From assembly GCF_055900595.2 (NCBI RefSeq), contig NZ_CM148325.1: a stretch of 64,000 nucleotides of DNA, one strand, 5' to 3'. The first letter of the stretch is position 1. Each line of letters begins with the position of its first letter. This document shows positions 1 through 64,000 of this stretch, one piece after another. The notes below the pieces were generated by a model. The model was not told where the DNA came from. It ran no database searches and saw nothing but the letters and a program-made list of their open reading frames with translations. The position numbers and the translations under genes are program-made.

Positions 1-675
1 AGCGATATCCTCATGGATATCGAAATTGACCACGCAGACCAGACCGAAGAGAGCGATATATCCTTCCTGACCCGCATGGCTGAAATGCTGGGTGCGATTG
101 CCACCGTAAAAAACGGCAGCCTGTTATTCATTCTGCCGGGTGGCGGAACCGGGCCGGACGGAAGAGCCCTGCCTTCGTTCGCCATTACCCGCAGCAGCGG
201 CGACAGTCACCGCTTTCGCATTGCTGACCGTGATGCGTATACGGGGGTCCGGGCGCACTGGCTCGATCTGAAGTTCGGGCAAAAGAAAAAAGTGAACGTG
301 AAGCGACGCAGGGAAGCCGGGAAACAGAAACAGGAGAAGAGCAGCAGCCGGGAAGGTGATTACATGGAGGGCGCGGAAGGGAACGTCTACGTTCTGCGCA
401 GGACTTACCAGAATGAAGAAACCGCACGACGTGCAGCAGCTGCAAAGTGGCAGGAACTACAGCGGGGCGCGGCATCATTCTCCATCACGCTGGCGCGCGG
501 TCGTGCCGACCTGTACCCTGAAATGCACGGCAGGGTAACAGGTTTTAAAAGCGAGGTGGACAATCAGGACTGGATTATTGCCAGGGTGGAGCACAGCATA
601 GATGAAAGCGGCTTCACCACACAACTGGAGCTGGAAGCGAAAATCCCCGAATGGATAGCAGATTCAGGCGGATAA
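1..675 (+). CDS. P2-like phage late control protein D (gpD), C-terminal part; ORF is open at window start so 5' end lies upstream
   Basis: Translation recognised as gpD-like tail/late protein; frame open from position 1; followed 44 bp later by an ogr-like gene as in P2 gene order D-ogr-att. Confidence 0.75.
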   Translation, partial: SDILMDIEIDHADQTEESDISFLTRMAEMLGAIATVKNGSLLFILPGGGTGPDGRALPSFAITRSSGDSHRFRIADRDAYTGVRAHWLDLKFGQKKKVNVKRRREAGKQKQEKSSSREGDYMEGAEGNVYVLRRTYQNEETARRAAAAKWQELQRGAASFSITLARGRADLYPEMHGRVTGFKSEVDNQDWIIARVEHSIDESGFTTQLELEAKIPEWIADSGG

Positions 676-718
676 AATTAAAATGAGCCATCTCCACTCA
701 GCCAGATAAGGAGAAGCC

Positions 719-970
719 ATGTTCCGTTGTCCCCTGTGCGGTGCATCCGCACGTATCCGCACCAGTCGCAATGAAAATGATTCAGGCACAGTTCGCCTGA
801 AGTACTACCAGTGCAATAACCTCGAATGCGGGATCGGCTTTACCACACTGGAGGGTTTTAACAAATTCACATCAAAACGCGCCCCGTCGCCGCAGGGTAC
901 AGAGCGGATACCGTGGGAAGATTTTCCGGGATCTCACAGGGGGAATGCTCAGATGAATCTTGATATTTAA
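719..970 (+). CDS. ogr: Ogr/Delta-family zinc-finger late transcription activator (P2-like phage)
   Basis: 83 aa, Cys4 motif C-x2-C-x24-C-x4-C (CPLC...CNNLEC), AAGGAG RBS 7 nt upstream of ATG, position immediately after gpD. Confidence 0.8.
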   Translation: MFRCPLCGASARIRTSRNENDSGTVRLKYYQCNNLECGIGFTTLEGFNKFTSKRAPSPQGTERIPWEDFPGSHRGNAQMNLDI

Positions 971-980
971 GAACAATAAT

Positions 981-1114
981 CAGGTTGAGAGGACATCATA
1001 AGGCAAGTAGATTAACGGCAGATACTTTCCCGCAACCACGGGCAAGTATTTAATTATCCATGATGAAATATGACCTAAATTGTTTTTTGCCCGCCGGAAA
1101 GCGGGCATTTTTTT
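981..1114 (+). repeat. Partial copy (U0) of a repeated unit, ending in terminator hairpin T0; candidate phage attR / 3' end of an sRNA-like gene
   Basis: Shares ggttgag, agtagattaac, attatccatgat and the terminator with the units at 1626-1783 and 1828-1987. Confidence 0.5.
1088..1114 (+). terminator. Intrinsic terminator-like hairpin T0 (tgcccgc-cggaaa-gcgggca + T7)
   Basis: 7-bp GC stem, 6-nt loop, 7 consecutive T; identical to T1. Confidence 0.7.
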
Positions 1115-1328
1115 ATTCTTTTGTGGTTATGGGGTCATCAGGAACCACGTGCAGATTATATTTTTGTTTTTTTGGCGTTCCTCCGGCAGCAACGAGTTCA
1201 TCAATAAGACACTGACACGCCTGAACATCCCGGGCATGTCTTAGTTTCACCTTTATTGATTTAACCTTATCCTCACCGGAGGAGAAATGCAGTTCAATCT
1301 CAATATCGTTTCTTCGGAACAATCTCAT
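1113..1328 (-). CDS. Hypothetical small protein (71 aa), orphan ORF between repeat copies
   Basis: ORF with G-rich RBS-like tract (caggggggcgt) directly upstream of ATG; no family recognised; stop codon abuts T0. Confidence 0.35.
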   Translation of the reverse strand: MRLFRRNDIEIELHFSSGEDKVKSIKVKLRHARDVQACQCLIDELVAAGGTPKKQKYNLHVVPDDPITTKE

Positions 1329-1554
1329 ACGCCCCCCTGAACATATCAGAAATGCTAGTATCGAAAAATGAGAAAACAGTTAGACAGGAGAAACATATTA
1401 ACACAAATCATTTATACCTATAGATGAAATTATAATTTCATTCATGAATATGATAGATAACTATATTGTGAACAAAATGAAAAATGGCTAAATTAAAAAT
1501 GGGCATGGAGGAATGCCTCGTAATCAGTAATACATGATCCATACTTCCTTGTTT

Positions 1555-1581
1555 TGCCCGCCGGAAAGCGGGCATTTTTTT
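1555..1581 (+). terminator. Intrinsic terminator-like hairpin T1 (identical to T0)
   Basis: Same stem-loop and T7 run as T0; preceded by conserved catgat motif. Confidence 0.7.
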
Positions 1582-1625
1582 GGCGGTTACCATCGCCTCA
1601 CCTTCCTGGTTCACACAAAGCAACC

Positions 1626-1783
1626 CTGATTTTCCATGAAAACTTCAGGGTTGAGCCAAAAGCACAAAGACAGTAGATTAACCAAGGGTACCCGCCACCT
1701 GCCAACAGGAACGGTATCCAGTACGTATTAATGACTGACAATTCACATTGCTGTTTTGCCCGCCAGAAGGTGGGCATTTTTTT
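1626..1783 (+). repeat. Repeat unit A (about 158 bp) ending in terminator T2; candidate sRNA-like gene copy
   Basis: About 85 percent identical to unit B over the first 75 nt; ends in hairpin gcccgcc-agaa-ggtgggc (one G.U pair) + T7 at 1757-1783. Confidence 0.55.
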
Positions 1784-1827
1784 GGCAGTTATCATGGACG
1801 CACCTTCATGACACATATTAAGCAGAC

Positions 1828-1987
1828 CTGATTTTTCCATGAAAAATTCATGGTTGAGACAAAAGCACAAAAACAGTAGATTAACCACGGGTGCCTGCCA
1901 CCTGACAACAGGAAGGGGTGTCCATTATCCATGATATACAAACGAAAAGTCTTGTCTTTTGCCCGCCGTTGCGCGGGCTTTTTTTTT
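1828..1987 (+). repeat. Repeat unit B (about 160 bp) ending in terminator T3; candidate sRNA-like gene copy
   Basis: Homologous to unit A and to U0; ends in hairpin gcccgc-cgttgc-gcgggc + T9 at 1961-1987. Confidence 0.55.
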
Positions 1988-2016
1988 GCCACCCTCACCA
2001 GTGAGGGTACCATCAT

Positions 2017-2238
2017 TCAGAGGCGCGTAAGCCACCCGGCGTTAACATCCTGCCCGTCAACCCTGACCGCAGAGTCTGAACGGCAGGCACCGGAAGCAGT
2101 ACCAAAAACACCTCTGACAAGTTCCGCCACCTTCCCGATATCATCAGGCGCCACATTCCTCACCTCGACAGCGATCCGTGGCGTACCATCATCGTTAACA
2201 AGCGTGGCTTTAAGGCTGGTACGACGGGCAAATAACAT
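2017..2238 (-). CDS. Hypothetical protein (73 aa, MLFARRTSLKATLVNDDGTPRIAVEV...)
   Basis: ORF with GGAGG-type Shine-Dalgarno (gggaggggg) 8 nt upstream of ATG, balanced amino-acid composition; family not recognised. Confidence 0.4.
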   Translation of the reverse strand: MLFARRTSLKATLVNDDGTPRIAVEVRNVAPDDIGKVAELVRGVFGTASGACRSDSAVRVDGQDVNAGWLTRL

Positions 2239-2294
2239 CAACACCCCCTCCCTTCGGTTCGTTGCACTGGCAGCACGATACCACCAGGAAAAAG

Positions 2295-2329
2295 AAAAGC
2301 CCACAACGTCAGGATTGCGGGCTTTTTTT
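2295..2329 (+). terminator. Hairpin T4 with A-tract upstream and T7 downstream (bidirectional terminator-like)
   Basis: aaaagccc...gggcttttttt about 70 bp upstream of copA -35. Confidence 0.5.
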
Positions 2330-2394
2330 CTTCAAAAATGGACACTACGTGGACACTGATTAAATAATCCTTTCTTAATCAGACTGTTAAAATG

Positions 2395-2431
2395 CTTGAC
2401 CTTCCCCTTGCTGGAAGGTTTAACCTTTAAC
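2395..2431 (+). promoter_or_regulatory. copA promoter with CueR (MerR-family) operator dyad ccttcc-N7-ggaagg between -35 and -10
   Basis: Sequence cttgaccttccccttgctggaaggtttaacc recognised as the copA/CueR box; AAGGAG RBS at 2454-2459. Confidence 0.85.
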
Positions 2432-2465
2432 ACAGTCAGTCAACACTGTCTTAAAGGAGTACGTT

Positions 2466-4970
2466 ATGTCACAAACTATCGACCTGACCCTGGACGGCCT
2501 GTCCTGCGGTCACTGCGTTAAACGCGTGAAAGAAAGTCTCGAACAGCGCCCGGATGTTGAGCAGGCGGATGTGTCTATCACTGAAGCGCACGTTACCGGT
2601 ACTGCCAGTGCAGAACAGCTGATCGAAACCATCAAACAAGCGGGTTATGACGCATCTGTAAGCCACCCAAAGGCTAAACCGCTGGCGGAGTCATCAATCC
2701 CGTCGGAAGCACTGACAGCGGTTTCTGAGGCGCTTCCGGCAGCAAACGCCGATGACGATGACAGTCAGCAGTTGCTGCTGAGCGGCATGAGCTGCGCCAG
2801 CTGTGTTACCCGCGTACAAAATGCGCTGCAAAGCGTACCGGGCGTCACTCAGGCACGGGTAAACCTGGCGGAGCGTACTGCGCTGGTGATGGGCAGTGCC
2901 TCCCCACAAGATTTAGTGCAGGCAGTGGAAAAAGCGGGCTACGGCGCGGAAGCGATTGAAGATGACGCTAAACGCCGCGAGCGCCAGCAGGAAACCGCCG
3001 TCGCTACCATGAAGCGCTTCCGCTGGCAGGCAATTGTCGCTCTGGCGGTAGGTATCCCGGTGATGGTCTGGGGGATGATCGGCGATAACATGATGGTCAC
3101 CGCCGACAACCGCAGTCTGTGGTTAGTTATCGGCCTGATAACGCTGGCGGTAATGGTTTTCGCCGGCGGGCATTTTTACCGTAGCGCATGGAAAAGCCTG
3201 CTGAACGGTGCGGCGACAATGGATACGCTGGTGGCGCTGGGTACTGGCGTGGCGTGGCTCTATTCAATGAGCGTCAACCTGTGGCCGCAGTGGTTCCCGA
3301 TGGAAGCGCGACATCTTTATTACGAAGCCAGTGCGATGATTATCGGTCTGATTAATCTCGGTCATATGCTGGAAGCGCGCGCACGTCAGCGTTCTTCAAA
3401 GGCGCTGGAGAAATTACTCGATTTAACCCCGCCGACGGCGCGCCTGGTCACTGACGAAGGTGAAAAAAGCGTGCCGCTGGCAGATGTTCAGCCTGGTATG
3501 TTACTACGCCTGACGACCGGCGATCGCGTACCGGTAGATGGTGAAATTACCCAGGGCGAAGCGTGGCTGGATGAAGCAATGCTGACGGGCGAACCTATTC
3601 CGCAGCAAAAAGGCGAAGGCGATAGCGTTCATGCAGGTACCGTGGTGCAGGACGGTAGCGTGCTGTTTCGTGCCAGTGCGGTTGGCAGCCATACTACGCT
3701 GTCACGGATCATTCGTATGGTGCGCCAGGCCCAGAGCAGTAAACCGGAAATCGGCCAGTTGGCGGATAAAATCTCTGCCGTATTTGTGCCGGTAGTGGTG
3801 GTGATTGCGCTGGTCAGTGCGGCAATCTGGTACTTCTTTGGTCCGGCACCGCAAATTGTTTATACCCTGGTGATTGCCACTACGGTACTGATTATCGCCT
3901 GCCCGTGTGCGCTGGGGCTGGCAACGCCAATGTCGATTATTTCCGGCGTCGGGCGTGCGGCTGAATTTGGCGTGCTGGTGCGGGACGCCGACGCGCTGCA
4001 GCGCGCCAGTACGCTCGACACCGTAGTGTTCGATAAAACCGGGACGCTGACCGAAGGGAAGCCGCAGGTTGTCGCAGTAAAAACATTTGCTGATGTTGAT
4101 GAAGCGCAAGCATTGCGTCTGGCGGCGGCACTGGAACAAGGTTCCAGCCATCCGCTGGCACGGGCGATCCTCGATAAAGCAGGCGATATGCAGCTGCCGC
4201 AGGTCAACAGCTTCCGTACATTGCGTGGGCTGGGCGTGAGCGGTGAAGCAGAAGGTCATGCGTTATTGCTGGGTAATCAGGCGTTGTTAAATGACCAGCA
4301 AGTCGATACTAAAGCGATTGAAGCAGATATTTCAGCCCAGGCATCGCAAGGGGCAACGCCTGTGCTGCTGGCGGTTGACGGGAAAGCGGTGGCCTTGCTG
4401 GCGGTGCGCGATCCGTTGCGTAACGATAGTGTGGCGGCACTGCAACGTCTGCATAAAGCGGGATATCGTCTGGTGATGCTAACCGGGGATAACCCGACCA
4501 CCGCCAATGCGATCGCCAAAGAAGCAGGGATTGATGAGGTGATAGCCGGCGTGCTGCCAGACGGTAAAGCCGAAGCGATCAAACGTCTGCAAAGTGAAGG
4601 ACGTCAGGTGGCAATGGTGGGCGACGGCATTAACGACGCGCCAGCGCTGGCTCAGGCGGATGTCGGTATTGCTATGGGTGGCGGCAGCGATGTTGCCATT
4701 GAAACCGCGGCGATTACCCTGATGCGCCATAGCCTGATGGGTGTTGCGGATGCGCTCGCAATTTCCCGCGCAACGCTGCGCAACATGAAGCAGAACCTGC
4801 TCGGTGCGTTTATCTACAACAGCATTGGTATTCCGGTCGCCGCCGGTATTTTGTGGCCGTTCACGGGAACACTGCTTAACCCGGTGGTTGCCGGAGCGGC
4901 AATGGCGCTCTCGTCGATTACCGTAGTGAGTAACGCCAACCGGTTGCTGCGGTTTAAACCGAAGGAATAA
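2466..4970 (+). CDS. copA: Cu(I)-translocating P-type ATPase
   Basis: 834 aa; two N-terminal GxxCxxC metal-binding domains, CPC motif, DKTGT phosphorylation site. Confidence 0.97.
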
Positions 4971-5165
4971 GTATGTCATTGCGGATGCGCTGCTTTAGGG
5001 TGGCGCATCTGGCATCGACGCATGCCTGCCGGATGCGGCGATGTTTTGGCCTTACGCGACCTTTTTGCACGTTTTCCCCGGCGTGCCAAATATTTAATCC
5101 GTCCCAACTCCATTTGCGCCATCCCTCACCGCGCGCTAGCATGATATTTCACAAAGGGAGGTCGT

Positions 5166-5960
5166 ATGGATCTGTTGTACCGGGTAAAAACGCTTTGGGC
5201 CGCGCTGTGCGGTAATCATTACACCTGGCCTGCTATCGATATCTCTCTTCCCGACCATCGCCATTTTCATCTAATCGGCAGTATTCATATGGGTAGCCAC
5301 GATATGGCTCCCCTGCCCACCCGTTTGCTCAAAAAGCTCAAAAACGCCGATGCGCTGATCGTCGAGGCGGATGTTTCTACCAGCGATACGCCTTTTGCCA
5401 ATTTGCCTGCCTGCGAGGCGCTGGAAGAGCGCATTAGCGAGGAGCAACTCCAAAACCTGCAGCACATTAGCCAGGAGATGGGCATTTCTCCGTCGCTCTT
5501 TTCTACCCAACCGCTGTGGCAAATCGCGATGGTTCTTCAGGCAACGCAAGCGCAAAAACTGGGGCTGCGGGCAGAATATGGTATCGATTACCAGCTATTG
5601 CAGGTGGCGAAGCAACAACATAAACCCGTGATTGAACTGGAAGGGGCAGAAAACCAGATTGCCATGTTGCTCCAGCTCCCTGACAAAGGACTGGCGCTGC
5701 TGGACGATACGCTGACCCACTGGCACACCAACGCTCGTTTGCTGCAACAAATGATGAGTTGGTGGCTGAATGCACCACCGCAAAATAATGAAATAACGCT
5801 GCCCAATACGTTCAGTCAGTCGCTGTACGATGTGTTGATGCATCAGCGAAATCTCGCCTGGCGGGACAAATTACGCGCTATGCCGCCGGGGCGCTATGTG
5901 GTCGCGGTCGGTGCACTACACCTGTATGGAGAAGGGAATTTGCCACAAATGTTGCGCTAA
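5166..5960 (+). CDS. ybaP: TraB-family protein YbaP
   Basis: 264 aa, recognised as YbaP; GGAGG RBS. Confidence 0.9.
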   Translation: MDLLYRVKTLWAALCGNHYTWPAIDISLPDHRHFHLIGSIHMGSHDMAPLPTRLLKKLKNADALIVEADVSTSDTPFANLPACEALEERISEEQLQNLQHISQEMGISPSLFSTQPLWQIAMVLQATQAQKLGLRAEYGIDYQLLQVAKQQHKPVIELEGAENQIAMLLQLPDKGLALLDDTLTHWHTNARLLQQMMSWWLNAPPQNNEITLPNTFSQSLYDVLMHQRNLAWRDKLRAMPPGRYVVAVGALHLYGEGNLPQMLR

Positions 5961-6042
5961 AAAAATGGCCAATATCGCTATTGGCCCGTCAAAGAGGAAT
6001 TTCATTTTTTTATTATTATGCCGTCACTTTAAGCGACGGTGT
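5959..6042 (-). ncRNA. chiX: ChiX (SroB/MicM) Hfq-dependent small RNA
   Basis: Reverse complement matches remembered ChiX sequence ACACCGTCGCTTAAAGTGACGGC...GGCCAATAGCGATATTGGCCATTTTTTT; 3' end overlaps ybaP stop codon. Confidence 0.9.
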
Positions 6043-6163
6043 AACTCGATTGTCGCTCAATCTCACCATCCTGCCAATACTCTTAGGCAAGATGACTCTT
6101 TTTTTTGGACCGCCATCAGGCGTATGCTTGCTTCGTTTTTTTGTTTAAGGCAGGAAAATTACC

Positions 6164-6643
6164 ATGACACCCGCAGTTAAATTACTCGAAAAAAACAAGA
6201 TTTCGTTTCAAATCCATACCTACGAGCACGATCCAGCTGAAACCAATTTTGGCGATGAAGTCGTCAAAAAATTAGGTTTGAATCCGGATCAGGTCTACAA
6301 AACGCTGCTGGTCGCAGTGAACGGTGATATGAAACATCTGGCAGTGGCCGTTACGCCGGTCGCCGGTCAACTGGATCTTAAAAAAGTAGCAAAGGCGTTG
6401 GGTGCCAAGAAAGTTGAGATGGCCGATCCGATGGTCGCGCAGCGTTCGACGGGATATCTGGTTGGGGGGATTAGCCCACTGGGGCAGAAAAAACGCCTGC
6501 CGACGATTATCGACGCCCCCGCGCAAGAGTTTGCCACTATTTTTGTTTCTGGCGGCAAGCGCGGGCTGGACATCGAACTGGCGGCAAGCGACCTGGCGAA
6601 GATCCTCGATGCCAAATTTGCTGATATCGCTCGTCGCGATTAA
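6164..6643 (+). CDS. ybaK: Cys-tRNA(Pro)/Cys-tRNA(Cys) deacylase
   Basis: 159 aa, recognised. Confidence 0.93.
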
Positions 6644-6679
6644 GCATTGTGCCGGATGCGAACATCCGGCACTTTCGGA

Positions 6680-8332
6680 TTACTGCCAGCTCACCTCACC
6701 TTTCGGTTCATAGACACTCACATCCAGCGGCGAGTTTTTCTGGATATACGCTTTCAGCACTTCAGCATCAATAAAGCCGGTATTCACATAGCCCGGTTTG
6801 TTATCCAGACGCGGATAGCCATCACCGCCAGTGGCATTGAAGTTTAATGTCGCCATACGGTAAGTTTTCGCCGGATCGACCGGTTCGCCTTTGATTTTCA
6901 GGTCGTTCAGTTTGCCGTCTTTCGCCACAAAGCTAACGTTGGCAAATTGCGGATAGGCACCAGAATCAGGCTTCATTTGTGCGACGGCGGTCAGGTAATC
7001 AATCACCTCTTTACCGGTCATGTCGGCATACACCACCACATTGCCGAATGGCTGCACTTTCAGCACATTTTTATAGCTGATATCACCTGTTTCGATAGAA
7101 TCACGAATTCCGCCTCCGCTCATCACCGCAAAGTCGGCACCAGTGCGATCCATTTGTGCTGCCAGAATCAACCGCCCCATATTGGTCTGTACAAAACGCA
7201 CTTTGCTGCGGTCGCCTTCCAGACGACCATTGGTTTCGCCTATTTTCACTTCCAGCTGCGCTTTGCCTTTGTTCTGGAACGGTGATAACAGCGAAATCAT
7301 TTGCTGGTTTTCGGCGATTTCAGGGGTGTAAAGCACACGCTCGCTTTTCCCGTCTTCCCAGGTCACTTTCTTCTTCAGGTTTACCGGAATCAACTGGTAG
7401 TTGACCATTTTCATTTCGCCGTTGCGAAACTCAAAGTCGGCCCGACCAACGTACTTGCCCCACTCATGCGCTTGTACAATCCAGATGCCATTTTGTTGAT
7501 CCGGTTTGCATGGCGTACCAGGAACGTAATCGACCTGTTTTTTATTTTCTGCCGCCATACAGACTGGATCTTGCGAGTGACCTCCGACGATCATCGCCAG
7601 CGATCCGGCAGGCAGCGCGCGTGCCATCTCCACATCGCCCGCTGCATTAGAGCCGTGCTCACCATTGTCGTAATGCCCCATATGGGTTGCCGCGATAATA
7701 ATGTCTGGCTTTTCTGTCTGTTGCAGCTCCTGAATCACCAGCTTCGCTTTATCAGCGGGCTTACGAAATTCGATATCAGTGAAGTATTCCGGGTTACCAA
7801 TTTTGGCTGTGTCATCGGTTGTCAGCCCAATAACGGCAATTTTCAGATCCTGACGCTTAAACAGCGCCCATGGTTTAAACAGGCGCTCACCAGTGCTTTT
7901 TTGGTAGATATTGGCGGAAAGCAACGGGAACTTAGCCCACTTTTCCTGCTGGCGTAATACGGTGAGCGGGTTATCAAATTCATGATTACCGATCGCCATT
8001 GCATCATAGCCCACCAGATTCATACCTCGAAAATCAGGTTCGGCATCCTGTAAGTCGGACTCGGGCACGCCAGTATTAATGTCGCCACCGGAAAGTAGCA
8101 GCACGCTACCACCTTCAGCCGCAACCTCTTTGCGAATACCGTCCACCAGCGTTTTTTGCGCCGCCAGACCATATTCGCCATATTCATTACGCCAGAAATG
8201 ACCATGATGATCATTGGTATGCAGAACTGTAATTTTGTAGGTTTTATCCTGCTCATAAGCCAGAGCAGTTTCACTCGCCAGTGTAAATGTGGTTAACAGT
8301 GCTAACGCCACGCCCCGCTGCAATAATTTCAT
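6680..8332 (-). CDS. ushA: UDP-sugar hydrolase / 5'-nucleotidase (periplasmic)
   Basis: 550 aa with signal peptide, metallophosphatase motifs. Confidence 0.95.
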   Translation of the reverse strand: MKLLQRGVALALLTTFTLASETALAYEQDKTYKITVLHTNDHHGHFWRNEYGEYGLAAQKTLVDGIRKEVAAEGGSVLLLSGGDINTGVPESDLQDAEPDFRGMNLVGYDAMAIGNHEFDNPLTVLRQQEKWAKFPLLSANIYQKSTGERLFKPWALFKRQDLKIAVIGLTTDDTAKIGNPEYFTDIEFRKPADKAKLVIQELQQTEKPDIIIAATHMGHYDNGEHGSNAAGDVEMARALPAGSLAMIVGGHSQDPVCMAAENKKQVDYVPGTPCKPDQQNGIWIVQAHEWGKYVGRADFEFRNGEMKMVNYQLIPVNLKKKVTWEDGKSERVLYTPEIAENQQMISLLSPFQNKGKAQLEVKIGETNGRLEGDRSKVRFVQTNMGRLILAAQMDRTGADFAVMSGGGIRDSIETGDISYKNVLKVQPFGNVVVYADMTGKEVIDYLTAVAQMKPDSGAYPQFANVSFVAKDGKLNDLKIKGEPVDPAKTYRMATLNFNATGGDGYPRLDNKPGYVNTGFIDAEVLKAYIQKNSPLDVSVYEPKGEVSWQ

Positions 8333-8549
8333 ACTTCTCTCCCTGATCAGATTTCAACGTGTTGAAAAATAGTATGACGCGACATCATAGACAAGTCTGC
8401 GTCCGGTGAAGATAAATCTGCATCCAGATTAGAAATTCTGTATTCAGCGTTGAGACTTCCTTCAGGCGGCGCATACAGGTATGTTAGTCGGGTAATAATC
8501 ACAAATAAGATCATTCTTTACATCGCAACCCTGAAAAAGTGACTTTCCT

Positions 8550-9770
8550 ATGGCAATGAGTGAACAAACCCAGCCAGTGGCTGGCGCTGCTGCGTCAACG
8601 ACCAAGGCCCGAACATCGTTTGGTATTTTAGGTGCTATCAGCCTCTCACATCTGCTGAACGACATGATCCAATCGCTGATTCTGGCGATTTATCCCCTGC
8701 TTCAGTCAGAATTTTCTCTGACATTTATGCAAATTGGCATGATAACCCTCACCTTCCAGCTCGCCTCTTCACTATTGCAACCGGTGGTCGGCTACTGGAC
8801 GGATAAATATCCGATGCCGTGGTCGTTGCCGATTGGCATGTGCTTTACCTTAAGCGGTCTGGTGCTGCTGGCGCTGGCGGGCAGTTTTGGCGCAGTTCTG
8901 CTGGCGGCGGCGTTGGTCGGCACTGGTTCGTCGGTCTTTCACCCGGAATCCTCACGCGTGGCCCGAATGGCGTCTGGTGGCCGTCATGGTCTGGCGCAAT
9001 CTATCTTCCAGGTCGGCGGAAACTTTGGCAGTTCACTTGGTCCCTTGCTGGCGGCGGTAATTATCGCGCCTTATGGCAAAGGTAACGTGGCGTGGTTTGT
9101 ACTGGCTGCTCTGTTAGCTATCGTGGTGCTGGCGCAAATCAGCCGTTGGTACTCTGCACAGCACCGAATGAATAAGGGCAAACCCAAAGCAACGATTATC
9201 AATCCACTGCCGCGCAACAAAGTGGTACTGGCGGTCAGCATTCTGTTAATCCTGATTTTCTCGAAATATTTCTATATGGCGAGCATCAGCAGCTATTACA
9301 CCTTTTATCTGATGCAAAAATTCGGATTATCTATCCAGAATGCCCAGCTTCATCTATTTGCATTCCTGTTTGCCGTTGCGGCAGGTACGGTGATCGGCGG
9401 GCCTGTAGGGGATAAAATTGGACGGAAATATGTGATTTGGGGCTCTATCCTCGGCGTTGCGCCGTTTACGCTGATTTTACCCTACGCCAGCCTGCACTGG
9501 ACGGGGGTTTTAACGGTGATTATTGGATTTATCCTCGCTTCGGCGTTCTCTGCCATTCTGGTCTACGCTCAGGAGCTACTTCCAGGACGTATCGGTATGG
9601 TTTCTGGACTCTTTTTCGGTTTTGCTTTCGGCATGGGGGGTCTGGGAGCGGCAGTTCTGGGGCTTATCGCCGACCACACCAGCATCGAGTTAGTCTATAA
9701 AATCTGTGCTTTCCTGCCACTATTGGGGATGTTGACCATATTCCTACCTGATAACCGGCATAAAGACTGA
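8550..9770 (+). CDS. fsr: Fosmidomycin resistance MFS transporter
   Basis: 406 aa, multi-pass membrane protein, recognised. Confidence 0.92.
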   Translation: MAMSEQTQPVAGAAASTTKARTSFGILGAISLSHLLNDMIQSLILAIYPLLQSEFSLTFMQIGMITLTFQLASSLLQPVVGYWTDKYPMPWSLPIGMCFTLSGLVLLALAGSFGAVLLAAALVGTGSSVFHPESSRVARMASGGRHGLAQSIFQVGGNFGSSLGPLLAAVIIAPYGKGNVAWFVLAALLAIVVLAQISRWYSAQHRMNKGKPKATIINPLPRNKVVLAVSILLILIFSKYFYMASISSYYTFYLMQKFGLSIQNAQLHLFAFLFAVAAGTVIGGPVGDKIGRKYVIWGSILGVAPFTLILPYASLHWTGVLTVIIGFILASAFSAILVYAQELLPGRIGMVSGLFFGFAFGMGGLGAAVLGLIADHTSIELVYKICAFLPLLGMLTIFLPDNRHKD

Positions 9771-10007
9771 TTTCATTGCAGCCAAAGGCAAACTTTGGCT
9801 GCATCGTTTTACAGTCGCCATAAGCCTTTCCTCTGTTAAACCGCCTTCTGTTTTCCGATCCGTGCTTTTTTTGCCGCTAATTCCATTTTTCTGCAAAATT
9901 CAACAATTATTCATAAACATCATCAATGAAATTGTCATAAACTATTACCTGTAATTTTGGTTTTCCCGGCCAAAAATGGACAATAACCACCAGGAAAAGG
10001 AGACGGA

Positions 10008-11684
10008 ATGCATCACGCCACCCCGCTTATCACCACCATTGTTGGCGGCCTTGTGCTCGCCTTTATCCTCGGCATGCTGGCCAATAAACTACGCATTTCT
10101 CCTCTGGTGGGATACCTGTTAGCAGGTGTGCTGGCGGGACCATTCACTCCTGGCTTTGTTGCCGATACCAAGCTCGCGCCGGAACTGGCGGAGCTGGGCG
10201 TTATTCTGCTGATGTTCGGCGTCGGTTTGCACTTTTCGCTGAAGGATTTGATGGCGGTAAAGGCCATCGCCATTCCCGGCGCGATCGCCCAGATAGCCGT
10301 GGCGACGCTGCTGGGTATGGCGCTCTCCGCCGTGCTGGGCTGGTCGTTAATGACCGGTATCGTGTTCGGTTTATGTCTTTCCACCGCCAGTACCGTGGTG
10401 TTACTGCGCGCACTTGAAGAACGGCAATTAATAGACAGCCAGCGTGGGCAAATCGCCATCGGTTGGTTGATTGTGGAAGACCTGGTCATGGTTCTGACGC
10501 TGGTATTGCTGCCCGCAGTAGCAGGAATGATGGAACAGGGCGATGTGGGCTTTGCCACTCTTGCAGTCGATATGGGGATCACCATCGGCAAGGTGATCGC
10601 ATTTATCGCCATTATGATGCTGGTAGGTCGCCGTCTGGTGCCGTGGATTATGGCACGCAGCGCAGCAACCGGTTCCCGCGAGCTGTTTACCCTGTCGGTG
10701 CTGGCGCTGGCGTTAGGGATTGCCTTTGGTGCGGTGGAGCTGTTTGATGTCTCCTTTGCACTCGGTGCGTTCTTTGCCGGGATGGTACTGAACGAGTCTG
10801 AACTGAGTCACCGTGCTGCCCACGATACGCTGCCATTACGCGACGCGTTTGCGGTGCTGTTTTTTGTCTCCGTCGGAATGCTGTTTGATCCGTTAATTCT
10901 GATTCAGCAACCACTGGCGGTGCTAGCGACGCTGGCGATTATTCTGTTTGGTAAGTCATTAGCCGCGTTTTTCCTGGTGCGACTGTTTGGTCACTCTCAA
11001 CGTACGGCATTAACTATCGCCGCCAGCCTGGCGCAAATTGGTGAGTTCGCTTTTATCCTGGCGGGGCTGGGGATGGCGCTGGATCTGTTGCCGCAGGCCG
11101 GACAAAACCTGGTGCTGGCAGGGGCAATCCTGTCGATTATGCTTAACCCGGTGCTGTTCGCGCTGCTGGAGAAATATCTGGCGAAGACCGAAACGCTGGA
11201 AGAGCAGACGCTGGAAGAAGCTATCGAAGAGGAGAAGCAGATTCCGGTGGATATCTGCAACCATGCGCTGCTGGTAGGTTATGGTCGTGTGGGCAGCCTG
11301 CTGGGGGAGAAGTTGCTCGCATCTGATATTCCTTTAGTGGTGATTGAGACGTCACGTACTCGCGTCGATGAACTGCGCGAGCGCGGGGTCCGGGCGGTAT
11401 TAGGCAACGCGGCGAATGAAGAAATTATGCAACTAGCGCATCTGGAATGCGCAAAATGGCTGATCCTGACGATTCCCAATGGTTACGAAGCAGGCGAGAT
11501 TGTGGCGTCTGCTCGCGCGAAAAACCCGGATATTGAGATTATCGCCCGCGCCCATTATGACGACGAGGTAGCATATATTACCGAGCGCGGGGCGAATCAG
11601 GTGGTAATGGGCGAGCGTGAAATCGCCCGTACTATGCTGGAACTGCTGGAAACGCCACCGGCGGGTGAAGTGGTGACGGGGTAA
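10008..11684 (+). CDS. ybaL: CPA2-family putative K+/H+ antiporter with C-terminal RCK/KTN domain
   Basis: 558 aa, recognised. Confidence 0.92.
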   Translation: MHHATPLITTIVGGLVLAFILGMLANKLRISPLVGYLLAGVLAGPFTPGFVADTKLAPELAELGVILLMFGVGLHFSLKDLMAVKAIAIPGAIAQIAVATLLGMALSAVLGWSLMTGIVFGLCLSTASTVVLLRALEERQLIDSQRGQIAIGWLIVEDLVMVLTLVLLPAVAGMMEQGDVGFATLAVDMGITIGKVIAFIAIMMLVGRRLVPWIMARSAATGSRELFTLSVLALALGIAFGAVELFDVSFALGAFFAGMVLNESELSHRAAHDTLPLRDAFAVLFFVSVGMLFDPLILIQQPLAVLATLAIILFGKSLAAFFLVRLFGHSQRTALTIAASLAQIGEFAFILAGLGMALDLLPQAGQNLVLAGAILSIMLNPVLFALLEKYLAKTETLEEQTLEEAIEEEKQIPVDICNHALLVGYGRVGSLLGEKLLASDIPLVVIETSRTRVDELRERGVRAVLGNAANEEIMQLAHLECAKWLILTIPNGYEAGEIVASARAKNPDIEIIARAHYDDEVAYITERGANQVVMGEREIARTMLELLETPPAGEVVTG

Positions 11685-11689
11685 GACAT

Positions 11690-11885
11690 TGATTCCATTG
11701 CCGGATGCGATGCTGGCGCATCTTATCCGGCCTACAGGTGCCACCTTCCAAAGGTCGGATAAGGCGTTTATGTCGCATCCGACTGTCATTGCCGGATGCG
11801 ATGTTGACACATCTTATCCAGCCTACAGGTGCCATCTTTCGTAGGTCGGATAAGGCGTTTATGCCGCATCCGACTGTCATCAGTC
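11690..11885. repeat. REP/BIME cluster (two tandem about 95-bp palindromic units)
   Basis: gccggatgcg...cgcatccggc palindromes typical of E. coli REP elements between convergent ybaL and gsk. Confidence 0.8.
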
Positions 11886-11892
11886 CGATAAC

Positions 11893-13197
11893 TTAACGAT
11901 CCCAGTAAGACTCTTCCAGACTGTCTTCACGCTCCGGTAAGCCGCGCGTTAAACGAGGTGAATGCTGGTTCAGTACCTGATAGCTCACACGGTTAGCATA
12001 TTTACACACCTGCGCTAATGACGAATACGTTAACCAGGTGAATTTATGTTTGCTGGAGTTTGGTACGTTGCTACGGTGGTAGCTGTTGGCGGTAATGTCA
12101 TGCAGCAATGCTGCCAGTGCGCCATCCCCGGCACCGTTGGTGTTCATGATCTTTTCCGGCCCGCCCATGTACGGCGCAATGTGAGAATAGACGCGCAGCG
12201 GGTTCTGGCAATCTTTATGGCGCATGGCGCGGCTAAACTCATACTGGTTAAATTCCGCTATAGCGCCCGGCAGCAGCGGATGCTGGGTTTTACGTTTCGC
12301 TTCGTCTTCAGTAAAGCCCGCCATATACAAGCCGATTGGCCCGGCGGTGCACAGCACCAGATCAACCCAGTCCAGCGCCTTGTCAGATGCCAACAACGGA
12401 TCGCTTTCTCCGGTCAACGCTTCGGCCTCATCTTCGTTCATCGCAAGGATAGAGACGTGATCTTTGAGGAATTGCTGCCACCACTGCGGATTCTCGGCAA
12501 TGACAAACTTGGTGCCCAGCGTCAGCACCACCGGTACGTTATATTTCTTCGCGTACTCAATGGCTTTCATGGTTGCTTCCGGCATGGGTTCACCCGGCTT
12601 ACAACGCACCAGATAAGAAGTGAGAACCAGTGCCGAGGCTCCGGCAATCACATCTTCCGGAATACTTTCAGCCCGCAGCTGGTTCATGTGGCCAGGGCTG
12701 ATAGCAAAGGTACGTTCCCCGGACTCGCCAATCAGGGTAAAGCAGCGACCAATCGGGCCGTCCACGCCTTGCAGATAGTTAAGATCGGTACGGCTGGAGG
12801 TGTTACACAGGTAACGATAGGCATAGCTGCCAATTTCAATATTGCTGCACATGACGCCCAGCAGCACCGAACGGTCGTCCGCGAGCACCGAGTAGTTGTG
12901 CATGGTGTTACCAATGGTGCCACCCGCAAACTGGTGAGTAATCAGGTTTTTCTGTTTCAGCTCCTGATAAAGTGCTTCGGCAACATCATCCTCAATCACC
13001 AGTGAATGCCCGGCGCTTAATCCATAACGCTCAATGAACTCATCATCCACTTTCGCTTCAATATCGACCAGCGTTTGATCGATACCCACTACCCAGGCAG
13101 CGCTGGTTTCGTTTTCTGGCTGGAATTGCTGAAGCAGCGGATCGCGTGCGTTTACGGGAAAATAATGTTTGGATTTACGTTTGCCGGGAAATTTCAT
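11893..13197 (-). CDS. gsk: Inosine-guanosine kinase
   Basis: 434 aa, recognised. Confidence 0.95.
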   Translation of the reverse strand: MKFPGKRKSKHYFPVNARDPLLQQFQPENETSAAWVVGIDQTLVDIEAKVDDEFIERYGLSAGHSLVIEDDVAEALYQELKQKNLITHQFAGGTIGNTMHNYSVLADDRSVLLGVMCSNIEIGSYAYRYLCNTSSRTDLNYLQGVDGPIGRCFTLIGESGERTFAISPGHMNQLRAESIPEDVIAGASALVLTSYLVRCKPGEPMPEATMKAIEYAKKYNVPVVLTLGTKFVIAENPQWWQQFLKDHVSILAMNEDEAEALTGESDPLLASDKALDWVDLVLCTAGPIGLYMAGFTEDEAKRKTQHPLLPGAIAEFNQYEFSRAMRHKDCQNPLRVYSHIAPYMGGPEKIMNTNGAGDGALAALLHDITANSYHRSNVPNSSKHKFTWLTYSSLAQVCKYANRVSYQVLNQHSPRLTRGLPEREDSLEESYWDR

Positions 13198-13348
13198 GGT
13201 TGTTTTTACGGGTGGTTAACTGAGCGGCGAATGTTAACACAATCAGACGGGAGCGCGCGAGACGCAGCCAGTTTCAATATCAGCAGGCGGGATCGCATTT
13301 TCATGGCAGTGGTTCCTTACAATGACGTAATTTGAAAGGAGTTTTTGC

Positions 13349-14308
13349 ATGAAGCCGGAAAACAAATTACCCGTTCTGGACCTTATTTCTGCTGAAATGA
13401 AGACCGTTGTGAATACTCTTCAGCCGGATTTACCGCCCTGGCCCGCAACGGGAACGATTGCTGAGCAACGACAGTATTACACACTTGAGCGCCGATTCTG
13501 GAATGCGGGCGCTCCAGAAATGGCAACCAGCGCTTACATGGTTCCCACACCTTATGGTCAGGTCGAGACTCGCCTCTACTCACCCAAAAGTCACAGCCCG
13601 GCGACACTATTTTATCTGCATGGTGGTGGTTTTATTCTCGGCAATCTTGATACCCACGATCGGATTATGCGACTGCTGGCAAATTACACCCAATGTACAG
13701 TGATTGGTATTGCTTACACTCTTTCGCCGGAAGCACGTTTTCCGCAGGCAATAGAGGAAATTGTGGCTGCCTGTTGCCACTTCCACCAGCAGGCAGAGGA
13801 TTATCAAATCAATATGTCACGCATTGGTTTTGCTGGTGATTCTGCAGGCGCAATGCTGGCGCTCGCCGGTGCGTTGTGGTTACGTGATAAACAGATAGAT
13901 TGCGGTGAAGTTGCGGGCGTTTTGCTGTGGTATGGGCTTTACGGATTACGGGATTCCGTGACTCGTCGTCTGTTGGGCGGTGTTTGGGATGGCTTAACGC
14001 AAGAGGATTTACAGATGTATGAAGAGGCGTATTTAAGCAACGACGCTGACCGCGAGTCGCCGTATTACTGCCTGTTTAATAATGATCTCACTCGTGAGGT
14101 TCCGCCCTGTTTTATTGCCGGAGCGGAGTTCGATCCGCTGCTGGATGACAGCCGTCTGCTTTACCAGACGTTAGCGGCGCATCAGCAGCCCTGTGAGTTC
14201 AAACTCTACCCAGGCACGCTGCACGCCTTTTTGCATTATTCACGGATGATGAAAGCCGCCGACGAGGCTCTTCGCGACGGCGCTCAGTTCTTTACCGCTC
14301 AGCTTTAG
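13349..14308 (+). CDS. aes: Acetyl esterase
   Basis: 319 aa, HGGG motif, GDSAG serine motif. Confidence 0.95.
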
Positions 14309-15267
14309 CGATACGCGGCAACAAGATTAGCCATCATTTCGATATGTTCCGGTGTGGCATTAAGCGCCGGAATATATTCGTATTTTTTCCCGCCCGCACC
14401 GAGGAAGACCTCACGGTTTTGCTCGGCAATCTCTTCCAGCGTCTCCAGACAATCTGCAGCAAAGCCCGGGCACATCACCTGAATATGACCTACGCCTTTT
14501 TCTCCGAGCATTTTCAGCGTTTCATCGGTATAAGGCATTAGCCAGGGTTCCCGACCAAAACGCGACTGAAAGGTCATCATCACTTTTTCCGGAGCCATTC
14601 CCAGTGCGGAAGCCAGTTCACGTGTAGTTGTGCGACAACGTTGCGGGTAATCATCGCCTTCATCGGCATAACGCTGGGGAATGCCATGATAAGAGAGCAG
14701 CAGCAGATCCGGTTCGCCATGTTTGGCAAAAGAAGCACGTACGCTGTTCGCCAGTGCATTAATGTAATCGTGGTTATCGGCGTAATCACGAATAAACGAT
14801 ATCCCCGGAATGCTACGTTTGCGCGCCAGAATGCGTGCCAGTTCATCCCATACCGCACCGACCGTTGAACAGGAGTATTGCGGATAAAGCGGAAGCACCA
14901 CAATATGATCTACATGCTCTGCCAGGAGTTCATCTACGGCGCTTTCCAGTGATGGCGAGCCGTAGCTCATTCCCAGCGCTACGGGCGTCTCCGGTAAACG
15001 TTGTGCCAGCGCCTGCTGTTGCTGGCGGCTGTAAACCATCAGTGGCGAGCCGCCCTCCATCCAGACAGAGGCATACAACTTCGCCACACGCGGCGAGCGC
15101 AGCGGCAAAATCACGCCGTGCAGCAACGGCCACCACAACAGCCGTGAGGTATCAACCACGCGTCTGTCGCTTAAAAATTGTTTCAGGTAGCGTTTTACCG
15201 CTTCAGGAGTGGGGGCATCGGGTGTACCCAGGTTTGCCAGCAGAATACCGGTTTTAGTTTGACGCAT
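14305..15267 (-). CDS. hemH: Ferrochelatase
   Basis: 320 aa; 4-bp convergent overlap with aes. Confidence 0.95.
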
Positions 15268-15398
15268 TACCGCCTCTTATCGATTCAACTTGTTGATAAT
15301 TGTAGCGGAAAAGTGAAGAAGAAGAACTAATTGCTGTGAGAGGTTTTGCCTGAGGAGGATGAGCAGACCTGCCCGAAAGCAGATCTGCTGCGGCTTAA

Positions 15399-16115
<717 letters not shown>

Positions 16116-16223
16116 TCAAGAAAGGCACCTGAGGCTGAAACGGTTAATGGCGAGATAATTTGCGGAAAGGACAGATGATGAAAAGAAAAATGCCGGATGA
16201 CACGAGGGTCATCCGGCATTACA

Positions 16224-18098
16224 TCAGGAAACCAGCAGCTGGTTCATACGACGAATAAACAGGTTCGGATCTTCCAGCGTACCGCGCTCTGCCAGCAGCG
16301 CCTGATCCAACAGTAATTCTACCCACTCGCTGAACTTCGCTTCATCTTCAGTATCTGCCGCACGTTTCACCAGTACGTGATCCGGGTTCAGTTCGAAGAT
16401 GTATTTCACTTCTGGTACTTTCTGGCCCGCCGCAGCGAACAGTTTCGCCATCTGGGTGCTCATTTCGTCCGCGTCGGTCGAAACGATCGCTGGCGTATCG
16501 GTCAGACGGTGGGTCAGACGGACATCTTTCACGCGCTCGCCGAGCAGGGCTTTCACACGGTCGATGAACGGAGTCAGTGCTTTCTCCGCTTCTTTCGCGT
16601 TCTCATCAACTTCGTCAGCCAGTTTTTCCAGCGACTCGTCAACTTTAGACACAGACTGGAACGGTTTACCGTCGAACTCAGTCAGATAGTTCATCATCCA
16701 CTCATCGATGCGGTCGGAAAGCAGCAGAACTTCGATGCCTTTCTTACGCAGCAGTTCCAGGTGCGGGCTGCTCTTCGCTGCCGCATAGCTGTCTGCGGTG
16801 ATGTAGTAGATTTTCTCCTGCCCTTCTTTCATGCGGGAAACGTAGTCTTCCAGAGACACGGTCTGCGCAGAAGAGTCGGTATGGGTAGAAGCAAAACGCA
16901 GCAGTTTGGCGATCGCTTCCTGGTTAGCGAAATCTTCCGCCGGACCTTCTTTCAGTACCAGGCCAAACTGTTGCCAGAAGGTCTGGTATTTTTCCGCGTC
17001 GTCTTTCGCCAGTTTTTCCAGCATTTGCAGCACACGCTTGGTCAGCGCATTGCGCAGGTTGCGGGTTACGGTGCTGTCCTGGAGGATTTCACGGGAAACG
17101 TTCAGCGGCAGATCGCTGGAGTCAATCAGACCACGCACGAAGCGCAGATAGTTCGGCATGAACTGTTCTGCGTCGTCCATGATGAACACACGCTGGACGT
17201 ACAGTTTCAGGCCGTGCTTATGATCGCGGTTCCACATATCCCACGGTGCCTGCGACGGAATATACAGCAGGCTGGTGTACTCCTGCTTACCTTCGACACG
17301 GTTGTGGCTCCAGGTCAGCGGATCGTTAAAGTCGTGAGCGATGTGTTTGTAGAACTCTTTGTACTCTTCATCGGTGATTTCCGACTTGTTACGAGTCCAC
17401 AGCGCCTGCGCTTTGTTGATTTTCTCCCAGGAGATAACGGTTTCGCCGTCTTTCTCTTCGCGTTTTTCGATCTCTACCGGCAGCGCGATATGGTCGGAGT
17501 ATTTGCTGATGATGGAACGCACGCGCCAGTCATCGAGGAACTCGTCTTCGCCTTCACGCAGATGCAGGGTGATTTCAGTACCACGATCTTCTTTGGTGAT
17601 GTCGGCAACGGTATATTCACCTTCGCCAGCCGATTCCCAGAAGACGCCGTTTTCTGGTTTTTCGCCTGCCGCGCGAGTACGCACGGTCACTTTGTCGGCC
17701 ACGATAAACGCAGAGTAGAAACCAACACCAAACTGACCGATCAGTTGGCTGTCTTTCGCCTGGTCAGAACCCAGGGATTCGAGGAATGATTTGGTGCCGG
17801 ATTTAGCGATAGTCCCCAGATGGTCAATCACTTCGTCGCGGGTCATCCCCACGCCGTTATCGGAGATGGTAAGCGTGCGCTTGTCTTTATCGAAAGAGAC
17901 ACGAACGCGCAGTTCGCCATCACCTTCGTACAGGTCCGGGTTGGAGAGCGCGCGGAAACGCAGCTTGTCCGCCGCATCGGAGGCGTTAGAGATAAGCTCA
18001 CGCAGGAAGATTTCTTTATTGGAATAGAGAGAATGGATCATCAGGTGCAGAAGTTGTTTCACTTCTGACTGAAAACCACGAGTTTCTTGTCCTTTCAT
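16224..18098 (-). CDS. htpG: Hsp90-family chaperone
   Basis: 624 aa, recognised. Confidence 0.97.
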
Positions 18099-18207
18099 GT
18101 AGGTCTACCTCAATAATGCCATTTTAAGGTTAAAAACAGGATGAGGGAGAGATGGGGACAAGGGAGAATAATTTCAAGCGAGAGCAGGTGATCCTGCTCT
18201 CGTTTGC

Positions 18208-18812
18208 TTAAAAACGAATCTTATGACGCCCGGCAAGGGAGTGTGACAGCGTGGTGCCATCGACCATTTCCAGCTCGCCGCCAACCGGTACGCCATGAGC
18301 GATTCGGCTGGCTTCCACGTCATATTGCGCGCAAAGCTCGGCAATGTAGTTAGCGGTAGCTTCACCTTCAACCGTGGGGTTGGTGGCTAGGATCACTTCA
18401 GTGATTTTTTCCTCTGCCAGACGCTGTTCCAGACGATCAAGGCCGATATCATCCGGACCGATGCCGTCCAGCGGTGACAGATGTCCCATCAACACAAAAT
18501 AACGACCTGAAAACTGCCCCGTCTGCTCAATGGCATAAATGTCCGCCGGACTCTCCACCACGCAGATTTGACCGTTTTCCTGACGACGCGGATTCGAACA
18601 GATGTTACAGACTTCCTGTTCGGTGAAAGTGCGGCAATCGGCGCAGTGGCCGATTTCCGACATCGCCCGGGTGAGCGCCTGCGCCAGACGCATCCCGCCG
18701 CTACGATCGCGCTGAAGCAGCGTGAACGCCATACGCTGCGCCGACTTCGGGCCAACGCCCGGCAGACAGCGCAGTGCTTCCATAAGCTGTGTTAACAGCG
18801 GGCTGGTTTGCA

Positions 18813-18813
<1 letters not shown>
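18208..18813 (-). CDS. recR: Recombination protein RecR
   Basis: 201 aa, C4 zinc finger and Toprim region. Confidence 0.95.
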
Positions 18814-19157
<344 letters not shown>

Positions 19158-19194
19158 TCACGTTAAGGATGACGAACGTAAGCTGTGCTTACGA

Positions 19195-21126
19195 TCAAAT
19201 GGGGCGGATACTTTCTTCATCCAGCTCCGCATCGAAGAATCGACGCAGGGTCTGAATATTATTATCCGCAATAATGGACTCGCGCGCCTGCGCAAGTTTT
19301 TCTTCGTATATCGCCTGACGCCATTCCAGCGGCGTGCGCACCGCGGGATTATCATCTTCAACGATAGTCAGTTCAACCGTTGAACCTTTTAACGTGCTCA
19401 ACGCTTCAGCCAGTTTTTGCTGTGCACCGCGGTTGTTTAAATGCCGCTGAGAGGAGCGCAAATGCAGACATACTGCGTTGTCGCTCTCCTCTTTCCAAGC
19501 ATTTAACGCCACCTGTTCGACCAGTTTTGGTAGCGAAAGTTGGCTCACCTGTGCCGCCCAAGGATCGCGGTCAATGGCTTCTGCCGCCAGCTTTGCCGCC
19601 AGTTCCGGCGTTTTTTCATGTTCCAGCGCTTTTTTCAGCGCCTTCGGCGTGGCGACCACCTCTTTTTGCTGCATCACTGGAGTGGTAGCCTTCCAGCGAT
19701 ACGCTTCTTTTTTGGCTGGTGCTTTTTCCAGCGCCGATGGCCCCGGACGCGCCTGAACGCGATCGGTGACCGAAGCCAGTCTTTCCAGCGCAGCGTTATT
19801 CACCGGCCGCGCGCGGGTAGCGGCTGCCGGTTCACTCTTTTTTGCTTTGGTTGCTCCCTGTGCGCGCTGCAGTTGTTGGCGCGCTGCCAGCACCTGGCTG
19901 GTGGTTTCTGAGAGCGGTACAGTCGGTGCCTGCTGCGGTGCTGATTGCGGTTGCGGCGGCACCTGGGTTGGCGTCATTACTGCCGTTGGCGCGACGGGCG
20001 CAAAAGACTGGCGTGGCACTTCTGGCTCAGGCAGCGGCATACGCGGATGAAACGCCAGTGCGCGCAACAGTGTCATCTCAACGCCCATGCGGCGGTCCGG
20101 CGCATACGGTAATTCTTTGCGACCAATCAACAGCGTTTGATAGTAAAGCTGAATATCCGTCGGCGGTATGGTGCGCGCCAGTTCACGCATCCGCAGCTCG
20201 ATGGCGGCCATGTCGTTGCCCAGCGCAGCAGGGGAAAGTTGCACCATTGCAATGCGGTGCAACAGGCCGAGCATTTCTACCAGCAACGCTTCCCACTCAA
20301 TACCACGAGCGGCGGCTTCATTAATCAGCGACATTACACGCTCGCCGTTGGCTTCAACCATCGCTTCAACCAGCGACAGCGCCTGATCGTCGTCAAGCGT
20401 ACCCAGCATCGCACTGACCGCCTGGGTTGAAACCTGGCCGTCACCGCTGGCAATTGCCTGGTCGGTTAAACTTAGGGCATCTCGCAAGCTGCCTTCAGCG
20501 GCGCGCGCCAGCAGTTGCAGCGCCCGCGGCTCGTGAGCGATATGTTCTTCGTTGAGGATGTGCTCAAGCTGATGGCGAATTTGCTCGACATCCAGCGCCT
20601 TGAGATGAAATTGCAGGCAGCGTGACAAAATCGTCACCGGCAATTTCTGCGGATCGGTCGTCGCCAGCAGAAACTTGACGTGCTCCGGCGGTTCTTCAAG
20701 GGTTTTTAACAGTGCGTTAAAGCTGTGGCGCGACAGCATATGCACTTCGTCGATCAGATAAACTTTAAAACGACCACGCGCTGGCGCGTACTGGACGTTA
20801 TCCAGCAGGTCGCGGGTATCTTCGACTTTGGTGCGCGAGGCGGCGTCGATTTCAATCAGATCGACAAAGCGCCCCTGCTCAATTTCACGACAGTTATCGC
20901 ACACGCCGCACGGCGTCGCGGTAATGCCGGTTTCGCAGTTTAGCCCCTTCGCCAGCAGTCGGGCGATAGAGGTTTTTCCGACGCCACGGGTGCCGGAAAA
21001 AAGATAAGCATGATGAATACGCCCTAACGACAAGCCGTTCGCCAGTGCGGTCAGCACATGTTCCTGGCCGACGACGTCAGCAAAGGTTTGTGGGCGCCAT
21101 TTTCGGGCTAAGACCTGATAACTCAT
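19195..21126 (-). CDS. dnaX: DNA polymerase III tau subunit (gamma produced by programmed -1 frameshift)
   Basis: 643 aa, AAA+ Walker motifs; slippery heptamer A AAA AAG at 19837-19843 (minus strand). Confidence 0.97.
   Translation of the reverse strand: MSYQVLARKWRPQTFADVVGQEHVLTALANGLSLGRIHHAYLFSGTRGVGKTSIARLLAKGLNCETGITATPCGVCDNCREIEQGRFVDLIEIDAASRTKVEDTRDLLDNVQYAPARGRFKVYLIDEVHMLSRHSFNALLKTLEEPPEHVKFLLATTDPQKLPVTILSRCLQFHLKALDVEQIRHQLEHILNEEHIAHEPRALQLLARAAEGSLRDALSLTDQAIASGDGQVSTQAVSAMLGTLDDDQALSLVEAMVEANGERVMSLINEAAARGIEWEALLVEMLGLLHRIAMVQLSPAALGNDMAAIELRMRELARTIPPTDIQLYYQTLLIGRKELPYAPDRRMGVEMTLLRALAFHPRMPLPEPEVPRQSFAPVAPTAVMTPTQVPPQPQSAPQQAPTVPLSETTSQVLAARQQLQRAQGATKAKKSEPAAATRARPVNNAALERLASVTDRVQARPGPSALEKAPAKKEAYRWKATTPVMQQKEVVATPKALKKALEHEKTPELAAKLAAEAIDRDPWAAQVSQLSLPKLVEQVALNAWKEESDNAVCLHLRSSQRHLNNRGAQQKLAEALSTLKGSTVELTIVEDDNPAVRTPLEWRQAIYEEKLAQARESIIADNNIQTLRRFFDAELDEESIRPI
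19837..19843 (-). other. dnaX: dnaX programmed -1 ribosomal frameshift slippery site (A AAA AAG)
   Basis: Plus-strand cttttttg; protein context ...ATKAKK SEPAAATRARP matches the known gamma C-terminus region. Confidence 0.85.
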
Positions 21127-21254
21127 TGGCAGGCTCTGAAACGCTGGAAGGTGGATTCACGAAGGGGTAATGCTAACACAGCCCCGTCAGAACGGCGAGG
21201 CTGAATGCACATCTTGTGCTGTCCGTAGCGTGGGCAGCACAAGACTGGCAATAA

Positions 21255-21806
21255 TTAATGGCCCGGGAACGGGACAAGGCTGTAGCTGGTAATGCCCTGT
21301 TTTTCCAGACGCTGTTCGCCGCCGAGATCGAACAGGTTGATAATGAACGCAGCATCAGCCACTTCACCACCCAGACGACGGATCAGTTTAACGGTCGCTT
21401 CGATAGTGCCGCCGGTTGCCAGCAGATCGTCCACCACCAGAACTTTGTCGCCCGGTTTGATGGCATCAACGTGGATTTCCAGCTGATCGGTGCCGTATTC
21501 CAGGTCGTAAGTTTCACTGATGGTTTCACGCGGCAGTTTGCCCGGTTTACGGACCGGTACAAAGCCAACGCCCAGACCCAGAGCTACCGGAGCGCCAAAC
21601 AAGAAGCCACGCGCTTCGGTGCCGACAACTTTGGTAATGCCCGCATTTTTGTAACGCTCAACCAGTAAATCGATGCTGAGAGCGTAAGCTTTCGGGTCTT
21701 CCAGTAAGCTGGTGACATCGCGGAAAAGAATGCCGGGTTTTGGGTAGTCCTGAATGCTTTTGATGCTATTTTTGAGATACTCAAGCTGCTGTGCAGTCGC
21801 GGTCAT
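21255..21806 (-). CDS. apt: Adenine phosphoribosyltransferase
   Basis: 183 aa from [16 protein letters not shown]; longer ORF is an upstream extension. Confidence 0.95.
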
Positions 21807-21958
21807 AAGTGTATGCCTGCTTGTTACGGTGGTACTCACGGCGCGTTTTAAACGAGTCAAAAGTAACAGTTGTTTAACCTTTGACCGCCTGCGCCTGTGC
21901 TCGAAAACGCCAGAATGTACTGGCTGTGGGCGATAATTGCAACAGCGATTGTTGTGCT

Positions 21959-22336
21959 TCAGTGCTTTTCTTGCTTTTCATCAATCACCGGAATTCGCCA
22001 CATATAAAAAAGCAAACAGGCGAGAATTACCAGCAACATGATGCGCCCCCATGGCATCTGGACGAACCACAGAGAAATGGCAAACGTGAGTAAAATAAGC
22101 AAAATCGCCCGCGGTTTGACGCCGCGCGGCATCGCATGATGTTTCTGCCAGAAACGTAGATAGCTGCCAAACCATGAGCGGTAGAGCAACCAGGCGTGAA
22201 AGCGCGGGGAAGAACGGGCAAAGCACCAGGCCGCCAGCAGGATAAACGGCGTCGTCGGTAATACCGGTAATACCACGCCCAGCGTACCCAGCACTACCGC
22301 CAGCCAGCCAATGATGATTAAAATGATTCGTTGCAT
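21959..22336 (-). CDS. ybaN: Inner membrane protein YbaN (DUF454)
   Basis: 125 aa, hydrophobic. Confidence 0.9.
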
Positions 22337-22405
22337 ATTGAGTGTTGTCAGCTTACAGAGTGGCTACTTTAGCATAACAATTATCATTTTCATTGAGGTC
22401 TTATC

Positions 22406-22933
22406 GTGAAAACCGCCCTGCTGCTGGAAAAACTGGAAGGACAGCTCGCCACGCTGCGTCAGCGTTGTGCCCCGGTAGCGCAATTTGCCACGCTAAGTGC
22501 CCGTTTTGACAGGCACCTTTTTCAGACCCGTGCGACAACACTACAGGCTTGTCTCGATGAGGCGGGCGATAATCTGGCTGCGCTTCGTCATGCGGTTGAG
22601 CAGCAACAGATGCCGCAAGTGGCCTGGCTGGCGGAACATCTGGCTGCACAACTGGAAGCCATCGCGCGTGAAGCCTCCGCCTGGTCATTGCGCGAGTGGG
22701 ACAGTGCGCCACCGAAAATTGCCCGCTGGCAGCGTAAACGTATTCAGCATCAGGATTTTGAGCGGCGACTTCGTGAGATGGTTGCCGAACGTAAAGCCCG
22801 CCTGGCGCGGGTGACCGATCTCGTGGAACAGCAAACGCTGCATCGTGAAGTAGAAGCCTATGAAGCACGCCTGGCACGCTGCCGTCATGCGCTGGAAAAA
22901 ATCGAAAACAGGATAGCGCGTTTAACTCGCTAG
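22406..22933 (+). CDS. priC: Primosomal replication protein N''
   Basis: 175 aa, recognised. Confidence 0.93.
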
Positions 22934-22946
22934 CAATGGAGAGAGT

Positions 22947-23108
22947 ATGTCACTGGAAAATGCCCCTGACGATGTCAAACTGGCCGTCGATTTGATTGTG
23001 CTGCTGGAAGAAAATCAGATCCCAGCCCGCACCGTACTGCGCGCGCTGGATATTGTAAAACGCGATTATGAAAAGAAATTAACGCGCGATGATGAGGCGG
23101 AAAAGTGA
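22947..23108 (+). CDS. ybaM: Small protein YbaM (DUF2496)
   Basis: 53 aa [45 protein letters not shown]...; GGAGAG RBS; not in ORF track because under length cutoff. Confidence 0.8.
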
Positions 23109-23149
23109 GAAATAAATGGGGCCGCTAAATGTCCCCTAAGATTGCGGGT

Positions 23150-23265
23150 AAACGCAAAACTGCCTGATGCGCTACGCTTATCAGGCCTACACCGCTCCTG
23201 CAATATATTGAATTCTTGCGGTTTCGTAGGCCGGATAAGGCGGTCACGCCGCATCCGGCATGAAC
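23150..23265. repeat. REP-like palindromic elements
   Basis: gccggataaggcg...cgccgcatccggc motifs downstream of ybaM and mscK. Confidence 0.7.
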
Positions 23266-23319
23266 AACGCGCACTTTGTCAGTAATCTCGGGGCAACTAA
23301 ATGTCGCCCCCTTTGGTTA

Positions 23320-26300
23320 TTACCCTACCGCTGGTGTCGGATCGTCGCCTTTGTAGTCGCGTTTTACTTCCGTCACCTCATCGCCCTTCTCGTTGTGCAG
23401 ATGCACTTCAAGCTGGTTAAAGGCAATGTTGATGTCGTTTTCACGGCACAGCTGATCGATAGTACGGTTCAGCTCATCGACAGTACGGCTACGGTCACGC
23501 AGTTCACGCACATACAGACGCAGCTCATGATCCAACGTGCTGGCACCAAACGCCGTAAAGAAGACTTCCGGCATTGGTTCGTGCATCACCCTTGGGTGCT
23601 CAGTCGCCGCCTTCAGTAACACTTTACGCACTTTTTCCAGATCGGAGCCATAGGCCACACCGAGACGGATCACCAGACGCGTAGTAGTGTCAGTCAACGA
23701 CCAGTTGATCAGACGCTCGGTAACAAACGCTTTGTTCGGGATGATCACTTCTTTGCGATCGAAATCGGTAATCGTTGTCGCACGAATACGAATCTTACTT
23801 ACCGTCCCCGAGAAGCTACCAATGGTTACCGTATCGCCAATGCGTACCGGACGTTCGAACAGAATGATCAAACCGGAGACAAAGTTACCGAAGATCTCTT
23901 GTAAACCAAAACCAAGACCTACGGATAATGCTGCCGCCAGCCACTGGAGTTTATCCCACGAGACGCCCAGCGATCCGAACACCGTCATCGCACCAACGGC
24001 AATAATGATGTAGTTAAGGATGGTAGTAATGGCATACGACGCGCCCTGGCGCATATTCAGGCGCGAGAGCACCAACACTTCCAGCAAACCAGGCAGGTTG
24101 CGAATCAACGCCCAGGCTACCATTGAGGCGATAATCGCAAACAACAGACTGCCCATGGTGACGTTTTTCACCACCGCAGCGCCAGCTTCAGTGCCGTTGT
24201 AATGCCAGAGCGTGATGCTGTCGAGATAGCTGAACACGGTGATCAAATCTGACCAAATTGCCCAGAACATGACACCGAACAGCGCAAACATCAGCAACAT
24301 AGTAATACGCAGCGTCTGTTGGTTAACCTGCTCCAGTGCAATGGTTGGTTCTTCCGGCGGTTCGGCACCTTCTGCGCCCTCTTTCACCAGATTCTGTCGA
24401 CGCGCTAGCGCACGACGCCAGGCGATACGCCGCGCCGCTACGCTTAAGCCGCGCAATACCGTCTGGTACAGCAGGTTCCAGATAATCACCAGATACACGG
24501 TTTCAATCCAACGTCCGGAGAGGCGCAGTGTGGTGTAGAAATAACCCGTGGCGGTCAGCACCATCAACGCAATCGGGATTATCGACAGTATGGTAATGGT
24601 GACAAGTCGCATGGTGTGCGACTCTTTATCACGCCAGCTTTCGCGGCACATTGGCCATACCAGGAAGGCAATCAGCAGCAGGTTGAAGAAAATCATCGCC
24701 TGCCCCAGCACATCATCCATCAGATGCAGCGGGGAAAGTTCTGCCACCACAGACCAGAAATGGATAGGCAGCAACGCGAGACTGATGCGGACAATTTGCC
24801 GACGCCAGTGGCTGGTCTGCTGTTCCGGCATGCCGAAGTGACGCACGGCAACACCGTTTTTCTCCAGTACCTTCCAGCACAGGCCAAACACCAGCCAGAA
24901 AATCGCCAGTTTTTTACTGAACGACCATAGCAGTTCGCTGATGTTGAGCTGCATGGTCAACAGAATCAGGCCAACCGCGAGAATAATCAGGCACACCGGC
25001 AGCGCACGGATCAGGTCGATAAGGATCGCTTTTGGTGTGTTGAGCTGGCTGTCGTTACGCAGGGAACCCACAGCGGAAGCCAGTTTTTGTTGATACGCTT
25101 TCAGCCAGCCCAGACGCCAGTGGATCAGCCCGGCAATTAATAGCAGTGGCAAACCAGCGAGGAAAGCGATAAAGACGGCAGGCCAGGCTTTTTCCCAGTT
25201 TACCGTGATCTTCATCGACTTAAATTCATCTTTCAGCGTTTGTGGGAACGCTTTGATCCAGTCCCAGTCCATTGGACGGTTACTGTTCACCCAAAAGATT
25301 TGCTGAGTCAGGATCGATTTCAGGTTTTTCGACACGCTCATTAACTGCTGCTGGTTGATTTGCAGGTTAATGGCCATCATCAGCTGGTTACCCAACTGTT
25401 TGTTAAGCTGATCCAGCAATTCGCGACGCATATCAACTACTTGCAATAACGCATCGTGAACTTCGCTGTTGACTTCGTTGGTGTGACCTTCTTCCAGTTT
25501 GTTGACGAACGCATCGCTCTGGAAGAGTGCATCACGCTGCTGGTTAACTTCAAACTGTTCGAGACGCAAATCCGCGATGCGGTTGGTCATGTTTTCCAGT
25601 TCATCCGCCGAGGGCAGCGTTTGTTGTTGCTGGTAAAGGATACGAGACAACAGCAGACTGCCCTTCAGGACGGCAATCTGCTCCTTAATATTTCGTTCCG
25701 ATTGCAGCGCCCGCTCAAGCCAGTTTTTGACTTTAATGTTTTGCTGCATTAGCTGATTACCGTTTTCAGTCGCGGTAATCAGACGCTGACTCAACTGCTG
25801 GTTAATTTCCAGTTCCTGTTTCACCAGAGGATTAGCCTGAATACGTGCAGCTTCATCCGGGGAGACGGCTTCCTGCGCCGTTTTTTCGGTTAAGGTCAGG
25901 CGCTTACTGTTTACCGCTTCTTGCAACAGTTGCAACTGGTGTTCCAGACGAGCACTGTTCGCCGTCACGTAATCACGCTGCTTTTGCAAGGTATCCTGTA
26001 AGACGGTGTTCCCTTCCAGGCTTTTTCGCTGCTGGTCAATCTCAGCATTCAGCAAAACCTGCTGGGCCTGCATCAACACTTTCTGGCTGGGACGTAAGGC
26101 AGTATCGCCAACATCAGTGCCATCCAGGCGGCTGCGAATTTGTTGCAGCTGCTGCGAAGCGTTATACATCGCATTTTGCACGCGTTCGGGCTGCGTCTGT
26201 AACGAAACCAGCTGGCTGTTATAAGACGCCAGATCGTTTTGTGCGTTTTGCAAATCGTCCAGCGCCTGGGCAACGCGAGTTTCCAGCTGGCGCAACGAAA

Positions 26301-26682
26301 GCGTGCTCAGAATTTTGCGCGTTTCTTCGTCGTTATCGACATCGCTAAGTGCTGTTAACGCCGCGGTCGCCTGACGCATTTTTTCCGGCGCTTCAGCGAC
26401 TTTTTGCCGTAGCTGAACTGTCTCTTCTTTTATGCGATCGATTTTATCGAGGGTGGCTAATGTATCTGTCAGATCCTGCTGCACCAGTTTGTCCTGAGCA
26501 GAAAGATCTTTTTGTTTATTCAGTGAGTCAAGTTGTGCCTGCAGGTCCGCTTTTGTTGGCAGATCACCATTCGATGGCGCCCGCGCAAACGCCGTGTTCT
26601 GGCATAACAAGACAAAAACAAAAGCAATAAATGCTGAAAAAACAAAATGCCGTGATCGTTTGTAATACTGGAACATAGTCAT
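23320..26682 (-). CDS. mscK: Potassium-dependent mechanosensitive channel MscK (KefA)
   Basis: 1120 aa, signal peptide, long coiled-coil periplasmic region, MscS-like C-terminal domain. Confidence 0.96.
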   Translation of the reverse strand: MTMFQYYKRSRHFVFSAFIAFVFVLLCQNTAFARAPSNGDLPTKADLQAQLDSLNKQKDLSAQDKLVQQDLTDTLATLDKIDRIKEETVQLRQKVAEAPEKMRQATAALTALSDVDNDEETRKILSTLSLRQLETRVAQALDDLQNAQNDLASYNSQLVSLQTQPERVQNAMYNASQQLQQIRSRLDGTDVGDTALRPSQKVLMQAQQVLLNAEIDQQRKSLEGNTVLQDTLQKQRDYVTANSARLEHQLQLLQEAVNSKRLTLTEKTAQEAVSPDEAARIQANPLVKQELEINQQLSQRLITATENGNQLMQQNIKVKNWLERALQSERNIKEQIAVLKGSLLLSRILYQQQQTLPSADELENMTNRIADLRLEQFEVNQQRDALFQSDAFVNKLEEGHTNEVNSEVHDALLQVVDMRRELLDQLNKQLGNQLMMAINLQINQQQLMSVSKNLKSILTQQIFWVNSNRPMDWDWIKAFPQTLKDEFKSMKITVNWEKAWPAVFIAFLAGLPLLLIAGLIHWRLGWLKAYQQKLASAVGSLRNDSQLNTPKAILIDLIRALPVCLIILAVGLILLTMQLNISELLWSFSKKLAIFWLVFGLCWKVLEKNGVAVRHFGMPEQQTSHWRRQIVRISLALLPIHFWSVVAELSPLHLMDDVLGQAMIFFNLLLIAFLVWPMCRESWRDKESHTMRLVTITILSIIPIALMVLTATGYFYTTLRLSGRWIETVYLVIIWNLLYQTVLRGLSVAARRIAWRRALARRQNLVKEGAEGAEPPEEPTIALEQVNQQTLRITMLLMFALFGVMFWAIWSDLITVFSYLDSITLWHYNGTEAGAAVVKNVTMGSLLFAIIASMVAWALIRNLPGLLEVLVLSRLNMRQGASYAITTILNYIIIAVGAMTVFGSLGVSWDKLQWLAAALSVGLGFGLQEIFGNFVSGLIILFERPVRIGDTVTIGSFSGTVSKIRIRATTITDFDRKEVIIPNKAFVTERLINWSLTDTTTRLVIRLGVAYGSDLEKVRKVLLKAATEHPRVMHEPMPEVFFTAFGASTLDHELRLYVRELRDRSRTVDELNRTIDQLCRENDINIAFNQLEVHLHNEKGDEVTEVKRDYKGDDPTPAVG

Positions 26683-26809
26683 GATGAATGAAGGTTTCTG
26701 AACCTGAAGAACGACCTGAAAAAGTCAAACCGCAAGAATATCACGACGCAGTGAACCAGAATAGCAACGACGAAAATGTCCAGGAAAAATCCTGGAGTCA
26801 GATTCAGGG

Positions 26810-27457
26810 TTATTCGTTAGTGGCAGGATTACGAAGCGTGGGGCACAGGAGATACATCTCCAGTAAGATGGCGACGTAATCGCGGGCTTCTTTTTTAAGA
26901 TCAAAAGATTGCGGGGCAAAGAGCCAGTTTTCCATCAGGCCGGAAATATAGCCGCGCATAATAATTGCTGCGCGACGCGTCATTAAATCCGCAGGCAACA
27001 TTTTCGCTTCAATACAATGTTTTAACGTTTGTTCTATACGGTCATAACTTTCCAGACAGAGATTACGTTGTGCCTGTTGCACAACAGCCATTTCTCCGAC
27101 AAATTCGCATTTGTGGAATATAATCTCCATCAATAATCGACGCCGTTCTTCTGTCACCGTGGATTCAAGAACATGAATTAATATCTCTCTTAATACTGAG
27201 AGTGGATCGCCAGGGAATTTTGCCTGATACTCAAGCTCTAGTTCACCAATATTGGATTCTGACAGTTCCCAGATCTCACTGAACAAATCCGACTTGTCTT
27301 TAAAATGCCAGTAGATTGCACCGCGCGTAACGCCAGCTGCTTTTGCAATCTCACCCAGCGAGGTGGATGATACCCCCTGCTGTGAGAAAAGACGTAGAGC
27401 CACATCGAGGATGTGTTGGCGCGTTTCCTGCGCTTCTTGTTTGGTTTTTCGTGCCAT
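26810..27457 (-). CDS. acrR: TetR-family repressor of acrAB
   Basis: 215 aa, recognised. Confidence 0.96.
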
Positions 27458-27485
27458 ATGTTCGTGAATTTACAGGCGTTAGATT

Positions 27486-27509
27486 TACATACATTTATGA
27501 ATGTATGTA
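27486..27509. promoter_or_regulatory. AcrR operator, 24-bp perfect palindrome tacatacatt-tatg-aatgtatgta in acrR/acrAB divergent promoter
   Basis: Palindrome seen directly; matches remembered AcrR binding site. Confidence 0.8.
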
Positions 27510-27598
27510 CCATAGCACGACGATAATATAAACGCAGCAATGGGTTTATTAACTTTTGACCATTGACCAATTTGAAATCGGACACTCGAGGTTTACAT

Positions 27599-28792
27599 AT
27601 GAACAAAAACAGAGGGTTTACGCCTCTGGCGGTCGTTCTGATGCTCTCAGGCAGCTTAGCCCTAACAGGATGTGACGACAAACAGGCCCAACAAGGTGGC
27701 CAGCAGATGCCCGCCGTTGGCGTAGTTACAGTCAAAACTGAACCTCTGCAGATCACAACCGAGCTTCCGGGTCGCACCAGTGCCTACCGGATCGCAGAAG
27801 TTCGTCCTCAAGTTAGCGGGATTATCCTGAAGCGTAATTTCAAAGAAGGTAGCGACATCGAAGCAGGTGTCTCTCTCTATCAGATTGATCCTGCGACCTA
27901 TCAGGCGACATACGACAGTGCGAAAGGCGATTTAGCGAAAGCCCAGGCTGCAGCCAATATCGCGCAATTGACGGTGAATCGTTATCAGAAACTGCTGGGT
28001 ACGCAGTACATCAGTAAGCAAGAGTACGATCAGGCTCTGGCTGATGCGCAACAGGCGAATGCCGCGGTAACTGCGGCGAAAGCTGCCGTTGAAACTGCGC
28101 GTATCAATCTGGCTTACACCAAAGTCACCTCTCCAATTAGCGGCCGCATTGGTAAGTCAAACGTGACGGAAGGTGCCCTGGTGCAAAACGGTCAGGCGAC
28201 TGCGCTGGCAACCGTGCAGCAACTTGATCCGATCTACGTTGATGTGACTCAGTCCAGCAACGATTTCCTGCGCCTGAAACAGGAACTGGCAAATGGCACG
28301 CTGAAACAAGAGAACGGCAAAGCCAAAGTGTCGCTGATCACCAGTGACGGCATTAAGTTCCCACAGGACGGTACGCTGGAGTTCTCTGACGTTACTGTCG
28401 ATCAGACCACCGGGTCTATCACCCTACGCGCTATCTTCCCGAACCCGGATCACACTCTGCTGCCGGGTATGTTCGTGCGCGCACGTCTGGAAGAAGGGCT
28501 TAATCCAAACGCCATTTTAGTCCCGCAACAGGGTGTAACCCGTACGCCGCGTGGCGATGCTACCGTACTGGTGGTTGGCGCGGATGACAAAGTGGAAACC
28601 CGTCCGATCGTTGCAAGCCAGGCTATTGGCGATAAGTGGCTGGTGACAGAAGGTCTGAAAGCAGGCGATCGCGTAGTAATAAGTGGGCTGCAGAAAGTGC
28701 GTCCTGGTGTCCAGGTAAAAGCACAAGAAGTTACCGCTGATAATAACCAGCAAGCCGCAAGCGGTACTCAGCCTGAACAGTCCAAGTCTTAA
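27599..28792 (+). CDS. acrA: Multidrug efflux periplasmic adaptor (lipoprotein)
   Basis: 397 aa from MNKNRGFTPLAVVLMLSGSLALTGC (lipobox). Confidence 0.97.
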   Translation: MNKNRGFTPLAVVLMLSGSLALTGCDDKQAQQGGQQMPAVGVVTVKTEPLQITTELPGRTSAYRIAEVRPQVSGIILKRNFKEGSDIEAGVSLYQIDPATYQATYDSAKGDLAKAQAAANIAQLTVNRYQKLLGTQYISKQEYDQALADAQQANAAVTAAKAAVETARINLAYTKVTSPISGRIGKSNVTEGALVQNGQATALATVQQLDPIYVDVTQSSNDFLRLKQELANGTLKQENGKAKVSLITSDGIKFPQDGTLEFSDVTVDQTTGSITLRAIFPNPDHTLLPGMFVRARLEEGLNPNAILVPQQGVTRTPRGDATVLVVGADDKVETRPIVASQAIGDKWLVTEGLKAGDRVVISGLQKVRPGVQVKAQEVTADNNQQAASGTQPEQSKS

Positions 28793-28811
28793 CTTAAACA
28801 GGAGCCGTTAA

Positions 28812-31964
<3,153 letters not shown>

Positions 31965-31982
31965 TACAACGTGTAATCACTA

Positions 31983-32006
31983 AGGCCGCGCAAGCGGCCT
32001 TTTTTA
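31983..32006 (+). terminator. acrB intrinsic terminator (aaggccgcgcaagcggcctttttt)
   Basis: GC hairpin plus T-run 18 bp after acrB stop. Confidence 0.7.
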
Positions 32007-32510
32007 GATGCATAACCTACGAGTTGAATGGGGAACTGAACAATCAACTCAGAATCTCATATGAAAACCAGTATTAACTTCGCATAAAATTCATAAAAAA
32101 TACTGATTGTTAGTTAATTTATATTAAGCAGGGCTAATAGATTTAATAATCCATAATCATTTAGAGGCTTTTCTTAATTATTTGCGGTAATTCTTTATTC
32201 ATTCATCGGTTATTACGACATATTCAGAGCATTCCTGGTATTAGTGTGACCAATTTCATCTGGCGATAATCCTGAAATGTTATGAACAGTTCGAGCAAAC
32301 TGCTTTTACCTGCAGCGGGTTGGTGCTAGTATGAAAAAGTGAGTCCTATCCCGCTTCCTTCCTATTTGTAATTTTTCGTAATAATGCGATGAAAACCTGC
32401 AAAGAGTGGCTTATAGTTAAGCTAACAAACGAGAGGGCAAGTCCAGGTCAGTAAGTTTTTTCCATCCCGAAAGGTGTCCGTTAGTTCAACCGCTAAGAAG
32501 GGGACGCGTT

Positions 32511-32885
32511 ATGGATGAATACTCACCCAAAAGACATGATATCGCACAGCTTAAGTTTCTCTGTGAAACCCTGTATCATGATTGCCTTGCAAACCTTGAA
32601 GAAAGCAACCATGGCTGGGTTAACGACCCAACCTCGGCGATCAACCTCCAGTTGAATGAACTGATTGAGCATATTGCGACCTTCGCACTTAATTACAAAA
32701 TTAAGTATAATGAAGACAATAAGCTCATTGAGCAGATCGACGAATATCTGGATGACACCTTTATGTTGTTCAGTAGTTATGGTATTAATATGCAGGATCT
32801 TCAAAAATGGCGGAAGTCAGGTAATCGACTATTCCGTTGTTTTGTCAATGCGACGAAAGAGAATCCTGCGAGTTTATCTTGTTAG
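32511..32885 (+). CDS. tomB: Hha toxicity modulator TomB
   Basis: 124 aa, recognised; AT-rich upstream region. Confidence 0.93.
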
Positions 32886-32910
32886 AATTATTACAACCAT
32901 GGGTAGAAGT

Positions 32911-33129
32911 ATGTCCGAAAAACCTTTAACGAAAACCGATTATTTAATGCGTTTGCGTCGTTGCCAGACAATTGACACGCTGGAGCGTGTTATCGAGAAA
33001 AATAAATACGAATTATCAGATAATGAACTGGCGGTATTTTACTCAGCCGCAGATCACCGCCTCGCCGAATTGACTATGAATAAACTGTACGACAAGATCC
33101 CTTCCTCAGTATGGAAATTTATTCGCTAA
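32911..33129 (+). CDS. hha: Haemolysin expression modulator Hha
   Basis: 72 aa [35 protein letters not shown]...; the 154-aa track ORF 32665-33129 contains it in frame. Confidence 0.93.
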
Positions 33130-33300
33130 TAAATAATTGGCTTTCGGAGCTATAACCAGCTGTTTATTAATAATTTTATACTTTATCGCCATGAAGGCGC
33201 ACCCTATGTGATCTTCATCACACAGACGTAATGGGAACGTTCTCTTCACTGACTTTTCGTCTTACTGTGTTGCCGCATTTTCAGCAACCGGAGGTCAGTA

Positions 33301-33852
33301 ATGAGCACAGAAAAAGAAAAGATGATTGCTGGTGAGTTGTATCGCTCGGCAGATGAGACGTTATCTCGCGATCGCCTGCGCGCTCGTCAGCTTATTCACC
33401 GATACAATCATTCCCTGGCGGAAGAGCACACATTACGCCAGCAAATTCTCGCTGATTTATTCGGTCAGGTGACAGAGGCTTATATTGAGCCAACGTTTCG
33501 CTGTGACTATGGCTATAACATTTTTCTCGGCAATAATTTTTTCGCCAACTTCGATTGCGTGATGCTTGATGTCTGCCCTATTCGCATCGGTGATAACTGT
33601 ATGTTAGCGCCAGGTGTTCATATCTACACAGCAACACATCCCATCGACCCTGTAGCACGTAATAGCGGTGTTGAACTGGGGAAACCCGTCACCATCGGTA
33701 ATAACGTCTGGATTGGCGGACGCGCAGTCATTAACCCTGGTGTGACCATTGGTGATAACGTCGTGGTAGCCTCAGGTGCAGTTGTCACAAAAGATGTCCC
33801 GGACAATGTTGTCGTGGGCGGTAATCCAGCCAGAATCATTAAAAAATTGTAA
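33301..33852 (+). CDS. maa: Maltose O-acetyltransferase (hexapeptide repeat)
   Basis: 183 aa, recognised. Confidence 0.95.
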
Positions 33853-33967
33853 CCTGTTTTTCGCAACTGTTATGCAAAATCGTGGCAAATCTGTTACTTT
33901 CCCTCTACTATTCCCACGTTAAAATAGGGTGTTCCCTGGAAAGTTGCAGATACCACGAAGGCAAACG

Positions 33968-34438
33968 ATGACCGAAATACAACGCCTGCTGACCGAAACG
34001 ATTGAGTCTCTGAATACCCGCGAAAAACGCGACAACAAACCCCGCTTTAGTATCAGTTTTATCCGTAAACATCCGGGGCTGTTTATCGGTATGTACGTTG
34101 CTTTTTTTGCCACCCTGGCGGTGATGTTGCAGTCCGAAACGCTGTCAGGCTCTGTCTGGCTACTGGTTGTATTATTTATCCTGCTTAATGGTTTCTTCTT
34201 TTTCGATGTCTACCCACGCTACCGCTATGAAGATATCGACGTGCTGGATTTCCGCGTTTGCTATAACGGCGAATGGTACAACACGCGCTTTGTACCTGCC
34301 GCGCTGGTTGAAGCCATCCTGAACTCTCCGCGTGTCGCGGATGTTCATAAAGAACAACTGCAAAAAATGATCGTCCGTAAAGGTGAACTGTCTTTTTACG
34401 ATATTTTTACCCTCGCTCGCGCCGAATCAACATCTTAA
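33968..34438 (+). CDS. ylaC: Inner membrane protein YlaC
   Basis: 156 aa from [15 protein letters not shown]; longer ORF is an upstream extension. Confidence 0.88.
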
Positions 34439-34595
34439 GTTAGGGTTACATACCAGGCGTAAAGCTCTACGCCTGGTCAAATGACAACGATCGTTTCCAC
34501 CCATCGCTTCATGAAATACCAGCTCTACCTCCTTATCTCCTGCCTGCCTTTTTCCACAATCAGATATACTTTCCCTACACTGTGTTAATAAGGAT

Positions 34596-36152
34596 ATGCT
34601 GGTGAGAACACGACATCTGGTCAGCCTGATTTCGGGAGTACTGATTCTTTCAGTATTACTGCCTGTCGGCTTAAGCATCTGGCTGGCCCATCAGCAAGTA
34701 CAAACATCGTTTATTGAAGAGCTGAATACTTATTCCTCCCGCGTCGCTATTCGGGCCAATAAGGTGGCGATACAAGGGAAAGATGCTCTGCAGGAGCTGG
34801 AAAGGTGGCAAGGTGCGGCCTGTAGCGCAGCCCATCTCATGAAAATGCGTCGGGTATCTTACAGTTATCGCTATATTCAGGAAGTGGTCTATATCGATAA
34901 CAACGTTCCCCAGTGTTCGTCTCTGGAGCATGAAAGCCCACCCGATGCCTTCCCCGAGCCAGGTAAAATTTCGAAAGATGGTTATCGGGTCTGGTTAACA
35001 TCGCATAACGATTTAGGCATTATCCGTTACATGGTCGCCATAGGAACGGCACATTATGTCGTCATGATCGACCCCGCTTCCTTTATTGATGTCATTCCCT
35101 ATAGCTCATGGCAAATTGATGCCGCCATTATTGGCAATGCCCATAATGTTGTCATAACCAGCAGCGATGAAATTGCTCAGGGAATTATTACCAGGCTACA
35201 AAAAACACCCGGTGAGCATATCGAAAATAATGGAATTATTTACGATATCCAGCCCTTCCCGGAGATGAATATTTCGATCATCACCTGGGCTTCAACGAAA
35301 ATGTTGCAGAAAGGCTGGCATCGGCAAGTCTTTATTTGGTTACCGCTCGGGTTGGTGATTGGCCTGCTGGCAGCGATGTTTGTGCTGCGTATTTTGCGCC
35401 GTATCCAGTCACCGCATCATCGGCTGCAGGATGCTATCGAAAATCGTGATATTTGCGTGCACTATCAGCCGATTGTCTCCTTAGCCAATGGCAAAATTGT
35501 CGGTGCTGAGGCACTGGCGCGCTGGCCGCAGACAGACGGTAGTTGGTTGTCACCAGATAGTTTTATTCCGCTGGCACAGCAAACGGGGCTTTCTGAGCCG
35601 TTGACGCTACTGATTATAAAAAGTGTCTTTGAAGATATGGGCGACTGGCTGCGTCAGCATCCGCAGCAGCATATTTCGATCAATCTTGAATCCACCGTGC
35701 TCACCTCGGAAAAAATCCCGCAATTGCTGCGTGAAATGATCAATCACTATCAGGTTAATCCCAGACAGATCGCGCTTGAACTCACTGAACGCGAGTTTGC
35801 CGATCCGAAAACCAGCGCCCCGATAATTTCTCGCTACCGGGAGGCGGGCCATGAAATTTATCTCGATGATTTTGGTACGGGGTATTCAAGTTTAAGCTAT
35901 TTACAGGATCTGGATGTCGACATTCTGAAGATCGATAAATCTTTCGTTGATGCGCTGGAATATAAAAATGTCACGCCACATATCATCGAAATGGCAAAAA
36001 CACTGAAACTGAAAATGGTAGCGGAGGGAATCGAAACCAGTAAACAAGAAGAGTGGCTACGCCAGCATGGCGTGCACTACGGCCAGGGCTGGCTCTATAG
36101 CAAGGCATTACCGAAAGAGGATTTCTTACGCTGGGCCGAGCAACATTTGTGA
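34596..36152 (+). CDS. pdeB: c-di-GMP phosphodiesterase PdeB (YlaB), CSS + EAL domains; annotated start may be the GTG at 34602
   Basis: 518-aa ORF, TM helix, EAL motif region recognised. Confidence 0.9.
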   Translation: MLVRTRHLVSLISGVLILSVLLPVGLSIWLAHQQVQTSFIEELNTYSSRVAIRANKVAIQGKDALQELERWQGAACSAAHLMKMRRVSYSYRYIQEVVYIDNNVPQCSSLEHESPPDAFPEPGKISKDGYRVWLTSHNDLGIIRYMVAIGTAHYVVMIDPASFIDVIPYSSWQIDAAIIGNAHNVVITSSDEIAQGIITRLQKTPGEHIENNGIIYDIQPFPEMNISIITWASTKMLQKGWHRQVFIWLPLGLVIGLLAAMFVLRILRRIQSPHHRLQDAIENRDICVHYQPIVSLANGKIVGAEALARWPQTDGSWLSPDSFIPLAQQTGLSEPLTLLIIKSVFEDMGDWLRQHPQQHISINLESTVLTSEKIPQLLREMINHYQVNPRQIALELTEREFADPKTSAPIISRYREAGHEIYLDDFGTGYSSLSYLQDLDVDILKIDKSFVDALEYKNVTPHIIEMAKTLKLKMVAEGIETSKQEEWLRQHGVHYGQGWLYSKALPKEDFLRWAEQHL

Positions 36153-36193
36153 ATTTTTGGGCTGACGGCACGCCGCACAGCCCGTCACGCTAC

Positions 36194-36547
36194 CTATTCG
36201 TCGATGATTGACTCGAATCCGCCATAGATCATTCGCTTGCCATCAAACGGCATGGACTCGCCGAACTCCTTCATCCGTGGGTCCGACATCATCTTTTGAT
36301 TAGCAGCGTCGCGGACCTCTTTTGAAGGGTATTCAATCCAGCTAAAGACAACCTCTTCATTCTCTTCCGCTTTCACCGCCATACGAAAATCGGTCACTTT
36401 GCCATCCGGTACATCGCTGGCCCAGCATTCGACAATACGAAGCGCGCCAAACTCTTTAAACAATGGCGCGGCCTTAGCGGCCATTTCCCGATAGGCATCC
36501 TTTTTATCGGCAGGAACGGCAACCACAAAACCATCAACATACTTCAT
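36194..36547 (-). CDS. ybaA: DUF1428 protein YbaA
   Basis: 117 aa, recognised. Confidence 0.9.
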   Translation of the reverse strand: MKYVDGFVVAVPADKKDAYREMAAKAAPLFKEFGALRIVECWASDVPDGKVTDFRMAVKAEENEEVVFSWIEYPSKEVRDAANQKMMSDPRMKEFGESMPFDGKRMIYGGFESIIDE

Positions 36548-36657
36548 CAGACATACCTCCGAAGCGTACTGCGCAGCCAGACAATTCTTGCGACGTCAGT
36601 TGTGGTTAAAGTTTAGCCATGTTGGGATTTTTTGACGAAACGGGGGGAGGCAAAAAT

Positions 36658-36771
36658 GGGTGGGGGCCCTGCCAGCTACATCCCGGCACACGCGTCATCT
36701 GCCTTGGCTGCTTCCTTCCGGACCTGACCTGGTAAACAGAGTAGCGTTGCGGGAGAACCAACAGAGCCCCC
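36658..36771 (-). ncRNA. ffs: 4.5S RNA (signal recognition particle RNA)
   Basis: 114 nt; reverse complement matches GGGGGCTCTGTTGGTTCTCCCGCAACGC...GGGCCCCCACCC. Confidence 0.95.
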
Positions 36772-36847
36772 ATTGAGAGCGTTGAGAACCAACGCGCAGG
36801 CGCATTATCACTGCTGCCCCGGCTAATTGCAACCCATTGCGTGCCAG

Positions 36848-37237
36848 ATGCTGGTTTCTTGCGCAATGCGGCTTCACTCGGGCGTTTTTCCAGATTATGC
36901 TGAAAAATTACCTCAGGAAGAAAAGATGGAAAAAGAAGATTCATTTCCCCAACGCGTCTGGCAAATCGTAGCCGCTATTCCCGAAGGCTATGTCACCACT
37001 TACGGTGATGTGGCGAAACTGGCGGGATCGCCCCGCGCCGCGCGCCAGGTGGGTGGTGTGTTAAAGCGTCTCCCGGAAGGCAGCACCTTGCCCTGGCATC
37101 GGGTGGTTAATCGCCACGGCACCATTTCGCTAACCGGACCGGATTTACAGCGTCAGCGACAGGCATTACTGGCAGAAGGTGTGATGGTGTCAGGAAGAGG
37201 GCAAATCGACTTGCAGCGTTATCGCTGGAACTACTAA
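36848..37237 (+). CDS. atl: DNA base-flipping protein Atl (alkyltransferase-like, YbaZ)
   Basis: 129 aa from MLVSCAMRLHSG; longer ORF is an upstream extension. Confidence 0.88.
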   Translation: MLVSCAMRLHSGVFPDYAEKLPQEEKMEKEDSFPQRVWQIVAAIPEGYVTTYGDVAKLAGSPRAARQVGGVLKRLPEGSTLPWHRVVNRHGTISLTGPDLQRQRQALLAEGVMVSGRGQIDLQRYRWNY

Positions 37238-37267
37238 CCCTCTCCGGGCGGAGAGGGTTAACTTCGC

Positions 37268-37840
37268 TTAATATTGCGTAGGAGCTGGAACTGCCGAAGA
37301 CGGATTCACCTGGGTTGGTGAAGTTGATGGTACGGTAGTCGTTGCGCCACCGCTGGCCTGAACCGGCACGGCGGTTTGCTGCACCGGCACCAATGTCAGG
37401 TCAGCTTTAGTTCCGCCCTGGTTGATCACCGGCTGAACGGTATCGGTAATAAATACCAGTTTGTCATTCACGGTAATCGCCGCACTCAACAGAATACGCG
37501 CGTTCGGCTGAACATCTGCCGGGTTAAATGGCAGAACAAAGCTGAATGGTGACTGTTTACCTTCAGTACGCACCGCTTTTTGAGCCAGCACTTTTGACGG
37601 TGCATCGGCTAATGATGCGTCAGAAAGTGTCACGGTCAGCACGGCATCAGGCGGCAGTGCGACTTTCTGACGGATCCAGACGGTACCGGAAACATTCGGT
37701 TGCTGGATAGCAGGTTGCTGTTTTGCTGAAATAGACGTATTTGCAGCCGGTGCTGGCGTCTGAATATCCGCGCTTTTATCTGCGCAAGCCGCCAACGCAA
37801 TCGCAACCGCTAAACCACTGGCCATGTGCACGAGTTTCAT
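37268..37840 (-). CDS. ybaY: Lipoprotein YbaY
   Basis: 190 aa, signal peptide with lipobox LAACA..., recognised. Confidence 0.9.
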   Translation of the reverse strand: MKLVHMASGLAVAIALAACADKSADIQTPAPAANTSISAKQQPAIQQPNVSGTVWIRQKVALPPDAVLTVTLSDASLADAPSKVLAQKAVRTEGKQSPFSFVLPFNPADVQPNARILLSAAITVNDKLVFITDTVQPVINQGGTKADLTLVPVQQTAVPVQASGGATTTVPSTSPTQVNPSSAVPAPTQY

Positions 37841-38057
37841 TCACTTCTCCTTATTATCAATGCACCAGCGGGCTAACTTTCCTCGCCGGAAGAGTGGTTA
37901 ACAAAATAGTAACGTCAACAAGTGTGGCACACATCACGCATTTCTGCCTGTAATTGGCTAGTAATTCAGACTATTGCACCCATCGGACCAGTGGCAAATT
38001 TGCGTTATACTCAACTCACTTTGGCTTGCTGCGGCAGCTTTGTTACTGGAGAGTTAT

Positions 38058-38918
38058 ATGAGTCAGGCGCTAAAAAATTTACTGACATTGTTAAATCTGG
38101 AAAAAATTGAGGAAGGACTCTTTCGCGGCCAGAGTGAAGATTTAGGTTTACGCCAGGTGTTTGGCGGCCAGGTCGTGGGTCAGGCCTTGTATGCTGCAAA
38201 AGAGACTGTCCCTGAAGAGCGGCTGGTCCATTCGTTTCACAGCTACTTTCTTCGCCCAGGCGACAGTAAGAAGCCGATTATTTATGATGTCGAAACGTTG
38301 CGTGACGGTAACAGCTTCAGCGCCCGCCGGGTTGCTGCTATTCAAAACGGTAAACCGATTTTCTATATGACAGCCTCTTTCCAGGCTCCGGAAGCGGGTT
38401 TCGAACATCAAAAAGCTATGCCACCCGCACCCGCACCTGATGGCCTGCCTTCAGAAACGCAAATCGCCCAATCGCTGGCGCACCTGCTGCCGCCAGTGCT
38501 GAAAGATAAATTCATCTGCGATCGTCCGCTGGAAGTCCGTCCGGTAGAATTTCATAACCCACTGAAAGGGCATGTCGCAGAACCACATCGTCAGGTGTGG
38601 ATCCGCGCAAATGGTAGCGTACCGGATGATCTGCGTGTTCATCAGTATCTGCTCGGTTACGCTTCTGATCTTAACTTCCTGCCGGTAGCTTTACAGCCGC
38701 ACGGCATCGGTTTTCTCGAACCAGGGATTCAGATAGCAACCATCGACCATTCCATGTGGTTCCATCGCCCGTTTAATTTGAATGAATGGCTGCTGTATAG
38801 CGTGGAGAGCACCTCGGCGTCCAGCGCACGCGGCTTTGTGCGCGGTGAGTTTTATACCCAGGACGGCGTGCTGATTGCCTCGACCGTTCAGGAAGGGGTA
38901 ATGCGTAATCACAATTAA
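38058..38918 (+). CDS. tesB: Acyl-CoA thioesterase II
   Basis: 286 aa from [24 protein letters not shown]. Confidence 0.95.
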
Positions 38919-38919
38919 A

Positions 38920-38960
38920 AAAAAAGCCGGAGGTGAAAACCGTCCGGCTGTTTTTTGCAG
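38920..38960. terminator. Bidirectional terminator between convergent tesB and amtB
   Basis: aaaaaaaagccggaggtgaaaaccgtccggctgtttttt: hairpin flanked by A- and T-runs. Confidence 0.7.
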
Positions 38961-38966
38961 TGCTTA

Positions 38967-40253
38967 TTACGCGTTATAGGCATTTTCGCCGTGGCTGTTG
39001 ACGTCCAACCCTTCTCGCTCCTGTTCTTCCGGTACACGCAGACCAACCGTCAGATCCGCCAGTTTGTAGCCAATAAACGCCACCACACCGGACCAGACAA
39101 TCGTAATGGCAATGCTTTCCAGCTGTACCAGCAACTGATGGCCCATCGTCACACCTTCAGCGAAGCCCACTCCGCCCAGCGAACTGGCGGCAAAAATCCC
39201 AGTCATGATACAGCCGACAATGCCACAAACGCCGTGCACACCGAAGACATCACAGGGATCATCCACCCGCAGCAAGCGTTTGAGCATGGTAACGCCCCAC
39301 AAGCCCGCCAGACCAGCGACTACGCCGATAATCAACGCGCCGCCAACACCAATGTAGCCACAGGCTGGCGTCACGCCGACCAGACCGGCAATCGCGCCTG
39401 AACACGCTCCCAGCAGTGAAGGCTTACCACGCAGCGCCCATTCACCGAAGATCCAGCCAAGAATTGCCGCCGCAGTTGCGACCACAGTATTCACAAATGC
39501 CAGTGCTGCAATTTCATTCGCCGTGCCCGCTGACCCGGCATTAAAGCCAAACCAGCCGATATAGAGAATGGCAGTGCCGGTAAAGACCATCGGCAGGTTG
39601 TGCGGTTTAAACGCCTCTTTGCCGAAGCCCACGCGTTTACCAATTAGATATGCGCCCACCAGACCTGCAATAGCGGCGTTAATGTGCACCACCGTGCCAC
39701 CCGCAAAATCCAGCGCACCGTGAGAAGCCAGCAAACCGCCGCCCCAGACCATATGCGCAATCGGAATGTAAGAAAGCGTCAGCCACACCACCACGAAAAT
39801 CAGCACAGCTGAGAAGCGGATCCGTTCCGCCAGCGCCCCGACGATCAAGCCTACGGTAATGCAGGCAAACGATCCCTGAAACGCCACGTGGATATACTGA
39901 TAAATGCTGCCCATCACCGCCGTCAGTTCGATGTTTTTCAGCATCAACCAGTTAATGTTGCCAAAGAAGTTGTTGCCCTCACCAAACGCCAGCGAGTAAC
40001 CGTAAACCACCCAGAGAATACAGACCAGTGCAAACGTCACCGTCACCTGCGTCAGCATCGACAGCACGTTTTTGCCGCGAATTAACCCACCGTAAAACAG
40101 GGCAATACCCGGAATAGTCATAAACAGCACCAGCGCAGTACAAATCATCATAAACGCATTGTCAGCTTTATCGGCCACCGCAGGTGCAGCCATTACCAGT
40201 CCCGGCAGCATCGCCAGTGAAGCAAGCCCAGTTTTTATCGTCGCTATCTTCAT
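38967..40253 (-). CDS. amtB: Ammonium transporter
   Basis: 428 aa, recognised. Confidence 0.97.
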   Translation of the reverse strand: MKIATIKTGLASLAMLPGLVMAAPAVADKADNAFMMICTALVLFMTIPGIALFYGGLIRGKNVLSMLTQVTVTFALVCILWVVYGYSLAFGEGNNFFGNINWLMLKNIELTAVMGSIYQYIHVAFQGSFACITVGLIVGALAERIRFSAVLIFVVVWLTLSYIPIAHMVWGGGLLASHGALDFAGGTVVHINAAIAGLVGAYLIGKRVGFGKEAFKPHNLPMVFTGTAILYIGWFGFNAGSAGTANEIAALAFVNTVVATAAAILGWIFGEWALRGKPSLLGACSGAIAGLVGVTPACGYIGVGGALIIGVVAGLAGLWGVTMLKRLLRVDDPCDVFGVHGVCGIVGCIMTGIFAASSLGGVGFAEGVTMGHQLLVQLESIAITIVWSGVVAFIGYKLADLTVGLRVPEEQEREGLDVNSHGENAYNA

Positions 40254-40282
40254 TTTTCGTTCCTGTTGCTGTGTGCCAGAGA

Positions 40283-40621
40283 TTACAGCGCCGCTTCGTC
40301 GGCTTCGCCGGTACGAATACGAATGACGCGTTGCAATTCAGCGACGAAGATTTTGCCGTCGCCAATTTTTCCGGTGTAAGCCGCTTTGCTGACGATATCG
40401 ATCACTTCATCGAGTTGGTCATCAGCAATCGCCACATCAATTTTTACTTTTGGCAGAAAGTTGACGCTGTATTCCGCCCCCCGGTACAGCTCGGCATGCC
40501 CTTTCTGACGCCCGAAACCTTTCACTTCGGTGACGGTCAGGCCCTGAATACCAATGGAAGATAACGCTTCACGAACGTCTTCCAGCTTGAATGGTTTGAT
40601 TATCACGGTCACCAGCTTCAT
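40283..40621 (-). CDS. glnK: Nitrogen regulatory protein PII-2
   Basis: 112 aa from MKLVTVIIKPFKLEDV. Confidence 0.96.
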   Translation of the reverse strand: MKLVTVIIKPFKLEDVREALSSIGIQGLTVTEVKGFGRQKGHAELYRGAEYSVNFLPKVKIDVAIADDQLDEVIDIVSKAAYTGKIGDGKIFVAELQRVIRIRTGEADEAAL

Positions 40622-40801
40622 AGATCCCCTCCGGTCAGAATTCGGTAATGGTTCTGCTACACGAATAAGGTATTGCAAGCGGTGTGCCAGAAATGAAAAA
40701 CGAGAAAGAGAGCAGGAAGTTAAGAAGATTGAAAACAAAAACGCACTATGACAGTGCACAGTGCGTTACATTTTTGCACCAACGATGAAATATTGCGCTA
40801 T

Positions 40802-44348
<3,547 letters not shown>

Positions 44349-44377
44349 GCGTAGTGTCCTGACCTGATTCTGGATAT

Positions 44378-44836
44378 TTATTCGATGGGTAAAGAAGTGG
44401 TGTATTTAATCTGTTCCATCGCGAAGCTGGAAGTGACGTCCGACAGCCCCGGCACGCTGTTTACCAGACGCTTATAAAACTCGTCGTAGCGTTTCATATC
44501 GGCAACCTGGACGCGCATCAGATAATCGTATTCCCCGGCCATGCGCCAGAACCCCAGCACTTCTGGCATTTCAGTAACCACCGTGACAAAGCGGCAATAC
44601 CATTCGCTGCTGTGATGTTGCGTTTTTATCAGCACAAAGGCGGTCAGACCGAGGCCAATTTTTTCCGGGTCCAACAGGGCGACTTTGCCGATAAGGATAC
44701 CGTCATCCTCCAACCGTTTCAGTCGCTTCCAGCAAGGCGTGGTTGTCAGATTAACGGCTTCAGCCAGTGCCTGCAAAGAGAGGGTGCAATCCTGCTGTAG
44801 TAAGGCCAGCAGCTTACGGTCAATTTTATCTAACAT
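44378..44836 (-). CDS. ybaO: Lrp/AsnC-family transcriptional regulator YbaO (DecR)
   Basis: 152 aa from [16 protein letters not shown]. Confidence 0.92.
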
Positions 44837-44988
44837 AACCCTTCCACAGAGAAATTTTTTCTCTTTTAATTCTATTTTAAAGGTGAAATCGCGACAATTT
44901 ATTCTGTGCGGTTTAAACACCACGGCACAAAATGACAAATTCAACGCAAAAAAAACCGGGCAATTGCCCGGTGCTGGAAGGGATCTCG

Positions 44989-45807
44989 TTATTCGGGGGA
45001 ATAAGGTAGATGTGGATAGTCCAGCCAGTGCGTCAAATAGTGAGAGACCGCCTGATTTCGGCAATGTCCAATCACCGGTAAATGAGGGAGCTCCGCGCGC
45101 AGTTGCGGCATCGCATTGCCCATAATAAAGCCGCTACCGACGCTGCCTAACATTTCGCGATCGTTCATCGCATCACCAAAGGCCATGCAATCGCGCAACG
45201 ATAAACCTAAATGTTGGGTCAGCACCGTCAATGCAGCGCCTTTATTGCAGCCCACCGGGAGCACTTCGAGGCAATCCGTCGCGGAAAAACACAAATGTGC
45301 ACGCTCGCCTAATGCTTCGTGTAGTTGGATCTGCAAGCGTGTAAGATCGTCGTGATCGCCACAGAAGCAGATCTTGGTGACGCGATCGAGTGGCATTTTT
45401 TTAACATCGATTATCTGATAACGAAAACCGCTATAGACAAATGCCTGCAACAACGCAGGGATCTCTTTTCCGGTAAACCAACCATCGTCATTGAAAATAT
45501 GCATGCTAGCTCGGGTATCCCATTGCTGATACAGCACCAGCTCTGCCACATCCGCAGGTAAATCATCACGATGTAAAAGTTCACCTTCCAGAGAATGCAC
45601 GCGCGTTCCGTTGCCGGTAATCAAATACGCATCCAGCGATAGTGCCCCGAGAATATGCTGCATCTCCAGCGCATGACGACCTGTGGCGAAAGTGAGGGTA
45701 ATGTCGCGTTCACGCAGTCGTGCCAAAGTAGAGAGTGTTTTCTCACCTAAATGATGGTCAGGCATCAATAAAGTGCCGTCCATATCAAATGCTGCCAGAC
45801 GAGCCAT
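44989..45807 (-). CDS. cof: HMP-PP phosphatase (HAD superfamily)
   Basis: 272 aa from [14 protein letters not shown]. Confidence 0.93.
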
Positions 45808-45906
45808 TTCTTTCTCCACTCTGTGACACGGTTAATAGCGATTGAGTATCACCTGATATATACGGAAGTAATAGTGAATAGTTAAATAATATTGTTCCGG
45901 GTTTAT

Positions 45907-47607
45907 ATGCGACTGCTCAACCGTCTTAACCAGTATCAACGTCTGTGGCAACCTTCTGCCGGAAAGCCGCAAACCGTCACCGTCAGCGAACTGGCCGAAC
46001 GCTGTTTTTGCAGCGAACGCCATGTTCGTACGCTGTTACGCCAGGCACAGGAGGCGGGATGGCTGGAGTGGCAGGCGCAGTCAGGACGCGGAAAGCGCGG
46101 TCAACTACGCTTTCTGGTCACGCCAGAATCGCTACGCAATGCGATGATGGAACAGGCGCTGGAAACCGGAAAGCAGCAAGATGTGCTGGAGCTGGCGCAA
46201 CTGGCCCCAGGTGAGCTGCGCACTCTGTTACAGCCGTTTATGGGCGGACAATGGCAAAACGATACGCCCACGTTGCGTATTCCCTACTATCGCCCGCTCG
46301 AACCGCTACAACCGGGCTTTTTGCCCGGCCGTGCCGAGCAGCATCTCGCCGGACAGATATTTTCCGGCCTGACCCGCTTCGATAATCATACCCAGCGCCC
46401 GATTGGCGATTTAGCGCATCACTGGGAAACCTCTGCTGACGGGTTACGCTGGGACTTTTATCTTCGTTCAACCCTACACTGGCATAACGGCGATGCAGTA
46501 AAAGCCTCACACTTACACCAGCGGTTATTGATGCTGTTACAACTGCCAGCACTGGATCAATTATTTATTAGCGTGAAGCGTATTGAAGTCACCCATCCGC
46601 AGTGTCTGACCTTCTTTTTACATCGCCCTGATTACTGGCTTGCACACCGACTGGCGAGCTACTGCAGCCATCTGGCGCATCCGCAATTCCCCCTGATCGG
46701 CACTGGTCCTTTTCGCTTAACACAATTCACAGCGGAACTGGTGCGCCTGGAGAGCCATGATTATTACCATTTACGTCATCCGCTGCTTAAAGCGGTTGAG
46801 TACTGGATAACTCCGCCGCTTTTCGAAAAAGATTTGGGAACCAGTTGTCGGCATCCCGTGCAAATCACCATCGGCAAACCGGAGGAGCTGCAACGGGTCA
46901 GCCAGGTCAGTAGTGGCATCAGTTTAGGTTTTTGCTATTTAACGTTGCGCAAAAGTCCCCGACTGTCCCTCTGGCAGGCGCGAAAAGTGATCTCCATTAT
47001 TCATCAATCCGGTTTATTACAAACGTTAGAAGTCGGAGAAAACCTGATCACCGCCAGTCATGCATTACTGCCAGGCTGGACTATTCCGCAATGGCAAGTA
47101 CCGGATGAAGTCAAACTACCGAAAACCTTGACGCTGGTTTACCACCTGCCGATAGAACTTCATACCATGGCAGAACGCCTACAGGCGACACTGGCCGCGG
47201 AAGGCTGTGAACTCACAATTATTTTTCATAACGCAAAAAACTGGGACGACACGACCCTACTGGCACACGCAGACCTCATGATGGGCGACAGGTTAATTGG
47301 CGAAGCACCGGAATATACCCTGGAGCAATGGCTGCGTTGCGATCCACTGTGGCCACATGTTTTCGACGCTCCAGCATATGCACATTTGCAATCGACACTG
47401 GACGCGGTGCAAGTAATGCCTGATGAGGAAAACCGATTTAATGCCCTGAAAGCGGTTTTTAGCCAATTAATGGCAGATGCGACGCTGACGCCGCTGTTCA
47501 ACTATCACTATCGCATTAGCGCCCCTCCCGGCGTGAACGGTGTGCGACTGACACCGCGAGGCTGGTTTGAATTTACCGAAGCCTGGCTTCCCGCGCCGTC
47601 GCAATGA
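45907..47607 (+). CDS. ybaE: Uncharacterized protein YbaE (solute-binding-like)
   Basis: 566 aa from MRLLNRLNQYQRLWQ. Confidence 0.9.
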   Translation: MRLLNRLNQYQRLWQPSAGKPQTVTVSELAERCFCSERHVRTLLRQAQEAGWLEWQAQSGRGKRGQLRFLVTPESLRNAMMEQALETGKQQDVLELAQLAPGELRTLLQPFMGGQWQNDTPTLRIPYYRPLEPLQPGFLPGRAEQHLAGQIFSGLTRFDNHTQRPIGDLAHHWETSADGLRWDFYLRSTLHWHNGDAVKASHLHQRLLMLLQLPALDQLFISVKRIEVTHPQCLTFFLHRPDYWLAHRLASYCSHLAHPQFPLIGTGPFRLTQFTAELVRLESHDYYHLRHPLLKAVEYWITPPLFEKDLGTSCRHPVQITIGKPEELQRVSQVSSGISLGFCYLTLRKSPRLSLWQARKVISIIHQSGLLQTLEVGENLITASHALLPGWTIPQWQVPDEVKLPKTLTLVYHLPIELHTMAERLQATLAAEGCELTIIFHNAKNWDDTTLLAHADLMMGDRLIGEAPEYTLEQWLRCDPLWPHVFDAPAYAHLQSTLDAVQVMPDEENRFNALKAVFSQLMADATLTPLFNYHYRISAPPGVNGVRLTPRGWFEFTEAWLPAPSQ

Positions 47608-47671
47608 ATAGCTGGTCCGGGTTAATCGCAGGCGTTACCATAACGCTTTTATTGTTCAAGCAGGATTATCT

Positions 47672-48367
47672 ATGAAACGTGCTGTCGTTGTGTTCAGTGG
47701 AGGCCAGGATTCCACCACCTGTCTGGTGCAGGCATTACAACAATATGATGAAGTCCATTGCGTGACGTTCGATTACGGTCAGCGACATCGCGCAGAAATC
47801 GACGTGGCACGCGAACTGGCGCTGAAACTGGGCGCTCGTGCACATAAAGTGCTGGATGTAACGCTGCTCAACGAACTGGCGGTCAGCAGCCTGACGCGTG
47901 ACAGCATTCCGGTGCCTGATTATGAACCTGAAGCTGATGGCATCCCGAATACGTTTGTCCCTGGGCGTAATATTTTGTTCCTGACACTGGCGGCAATATA
48001 TGCGTATCAGGTAAAAGCAGAAGCCGTAATTACCGGCGTCTGCGAAACGGATTTCTCCGGCTACCCAGATTGCCGCGATGAGTTTGTGAAAGCACTAAAC
48101 CATGCTGTCAGTTTAGGCATGGCGAAAGATATTCGTTTTGAAACGCCGCTGATGTGGATTGATAAAGCGGAAACCTGGGCGCTGGCTGATTATTACGGCA
48201 AACTAGATTTAGTCCGTAACGAAACGTTGACCTGCTATAACGGCATTAAAGGCGACGGTTGCGGTCATTGTGCGGCGTGTAATTTACGCTCCAACGGTTT
48301 GCATCATTATCTGGCCGATAAACCGACGGTGATGGCAGCGATGAAGCAGAAAACCGGGTTGAAGTAA
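47672..48367 (+). CDS. queC: 7-cyano-7-deazaguanine synthase
   Basis: 231 aa, SGGxDS PP-loop, C-terminal Cys cluster. Confidence 0.95.
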
Positions 48368-48418
48368 TTATTCCGGGTGTCGCCGGATGCGGCTTGAGCA
48401 TCCGGCACCACAAAACGT

Positions 48419-48817
48419 TTACTTAACCATCTGCTCCAGCTTTTCGCGCAATTCCCCTTCCAGAGCTAATGCTTTCTGCGTTTTAAGATCAATACAAACA
48501 AACGTAATAAGCGCATCCGCGACCACCTGCCCTTCCGGCTCCAGTGTAATGACCTGGCTTAAGATGCCGCTTTTACCGTTTAATTGCTGCAACTGACTGG
48601 TAATGGTTAACAGGTCGCTTAATACCGCCGGGCGACGATAGTTAATATTGATATTGACCACGACGAAGGCGATGTTATGGGCCGTCATCCACTGAAAACT
48701 GTCGCTATTTTCCAACCCATCCCAGCGGGCTTCTTCGAGAAACTCAAGGTAGCGGGCGTTGTTTACGTGCTGGTAAACGTCGAGATGATATCCACGAACT
48801 TTGATTTGTGTTTGCAT
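48419..48817 (-). CDS. fadM: Long-chain acyl-CoA thioesterase III
   Basis: 132 aa, recognised. Confidence 0.93.
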   Translation of the reverse strand: MQTQIKVRGYHLDVYQHVNNARYLEFLEEARWDGLENSDSFQWMTAHNIAFVVVNININYRRPAVLSDLLTITSQLQQLNGKSGILSQVITLEPEGQVVADALITFVCIDLKTQKALALEGELREKLEQMVK

Positions 48818-48870
48818 AGCGCAATAACCTTACGTTGTTGTTATAAGAACTGTTATAAGTGCAGAGGTCA

Positions 48871-48902
<32 letters not shown>

Positions 48903-48903
48903 T

Positions 48904-49336
<433 letters not shown>

Positions 49337-49350
49337 ACAGTGAAAACAGG

Positions 49351-51316
<1,966 letters not shown>

Positions 51317-51507
51317 GGTGTAACAACACTCCGCTGTAGATGACTGTGTACCTCACGCAACGTATCGATGCGCGCAAAGGCCTATTGTGACAAGAAACGG
51401 GGGCAATTGTCAGCCCACAAGACGCAGAAAGTCACCGAATACAAATAAAAAAGGCACATCAGTAGATGCGCCCTTGAACTTCGTCACATCCCCACTGGGG
51501 ACAACGC

Positions 51508-51780
51508 TTAGTTTACCGCGTCTTTCAGTGCTTTACCTGCACGGAAGCTCGGTACTTTAGCGGCAGCGATGGTGATCTCTTTACCGGTCTGCGGGTTGCG
51601 GCCAGTACGGGCAGCACGCTCTTTAACGGCAAAAGTACCAAAACCTACCAGTGCTACATCATCCCCTTCTTTCAGAGATTCAGTTACGGAAGCAATAATA
51701 GCATCTAACGCACGGCCAGCCGCAGCTTTAGAGATATCAGCCCCTGCAGCAATCTTGTCGATCAATTGAGATTTATTCAC
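51508..51780 (-). CDS. hupB: DNA-binding protein HU-beta
   Basis: 90 aa, recognised. Confidence 0.97.
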
Positions 51781-51924
51781 TCTTCTCTTCCTCTTTATAA
51801 TTTATATCGCACTTGAATCCTTCAAGGTACGAACGCGCAGCAGTTATATCAGGCCAGCCATCCCCTTACAACACCCCTTAATAAGGGCAAGCCCAATCCG
51901 CCATCTAACTTAGCGAGACAAAAA

Positions 51925-51968
51925 AAGGCTGGCAAGTCCGAATTAGCCTGCCAGCCCTGTTTTTATTA
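51925..51968 (-). terminator. lon intrinsic terminator
   Basis: Minus-strand hairpin ggctggca...tgccagcc followed by T7. Confidence 0.7.
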
Positions 51969-51988
51969 GTGCATTTTGCGCGAGGTCA

Positions 51989-54343
51989 CTATTTTGCAGT
52001 CACAACCTGCATGCCAGACGGTTCATTTTGCAGCGCAAGAGTCAGAACTTCCTCAATGCGTTTCACAGGATGAATGTCCAGATCAGCAATTACGTTGTCA
52101 GGAATCTCTTCCAGATCGCGTTTATTTTCGAACGGAATTAACACTGTTTTAATCCCGCCGCGATGCGCTGCCAGTAGTTTTTCTTTCAAACCACCGATCG
52201 GCAGTACCTGACCACGCAGAGTGATCTCACCAGTCATTGCCACATCGGCACGAACCGGGTTACCGGTCAGGCAAGAAACCAGCGCGGTGCACATAGCAAT
52301 ACCGGCACTCGGACCATCTTTCGGCGTCGCACCTTCCGGTACGTGGACGTGGATGTCGCGTTTTTCGTAAAAATCAGGGTTGATCCCCAGTTTTTCCGCA
52401 CGCGCACGAACCACCGTTAACGCCGCCTGAATGGACTCCTGCATCACTTCGCCGAGCGAACCGGTATAGGTCAGTTTGCCTTTACCCGGAACGCACGCGG
52501 TTTCAATGGTAAGTAAGTCACCGCCCACTTCCGTCCACGCCAGACCGGTTACCTGACCGACACGGTTTTCGTTATCCGCGCGTCCATAGTCGAAACGCTG
52601 AACACCGAGATAGTCATGCAGGTTATCGCCGTTAATTTCGATATGTTTTAATGACTTATCGAGCAGTAACTGCTTAACCGCTTTGCGACACAGTTTGGAG
52701 ATTTCACGCTCCAGGCCACGCACGCCCGCCTCACGGGTGTAGTAACGAATAATGCCGATAATGGCGCTATCGTCGACGGTCAGTTCACCTTTTTTCAGTG
52801 CATTACGTTCAATCTGCTTCGGCAGCAGGTGACGTTTGGCGATGTTCAGTTTTTCATCTTCGGTATAACCGGAGAGGCGAATCACTTCCATACGATCCAG
52901 CAGTGGTGCCGGAATGTTCATGGAGTTTGACGTCGCGACAAACATCACGTCGCTAAGGTCGTAATCCACTTCCAGGTAGTGGTCGCTGAACGCTACGTTC
53001 TGCTCTGGATCCAGCACTTCAAGCAGTGCGGAAGCCGGATCGCCACGCATGTCAGAAGACATTTTGTCGATCTCATCGAGCAGGAACAGCGGGTTTTTCA
53101 CGCCCACTTTCGCCATTTTCTGGATCAATTTACCCGGCATAGAACCGATGTAAGTACGGCGGTGACCACGGATTTCCGCTTCGTCACGCACGCCGCCCAG
53201 CGCCATACGAACATATTTACGTCCGGTAGCTTTGGCGATGGACTGACCCAGGGACGTTTTACCTACCCCCGGCGGCCCAACCAGGCAGAGGATCGGTCCC
53301 TTGATTTTGTTGACACGGCTTTGAACCGCAAGATACTCAAGGATACGATCTTTAACGCGCTCCAGACCATAATGGTCGGTATCAAGGATTTCTTGCGCCT
53401 GACGCAGATCTTTTTTGACCTTGCTACGCGCATTCCACGGCACCTGCACCATCCAGTCGATATAACCACGCACCACGGTCGCTTCTGCCGACATCGGAGA
53501 CATCATTTTCAGCTTCTGCAGTTCTGCTTCCGCTTTCTCTTTTGCCTCTTTCGGCATTTTCGCCGCGTCGATTTTCCGCTTCAGGGCTTCGTTTTCGTCC
53601 GGCGCGTCGTCCATTTCACCGAGTTCTTTCTGAATAGCTTTCATTTGCTCGTTCAGATAGTACTCACGCTGGGATTTCTCCATCTGCTTTTTAACGCGGT
53701 TGCGAATGCGTTTCTCAACCTGCAGCAGATCGATTTCCGATTCCATCATTGCCATCAGATATTCCAGACGTTCGTTAACGTCGGACATCTCCAGAACGGA
53801 CTGTTTGTCAGCCAGTTTCAGCGGCATATGTGCAGCAATGGTATCCGCCAGACGCGCCGGATCGTCGATGCTATTCAGCGACGTCAGCACTTCTGGTGGA
53901 ATTTTTTTGTTCAGCTTGATGTAGCCTTCGAACTGGCTGATTGCAGTACGCACCAGCACTTCCTGTTCCCGCTCATCAATGGTCGGCGACTCCAGATACT
54001 CCGCCTTCGCAGAAAAGTGTTCGCCATTGTCAGAGAGCGCAGAAATACGCGCGCGCTGTAACCCCTCGACCAGCACTTTGACGGTGCCGTCAGGCAGTTT
54101 CAGCATCTGCAATATAGAGGCCACGGTCCCGACGGTGAAAAGATCGTTTACACCCGGCTCATCCGTTGAAGCTTCTTTCTGCGCGACCAGCATAATTTTT
54201 TTATCATGGTCCATCGCCGCTTCCAGACAACGGATAGATTTTTCCCGCCCGACAAATAAGGGGATGACCATGTGCGGATAAACCACCACATCGCGCAGCG
54301 GCAATACGGGGATTTCAATGCGTTCAGAACGCTCAGGATTCAT
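51989..54343 (-). CDS. lon: ATP-dependent protease Lon
   Basis: 784 aa from [16 protein letters not shown]. Confidence 0.97.
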
Positions 54344-54450
54344 AGAGCTCTCTCTTAGTTTAATTTCCGCCAGGTAATCAGATGACACGACTGTGCTTCA
54401 CGCCATCTATTAACATGTACGTCAGTATATGGGGATGTTTCCCCCACATT
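54344..54450 (-). promoter_or_regulatory. lon heat-shock promoter region, uninterrupted
   Basis: Recognised leader ...CCCCATATACTGACGTACATGTTAATAGATGGCGTGAAGCACAGTCGTGTCATCTGATTACCTGGCGGAAATTAAACTAAGAGAGAGCTCT ATG. Confidence 0.6.
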
Positions 54451-54530
54451 CAACGCCGAGAATAGAGGAAAAATTAAAGGGGAGATAAAATCCCCCCTTT
54501 TTGGTTAACTAATTGTATGGGAATGGTTAA

Positions 54531-55805
54531 TTATTCACCAGATGCCTGTTGCGCTTCCGGCTTGCCATAAATCAGCAACGGCTTGCTTTGACCATCAATT
54601 ACCGATTCGTCGATAACCACTTTTTCGACGTCTTCCATGGACGGCAGATCGTACATGGTATCGAGCAGTGCGGCTTCTACGATGGAACGCAGGCCACGGG
54701 CACCGGTTTTACGCGCCATCGCTTTCTTAGCGATAGCATCCAGCGCCTCGTCACGGAATTCCAGATCCACGCCTTCCAGATTAAACAGCGCCTGATACTG
54801 CTTGGTCAGGGCGTTTTTCGGCTCTTTGAGGATCTGAATCAGAGCTTCTTCGCTCAGTTCATTCAACGTTGCGACAACCGGCAGACGACCAATGAACTCA
54901 GGGATCAGACCAAACTTGATCAGATCTTCCGGTTCAACCTGCGCCAGCAGCTCGCCTTCACTTGCTTTGTCAGATTTCGCTTTTACCGTCGCGCCAAAAC
55001 CAATGCCGGAGCCTGTTTCTACACGATGGGAAATCACTTTATCCAGACCGGCAAACGCACCGCCACAGATAAACAGGATCTTAGAGGTATCAACCTGCAA
55101 GAATTCCTGCTGCGGATGTTTACGCCCACCTTGCGGTGGAACAGCAGCTACCGTACCTTCGATCAGTTTCAACAGTGCCTGCTGTACGCCTTCACCGGAA
55201 ACGTCTCGGGTAATGGACGGGTTGTCTGACTTACGAGAAATCTTGTCGATTTCATCGATGTAGACAATCCCGCGCTGCGCTTTCTGTACGTCGTAATCGC
55301 ACTTTTGCAACAGCTTCTGAATGATGTTTTCAACGTCTTCGCCCACATAACCGGCTTCGGTCAGCGTGGTTGCATCGGCCATGGTGAACGGGACGTCCAG
55401 CAGGCGCGCCAGCGTTTCGGCCAGCAGCGTTTTACCGGAACCGGTCGGACCGATCAGCAGAATGTTACTTTTGCCCAACTCGACACCATTGCTGGTATCT
55501 CCGTTGCGCAGACGTTTGTAGTGGTTGTATACCGCGACCGCCAGCACTTTTTTCGCCTGTTCCTGACCGATAACGTAATCGTCCAGGTGGTTGCGAATTT
55601 CATGCGGCGTCGGTAGCGCACTGCGTTCACGATGCGGTGCAACTTCTTTAATCTCTTCGCGAATGATGTCGTTACATAAATCAACACATTCGTCGCAGAT
55701 ATACACGGATGGACCGGCAATCAGCTTGCGCACTTCATGCTGGCTTTTGCCGCAAAAAGAGCAATACAGCAATTTGCCTGAGCCATCTTTGCGTTTATCT
55801 GTCAT
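54531..55805 (-). CDS. clpX: ATP-dependent Clp protease ATP-binding subunit ClpX
   Basis: 424 aa, N-terminal C4 zinc finger, Walker A. Confidence 0.98.
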
Positions 55806-55930
55806 GGGTCAAAACCTCTTCTTTGTTCTTTGTGCCGCACACGACGACGCAAATGCCATTCTCAGGCGCAAGCCGCTTACAGCGTTGTGCCGCCCTGGAT
55901 AAGTATAGCGGCACAGTTGCGCCTCTGGCA

Positions 55931-56554
55931 TCAATTACGATGGGTCAGAATCGAATCGACCAGACCGTATTCCACCGCTTCAGGGGCGGAAAGGAAGCGA
56001 TCGCGCTCGGTATCACGTTCAATCTGTTCTAATGATTGACCCGTATGAAGCGCCATAAGTTCATTCATGCGCCCTTTAACTTTCAGAATTTCACGGGCAT
56101 GAATTTCGATATCGGTCGCCTGGCCCTGGTAGCCGCCCAACGGCTGGTGAATCATCACGCGCGAATTCGGCAAGCAGAAACGTTTACCTTTTGCCCCTGC
56201 AGTCAGCAAGAAAGCGCCCATCGAAGCCGCCTGGCCCATACAGATGGTGCTGACATCAGGCTTGATAAACTGCATGGTGTCATAGATAGACATCCCGGCA
56301 GTGATCACCCCGCCTGGGGAGTTAATGTACAGATAGATATCTTTTTCTGGGTTTTCTGCTTCCAGGAACAGCATCTGCGCCACAATCAGGTTAGCCATGT
56401 GGTCTTCAACCTGGCCAGTCAGAAAAATGACGCGTTCCTTAAGTAGACGAGAATAGATATCAAAAGAGCGCTCACCACGTGAGGTCTGTTCAATGACCAT
56501 CGGCACCAGCGCCATATGGGGTGCAAAGTTATCTCGTTCGCCGCTGTATGACAT
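55931..56554 (-). CDS. clpP: ATP-dependent Clp protease proteolytic subunit ClpP
   Basis: 207 aa, recognised. Confidence 0.98.
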
Positions 56555-56799
56555 TTCCGTCTCCTGGATAAAATTGAAAAAACCTGCTGTACCGATTGTA
56601 ACCTTATGGACGGATTATCAGCTAGTCCCTGTGTTATGGGTACGGCATCACCATATTTCAAGCATAACAATCTTTTGTTGTTACGCTAACACCGAAAGAG
56701 GCTTTTCGCACGGTTCCATGCAAAATTCATGACAAAAAAAGGCCCACCACCTGGCGGTGATGGGCCTTTGTGCGAATTTAGCGCGTTATGCTGCGTAAA

Positions 56800-58107
<1,308 letters not shown>

Positions 58108-58441
58108 TCAAAAAATCACAGTGCTCGGTCAACTCTTACCCCGCAAGCACAGGTTGTTGGCTTCGCGGAACCGGGATGTTCTTATAATCAATCACATTCC
58201 CTGTTACCAGAATCATCCCGAAAGCATTCAAATAGGACGCGGCATTATAGCGGCATCACTTTTATGAGTCGAGAACGGTTATTGCGCGCTGTCGCGTATT
58301 TTTTCACAATTCCCGGGCAATTTTCGTCTGAATGCTGGGCAAAAAGCGCAAAATCCAGACAAAACAAAACGGCCCGCAGGCCGTTTTTCATAAAATCTTT
58401 AGCAACATACTGGAAAAGCGCCGACAGTTGCAAATGCGTTT

Positions 58442-58759
58442 TTACGCGATGCTTCCTGCTCCACGACAGGGAGGAGAGGCAAAGACGGTGTCCTGCAACC
58501 CTTCCCACTCCTTAATAGTGTAAGTATGCAGAGCCAGCGCATGAACGGTAGTAGAGAGTTCCTCCGCTAAAGTACTGTAAATCATTCGATGACGATTCAG
58601 AAAACGTTCACCCGTAAAACGATCGCTGACCAGCACAACTTTAAAATGGCTTTCAGAGCCGGCTGGGACATTGTGACGATAGCTTTCATCCACTACTTCG
58701 AGGAATACGGGTTGGAACGCCGCCCTTAATTTTTCTTCTATCCGCTCACGTATCATCAT
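58442..58759 (-). CDS. bolA: Stress/morphogene transcriptional regulator BolA
   Basis: 105 aa from [15 protein letters not shown]. Confidence 0.93.
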
Positions 58760-59063
58760 GAAATATCTCCTCCGACAACGCTGAGATGTCATCCATCCCT
58801 TTAAATACTAGCCGCTTTTACCGTTTCCATTGCAGCTTAACAACAAATATTTAGGTTTCGTCCTGGTTTTTCCGTCAAGCGTATGAAGTTTACTGATTTA
58901 AAGATTGAAACACAGGCCTCGCATCAGCGTTTCTTTTACCAGGGGCGATTATTTCGTCAACATGATGAATTTACATGCCTTACCCACTTCCCCTCGCCGT
59001 TGGCAATGTTATGATGGCGGGAATTTTTACCAAACACGCTTAAGAGTCTCTGAGAGCCCGAAC

Positions 59064-59642
59064 ATGTTCAAAAAAATCCTCTTCCCGTTAGTTGCTCTGT
59101 TTATGCTTGCAGGATGCGCAAAACCGCCAACAACTATTGAAGTTTCACCGACGATAACACTGCCACAGCAGGATCCAAGCCTGATGGGCGTCACCGTAAG
59201 CATTAATGGTGCCGATCAGCGTACCGATCAGGCGCTGGCAAAAGTCACCCGCGATAATCAAATCGTTACCCTGACTGCCTCCCGCGATCTGCGTTTCCTG
59301 CTGCAAGAAGTGCTGGAAAAACAGATGACCGCGCGCGGTTACATGGTTGGTCCGAATGGCCCGGTTAATCTGCAAATCATCGTTAGCCAACTGTATGCTG
59401 ACGTGTCCCAGGGCAACGTGCGCTATAACATCGCCACCAAAGCGGATATCGCTATCATCGCTACCGCGCAGAATGGCAACAAAATGACCAAAAACTATCG
59501 TGCCAGCTACAACGTTGAAGGTGCGTTCCAGGCCTCCAACAAAAATATCGCCGATGCGGTTAACAGTGTGCTGACCGATACCATCGCTGATATGTCTCAG
59601 GACACCAGCATCCACGAATTCATCAAGCAGAACGCGCGTTAA
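59064..59642 (+). CDS. yajG: Lipoprotein YajG
   Basis: 192 aa from MFKKILFPLVALFMLAGC (lipobox). Confidence 0.9.
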   Translation: MFKKILFPLVALFMLAGCAKPPTTIEVSPTITLPQQDPSLMGVTVSINGADQRTDQALAKVTRDNQIVTLTASRDLRFLLQEVLEKQMTARGYMVGPNGPVNLQIIVSQLYADVSQGNVRYNIATKADIAIIATAQNGNKMTKNYRASYNVEGAFQASNKNIADAVNSVLTDTIADMSQDTSIHEFIKQNAR

Positions 59643-59685
59643 TTTCTGCCCTCTGGCCCGGTGCAAGCCGGGCCTGTAGACGCCC

Positions 59686-61161
59686 ATGTCCAGTCAATAT
59701 TTACGTATTTTTCAACAGCCACGTTCAGCCATATTGCTGATTCTGGGTTTTGCTTCCGGGCTACCGCTCGCCCTGACATCCGGCACCTTACAGGCCTGGA
59801 TGACGGTCGAGAATATCGATCTTAAAACCATTGGTTTCTTCTCTCTGGTAGGCCAGGCTTACGTTTTTAAATTCCTCTGGTCACCGCTGATGGACCGCTA
59901 CACGCCCCCATTTTTCGGGCGGCGGCGCGGTTGGCTGCTCGCCACGCAAATCCTGTTATTAGTCGCCATTGCGGCGATGGGTTTTCTCGAACCAGGCACC
60001 CAGCTCCGCTGGATGGCGGCACTGGCGGTGGTGATCGCTTTTTGCTCTGCCTCCCAGGATATTGTCTTCGATGCGTGGAAAACCGATGTGCTCCCGGCAG
60101 AAGAGCGTGGTGCGGGCGCGGCAATCAGCGTGCTGGGTTACCGTTTAGGGATGCTGGTTTCCGGCGGCTTAGCCCTGTGGCTGGCAGATAAATGGCTGGG
60201 CTGGCAGGGCATGTACTGGTTGATGGCGGCGCTGTTGATCCCCTGTATTATCGCGACGTTACTTGCACCAGAACCAACCGACACCGTTCCTGTGCCCAAA
60301 ACGCTGGAACAAGCGGTTGTTGCACCTCTGCGCGATTTCTTTGGTCGCAATAACGCGTGGCTTATTTTGCTTCTCATCGTGCTGTATAAGCTGGGCGACG
60401 CATTCGCCATGAGCCTGACAACCACTTTTTTGATTCGCGGCGTCGGATTTGATGCAGGTGAAGTAGGCGTGGTTAACAAAACGCTTGGCTTGCTGGCGAC
60501 CATTGTTGGCGCGTTGTACGGTGGGATTTTGATGCAGCGCCTGTCACTGTTCCGGGCGCTGCTGATTTTCGGTATTTTACAAGGTGCGTCTAACGCCGGT
60601 TACTGGCTGCTGTCGATTACTGATAAGCATCTCTACAGCATGGGCGCAGCCGTCTTTTTCGAAAACCTCTGTGGCGGGATGGGTACATCAGCCTTTGTCG
60701 CGCTGTTAATGACGCTGTGTAATAAGTCATTTTCCGCTACTCAATTTGCCCTGCTCTCAGCGCTTTCTGCTGTAGGGCGAGTTTATGTCGGCCCCGTGGC
60801 GGGTTGGTTTGTTGAAGCACACGGCTGGTCGACATTCTATCTGTTCTCCGTCGCCGCTGCCGTACCAGGGCTTTTTTTGCTGCTGGTTTGTCGCCAGACG
60901 CTTGAATATACACGAGTAAATGACAACTTTATCTCCCGTACTGAATATCCGGCAGGTTATGCCTTTGCCATGTGGACATTGGCGGCGGGCGTCAGCCTGT
61001 TGGCCGTGTGGTTACTGCTGTTGACGATGGACGCGCTGGATTTGACGCACTTCTCTTTCCTGCCTGCGCTGCTGGAAGTCGGGGTTTTAGTCGCCCTTTC
61101 TGGCGTCGTGCTTGGTGGTTTACTGGATTATCTGGCGCTACGAAAAACGCATCTGACGTAA
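59686..61161 (+). CDS. ampG: Anhydromuropeptide permease (MFS)
   Basis: 491 aa, recognised. Confidence 0.95.
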   Translation: MSSQYLRIFQQPRSAILLILGFASGLPLALTSGTLQAWMTVENIDLKTIGFFSLVGQAYVFKFLWSPLMDRYTPPFFGRRRGWLLATQILLLVAIAAMGFLEPGTQLRWMAALAVVIAFCSASQDIVFDAWKTDVLPAEERGAGAAISVLGYRLGMLVSGGLALWLADKWLGWQGMYWLMAALLIPCIIATLLAPEPTDTVPVPKTLEQAVVAPLRDFFGRNNAWLILLLIVLYKLGDAFAMSLTTTFLIRGVGFDAGEVGVVNKTLGLLATIVGALYGGILMQRLSLFRALLIFGILQGASNAGYWLLSITDKHLYSMGAAVFFENLCGGMGTSAFVALLMTLCNKSFSATQFALLSALSAVGRVYVGPVAGWFVEAHGWSTFYLFSVAAAVPGLFLLLVCRQTLEYTRVNDNFISRTEYPAGYAFAMWTLAAGVSLLAVWLLLLTMDALDLTHFSFLPALLEVGVLVALSGVVLGGLLDYLALRKTHLT

Positions 61162-61620
61162 TCTGTAAATATTATTTAGCCGTAGTAATCACTCGCCGTA
61201 ATTATTACGGCTAAATAAACATCAACATCGCTTATTAATATTTGTTCTTCTGTGCGGCTTAGCGTCTGGAAATTATTGACGCCATTTATGAATTCTATTT
61301 TTCTTACACGATTCAGCTAATGAGTCTTTATTTTCTCACTACCCAGTTGTCACCTTAATGATAATTGTTTGTTAAATAATTGTTTTATTTTGTATTGGTT
61401 ATACCAATTGCCCGCCCAAACTCCTTCTGCACTCCCCTTTCGTTATAACGCCCTTTTGCAACAGCTTCTTAAAATCAACTTGATATGTTTTGCAACATAT
61501 GTGACCTGATAGCCAAATCCAAGTAACAGGAATTTAATCATGTTTACAGTAATGCAACCTTCCCGTAAAATGCCCACACACTTTAAACGCCACCAGATCC
61601 CGTGGAATTGAGGTCGTTAA

Positions 61621-62568
<948 letters not shown>

Positions 62569-62577
62569 AGGGGTTGA

Positions 62578-64000
<1,423 letters not shown>

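Follow-up and report, generated by a model that had tools for sequence, protein, structure and literature searches.

The window, which was the whole analyzed stretch of 64,000 nucleotides (contig NZ_CM148325.1, assembly GCF_055900595.2), carried ybaP (+), chiX (−), and ybaK (+) in that order, and the gene order in MG1655 was identical. ybaK was the second flanking gene that marks the conserved position of chiX. The features of the locus were as follows:

5166..5960, plus strand: ybaP coding sequence from the list of open reading frames; 264 aa, TraB/PrgY/GumN family, stop codon TAA at 5958-5960
5959..6042, minus strand: chiX (ChiX / MicM / SroB / RybC sRNA, 84 nt), from Rfam RF00368 and identity with MG1655 b4585
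5959..5960, no strand assigned: convergent overlap of chiX and ybaP, from the coordinates of the two genes
5959..5965, minus strand: U7 tail of ChiX, read from the sequence
5967..5986, minus strand: intrinsic terminator hairpin of chiX, from a terminator scan and the fold
5987..5998, minus strand: core seed of ChiX, UCCUCUUUGACG (nt 45-56), from an exact-complement search against K-12 chiP
6021..6039, minus strand: 5' stem-loop of ChiX (8 pairs, loop UAA), from the minimum-free-energy fold and the Rfam structure line
6049..6077, minus strand: putative promoter-like site of chiX, sigma-70-type, from a consensus scan (9 of 12 matches), identical in MG1655
6164..6643, plus strand: ybaK (Cys-tRNA(Pro) deacylase), from the list of open reading frames, Pfam tRNA_edit, and the annotation of related records

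The minus-strand element was identified using cmscan. The Rfam sroB model RF00368 matched 6042..5959 (−) with E = 1.8e-10 and 82.1 bits, where the gathering score is 44, and the match spanned model positions 1-83 of 83 without truncation. The 84 nt were 100% identical to MG1655 b4585, promoter included. When 171 nt comprising chiX, the promoter region, and the end of ybaP were compared with MG1655, a single base differed, and it was located at a synonymous position 13 nt into ybaP. The flanking ybaK and ybaP and their orientations were also the same, and no difference from MG1655 ChiX was found within the element itself. The conserved 20-mer of the seed region occurred once in the window, and shuffles gave an expectation of 0. 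Because of this count and the near-identity of the 171 nt to MG1655, a chance match was not an issue. Of 5426 complete E. coli genomes, 5422 carried the 84-nt chiX in one copy, 5011 of them with at least 99% identity. The sequence-only reading had named the element chiX. Alignment to the ChiX reference gave no mismatch that would refute this, and together with the Rfam match the assignment was borne out. It is virtually certain that 5959..6042 (−) is chiX, an 84-nt Hfq-dependent sRNA gene that lies tail-to-tail with ybaP and shares 2 nt with it in the U-tail, as in K-12. The gene and its layout with ybaP are already known from E. coli K-12. In Salmonella, SroB/RybC is an 84-nt RNA encoded between ybaK and ybaP in the orientation '<- -> <-', which is strongly bound by Hfq and ends at a Rho-independent terminator (PMC2515195). 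The seed and terminator of Salmonella enterica SroB/ChiX were as in the window, whereas the sequence of the 5' stem-loop was different. The present analysis covered the identity with K-12 chiX, the structure, the coordinates of the overlap, the complementarity of the seed to K-12 chiP, and the layout across species. Expression, the 3' end, Hfq binding, and chiP regulation were taken from the literature on the identical K-12 sequence or on Salmonella, and we inferred that chiX is expressed in the window strain as in K-12.

The anatomy of chiX was followed from the promoter to the tail. The candidate promoter consisted of a −35 element TTGGCA (6077-6072), a 17-nt spacer, and a −10 element GACAAT (6054-6049), and the annotated 5' end of chiX at 6042 was 7 nt downstream of the −10 hexamer. 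Judged by eye, GCGACAAT upstream of chiX was conserved in many Enterobacteriaceae. The site at 6049..6077 (−) probably functions as the promoter, as its match to the consensus suggested. The 5' stem-loop varied in sequence between genera with its self-complementarity kept (by eye, unquantified), and it was followed by an A/U-rich linker. The seed UCCUCUUUGACG was a perfect complement of the K-12 chiP leader at 708315-708326, over the Shine-Dalgarno region and 8 nt upstream of the ATG (708334). The pairing was tested against the K-12 leader; chiP and chbBC of the strain itself lie outside the window. When full-length ChiX was paired with the whole chiP leader using RNAduplex, a sprawling duplex of −38.8 kcal/mol was obtained, and 4 of 500 shuffles were equal or better. 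The seed was enclosed by the block AAAUUCCUCUUUGAC-N-GGCC at 6002..5983 (−), which occurred only once in the window. The terminator hairpin GGCCAAUAGCGAUAUUGGCC (5986..5967) had 8 pairs, 4 of them G-C, and a loop of 4, and it was followed by one A and then U7. The minimum-free-energy fold of chiX contained this terminator (z = −3.5). In an alignment of 27 species, compensatory changes were found at 2 of the 8 pairs of the terminator stem. RNAalifold recovered the terminator alone for these 27 species, and the 5' hairpin lay at variable offsets and was left unaligned by MAFFT.

On the opposite strand, YbaP matched Pfam PF01963 (E = 1.7e-43) and was 98% identical to K-12 YbaP, with the C-terminus ..GEGNLPQMLR common to both. 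The region upstream of ybaP differed from K-12. In K-12, the HTH regulator gene ybaQ is located at 508218..508559 between ybaP and copA, and the spacer is approximately 794 nt. In contrast, ybaQ was missing from the window, with only 195 nt between the end of copA (4970) and the beginning of ybaP (5166). Among the best 20 matching E. coli records, none listed ybaQ under the match. A Pfam search with the spacer open reading frames 4954..5142 (−) and 4973..5215 (+) gave no match. The spacer consisted of REP-type repeats, and a remnant of ybaQ was rejected. Strain Z0117EC0005, otherwise 100% identical, carried 122 additional bases at approximately 5026-5027 of the window (L001:627-748). These comprised REP/BIME-type palindromic units and tandem GGATGCC heptamers, with the direct repeat TGCCGGATGCGGC at the flanks. 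On its sequence, this difference appears to be an indel that arose through the repeats of a variable REP cluster. Elsewhere in the window, further Rfam matches above the gathering score were the sraA sRNA at 54415-54510 (+) with 106.7 bits, the dnaX programmed −1 frameshift element at 19798-19862 (−) with 94.6 bits, and the small SRP RNA (ffs) at 36667-36763 (−) with 68.1 bits.

The junction of the two genes was then resolved base by base. The plus strand at 5955-5970 was cgcTAAAAAAAtggcc, and it contained an A-run at 5959-5965, the first two A's of which (5959-5960) were the AA of the ybaP TAA. The final two U's of ChiX (5960, 5959) were thus templated by the ybaP stop codon. The T of the TAA (5958) was located just beyond the ChiX RNA, and the hairpin at 5967-5986 was outside ybaP. 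The sequence-only reading had stated that the A-run contains the stop and that the terminator overlaps it. The first statement was correct for two of the three TAA bases and incorrect for the T at 5958, and the second held for the U-tail, by 2 nt, and failed for the hairpin. It had also described the arrangement as the K-12 layout, with which MG1655 agreed: chiX at 507204..507287 (+) and ybaP at 507286..508080 (−) have an equal 2-nt convergent overlap. In addition, Term-seq of MG1655 placed the dominant 3' end of ChiX at 507287 (+) under each of three growth conditions (scores 445279, 552306, and 955394) and classed it as 'primary: chiX; antisense: ybaP' (PMC7815308, supplementary file 1). The flanking sequence printed for this end showed that it was the final U of the run, within the stop codon at 507286-507288 (PMC7815308). 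Since the dominant end was on the last U, the overlap in K-12 is real at the RNA level and goes beyond an annotation convention.

Conservation of the junction was investigated in a species scan. The exact search pattern was AAAUUCCUCUUUGAC-N-GGCC, so that its invariance in the sample holds by construction. One genome per species was taken, at least 120 loci formed the sample, and the convergent ybaP homologue and its stop were located in each. Two loci were left out. L060, from a Lindowbacteria MAG, was rejected as a chance match to the 19-base pattern without ChiX features, and L025 was cut at the locus end, which left 118 informative Enterobacterales loci. A convergent ybaP was located next to chiX in 115 of them. 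In 96, the 3' end of ChiX reached into the stop codon or coding sequence of ybaP, which marks the layout as an old one. The TAA lay on the last two U's, as in the window, in 87 of the 118 loci, including Escherichia, Salmonella, Citrobacter, Klebsiella, and Enterobacter, and also Serratia, Rahnella, and most Yersinia with Y. pestis among them. S. enterica subsp. arizonae (L103) likewise showed the TAA/U-tail overlap of the window. In L076 the loop contained TTTT, and translation by hand gave the 2-nt overlap. A TGA with a one-base overlap was found in Pantoea (4/118). In a further 19 loci, from several Pantoea, Erwinia, Buttiauxella, and Rouxiella and from Hafnia, a spacer of 3-230 nt separated the two genes, and chiX had no convergent ybaP in three (two Proteus and one Buttiauxella). 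In the Erwinia/Pantoea-like loci L067, L075, and L100, a chiX-ybaP spacer of 180-230 nt carried tandem GCTCAAC(T/G), with up to approximately 11 copies in L100. The ybaP open reading frame continued into chiX in five loci from Phytobacter, Kosakonia, and relatives (5/118), namely L041 (Enterobacter sp. ENT03), L048 (UBA3516), L066 (Phytobacter diazotrophicus), L094 (Kosakonia sp. S29), and L026 (Phytobacter massiliensis). In these five loci, a G instead of an A followed the ChiX U-run, and the TAA of ybaP was thereby lost. In four of them, YbaP was lengthened by ..QKNGQ*, whose codons run antisense through 17 nt of the ChiX terminator and reach their stop in its loop. In the case of P. massiliensis, the ybaP open reading frame would extend by 87 nt across the whole of chiX. 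Just ahead of the stop, the C-terminus of YbaP differed in sequence and length, and the stop stayed on the A-run.

This conservation raised the question of whether the packing is functional. Strong transcription of chiX, or pairing with the abundant ChiX RNA, might lower ybaP/ybaK, or the ybaP 3' UTR might serve as a cis-encoded sponge of ChiX. The plus strand had no terminator from the ybaP stop to the far side of chiX, so that any ybaP transcript would extend antisense into chiX with a 3' UTR complementary to ChiX. The arrangement was conserved in 96 of the 118 sampled species loci, which would fit a functional link, but inheritance of a compact layout explains this equally well because termination and Hfq binding constrain the U-tract. 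Published data place a region of Rho termination (Rho score 3.7) within ybaP, on its antisense strand at 507468 (+) (PMC7815308, supplementary file 2). This position, from DirectRNA-seq with and without bicyclomycin, corresponds to approximately 5778 (−) of the window, 181 nt beyond the 3' end of ChiX (PMC7815308). It suggested that transcription sometimes continues past the chiX terminator into ybaP, where Rho stops it. RIL-seq fragments named 'ybaP.EST3UTR' at 507215-507289 (−), which is 5957-6031 (+) of the window, lie on the ybaP strand across chiX, and many chimeras, e.g. with ArcZ and SdsR, carry this name (PMC10954441). However, these fragments were approximately 0.2% of ChiX (approximately 9.8 thousand vs 5.3 million), within the range of strand leakage, and the authors re-labelled them as ChiX (PMC10954441). 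In addition, any coupling would be dispensable, with 19 species having spacers of 3-230 nt and three having no convergent ybaP. No evidence for functional coupling of chiX and ybaP was found in the Term-seq and RIL-seq tables or the literature, and the literature found naming both genes reported no regulatory link. A functional role of the packing is unlikely. The more specific version, in which the stop in the U-tail, conserved from Escherichia to Yersinia, Serratia, and Rahnella and at times carrying antisense codons, reflects cis-antisense or interference coupling through the ChiX-complementary ybaP 3' UTR, was considered quite improbable. In that case, chiX, a gene with very high expression, would be coupled to the ybaP(-ybaK) transcript, whose expression is weak.

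The hairpin at 5967-5986 was also considered as a bidirectional intrinsic terminator that ends the ybaP transcript as well. It is nearly palindromic and therefore also forms on the plus strand, and it starts 6 nt after the ybaP stop. A bidirectional terminator is expected to have an A-run upstream and a T-run downstream of the hairpin, but the plus strand reads AAAAAAAT-hairpin-CGTCAAAGAGG, in which the T-run after the hairpin was absent. The plus-strand terminator scan called none at the hairpin, and the ybaP-ybaK interval gave only a weak 5-pair stem at 6117-6130. The curated K-12 Term-seq table contained no own-strand 3' end for ybaP or ybaK, where ybaP is maybe too weakly expressed (PMC7815308). 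A second role for the hairpin is very unlikely, and it was rejected because the plus strand has no T-run. Intrinsic terminators often release at several positions of the U-tract, 3' exonucleases can trim the product, and Rfam and annotation boundaries are not measurements in themselves. An end of ChiX earlier in the U-tract, which would leave no base in common with the ybaP stop and make the overlap merely an annotation convention, is nevertheless highly implausible and was largely refuted for K-12 by the dominant end at 507287 in MG1655, identical here, in all three conditions (PMC7815308).

The overlap is a packing feature of two convergent genes that involves the U-tail only. We read it as an inherited compact layout, in which termination and Hfq binding hold the U-tract and ybaP takes the first stop of the junction. 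Because spaced and ybaP-less species exist, the overlap itself is dispensable. In the proposed working of ChiX, the sigma-70-type promoter would start transcription at 6042 and give the 84-nt Hfq-dependent sRNA. This RNA would consist of the 5' stem-loop, the A/U-rich linker, the single-stranded seed UCCUCUUUGACG, the terminator hairpin, and seven U's. RNA polymerase would release ChiX on the last U of the tail, with the final two U's copied from the A's of the ybaP TAA. The seed would then silence the chitoporin mRNA chiP by pairing over its Shine-Dalgarno region. The chbBC intergenic region and ChiZ would act as decoy RNAs that titrate ChiX and make it unstable. In the published work, ChiX pairs in the 5' UTR of chiP and also promotes Rho-dependent termination, and the chbBC intergenic region and ChiZ sponge and destabilise ChiX (PMC7815308, citing original work).

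Tight convergent packing was also observed 0.7 kb away at ushA/ybaK. There, a 36-nt spacer (6644-6679) with one hairpin at approximately 6650-6672 lies between the TAA that ends ybaK (6641-6643) and the stop codon of ushA on the minus strand (6680-6682). In K-12, Term-seq placed the 3' end of the ushA mRNA at 506602, which is 6644 of the window and abuts the ybaK stop at 506603 (PMC7815308). Both genes of this pair encode proteins and they do not overlap, whereas chiX/ybaP has an sRNA partner and 2 nt in common. The ushA/ybaK junction indicated that tight convergent packing is routine in this genome.

The sequence-only reading had called the arrangement easy to miss in annotation, and this was borne out by the PGAP record of the closest strain, which showed copA, ybaP, ybaK, and ushA without chiX. 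Among the matches listed, E. coli PGAP records had only ybaP annotated under the 84-nt match. ChiX is among the most abundant Hfq-bound sRNAs, yet the automated annotation of most E. coli genomes lacks chiX. Of approximately 8.15 million Hfq fragments in one RIL-seq data set, 5.3 million had ChiX as the second RNA (PMC10954441). When chiX is unannotated, its reads are attributed to ybaP itself or to what is taken for a ybaP 3' UTR, and one RIL-seq study re-labelled 'ybaP.EST3UTR' as ChiX by hand. Knowing that ChiX ends inside the ybaP stop helps to prevent such mis-assignment. Caution is also needed because deletions of ybaP or chiX and 3' tags may damage the neighbouring gene.

The significance of the overlap is small beyond annotation hygiene. 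What is new here is modest, namely the breadth of conservation of the stop/U-tail junction and the Phytobacter-type extension of the open reading frame, and the understanding of the system is unchanged. In this arrangement the sRNA terminator sets where ybaP can stop, and losing one T lets ybaP enter the sRNA gene.

Follow-up and report, generated by a model that had tools for sequence, protein, structure and literature searches.

A two-unit tandem BIME array between the convergent genes ybaL and gsk of Escherichia coli

Bacterial interspersed mosaic elements (BIMEs), their tandem amplification and their polymorphism among strains have been described since the 1990s. Their definitions, which include a conserved GTAG, and the variation of copy number within a single locus are well documented, and the copies of a tandem array at one site are generally well conserved (PMC3333891). 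The REP-associated transposase TnpA(REP) requires the GTAG together with a mismatch in the stem (PMC3333891). The canonical BIME-2 is REP325 of E. coli K-12, located between yjdM and yjdN, and direct comparison with it is the basis of the unit typing given below. REP325 has a period of 100 bp, which consists of GTAG and a y REP, a 13-nt linker, a z2 iREP with CTAC, and a 17-nt linker. It has been reported that REP325 acts as a partly Rho-dependent attenuator and as an mRNA stabiliser, that REPs occur in about 30% of the convergent gene pairs of E. coli, such pairs being more highly expressed, and that the effects of REPs on expression and half-life are variable and context-dependent (bioRxiv 10.64898/2026.03.23.713779). 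BIME-2 elements are also enriched in gyrase cleavage sites, with a preference for y REPs, as is known for some BIME-2 elements of K-12 (PMC6379681).

The locus described here separates the convergent genes ybaL and gsk. It lies in a window of 64,000 nucleotides, which is the whole stretch of DNA that was analysed (NCBI RefSeq assembly GCF_055900595.2, contig NZ_CM148325.1). The spacer holds a BIME composed of four REP palindromic units in alternating orientation. With high confidence, it is explained jointly by a BIME cluster, a probable local tandem duplication and, by analogy, a presumed REP-like hairpin and gyrase role. The locus behaves as expected and is already known in kind.

Layout of the array and membership in the REP family

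The spacer extends over 208 bp (11685-11892) and is mostly filled by two units of 91 bp. The assignments of ybaL and gsk agree with the RefSeq annotation of matching genomes, and the protein family scores of both genes bear out an earlier sequence-only reading that had placed the repeat between them. The features are as follows.

10008-11684, plus strand: ybaL, putative K+ efflux transporter (NCBIfam NF007950, 1102 bits; RefSeq annotation on identical DNA)
11696-11786, unstranded: tandem unit 1, 91 bp, made of CATT, iREP, linker, REP and TGT (repeat search; Tandem Repeats Finder, period 91)
11700-11735, plus strand: palindromic unit 1 in iREP orientation, ending in CTAC, GCCGGATGCGATGCTGGCGCATCTTATCCGGCCTAC (hairpin of -21.5 kcal/mol)
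11736-11749, unstranded: tail-to-tail linker of unit 1, AGGTGCCACCTTCC (sequence)
11750-11783, plus strand: y-type REP of unit 1, with AAAG for GTAG and then the stem-loop GTCGGATAAGGCGTTTATGTCGCATCCGAC (hairpin of -15.0 kcal/mol)
11753-11823, plus strand: y-linker-z2 architecture of Rfam naRNA4 (RF02564), across the unit junction (59.3 bits, E = 2e-10)
11784-11790, unstranded: head-to-head linker TGTCATT, 7 nt, which includes the unit junction (sequence)
11787-11877, unstranded: tandem unit 2, 91 bp, 82/91 identical to unit 1 (repeat search; Tandem Repeats Finder; unit comparison)
11791-11826, plus strand: palindromic unit 2 in iREP orientation, GCCGGATGCGATGTTGACACATCTTATCCAGCCTAC (hairpin of -12.8 kcal/mol; pair counts)
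11827-11840, unstranded: tail-to-tail linker of unit 2, AGGTGCCATCTTTC (sequence)
11841-11874, plus strand: y-type REP of unit 2, with intact GTAG and an AA/GC stem mismatch, GTAGGTCGGATAAGGCGTTTATGCCGCATCCGAC (hairpin of -17.7 kcal/mol; 31/34 identical to the y unit of REP325)
11893-13197, minus strand: gsk, inosine/guanosine kinase (NCBIfam NF011655, 915 bits; RefSeq annotation)

A repeat search and Tandem Repeats Finder agree on a 91-nt unit present twice, head to tail, at 11696-11786 and 11787-11877. The latter program extends the array to 11880, with a score of 307, 90% matches, 0 indels and a period of 91. The two units are identical at 82 of 91 positions (90.1%), and the nine differences comprise one compensatory stem pair, one change that breaks a pair and four changes in the linker and GTAG region. 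The earlier claim of two copies about 90 percent identical therefore stands, the unit length being 91 bp instead of the proposed 95 bp or so, and the interval given then (11690-11885) encloses the array at 11696-11877.

Each unit is read as CATT, a 36-nt imperfect palindrome ending in CTAC, a linker of 14-16 nt, GTAG (AAAG in unit 1), a 30-nt imperfect palindrome and TGT. Within a unit the two imperfect palindromes face opposite ways; they occupy 11700-11735 and 11754-11783 in the first unit and 11791-11826 and 11845-11874 in the second. Each whole unit can in addition fold back on itself, with energies of -44.9 kcal/mol for unit 1 and -35.4 kcal/mol for unit 2. The units are thus palindromic, as had been proposed. 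A tandem palindromic array of this kind exceeds chance expectation by motif count as well as by folding. The window contains 5 matches to the REP tail motif CTTATCCGGCCTAC, at most two mismatches being allowed, where 0.26 would be expected, and none of 100 shuffles reaches that count. Folding of the 236-nt spacer RNA yields -103.1 kcal/mol on the plus strand and -99.7 kcal/mol on the minus strand (z = -6.7 and -6.6, respectively), and none of 200 shuffles folded as well.

The palindromes have the properties by which REPs are recognised. All four are imperfect palindromes of 30-40 nt that form a stem-loop (-21.5, -15.0, -12.8 and -17.7 kcal/mol). The GTAG located 5′ of the stem foot, or the CTAC that follows an iREP, is intact in three of the four (CTAC at 11732-35 and 11823-26, GTAG at 11841-44); the fourth unit carries AAAG at 11750-53, which is GAAG in other carriers. 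Unpaired bases occur within the stems, A8.C23 and A9.G22 in the y units and C9.U24 along with a G.U wobble in the z2-like units, and the GTAG and stem mismatch that TnpA(REP) requires in cis are kept together in three of the four units. The array is extragenic, lying between two stop codons, and dispersed, as a 261-nt query finds a median of five places per E. coli genome. Checked against REP units, all four palindromes match, and the array is a standard member of the REP family.

The comparison with REP325 specifies the subtype. Alternating REP and iREP units in tandem (iREP-REP-iREP-REP), with a copy number that varies among strains as half-, one- and two-unit alleles, correspond to a BIME-2. 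The y component is clear: the GTAG-bearing REP at 11841-11874 is identical to the REP325 y unit at 31 of 34 positions, and two of the three differences compensate each other, replacing C-G by U-A at the stem foot. The inverted unit at 11700-11735 is identical to the REP325 z2 unit at 31 of 36 positions; four of the five differences are two compensatory pairs, U-A to G-C at 4/29 and C-G to U-A at 12/21. This partner unit has z2-type length and interior, yet it carries G-C, not U-A, at stem positions 4/29, which is one of the positions where the y and z2 units of REP325 differ. Its counterpart at 11791-11826 shows one compensatory pair (C-G to U-A, stem 14/19) and one broken pair (C3.A30). In small, hand-picked stem alignments, 95.6% of the cells are paired for the z2-like units and 100% for the y REPs, which were aligned with the REP325 y unit and other y REPs; 3 and 2 pairs, respectively, change on both sides, and pairing falls to 15-47% in controls with slid partners. 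The linkers of 14-16 nt and 7 nt differ from the 17 nt and 13 nt of REP325 in sequence as well as in length. Because its linkers are shorter and different in sequence, and because the pair that separates y from z2 is switched relative to REP325, the ybaL-gsk array is best called a BIME-2-like, atypical BIME. BIME-1 (RIP/RIB) was considered and rejected for this array, which has no 29-nt z1 unit and no long linker. In K-12 (NC_000913.3) no REP is annotated between gsk and ybaL; the same is true of the REP325 region taken as a control, so this absence is uninformative.

The REP325 comparison, the compensatory stem changes and the score of the Rfam naRNA4 model agree with the earlier description of a tandem duplicated BIME/REP that is ordinary for E. 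coli. The naRNA4 model fits the plus strand at 11753-11823 with a linker 6 nt shorter and with 59.3 bits, against a gathering score of 59.5; a scan of the whole window at that threshold (59.5 bits) returned no RF02564 match. A match of this quality could also indicate a gene for a trans-acting naRNA-like small RNA, which would condense the chromosome with HU, and naRNA4 has been reported to bind HU and to condense DNA (PMC4550694). Such a gene is very unlikely here. Its score remains under the gathering threshold, the model describes the generic y-linker-z2 architecture of BIME-2 and reaches 45.2 bits on the opposite strand too, and a promoter scan of the spacer found no promoter-like site inside the BIME. 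The activity of naRNA4 is itself disputed, as another study found no effect of REP325/naRNA4 on nucleoid compaction (bioRxiv 10.64898/2026.03.23.713779). Elsewhere in the window, expected E. coli RNAs score above the Rfam gathering threshold.

5959-6042, minus strand: sroB/ChiX
19798-19862, minus strand: dnaX frameshift element
36667-36763, minus strand: SRP RNA (ffs)
54415-54510, plus strand: sraA

Alleles of the spacer and origin of the second copy

The ybaL-gsk spacer is polymorphic, and at least four forms occur among 5,426 complete E. coli genomes.

Allele A (K-12 type): z2 REP, linker and y iREP, with a GCCGGATG remnant by the ybaL stop; 129-132 bp; about 4,830 genomes (about 89%)
Allele B: single inverted unit and a degenerate stub; 83 bp; roughly 575 genomes (10-11%)
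Allele C: one 91-bp unit; 116 bp; one genome, AR_0077
Allele D (that of the window): two units; 208 bp; 15 of 5,426 genomes (0.3%)

Of the matches that spanned 80% or more of the query, none had three or more units. The strain-variable copy number expected by the sequence-only reading is therefore found in this population, in which the arrangement of the units varies too.

Allele D is rare and real. Over 261 bp, both flanks included, it is 100% identical in nine independent complete genomes, which come from dog, cattle and human and from several projects, and six other genomes have the same structure with 2-3 substitutions over these 261 bp. Its carriers do not form one clone: 8 of them show 100% identity to the window across 22.6 kb, and the other 7 show 98.1-98.6%. 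Assembly errors classically arise at tandem repeats, and the second 91-bp copy might on this account be spurious or the array might mark a misjoin, as the earlier suggestion of an assembly breakpoint implied. That account is contradicted by the recurrence of the structure in the nine identical and six similar genomes, by the nine differing sites in 91, which allow even short reads to place the copies unambiguously, and by the intact state of both flanking genes; an assembly artefact is almost certainly not the explanation.

The allelic variation also bears on whether the repeats contain a small protein-coding gene. Open reading frames do exist, at 11689-11844 (plus strand, 51 aa), 11705-11896 (plus strand, 63 aa) and 11632-11880 (minus strand, 82 aa), and one RefSeq genome has a "hypothetical protein" annotation that covers a paralogous BIME between caiF and caiE. 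However, the frames consist of the repeated palindromes, unit gain or loss and allele replacement abolish them in more than 99% of strains, and no gene is annotated in the spacer of any RefSeq genome examined. A coding function is thus extremely improbable. The annotation over the caiF-caiE BIME is probably a spurious call, and annotators should avoid calling mechanical open reading frames through such repeats.

The second copy probably arose when a one-unit BIME resembling that of AR_0077 was duplicated locally in tandem. The trinucleotide CAT, at 11696-98, 11787-89 and 11878-80, bounds the duplicated 91-bp segment, and in the one-unit allele of AR_0077 it stands on either side of the unit. 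These boundaries, shared by one- and two-unit alleles, fit slippage or unequal exchange at microhomology: replication slippage, or unequal exchange between the CAT microhomologies, would generate the second 91-bp copy. Hairpin formation or TnpA(REP) may have helped, and a part of this transposase in amplification is plausible by analogy (PMC3333891). Local duplication is favoured over a second insertion because no other E. coli locus exceeds 87% identity to the array, whereas the two units are 90% alike. Searches for a donor or an outgroup by two exact-pattern scans, one directed at the right junction found in the one- and two-unit alleles and the other at the left junction common to the window-type alleles, gave 0 matches in 100,044 species-representative genomes.

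To judge from the sequences, the duplication is not recent, since the units differ at 9 sites and the AR_0077 unit is about equally distant from both (8, 9 and 10 differences among the three units). There are signs of wear as well: the REP at 11750-11783 is without GTAG, and the stem at 11791-11826 is weaker than its counterpart (-12.8 vs -21.5 kcal/mol). The loss of GTAG and the weakened stem suggest decay rather than strong selection.

The array had also been proposed as a likely recombination breakpoint. One junction agrees with this proposal. The carrier MFDS1022581 combines the BIME and gsk end of the window (0 mismatches in 220 nt) with a ybaL 3′ end of the common type, which shows 19 mismatches to the window over 11480-11630, spaced in multiples of three as are third-codon-position changes. 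From this mosaic, a recombination junction is located in the interval 11631-11695, immediately left of the array. As a single case, the junction does not establish the BIME as the cause of the exchange, and divergence is patchy across 13 kb. The last 785 nt of ybaL (10900-11684) are at least 99% identical in 10 of 5,422 genomes, 95-99% identical in 6 and 88.8-92.2% identical in the rest, so that this divergent ybaL 3′ haplotype looks like an old or imported recombinant tract. The divergent ybaL 3′ end, with 89-92% identity to about 5,400 genomes, can conveniently serve to mark the lineage when combined with the rare two-unit allele. Over 2,400-15,300 the identity to K-12 is uneven, with a mean of about 95% and with dips in aes (13501-13800, 85%) and copA (4201-4500, 89%), and it amounts to about 97.5% from about 15,400 on, which suggests that 2,400-15,300 is a mosaic of recombined segments. 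The BIME was rejected as a unique hot spot of divergence, the copA and aes peaks being equal or stronger.

Other polymorphisms were observed towards the left end of the window. Positions 1-2394, directly upstream of copA, form the terminal part of a P2-like prophage and include genes for the late control D protein and an ogr/Delta zinc-finger protein as well as small hypothetical genes. This prophage end is missing from 8 genomes that are 100% identical over 2395-25000, and it is found in the chicken isolates CS5L and CM2. Positions 5041-5100 have no alignment in K-12, and the window lacks about 660 bp that K-12 has between the aligned blocks on either side, ybaQ (b0483) included; the collinear strain CS5L likewise has no ybaQ annotated at the corresponding position. 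From the sequence, the copA/ybaP interval looks like a site of indel polymorphism.

Possible roles of the hairpins

By analogy with described REPs, the likely role of the array would be to provide RNA hairpins in both convergent 3′ untranslated regions, with possible gyrase binding. Stable hairpins at the 3′ end of either convergent mRNA would block 3′-to-5′ exonucleases and thereby stabilise the upstream message. Read-through into the opposing gene would likewise be attenuated, in part by way of Rho, whose contribution is proposed because the spacer is without an intrinsic terminator. Each of the two convergent transcripts would meet two strong hairpin pairs. In the DNA itself, the y REPs are candidate sites of gyrase binding and cleavage.

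Stable G+C-rich hairpins on both strands between convergent genes might instead constitute a bidirectional intrinsic (Rho-independent) terminator, and nearly 40% of convergent-gene REPs lie within previously predicted bidirectional terminators (bioRxiv 10.64898/2026.03.23.713779). At this locus, a hairpin followed by a T-run is absent from 11685-11892 on either strand, the sole matches of the scan falling inside gsk, and downstream of the stems each strand has mixed sequence and no U-tract. An intrinsic terminator is accordingly improbable.

The distance between the hairpins and the stop codons suggests a different effect, on translation. The ybaL stop codon TAA occupies 11682-11684 and the first REP stem begins 15 nt further on; the gsk stop codon occupies 11893-11895 and the nearest REP stem on the gsk transcript is 18 nt away. 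REPs less than 16 nt past a stop are reported to stall terminating ribosomes (Liang et al. 2015, as quoted in PMC12306157). The first REP hairpin could in this way down-regulate ybaL through ribosome stalling, mRNA cleavage and tmRNA tagging, and the distance from the ybaL stop to the hairpin is indeed 15 nt in the window, 15 nt in allele B and 14 nt in allele C, against about 34 nt in K-12. Yet 15 nt is at the very edge of the reported range and the 18 nt on the gsk side are outside it, the effect has been tested on few genes, and the duplication would add nothing, since the first hairpin alone counts. Translational down-regulation of ybaL is a possible but doubtful role.

It has further been considered that replacement of the spacer allele is a natural regulatory switch and not neutral turnover, the two-unit form strengthening the barrier between the ybaL and gsk transcripts. 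In the window-type alleles, which account for about 11% of E. coli, the first REP hairpin lies 14-15 nt past the ybaL stop. The persistence of the hairpins through about 10% divergence, with one compensatory stem change, would then reflect selection on them. We consider a regulatory switch unlikely. A role by analogy with described REPs, as hairpins at the two 3′ ends and candidate gyrase sites, is preferred for the array, and the spacer provides a compact natural allelic series (K-12 type, single REP, one unit and two units) that could test the influence of REP number and of stop distance.

Comparison with known systems

The array shares with BIME-1 (RIP/RIB), in which z1 and y units are joined by the long L linker, the presence of REPs in inverted orientation. 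The 29-nt z1, the conserved AT-rich linker of about 35 nt, which often contains an IHF site, and the single copy that characterise BIME-1 are absent from it. A BIME-1-like element was observed elsewhere in the window, at about 23161-23259 between rsmS (ybaM) and mscK; in it the z1 iREP GCCTGATGCGCTACGCTTATCAGGCCTAC is joined to a GTAG-bearing y REP by an AT-rich linker of 35 nt that may contain an IHF site.

The K-12-type BIME of the same spacer occupies the same stop-to-stop site and also contains one z2 and one y unit. Its arrangement is opposite, with z2 as REP first and then y as iREP, head to head, and it contains no tandem repeat. A GCCGGATG remnant stands where the window has its first iREP, and about 34 nt separate the ybaL stop from the first intact hairpin, compared with 15 nt in the window.

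REP325 resembles the array in its alternating REP and iREP units, short linkers and head-to-tail repeats, in its position in the 3′ region of genes and in its strain-variable copy number. The differences concern the period (91 bp in the array, 100 bp in REP325), the number of copies (two vs six) and the z2-like unit, which carries G-C where z2 has U-A (GCCGGATG vs GCCTGATG). Moreover, the copies of the window are just 90% alike, whereas the units of REP325 are near-identical, and one GTAG has degenerated to AAAG, unlike in the BIME-2 type.

The BIMEs between caiF and caiE and between loiP and speB of E. coli, both also located between convergent genes, carry the identical 36-nt iREP GCCGGATGCGATGCTGGCGCATCTTATCCGGCCTAC, in each case in combination with the same GTCGGATAAGGCGTT..CCGAC y-type REP. 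The loiP/speB copy of the 36-nt inverted unit is found in K-12. Linker sequences and flanks are different at these loci, and their overall identity to the window array is 82-87%. The caiF-caiE polymorphism was seen in other E. coli, at 1170-1377 of locus L011 and at 1172-1289 of locus L012. This BIME is the closest paralogue of the ybaL-gsk array and, as at ybaL-gsk, strains differ in whether it has one unit of about 90 bp or two.

Follow-up and report, generated by a model that had tools for sequence, protein, structure and literature searches.

The programmed −1 ribosomal frameshift signal of dnaX in a diverged lineage of Escherichia coli

The stretch of DNA analysed here (hereafter the window) comprises 64,000 nucleotides of contig NZ_CM148325.1 from RefSeq assembly GCF_055900595.2 and represents a lineage that has diverged by about 3.5% from mainstream E. 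coli. On its minus strand, within the gene for the tau subunit of DNA polymerase III, lies the heptamer A AAA AAG (19837..19843), which reads CTTTTTT on the plus strand. A preliminary description, made from the letters alone, had placed an AAAAAAG at these positions and called it the known and conserved −1 frameshift site of dnaX. We asked whether this heptamer belongs to a functional recoding signal or whether it is a run of A residues that two lysine codons happened to produce, and which proteins the gene should be expected to yield.

The frame that hosts the heptamer (19195..21126, minus strand) encodes a protein of 643 amino acids with a mass of 71.0 kDa. We assigned it to dnaX because its product matches the NCBIfam equivalog NF005942 'DNA polymerase III subunit gamma/tau' over residues 1-643 with 979.6 bits, well above the cutoff of 613. 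Pfam recognizes the domains delta2, lid, gamma3, tau_4 and tau_5 in this product and assigns residues 20-178 to the ATPase module, 182-230 to the lid, 232-358 to domain III, 417-498 to domain IV (tau_4) and 500-640 to domain V (tau_5). The gene order apt-dnaX-ybaB-recR-htpG is the same as in E. coli K-12. The ORF listing of the locus holds the 643-aa frame alone and does not report gamma; the remark that a simple ORF caller misses the site was thus correct. A match to STnc460 at the 3' end of dnaX reached 28 bits, under the gathering score of 70, and was taken as chance. A search of the window for tRNA genes found none.

Inspection of the zero frame shows the codons GCA ACC AAA GCA AAA AAG AGT GAA CCG around the heptamer, which translate to ATKAKKSEP and confirm the protein context ATKAKK SEP given earlier. 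The heptamer spans gene positions 1284-1290 (offset 2) and covers Lys429 (AAA) and Lys430 (AAG) in the register X XXY YYZ. It is embedded in a match to the Rfam family RF00382 'DnaX ribosomal frameshifting element', which spans 19798..19862 on the minus strand and model positions 1-65 of 65. This match reached 94.6 bits (gathering score 35, E = 7e-21) and was recovered again when the whole window was scanned with Rfam.

The element contains both stimulators in addition to the heptamer. An internal Shine-Dalgarno-like motif, AGGGAG (19854..19859, minus strand), precedes the heptamer with a spacer of 10 nt, CAACCAAAGC. The duplex predicted between this motif and the anti-Shine-Dalgarno sequence has an energy of −7.4 kcal/mol, a value that places it among the strongest 2.4% of dnaX positions. 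Downstream of the heptamer, the Rfam structure line and the minimum-free-energy fold both delineate a hairpin of 30 nt and 11 pairs (19802..19831, minus strand) with the segments ACCGGC-A-GCCGC-UACCC-GCG-C-GC-G-GCCGGU. It is separated from the heptamer by the 5 nt AGUGA, or by 6 nt if counted to the first C-G pair. The Rfam structure aligned to this hairpin with zero non-canonical pairs, and the minimum-free-energy fold (−19.7 kcal/mol) is identical to it. Folding of the downstream stem-loop had been proposed as a check on the site, and its outcome was twofold: the predicted fold equals the Rfam hairpin, while its energy is not distinctive when compared to dinucleotide shuffles (z = −1.21 over 47 nt and −0.73 over 101 nt). 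As such z-scores are uninformative in a GC-rich coding stretch, we no longer relied on folding energy to test the hairpin and used covariation instead (see below).

We then compared the gene with dnaX of E. coli K-12 MG1655, for which frameshifting was described by Tsuchihashi & Kornberg 1990, Flower & McHenry 1990 and Blinkowa & Walker 1990 (as cited in PMC4756838). Both genes are 1932 nt long and align with 0 indels and 66 differences (96.58% identity), 58 of which lie in codons that still specify the same amino acid. The two tau proteins differ by six amino-acid changes, three of them within gamma (A266S, P406S and V422A). In both genes the heptamer occupies positions 1284-1290, in frame and in the same register, so the out-of-frame alignment that the preliminary description had named as counter-evidence was not seen. 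The two genes likewise share the codons GAG UGA in the −1 frame and the 431-aa product, and in both AGGGAG lies at −10 nt and the hairpin has the same sequence and spacing. Moreover, the joined two-piece gamma CDS of K-12 (YP_009518751.1) covers gene positions 1..1295 and therefore ends exactly where the −1 TGA of the window gene ends.

All 63 nt between the start of AGGGAG and the point where the element ends are the same as in K-12. The only differences inside the 65-nt element are at positions 1-2, where GTG is replaced by GCA (V422A). They lie 2-3 nt 5' of AGGGAG and fall outside the predicted anti-Shine-Dalgarno duplex, the heptamer, the spacers and the hairpin. We do not take this pairwise identity as proof of purifying selection, as zero differences in 63 nt have a chance of about 0.11 at a gene-wide divergence of 3.4%, and substitution-free gaps of comparable length are present elsewhere in dnaX between the window and K-12.

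The K-12 cassette has been studied experimentally. In vitro translation of a defined mRNA gave 84% frameshifting, which dropped to 2% when the heptamer was mutated to G AAG AAG, to 20% upon deletion of the hairpin and to 50% upon mutation of AGGGAG (PMC5389563). When located at the mRNA entry channel, the hairpin slows both translocation and binding of the A-site tRNA (PMC7282821). In vivo, ~50% of the ribosomes shift and terminate one codon later (PMC5009743); the published efficiency of the K-12 cassette amounts to ~50% in vivo and up to ~80% in vitro. E. coli reads AAA and AAG with a single tRNA-Lys (mnm5s2U34) that pairs better with AAA, which renders A AAG shift-prone (PMC5009743). Because the cassette sequence is identical to that of K-12, we infer that frameshifting in the window strain would follow the same mechanism with a similar efficiency.

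The alternative that survives best accepts a functional signal and holds that the tau:gamma ratio is shifted in the window strain, either by the GTG to GCA change (V422A) 5' of AGGGAG or by trans factors. The two differences do sit within the element and only 2-3 nt upstream of AGGGAG, the lineage is about 3.5% away from mainstream E. coli, and two substitutions in the stem-loop can bring efficiency to 176% of wild type (PMC5009743). Against such a shift, every part with a predicted role (the anti-Shine-Dalgarno duplex, the heptamer, both spacers and the hairpin) is identical to K-12 and excludes the differing bases, and the first of the two positions is one at which the Rfam consensus varies. 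We therefore regard a changed ratio as very improbable. If frameshift efficiency were indeed shifted in a divergent lineage such as this one, the consequence would be an altered tau:gamma ratio and an altered composition of the clamp loader.

A more fundamental objection is that the heptamer could be a chance A-run over Lys-Lys, with recoding absent altogether. In favor of this objection, AAAAAAG is common: the window contains 29 copies where 14.9 are expected from shuffles, and three of them are located within dnaX. Likewise, the stability of the hairpin is not significant with respect to shuffled sequences. The bare heptamer is therefore not rare and its presence alone proves nothing. The composite signal, on the other hand, exceeds chance. 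Among the 15 heptamers located in open frames of 150 codons or more, the one at 19837..19843 is the sole copy in the shift-prone register. It is also the only one of the 15 with a Shine-Dalgarno-like motif at −16..−11, and it shows both the strongest anti-Shine-Dalgarno pairing and the most stable downstream fold among them. The other two copies in dnaX, at 19707..19713 and 19629..19635, stand in the register AAA AAA G, are devoid of a Shine-Dalgarno-like motif and would lead into −1 tails of 29 and 3 codons, respectively; we rejected both as recoding sites, as they are out of register and their stimulators are missing. At 19837..19843, by contrast, the −1 frame closes immediately, the full 65-nt signal matches the Rfam DnaX family with 94.6 bits, and the functional parts are base for base those of the experimentally validated K-12 cassette. 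Together with the covariation of the hairpin between species described below, these observations leave the chance reading with hardly any probability.

To place the element in a broader context, we surveyed complete E. coli genomes by similarity to the whole gene. Out of 5426 genomes, 5424 carry the dnaX gene and 5423 the frameshift element, which is at least 99% identical in 5372 of them. RefSeq uses the label 'DnaX frameshifting element' throughout this survey. In one record, NZ_CP098223.1, the gene is 100% identical to that of the window, and RefSeq presents it as a single 'gamma/tau' CDS plus a sequence_feature that marks the same 65 nt. The signal is therefore already known, public records of identical sequence carry its annotation, and we claim no novelty for it. 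The statement that a known, conserved dnaX −1 site is present here is thus upheld by RF00382, by the identity with K-12 and by 5423 of 5426 E. coli genomes.

Beyond E. coli, we scanned species-representative genomes with the fixed pattern AGGGAG-N10-AAAAAAGAGTGA, which leaves the hairpin free. This returned 120 loci, 75 of which are located in tau-homologous ORFs. The sources of these ORFs include Citrobacter, Enterobacter, Kosakonia, Kluyvera, Pluralibacter, Pseudescherichia, Siccibacter, Trabulsiella, Buttiauxella, Serratia, Pantoea, Erwinia, Mixta and E. albertii. A further 43 of the 120 loci were non-enterobacterial matches, including Collinsella, and 0 of their ORFs matched tau in BLASTP. 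In Collinsella, AGGGAG is an ordinary ribosome-binding site in front of the GTG start of an unrelated 457-aa ORF. We rejected these 43 loci as coincidences that are multiplied by many near-identical species genomes.

The other Enterobacterales (Enterobacter, Pantoea, Erwinia, Serratia, Buttiauxella and others) share the Shine-Dalgarno-like motif, the heptamer and the −1 stop with the window, but the search pattern had prescribed all three. That AGGGAG, the heptamer and AGTGA do not vary in our alignment A1 (54 sequences) accordingly results from that pattern and is not evidence of conservation; as the set was fetched by a DNA pattern, conservation of the motif and the heptamer across genera rests on the Rfam consensus and on the survey within E. 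coli, for which the whole gene served as the query. The hairpin begins at the same offset in nearly every one of the 48 distinct downstream variants, with Candidatus Pantoea persica as the one clear exception, for which a different fold is predicted (locus L053). In these other genera, the outer six pairs of the hairpin are the same as in the window. The inner stem differs: it reads GCGC...GCGC and encloses a loop of 3-8 nt, compared to GCCGC...GCG-C-GC in the window, and in many of them the base of the stem is a G-C instead of an A-U pair.

We tested the hairpin for covariation using 53 distinct Enterobacterales sequences from at least 15 genera. The pair at the base of the stem (29:58) is A-U in 32 and G-C in 19 sequences of alignment A1, where the cells represent sequences and not independent events, so that the A-U to G-C switch may stem from one or a few events. 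The pairs 33:54 and 39:47 each show one double change from G-C to A-U. Across alignment A1, 86-90% of the cells are paired, as opposed to 25-54% after the 3' partners have been displaced by 1-3 columns, and 0 of 500 shuffles reached the observed covariation score. Cross-species covariation thus supports the predicted hairpin structure. The A-U to G-C switch at the base of the stem is accompanied by a Val to Ala change in tau and hence does not constitute silent drift. This combination is consistent with selection on the structure of the sense-strand RNA.

A further point to consider is whether ribosomes or RNA polymerase would do the shifting. In Thermus thermophilus, dnaX yields the same outcome, a truncated gamma and a full-length tau from one gene, by transcriptional slippage, and in Caulobacter crescentus the same pair of DnaX products arises by proteolysis (PMC5009743, PMC4756838). 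As homologous dnaX genes make use of it and an A-run is present, slippage of RNA polymerase might also be invoked for gamma in the window strain. However, the run consists of six A (GC AAAAAA G) and is short for this mechanism, as bacterial slippage has been described on 9 A or T (PMC5009743). Furthermore, a Shine-Dalgarno-like motif and a covarying hairpin at fixed spacing are stimulators of ribosomal frameshifting and have no role in slippage, and the 84% frameshifting of the K-12 cassette was obtained by translating a defined mRNA in vitro (PMC5389563). Transcriptional slippage is thus highly improbable here, and the mechanism differs from those of Thermus and Caulobacter.

Practically no weight can be given to the idea that the GC-rich hairpin and the T-run of the plus strand form an intrinsic terminator antisense to dnaX with the heptamer as a by-product: the reverse-complement hairpin followed by TCACTCTTTTTTG is present on that strand, but the terminator scan passed over it, as the T-run begins 6 nt past the stem and not within 0-2 nt, all real genes identified at 16.2-22.3 kb (htpG, recR, ybaB, dnaX, apt and ybaN) are on the minus strand so that there would be no plus-strand transcript to terminate, and the stem-base switch with its Val to Ala change is consistent with selection acting on the sense-strand RNA.

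We therefore identify the site with high confidence as the canonical signal for programmed −1 ribosomal frameshifting in enterobacterial dnaX. By analogy to the K-12 cassette, the following sequence of events can be envisaged. Two tRNA-Lys would be bound at A AAA AAG, with AAA in the P site and AAG in the A site. Meanwhile, AGGGAG would be paired with the 3' end of the 16S rRNA, and the hairpin, located at the mRNA entry channel, would hinder translocation. In this situation, a large share of the ribosomes would slip back by one base and both tRNAs would re-pair with AAA AAA. The slipped ribosomes would then decode GAG (Glu), stop at UGA and release gamma (431 aa), and the remaining ribosomes would stay in the zero frame and produce tau (643 aa).

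The predicted gamma CDS spans 19832..21126 on the minus strand. It follows the zero frame from 21126 to 19837 (codons 1-430) and continues in the −1 frame, where base 19837 is read a second time and GAG TGA (19837..19832) places the stop one codon past the shift. The resulting protein would have 431 amino acids and end in ...ATKAKKE. Its computed mass of 47.5 kDa and that of tau, 71.0 kDa, agree well with the values of 47 and 71 kDa quoted for the two proteins (PMC4756838). Truncation past residue 430 retains what clamp loading requires, namely the AAA+ ATPase module, the lid and domain III. It removes domain IV, which binds DnaB, almost entirely and domain V, which binds Pol III alpha, completely. 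Lacking these parts, the predicted gamma should be able to load clamps and unable to tether polymerase or helicase, in agreement with the role reported for gamma (PMC4756838, PMC11470591).

Thus, one gene gives rise to two subunits of the replisome, and an ORF caller or an annotation with a single CDS overlooks gamma. The relevance of the site is one of annotation and not of discovery, and nothing about it bears on an open question. Gamma is a genuine component of the holoenzyme, and cells that contain only tau show phenotypes that include 44% less mutagenic double-strand-break repair (PMC4756838). Judging from its sequence, the frameshift signal in the window is intact, and a normal clamp loader should therefore be expected in this strain.

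The heptamer AAAAAAG occurs 29 times in the window, about twice the 14.9 occurrences obtained from dinucleotide shuffles. Fifteen of these lie within long open frames, where the register AAA AAA G prevails (12 of 15) and the third register is found twice. The shift-prone register, A AAA AAG, is represented by a single case (1 of 15), which is the dnaX frameshift site at 19837..19843. This distribution is compatible with A AAA AAG being avoided in ordinary coding sequence. Two further AAAAAAG heptamers are found within dnaX itself, at 19707..19713 (-) and 19629..19635 (-), and both are read as AAA AAA G (Lys-Lys). An SD-like motif is absent at both positions, and the -1 frame continues for 29 codons at the former and for 3 codons at the latter. 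Recoding is not expected at either of these two heptamers.

The window as a whole (1..64000) shares approximately 96.4% identity with mainstream E. coli genomes, and matches of ~100% were obtained for only 8-12 of ~5,400 complete genomes. One of these is NZ_CP098223.1, from strain Z0117EC0005 isolated from a dog in South Korea. Because the entire window is similarly diverged, the divergence of dnaX is lineage-wide and not local. These observations fit an origin of the window from an E. coli lineage that is divergent or cryptic. A P2-like prophage occupies the left edge of the window with its right end (1..2394), which carries the gene for the late control D protein (13..675) and an ogr/Delta zinc-finger gene (within 1..2394) and is directly adjoined by copA at 2466..4970 (+). 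Only 29 genomes contain at least 80% of the length of this prophage stretch. It is missing here from the genomes otherwise 100% identical to the window, whose match begins at 2395.

A search with Rfam models placed three further RNAs above their gathering scores, i.e., the sRNA sroB at 5959..6042 (-), the 4.5S/SRP RNA (ffs) at 36667..36763 (-) and the sRNA sraA at 54415..54510 (+), all of which are ordinary E. coli features. ARAGORN found no tRNA genes in the 64 kb. In the 3' end of dnaX, at 19255..19344 (-), the Salmonella sRNA family STnc460 gave a match that remained sub-threshold at 28 bits (gathering score 70), with an E-value of 0.016 and large deletions, and is probably due to chance.

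The PGAP-annotated NZ_CP098223.1 contains one 'gamma/tau' CDS and a sequence_feature for the frameshift element, and the K-12 reference NC_000913.3 lists the tau CDS and a joined gamma CDS separately. For this reason, the protein sets of most RefSeq E. coli records do not include gamma.

Outside the Enterobacterales, the pattern AGGGAG-N10-AAAAAAGAGTGA recurred in Collinsella, at loci L003, L004 and L013 and ~40 others. There it forms the ribosome-binding site and GTG start of a conserved 457-aa ORF unrelated to dnaX, and we therefore rejected these loci as dnaX frameshift sites. The matches are coincidental, and their number is inflated by the many species genomes that are nearly identical.

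Within the Enterobacterales, our alignment of 54 dnaX frameshift elements (columns 36-51; loci L005-L120) revealed two alternative kinds of inner stem, built on six common outer pairs. Escherichia, Citrobacter and Kosakonia employ GCCGC/GCG-C-GC with a 5-nt loop, and Enterobacter, Serratia, Pantoea, Erwinia and Buttiauxella employ GCGC/GCGC with a loop of 3-8 nt. Candidatus Pantoea persica (L053:2969-3033) retains the heptamer together with the SD-like motif and the -1 stop, but the canonical hairpin lacks its 3' arm, and a different fold of -22.5 kcal/mol is predicted. The element of this symbiont genome may possess an altered stimulator.
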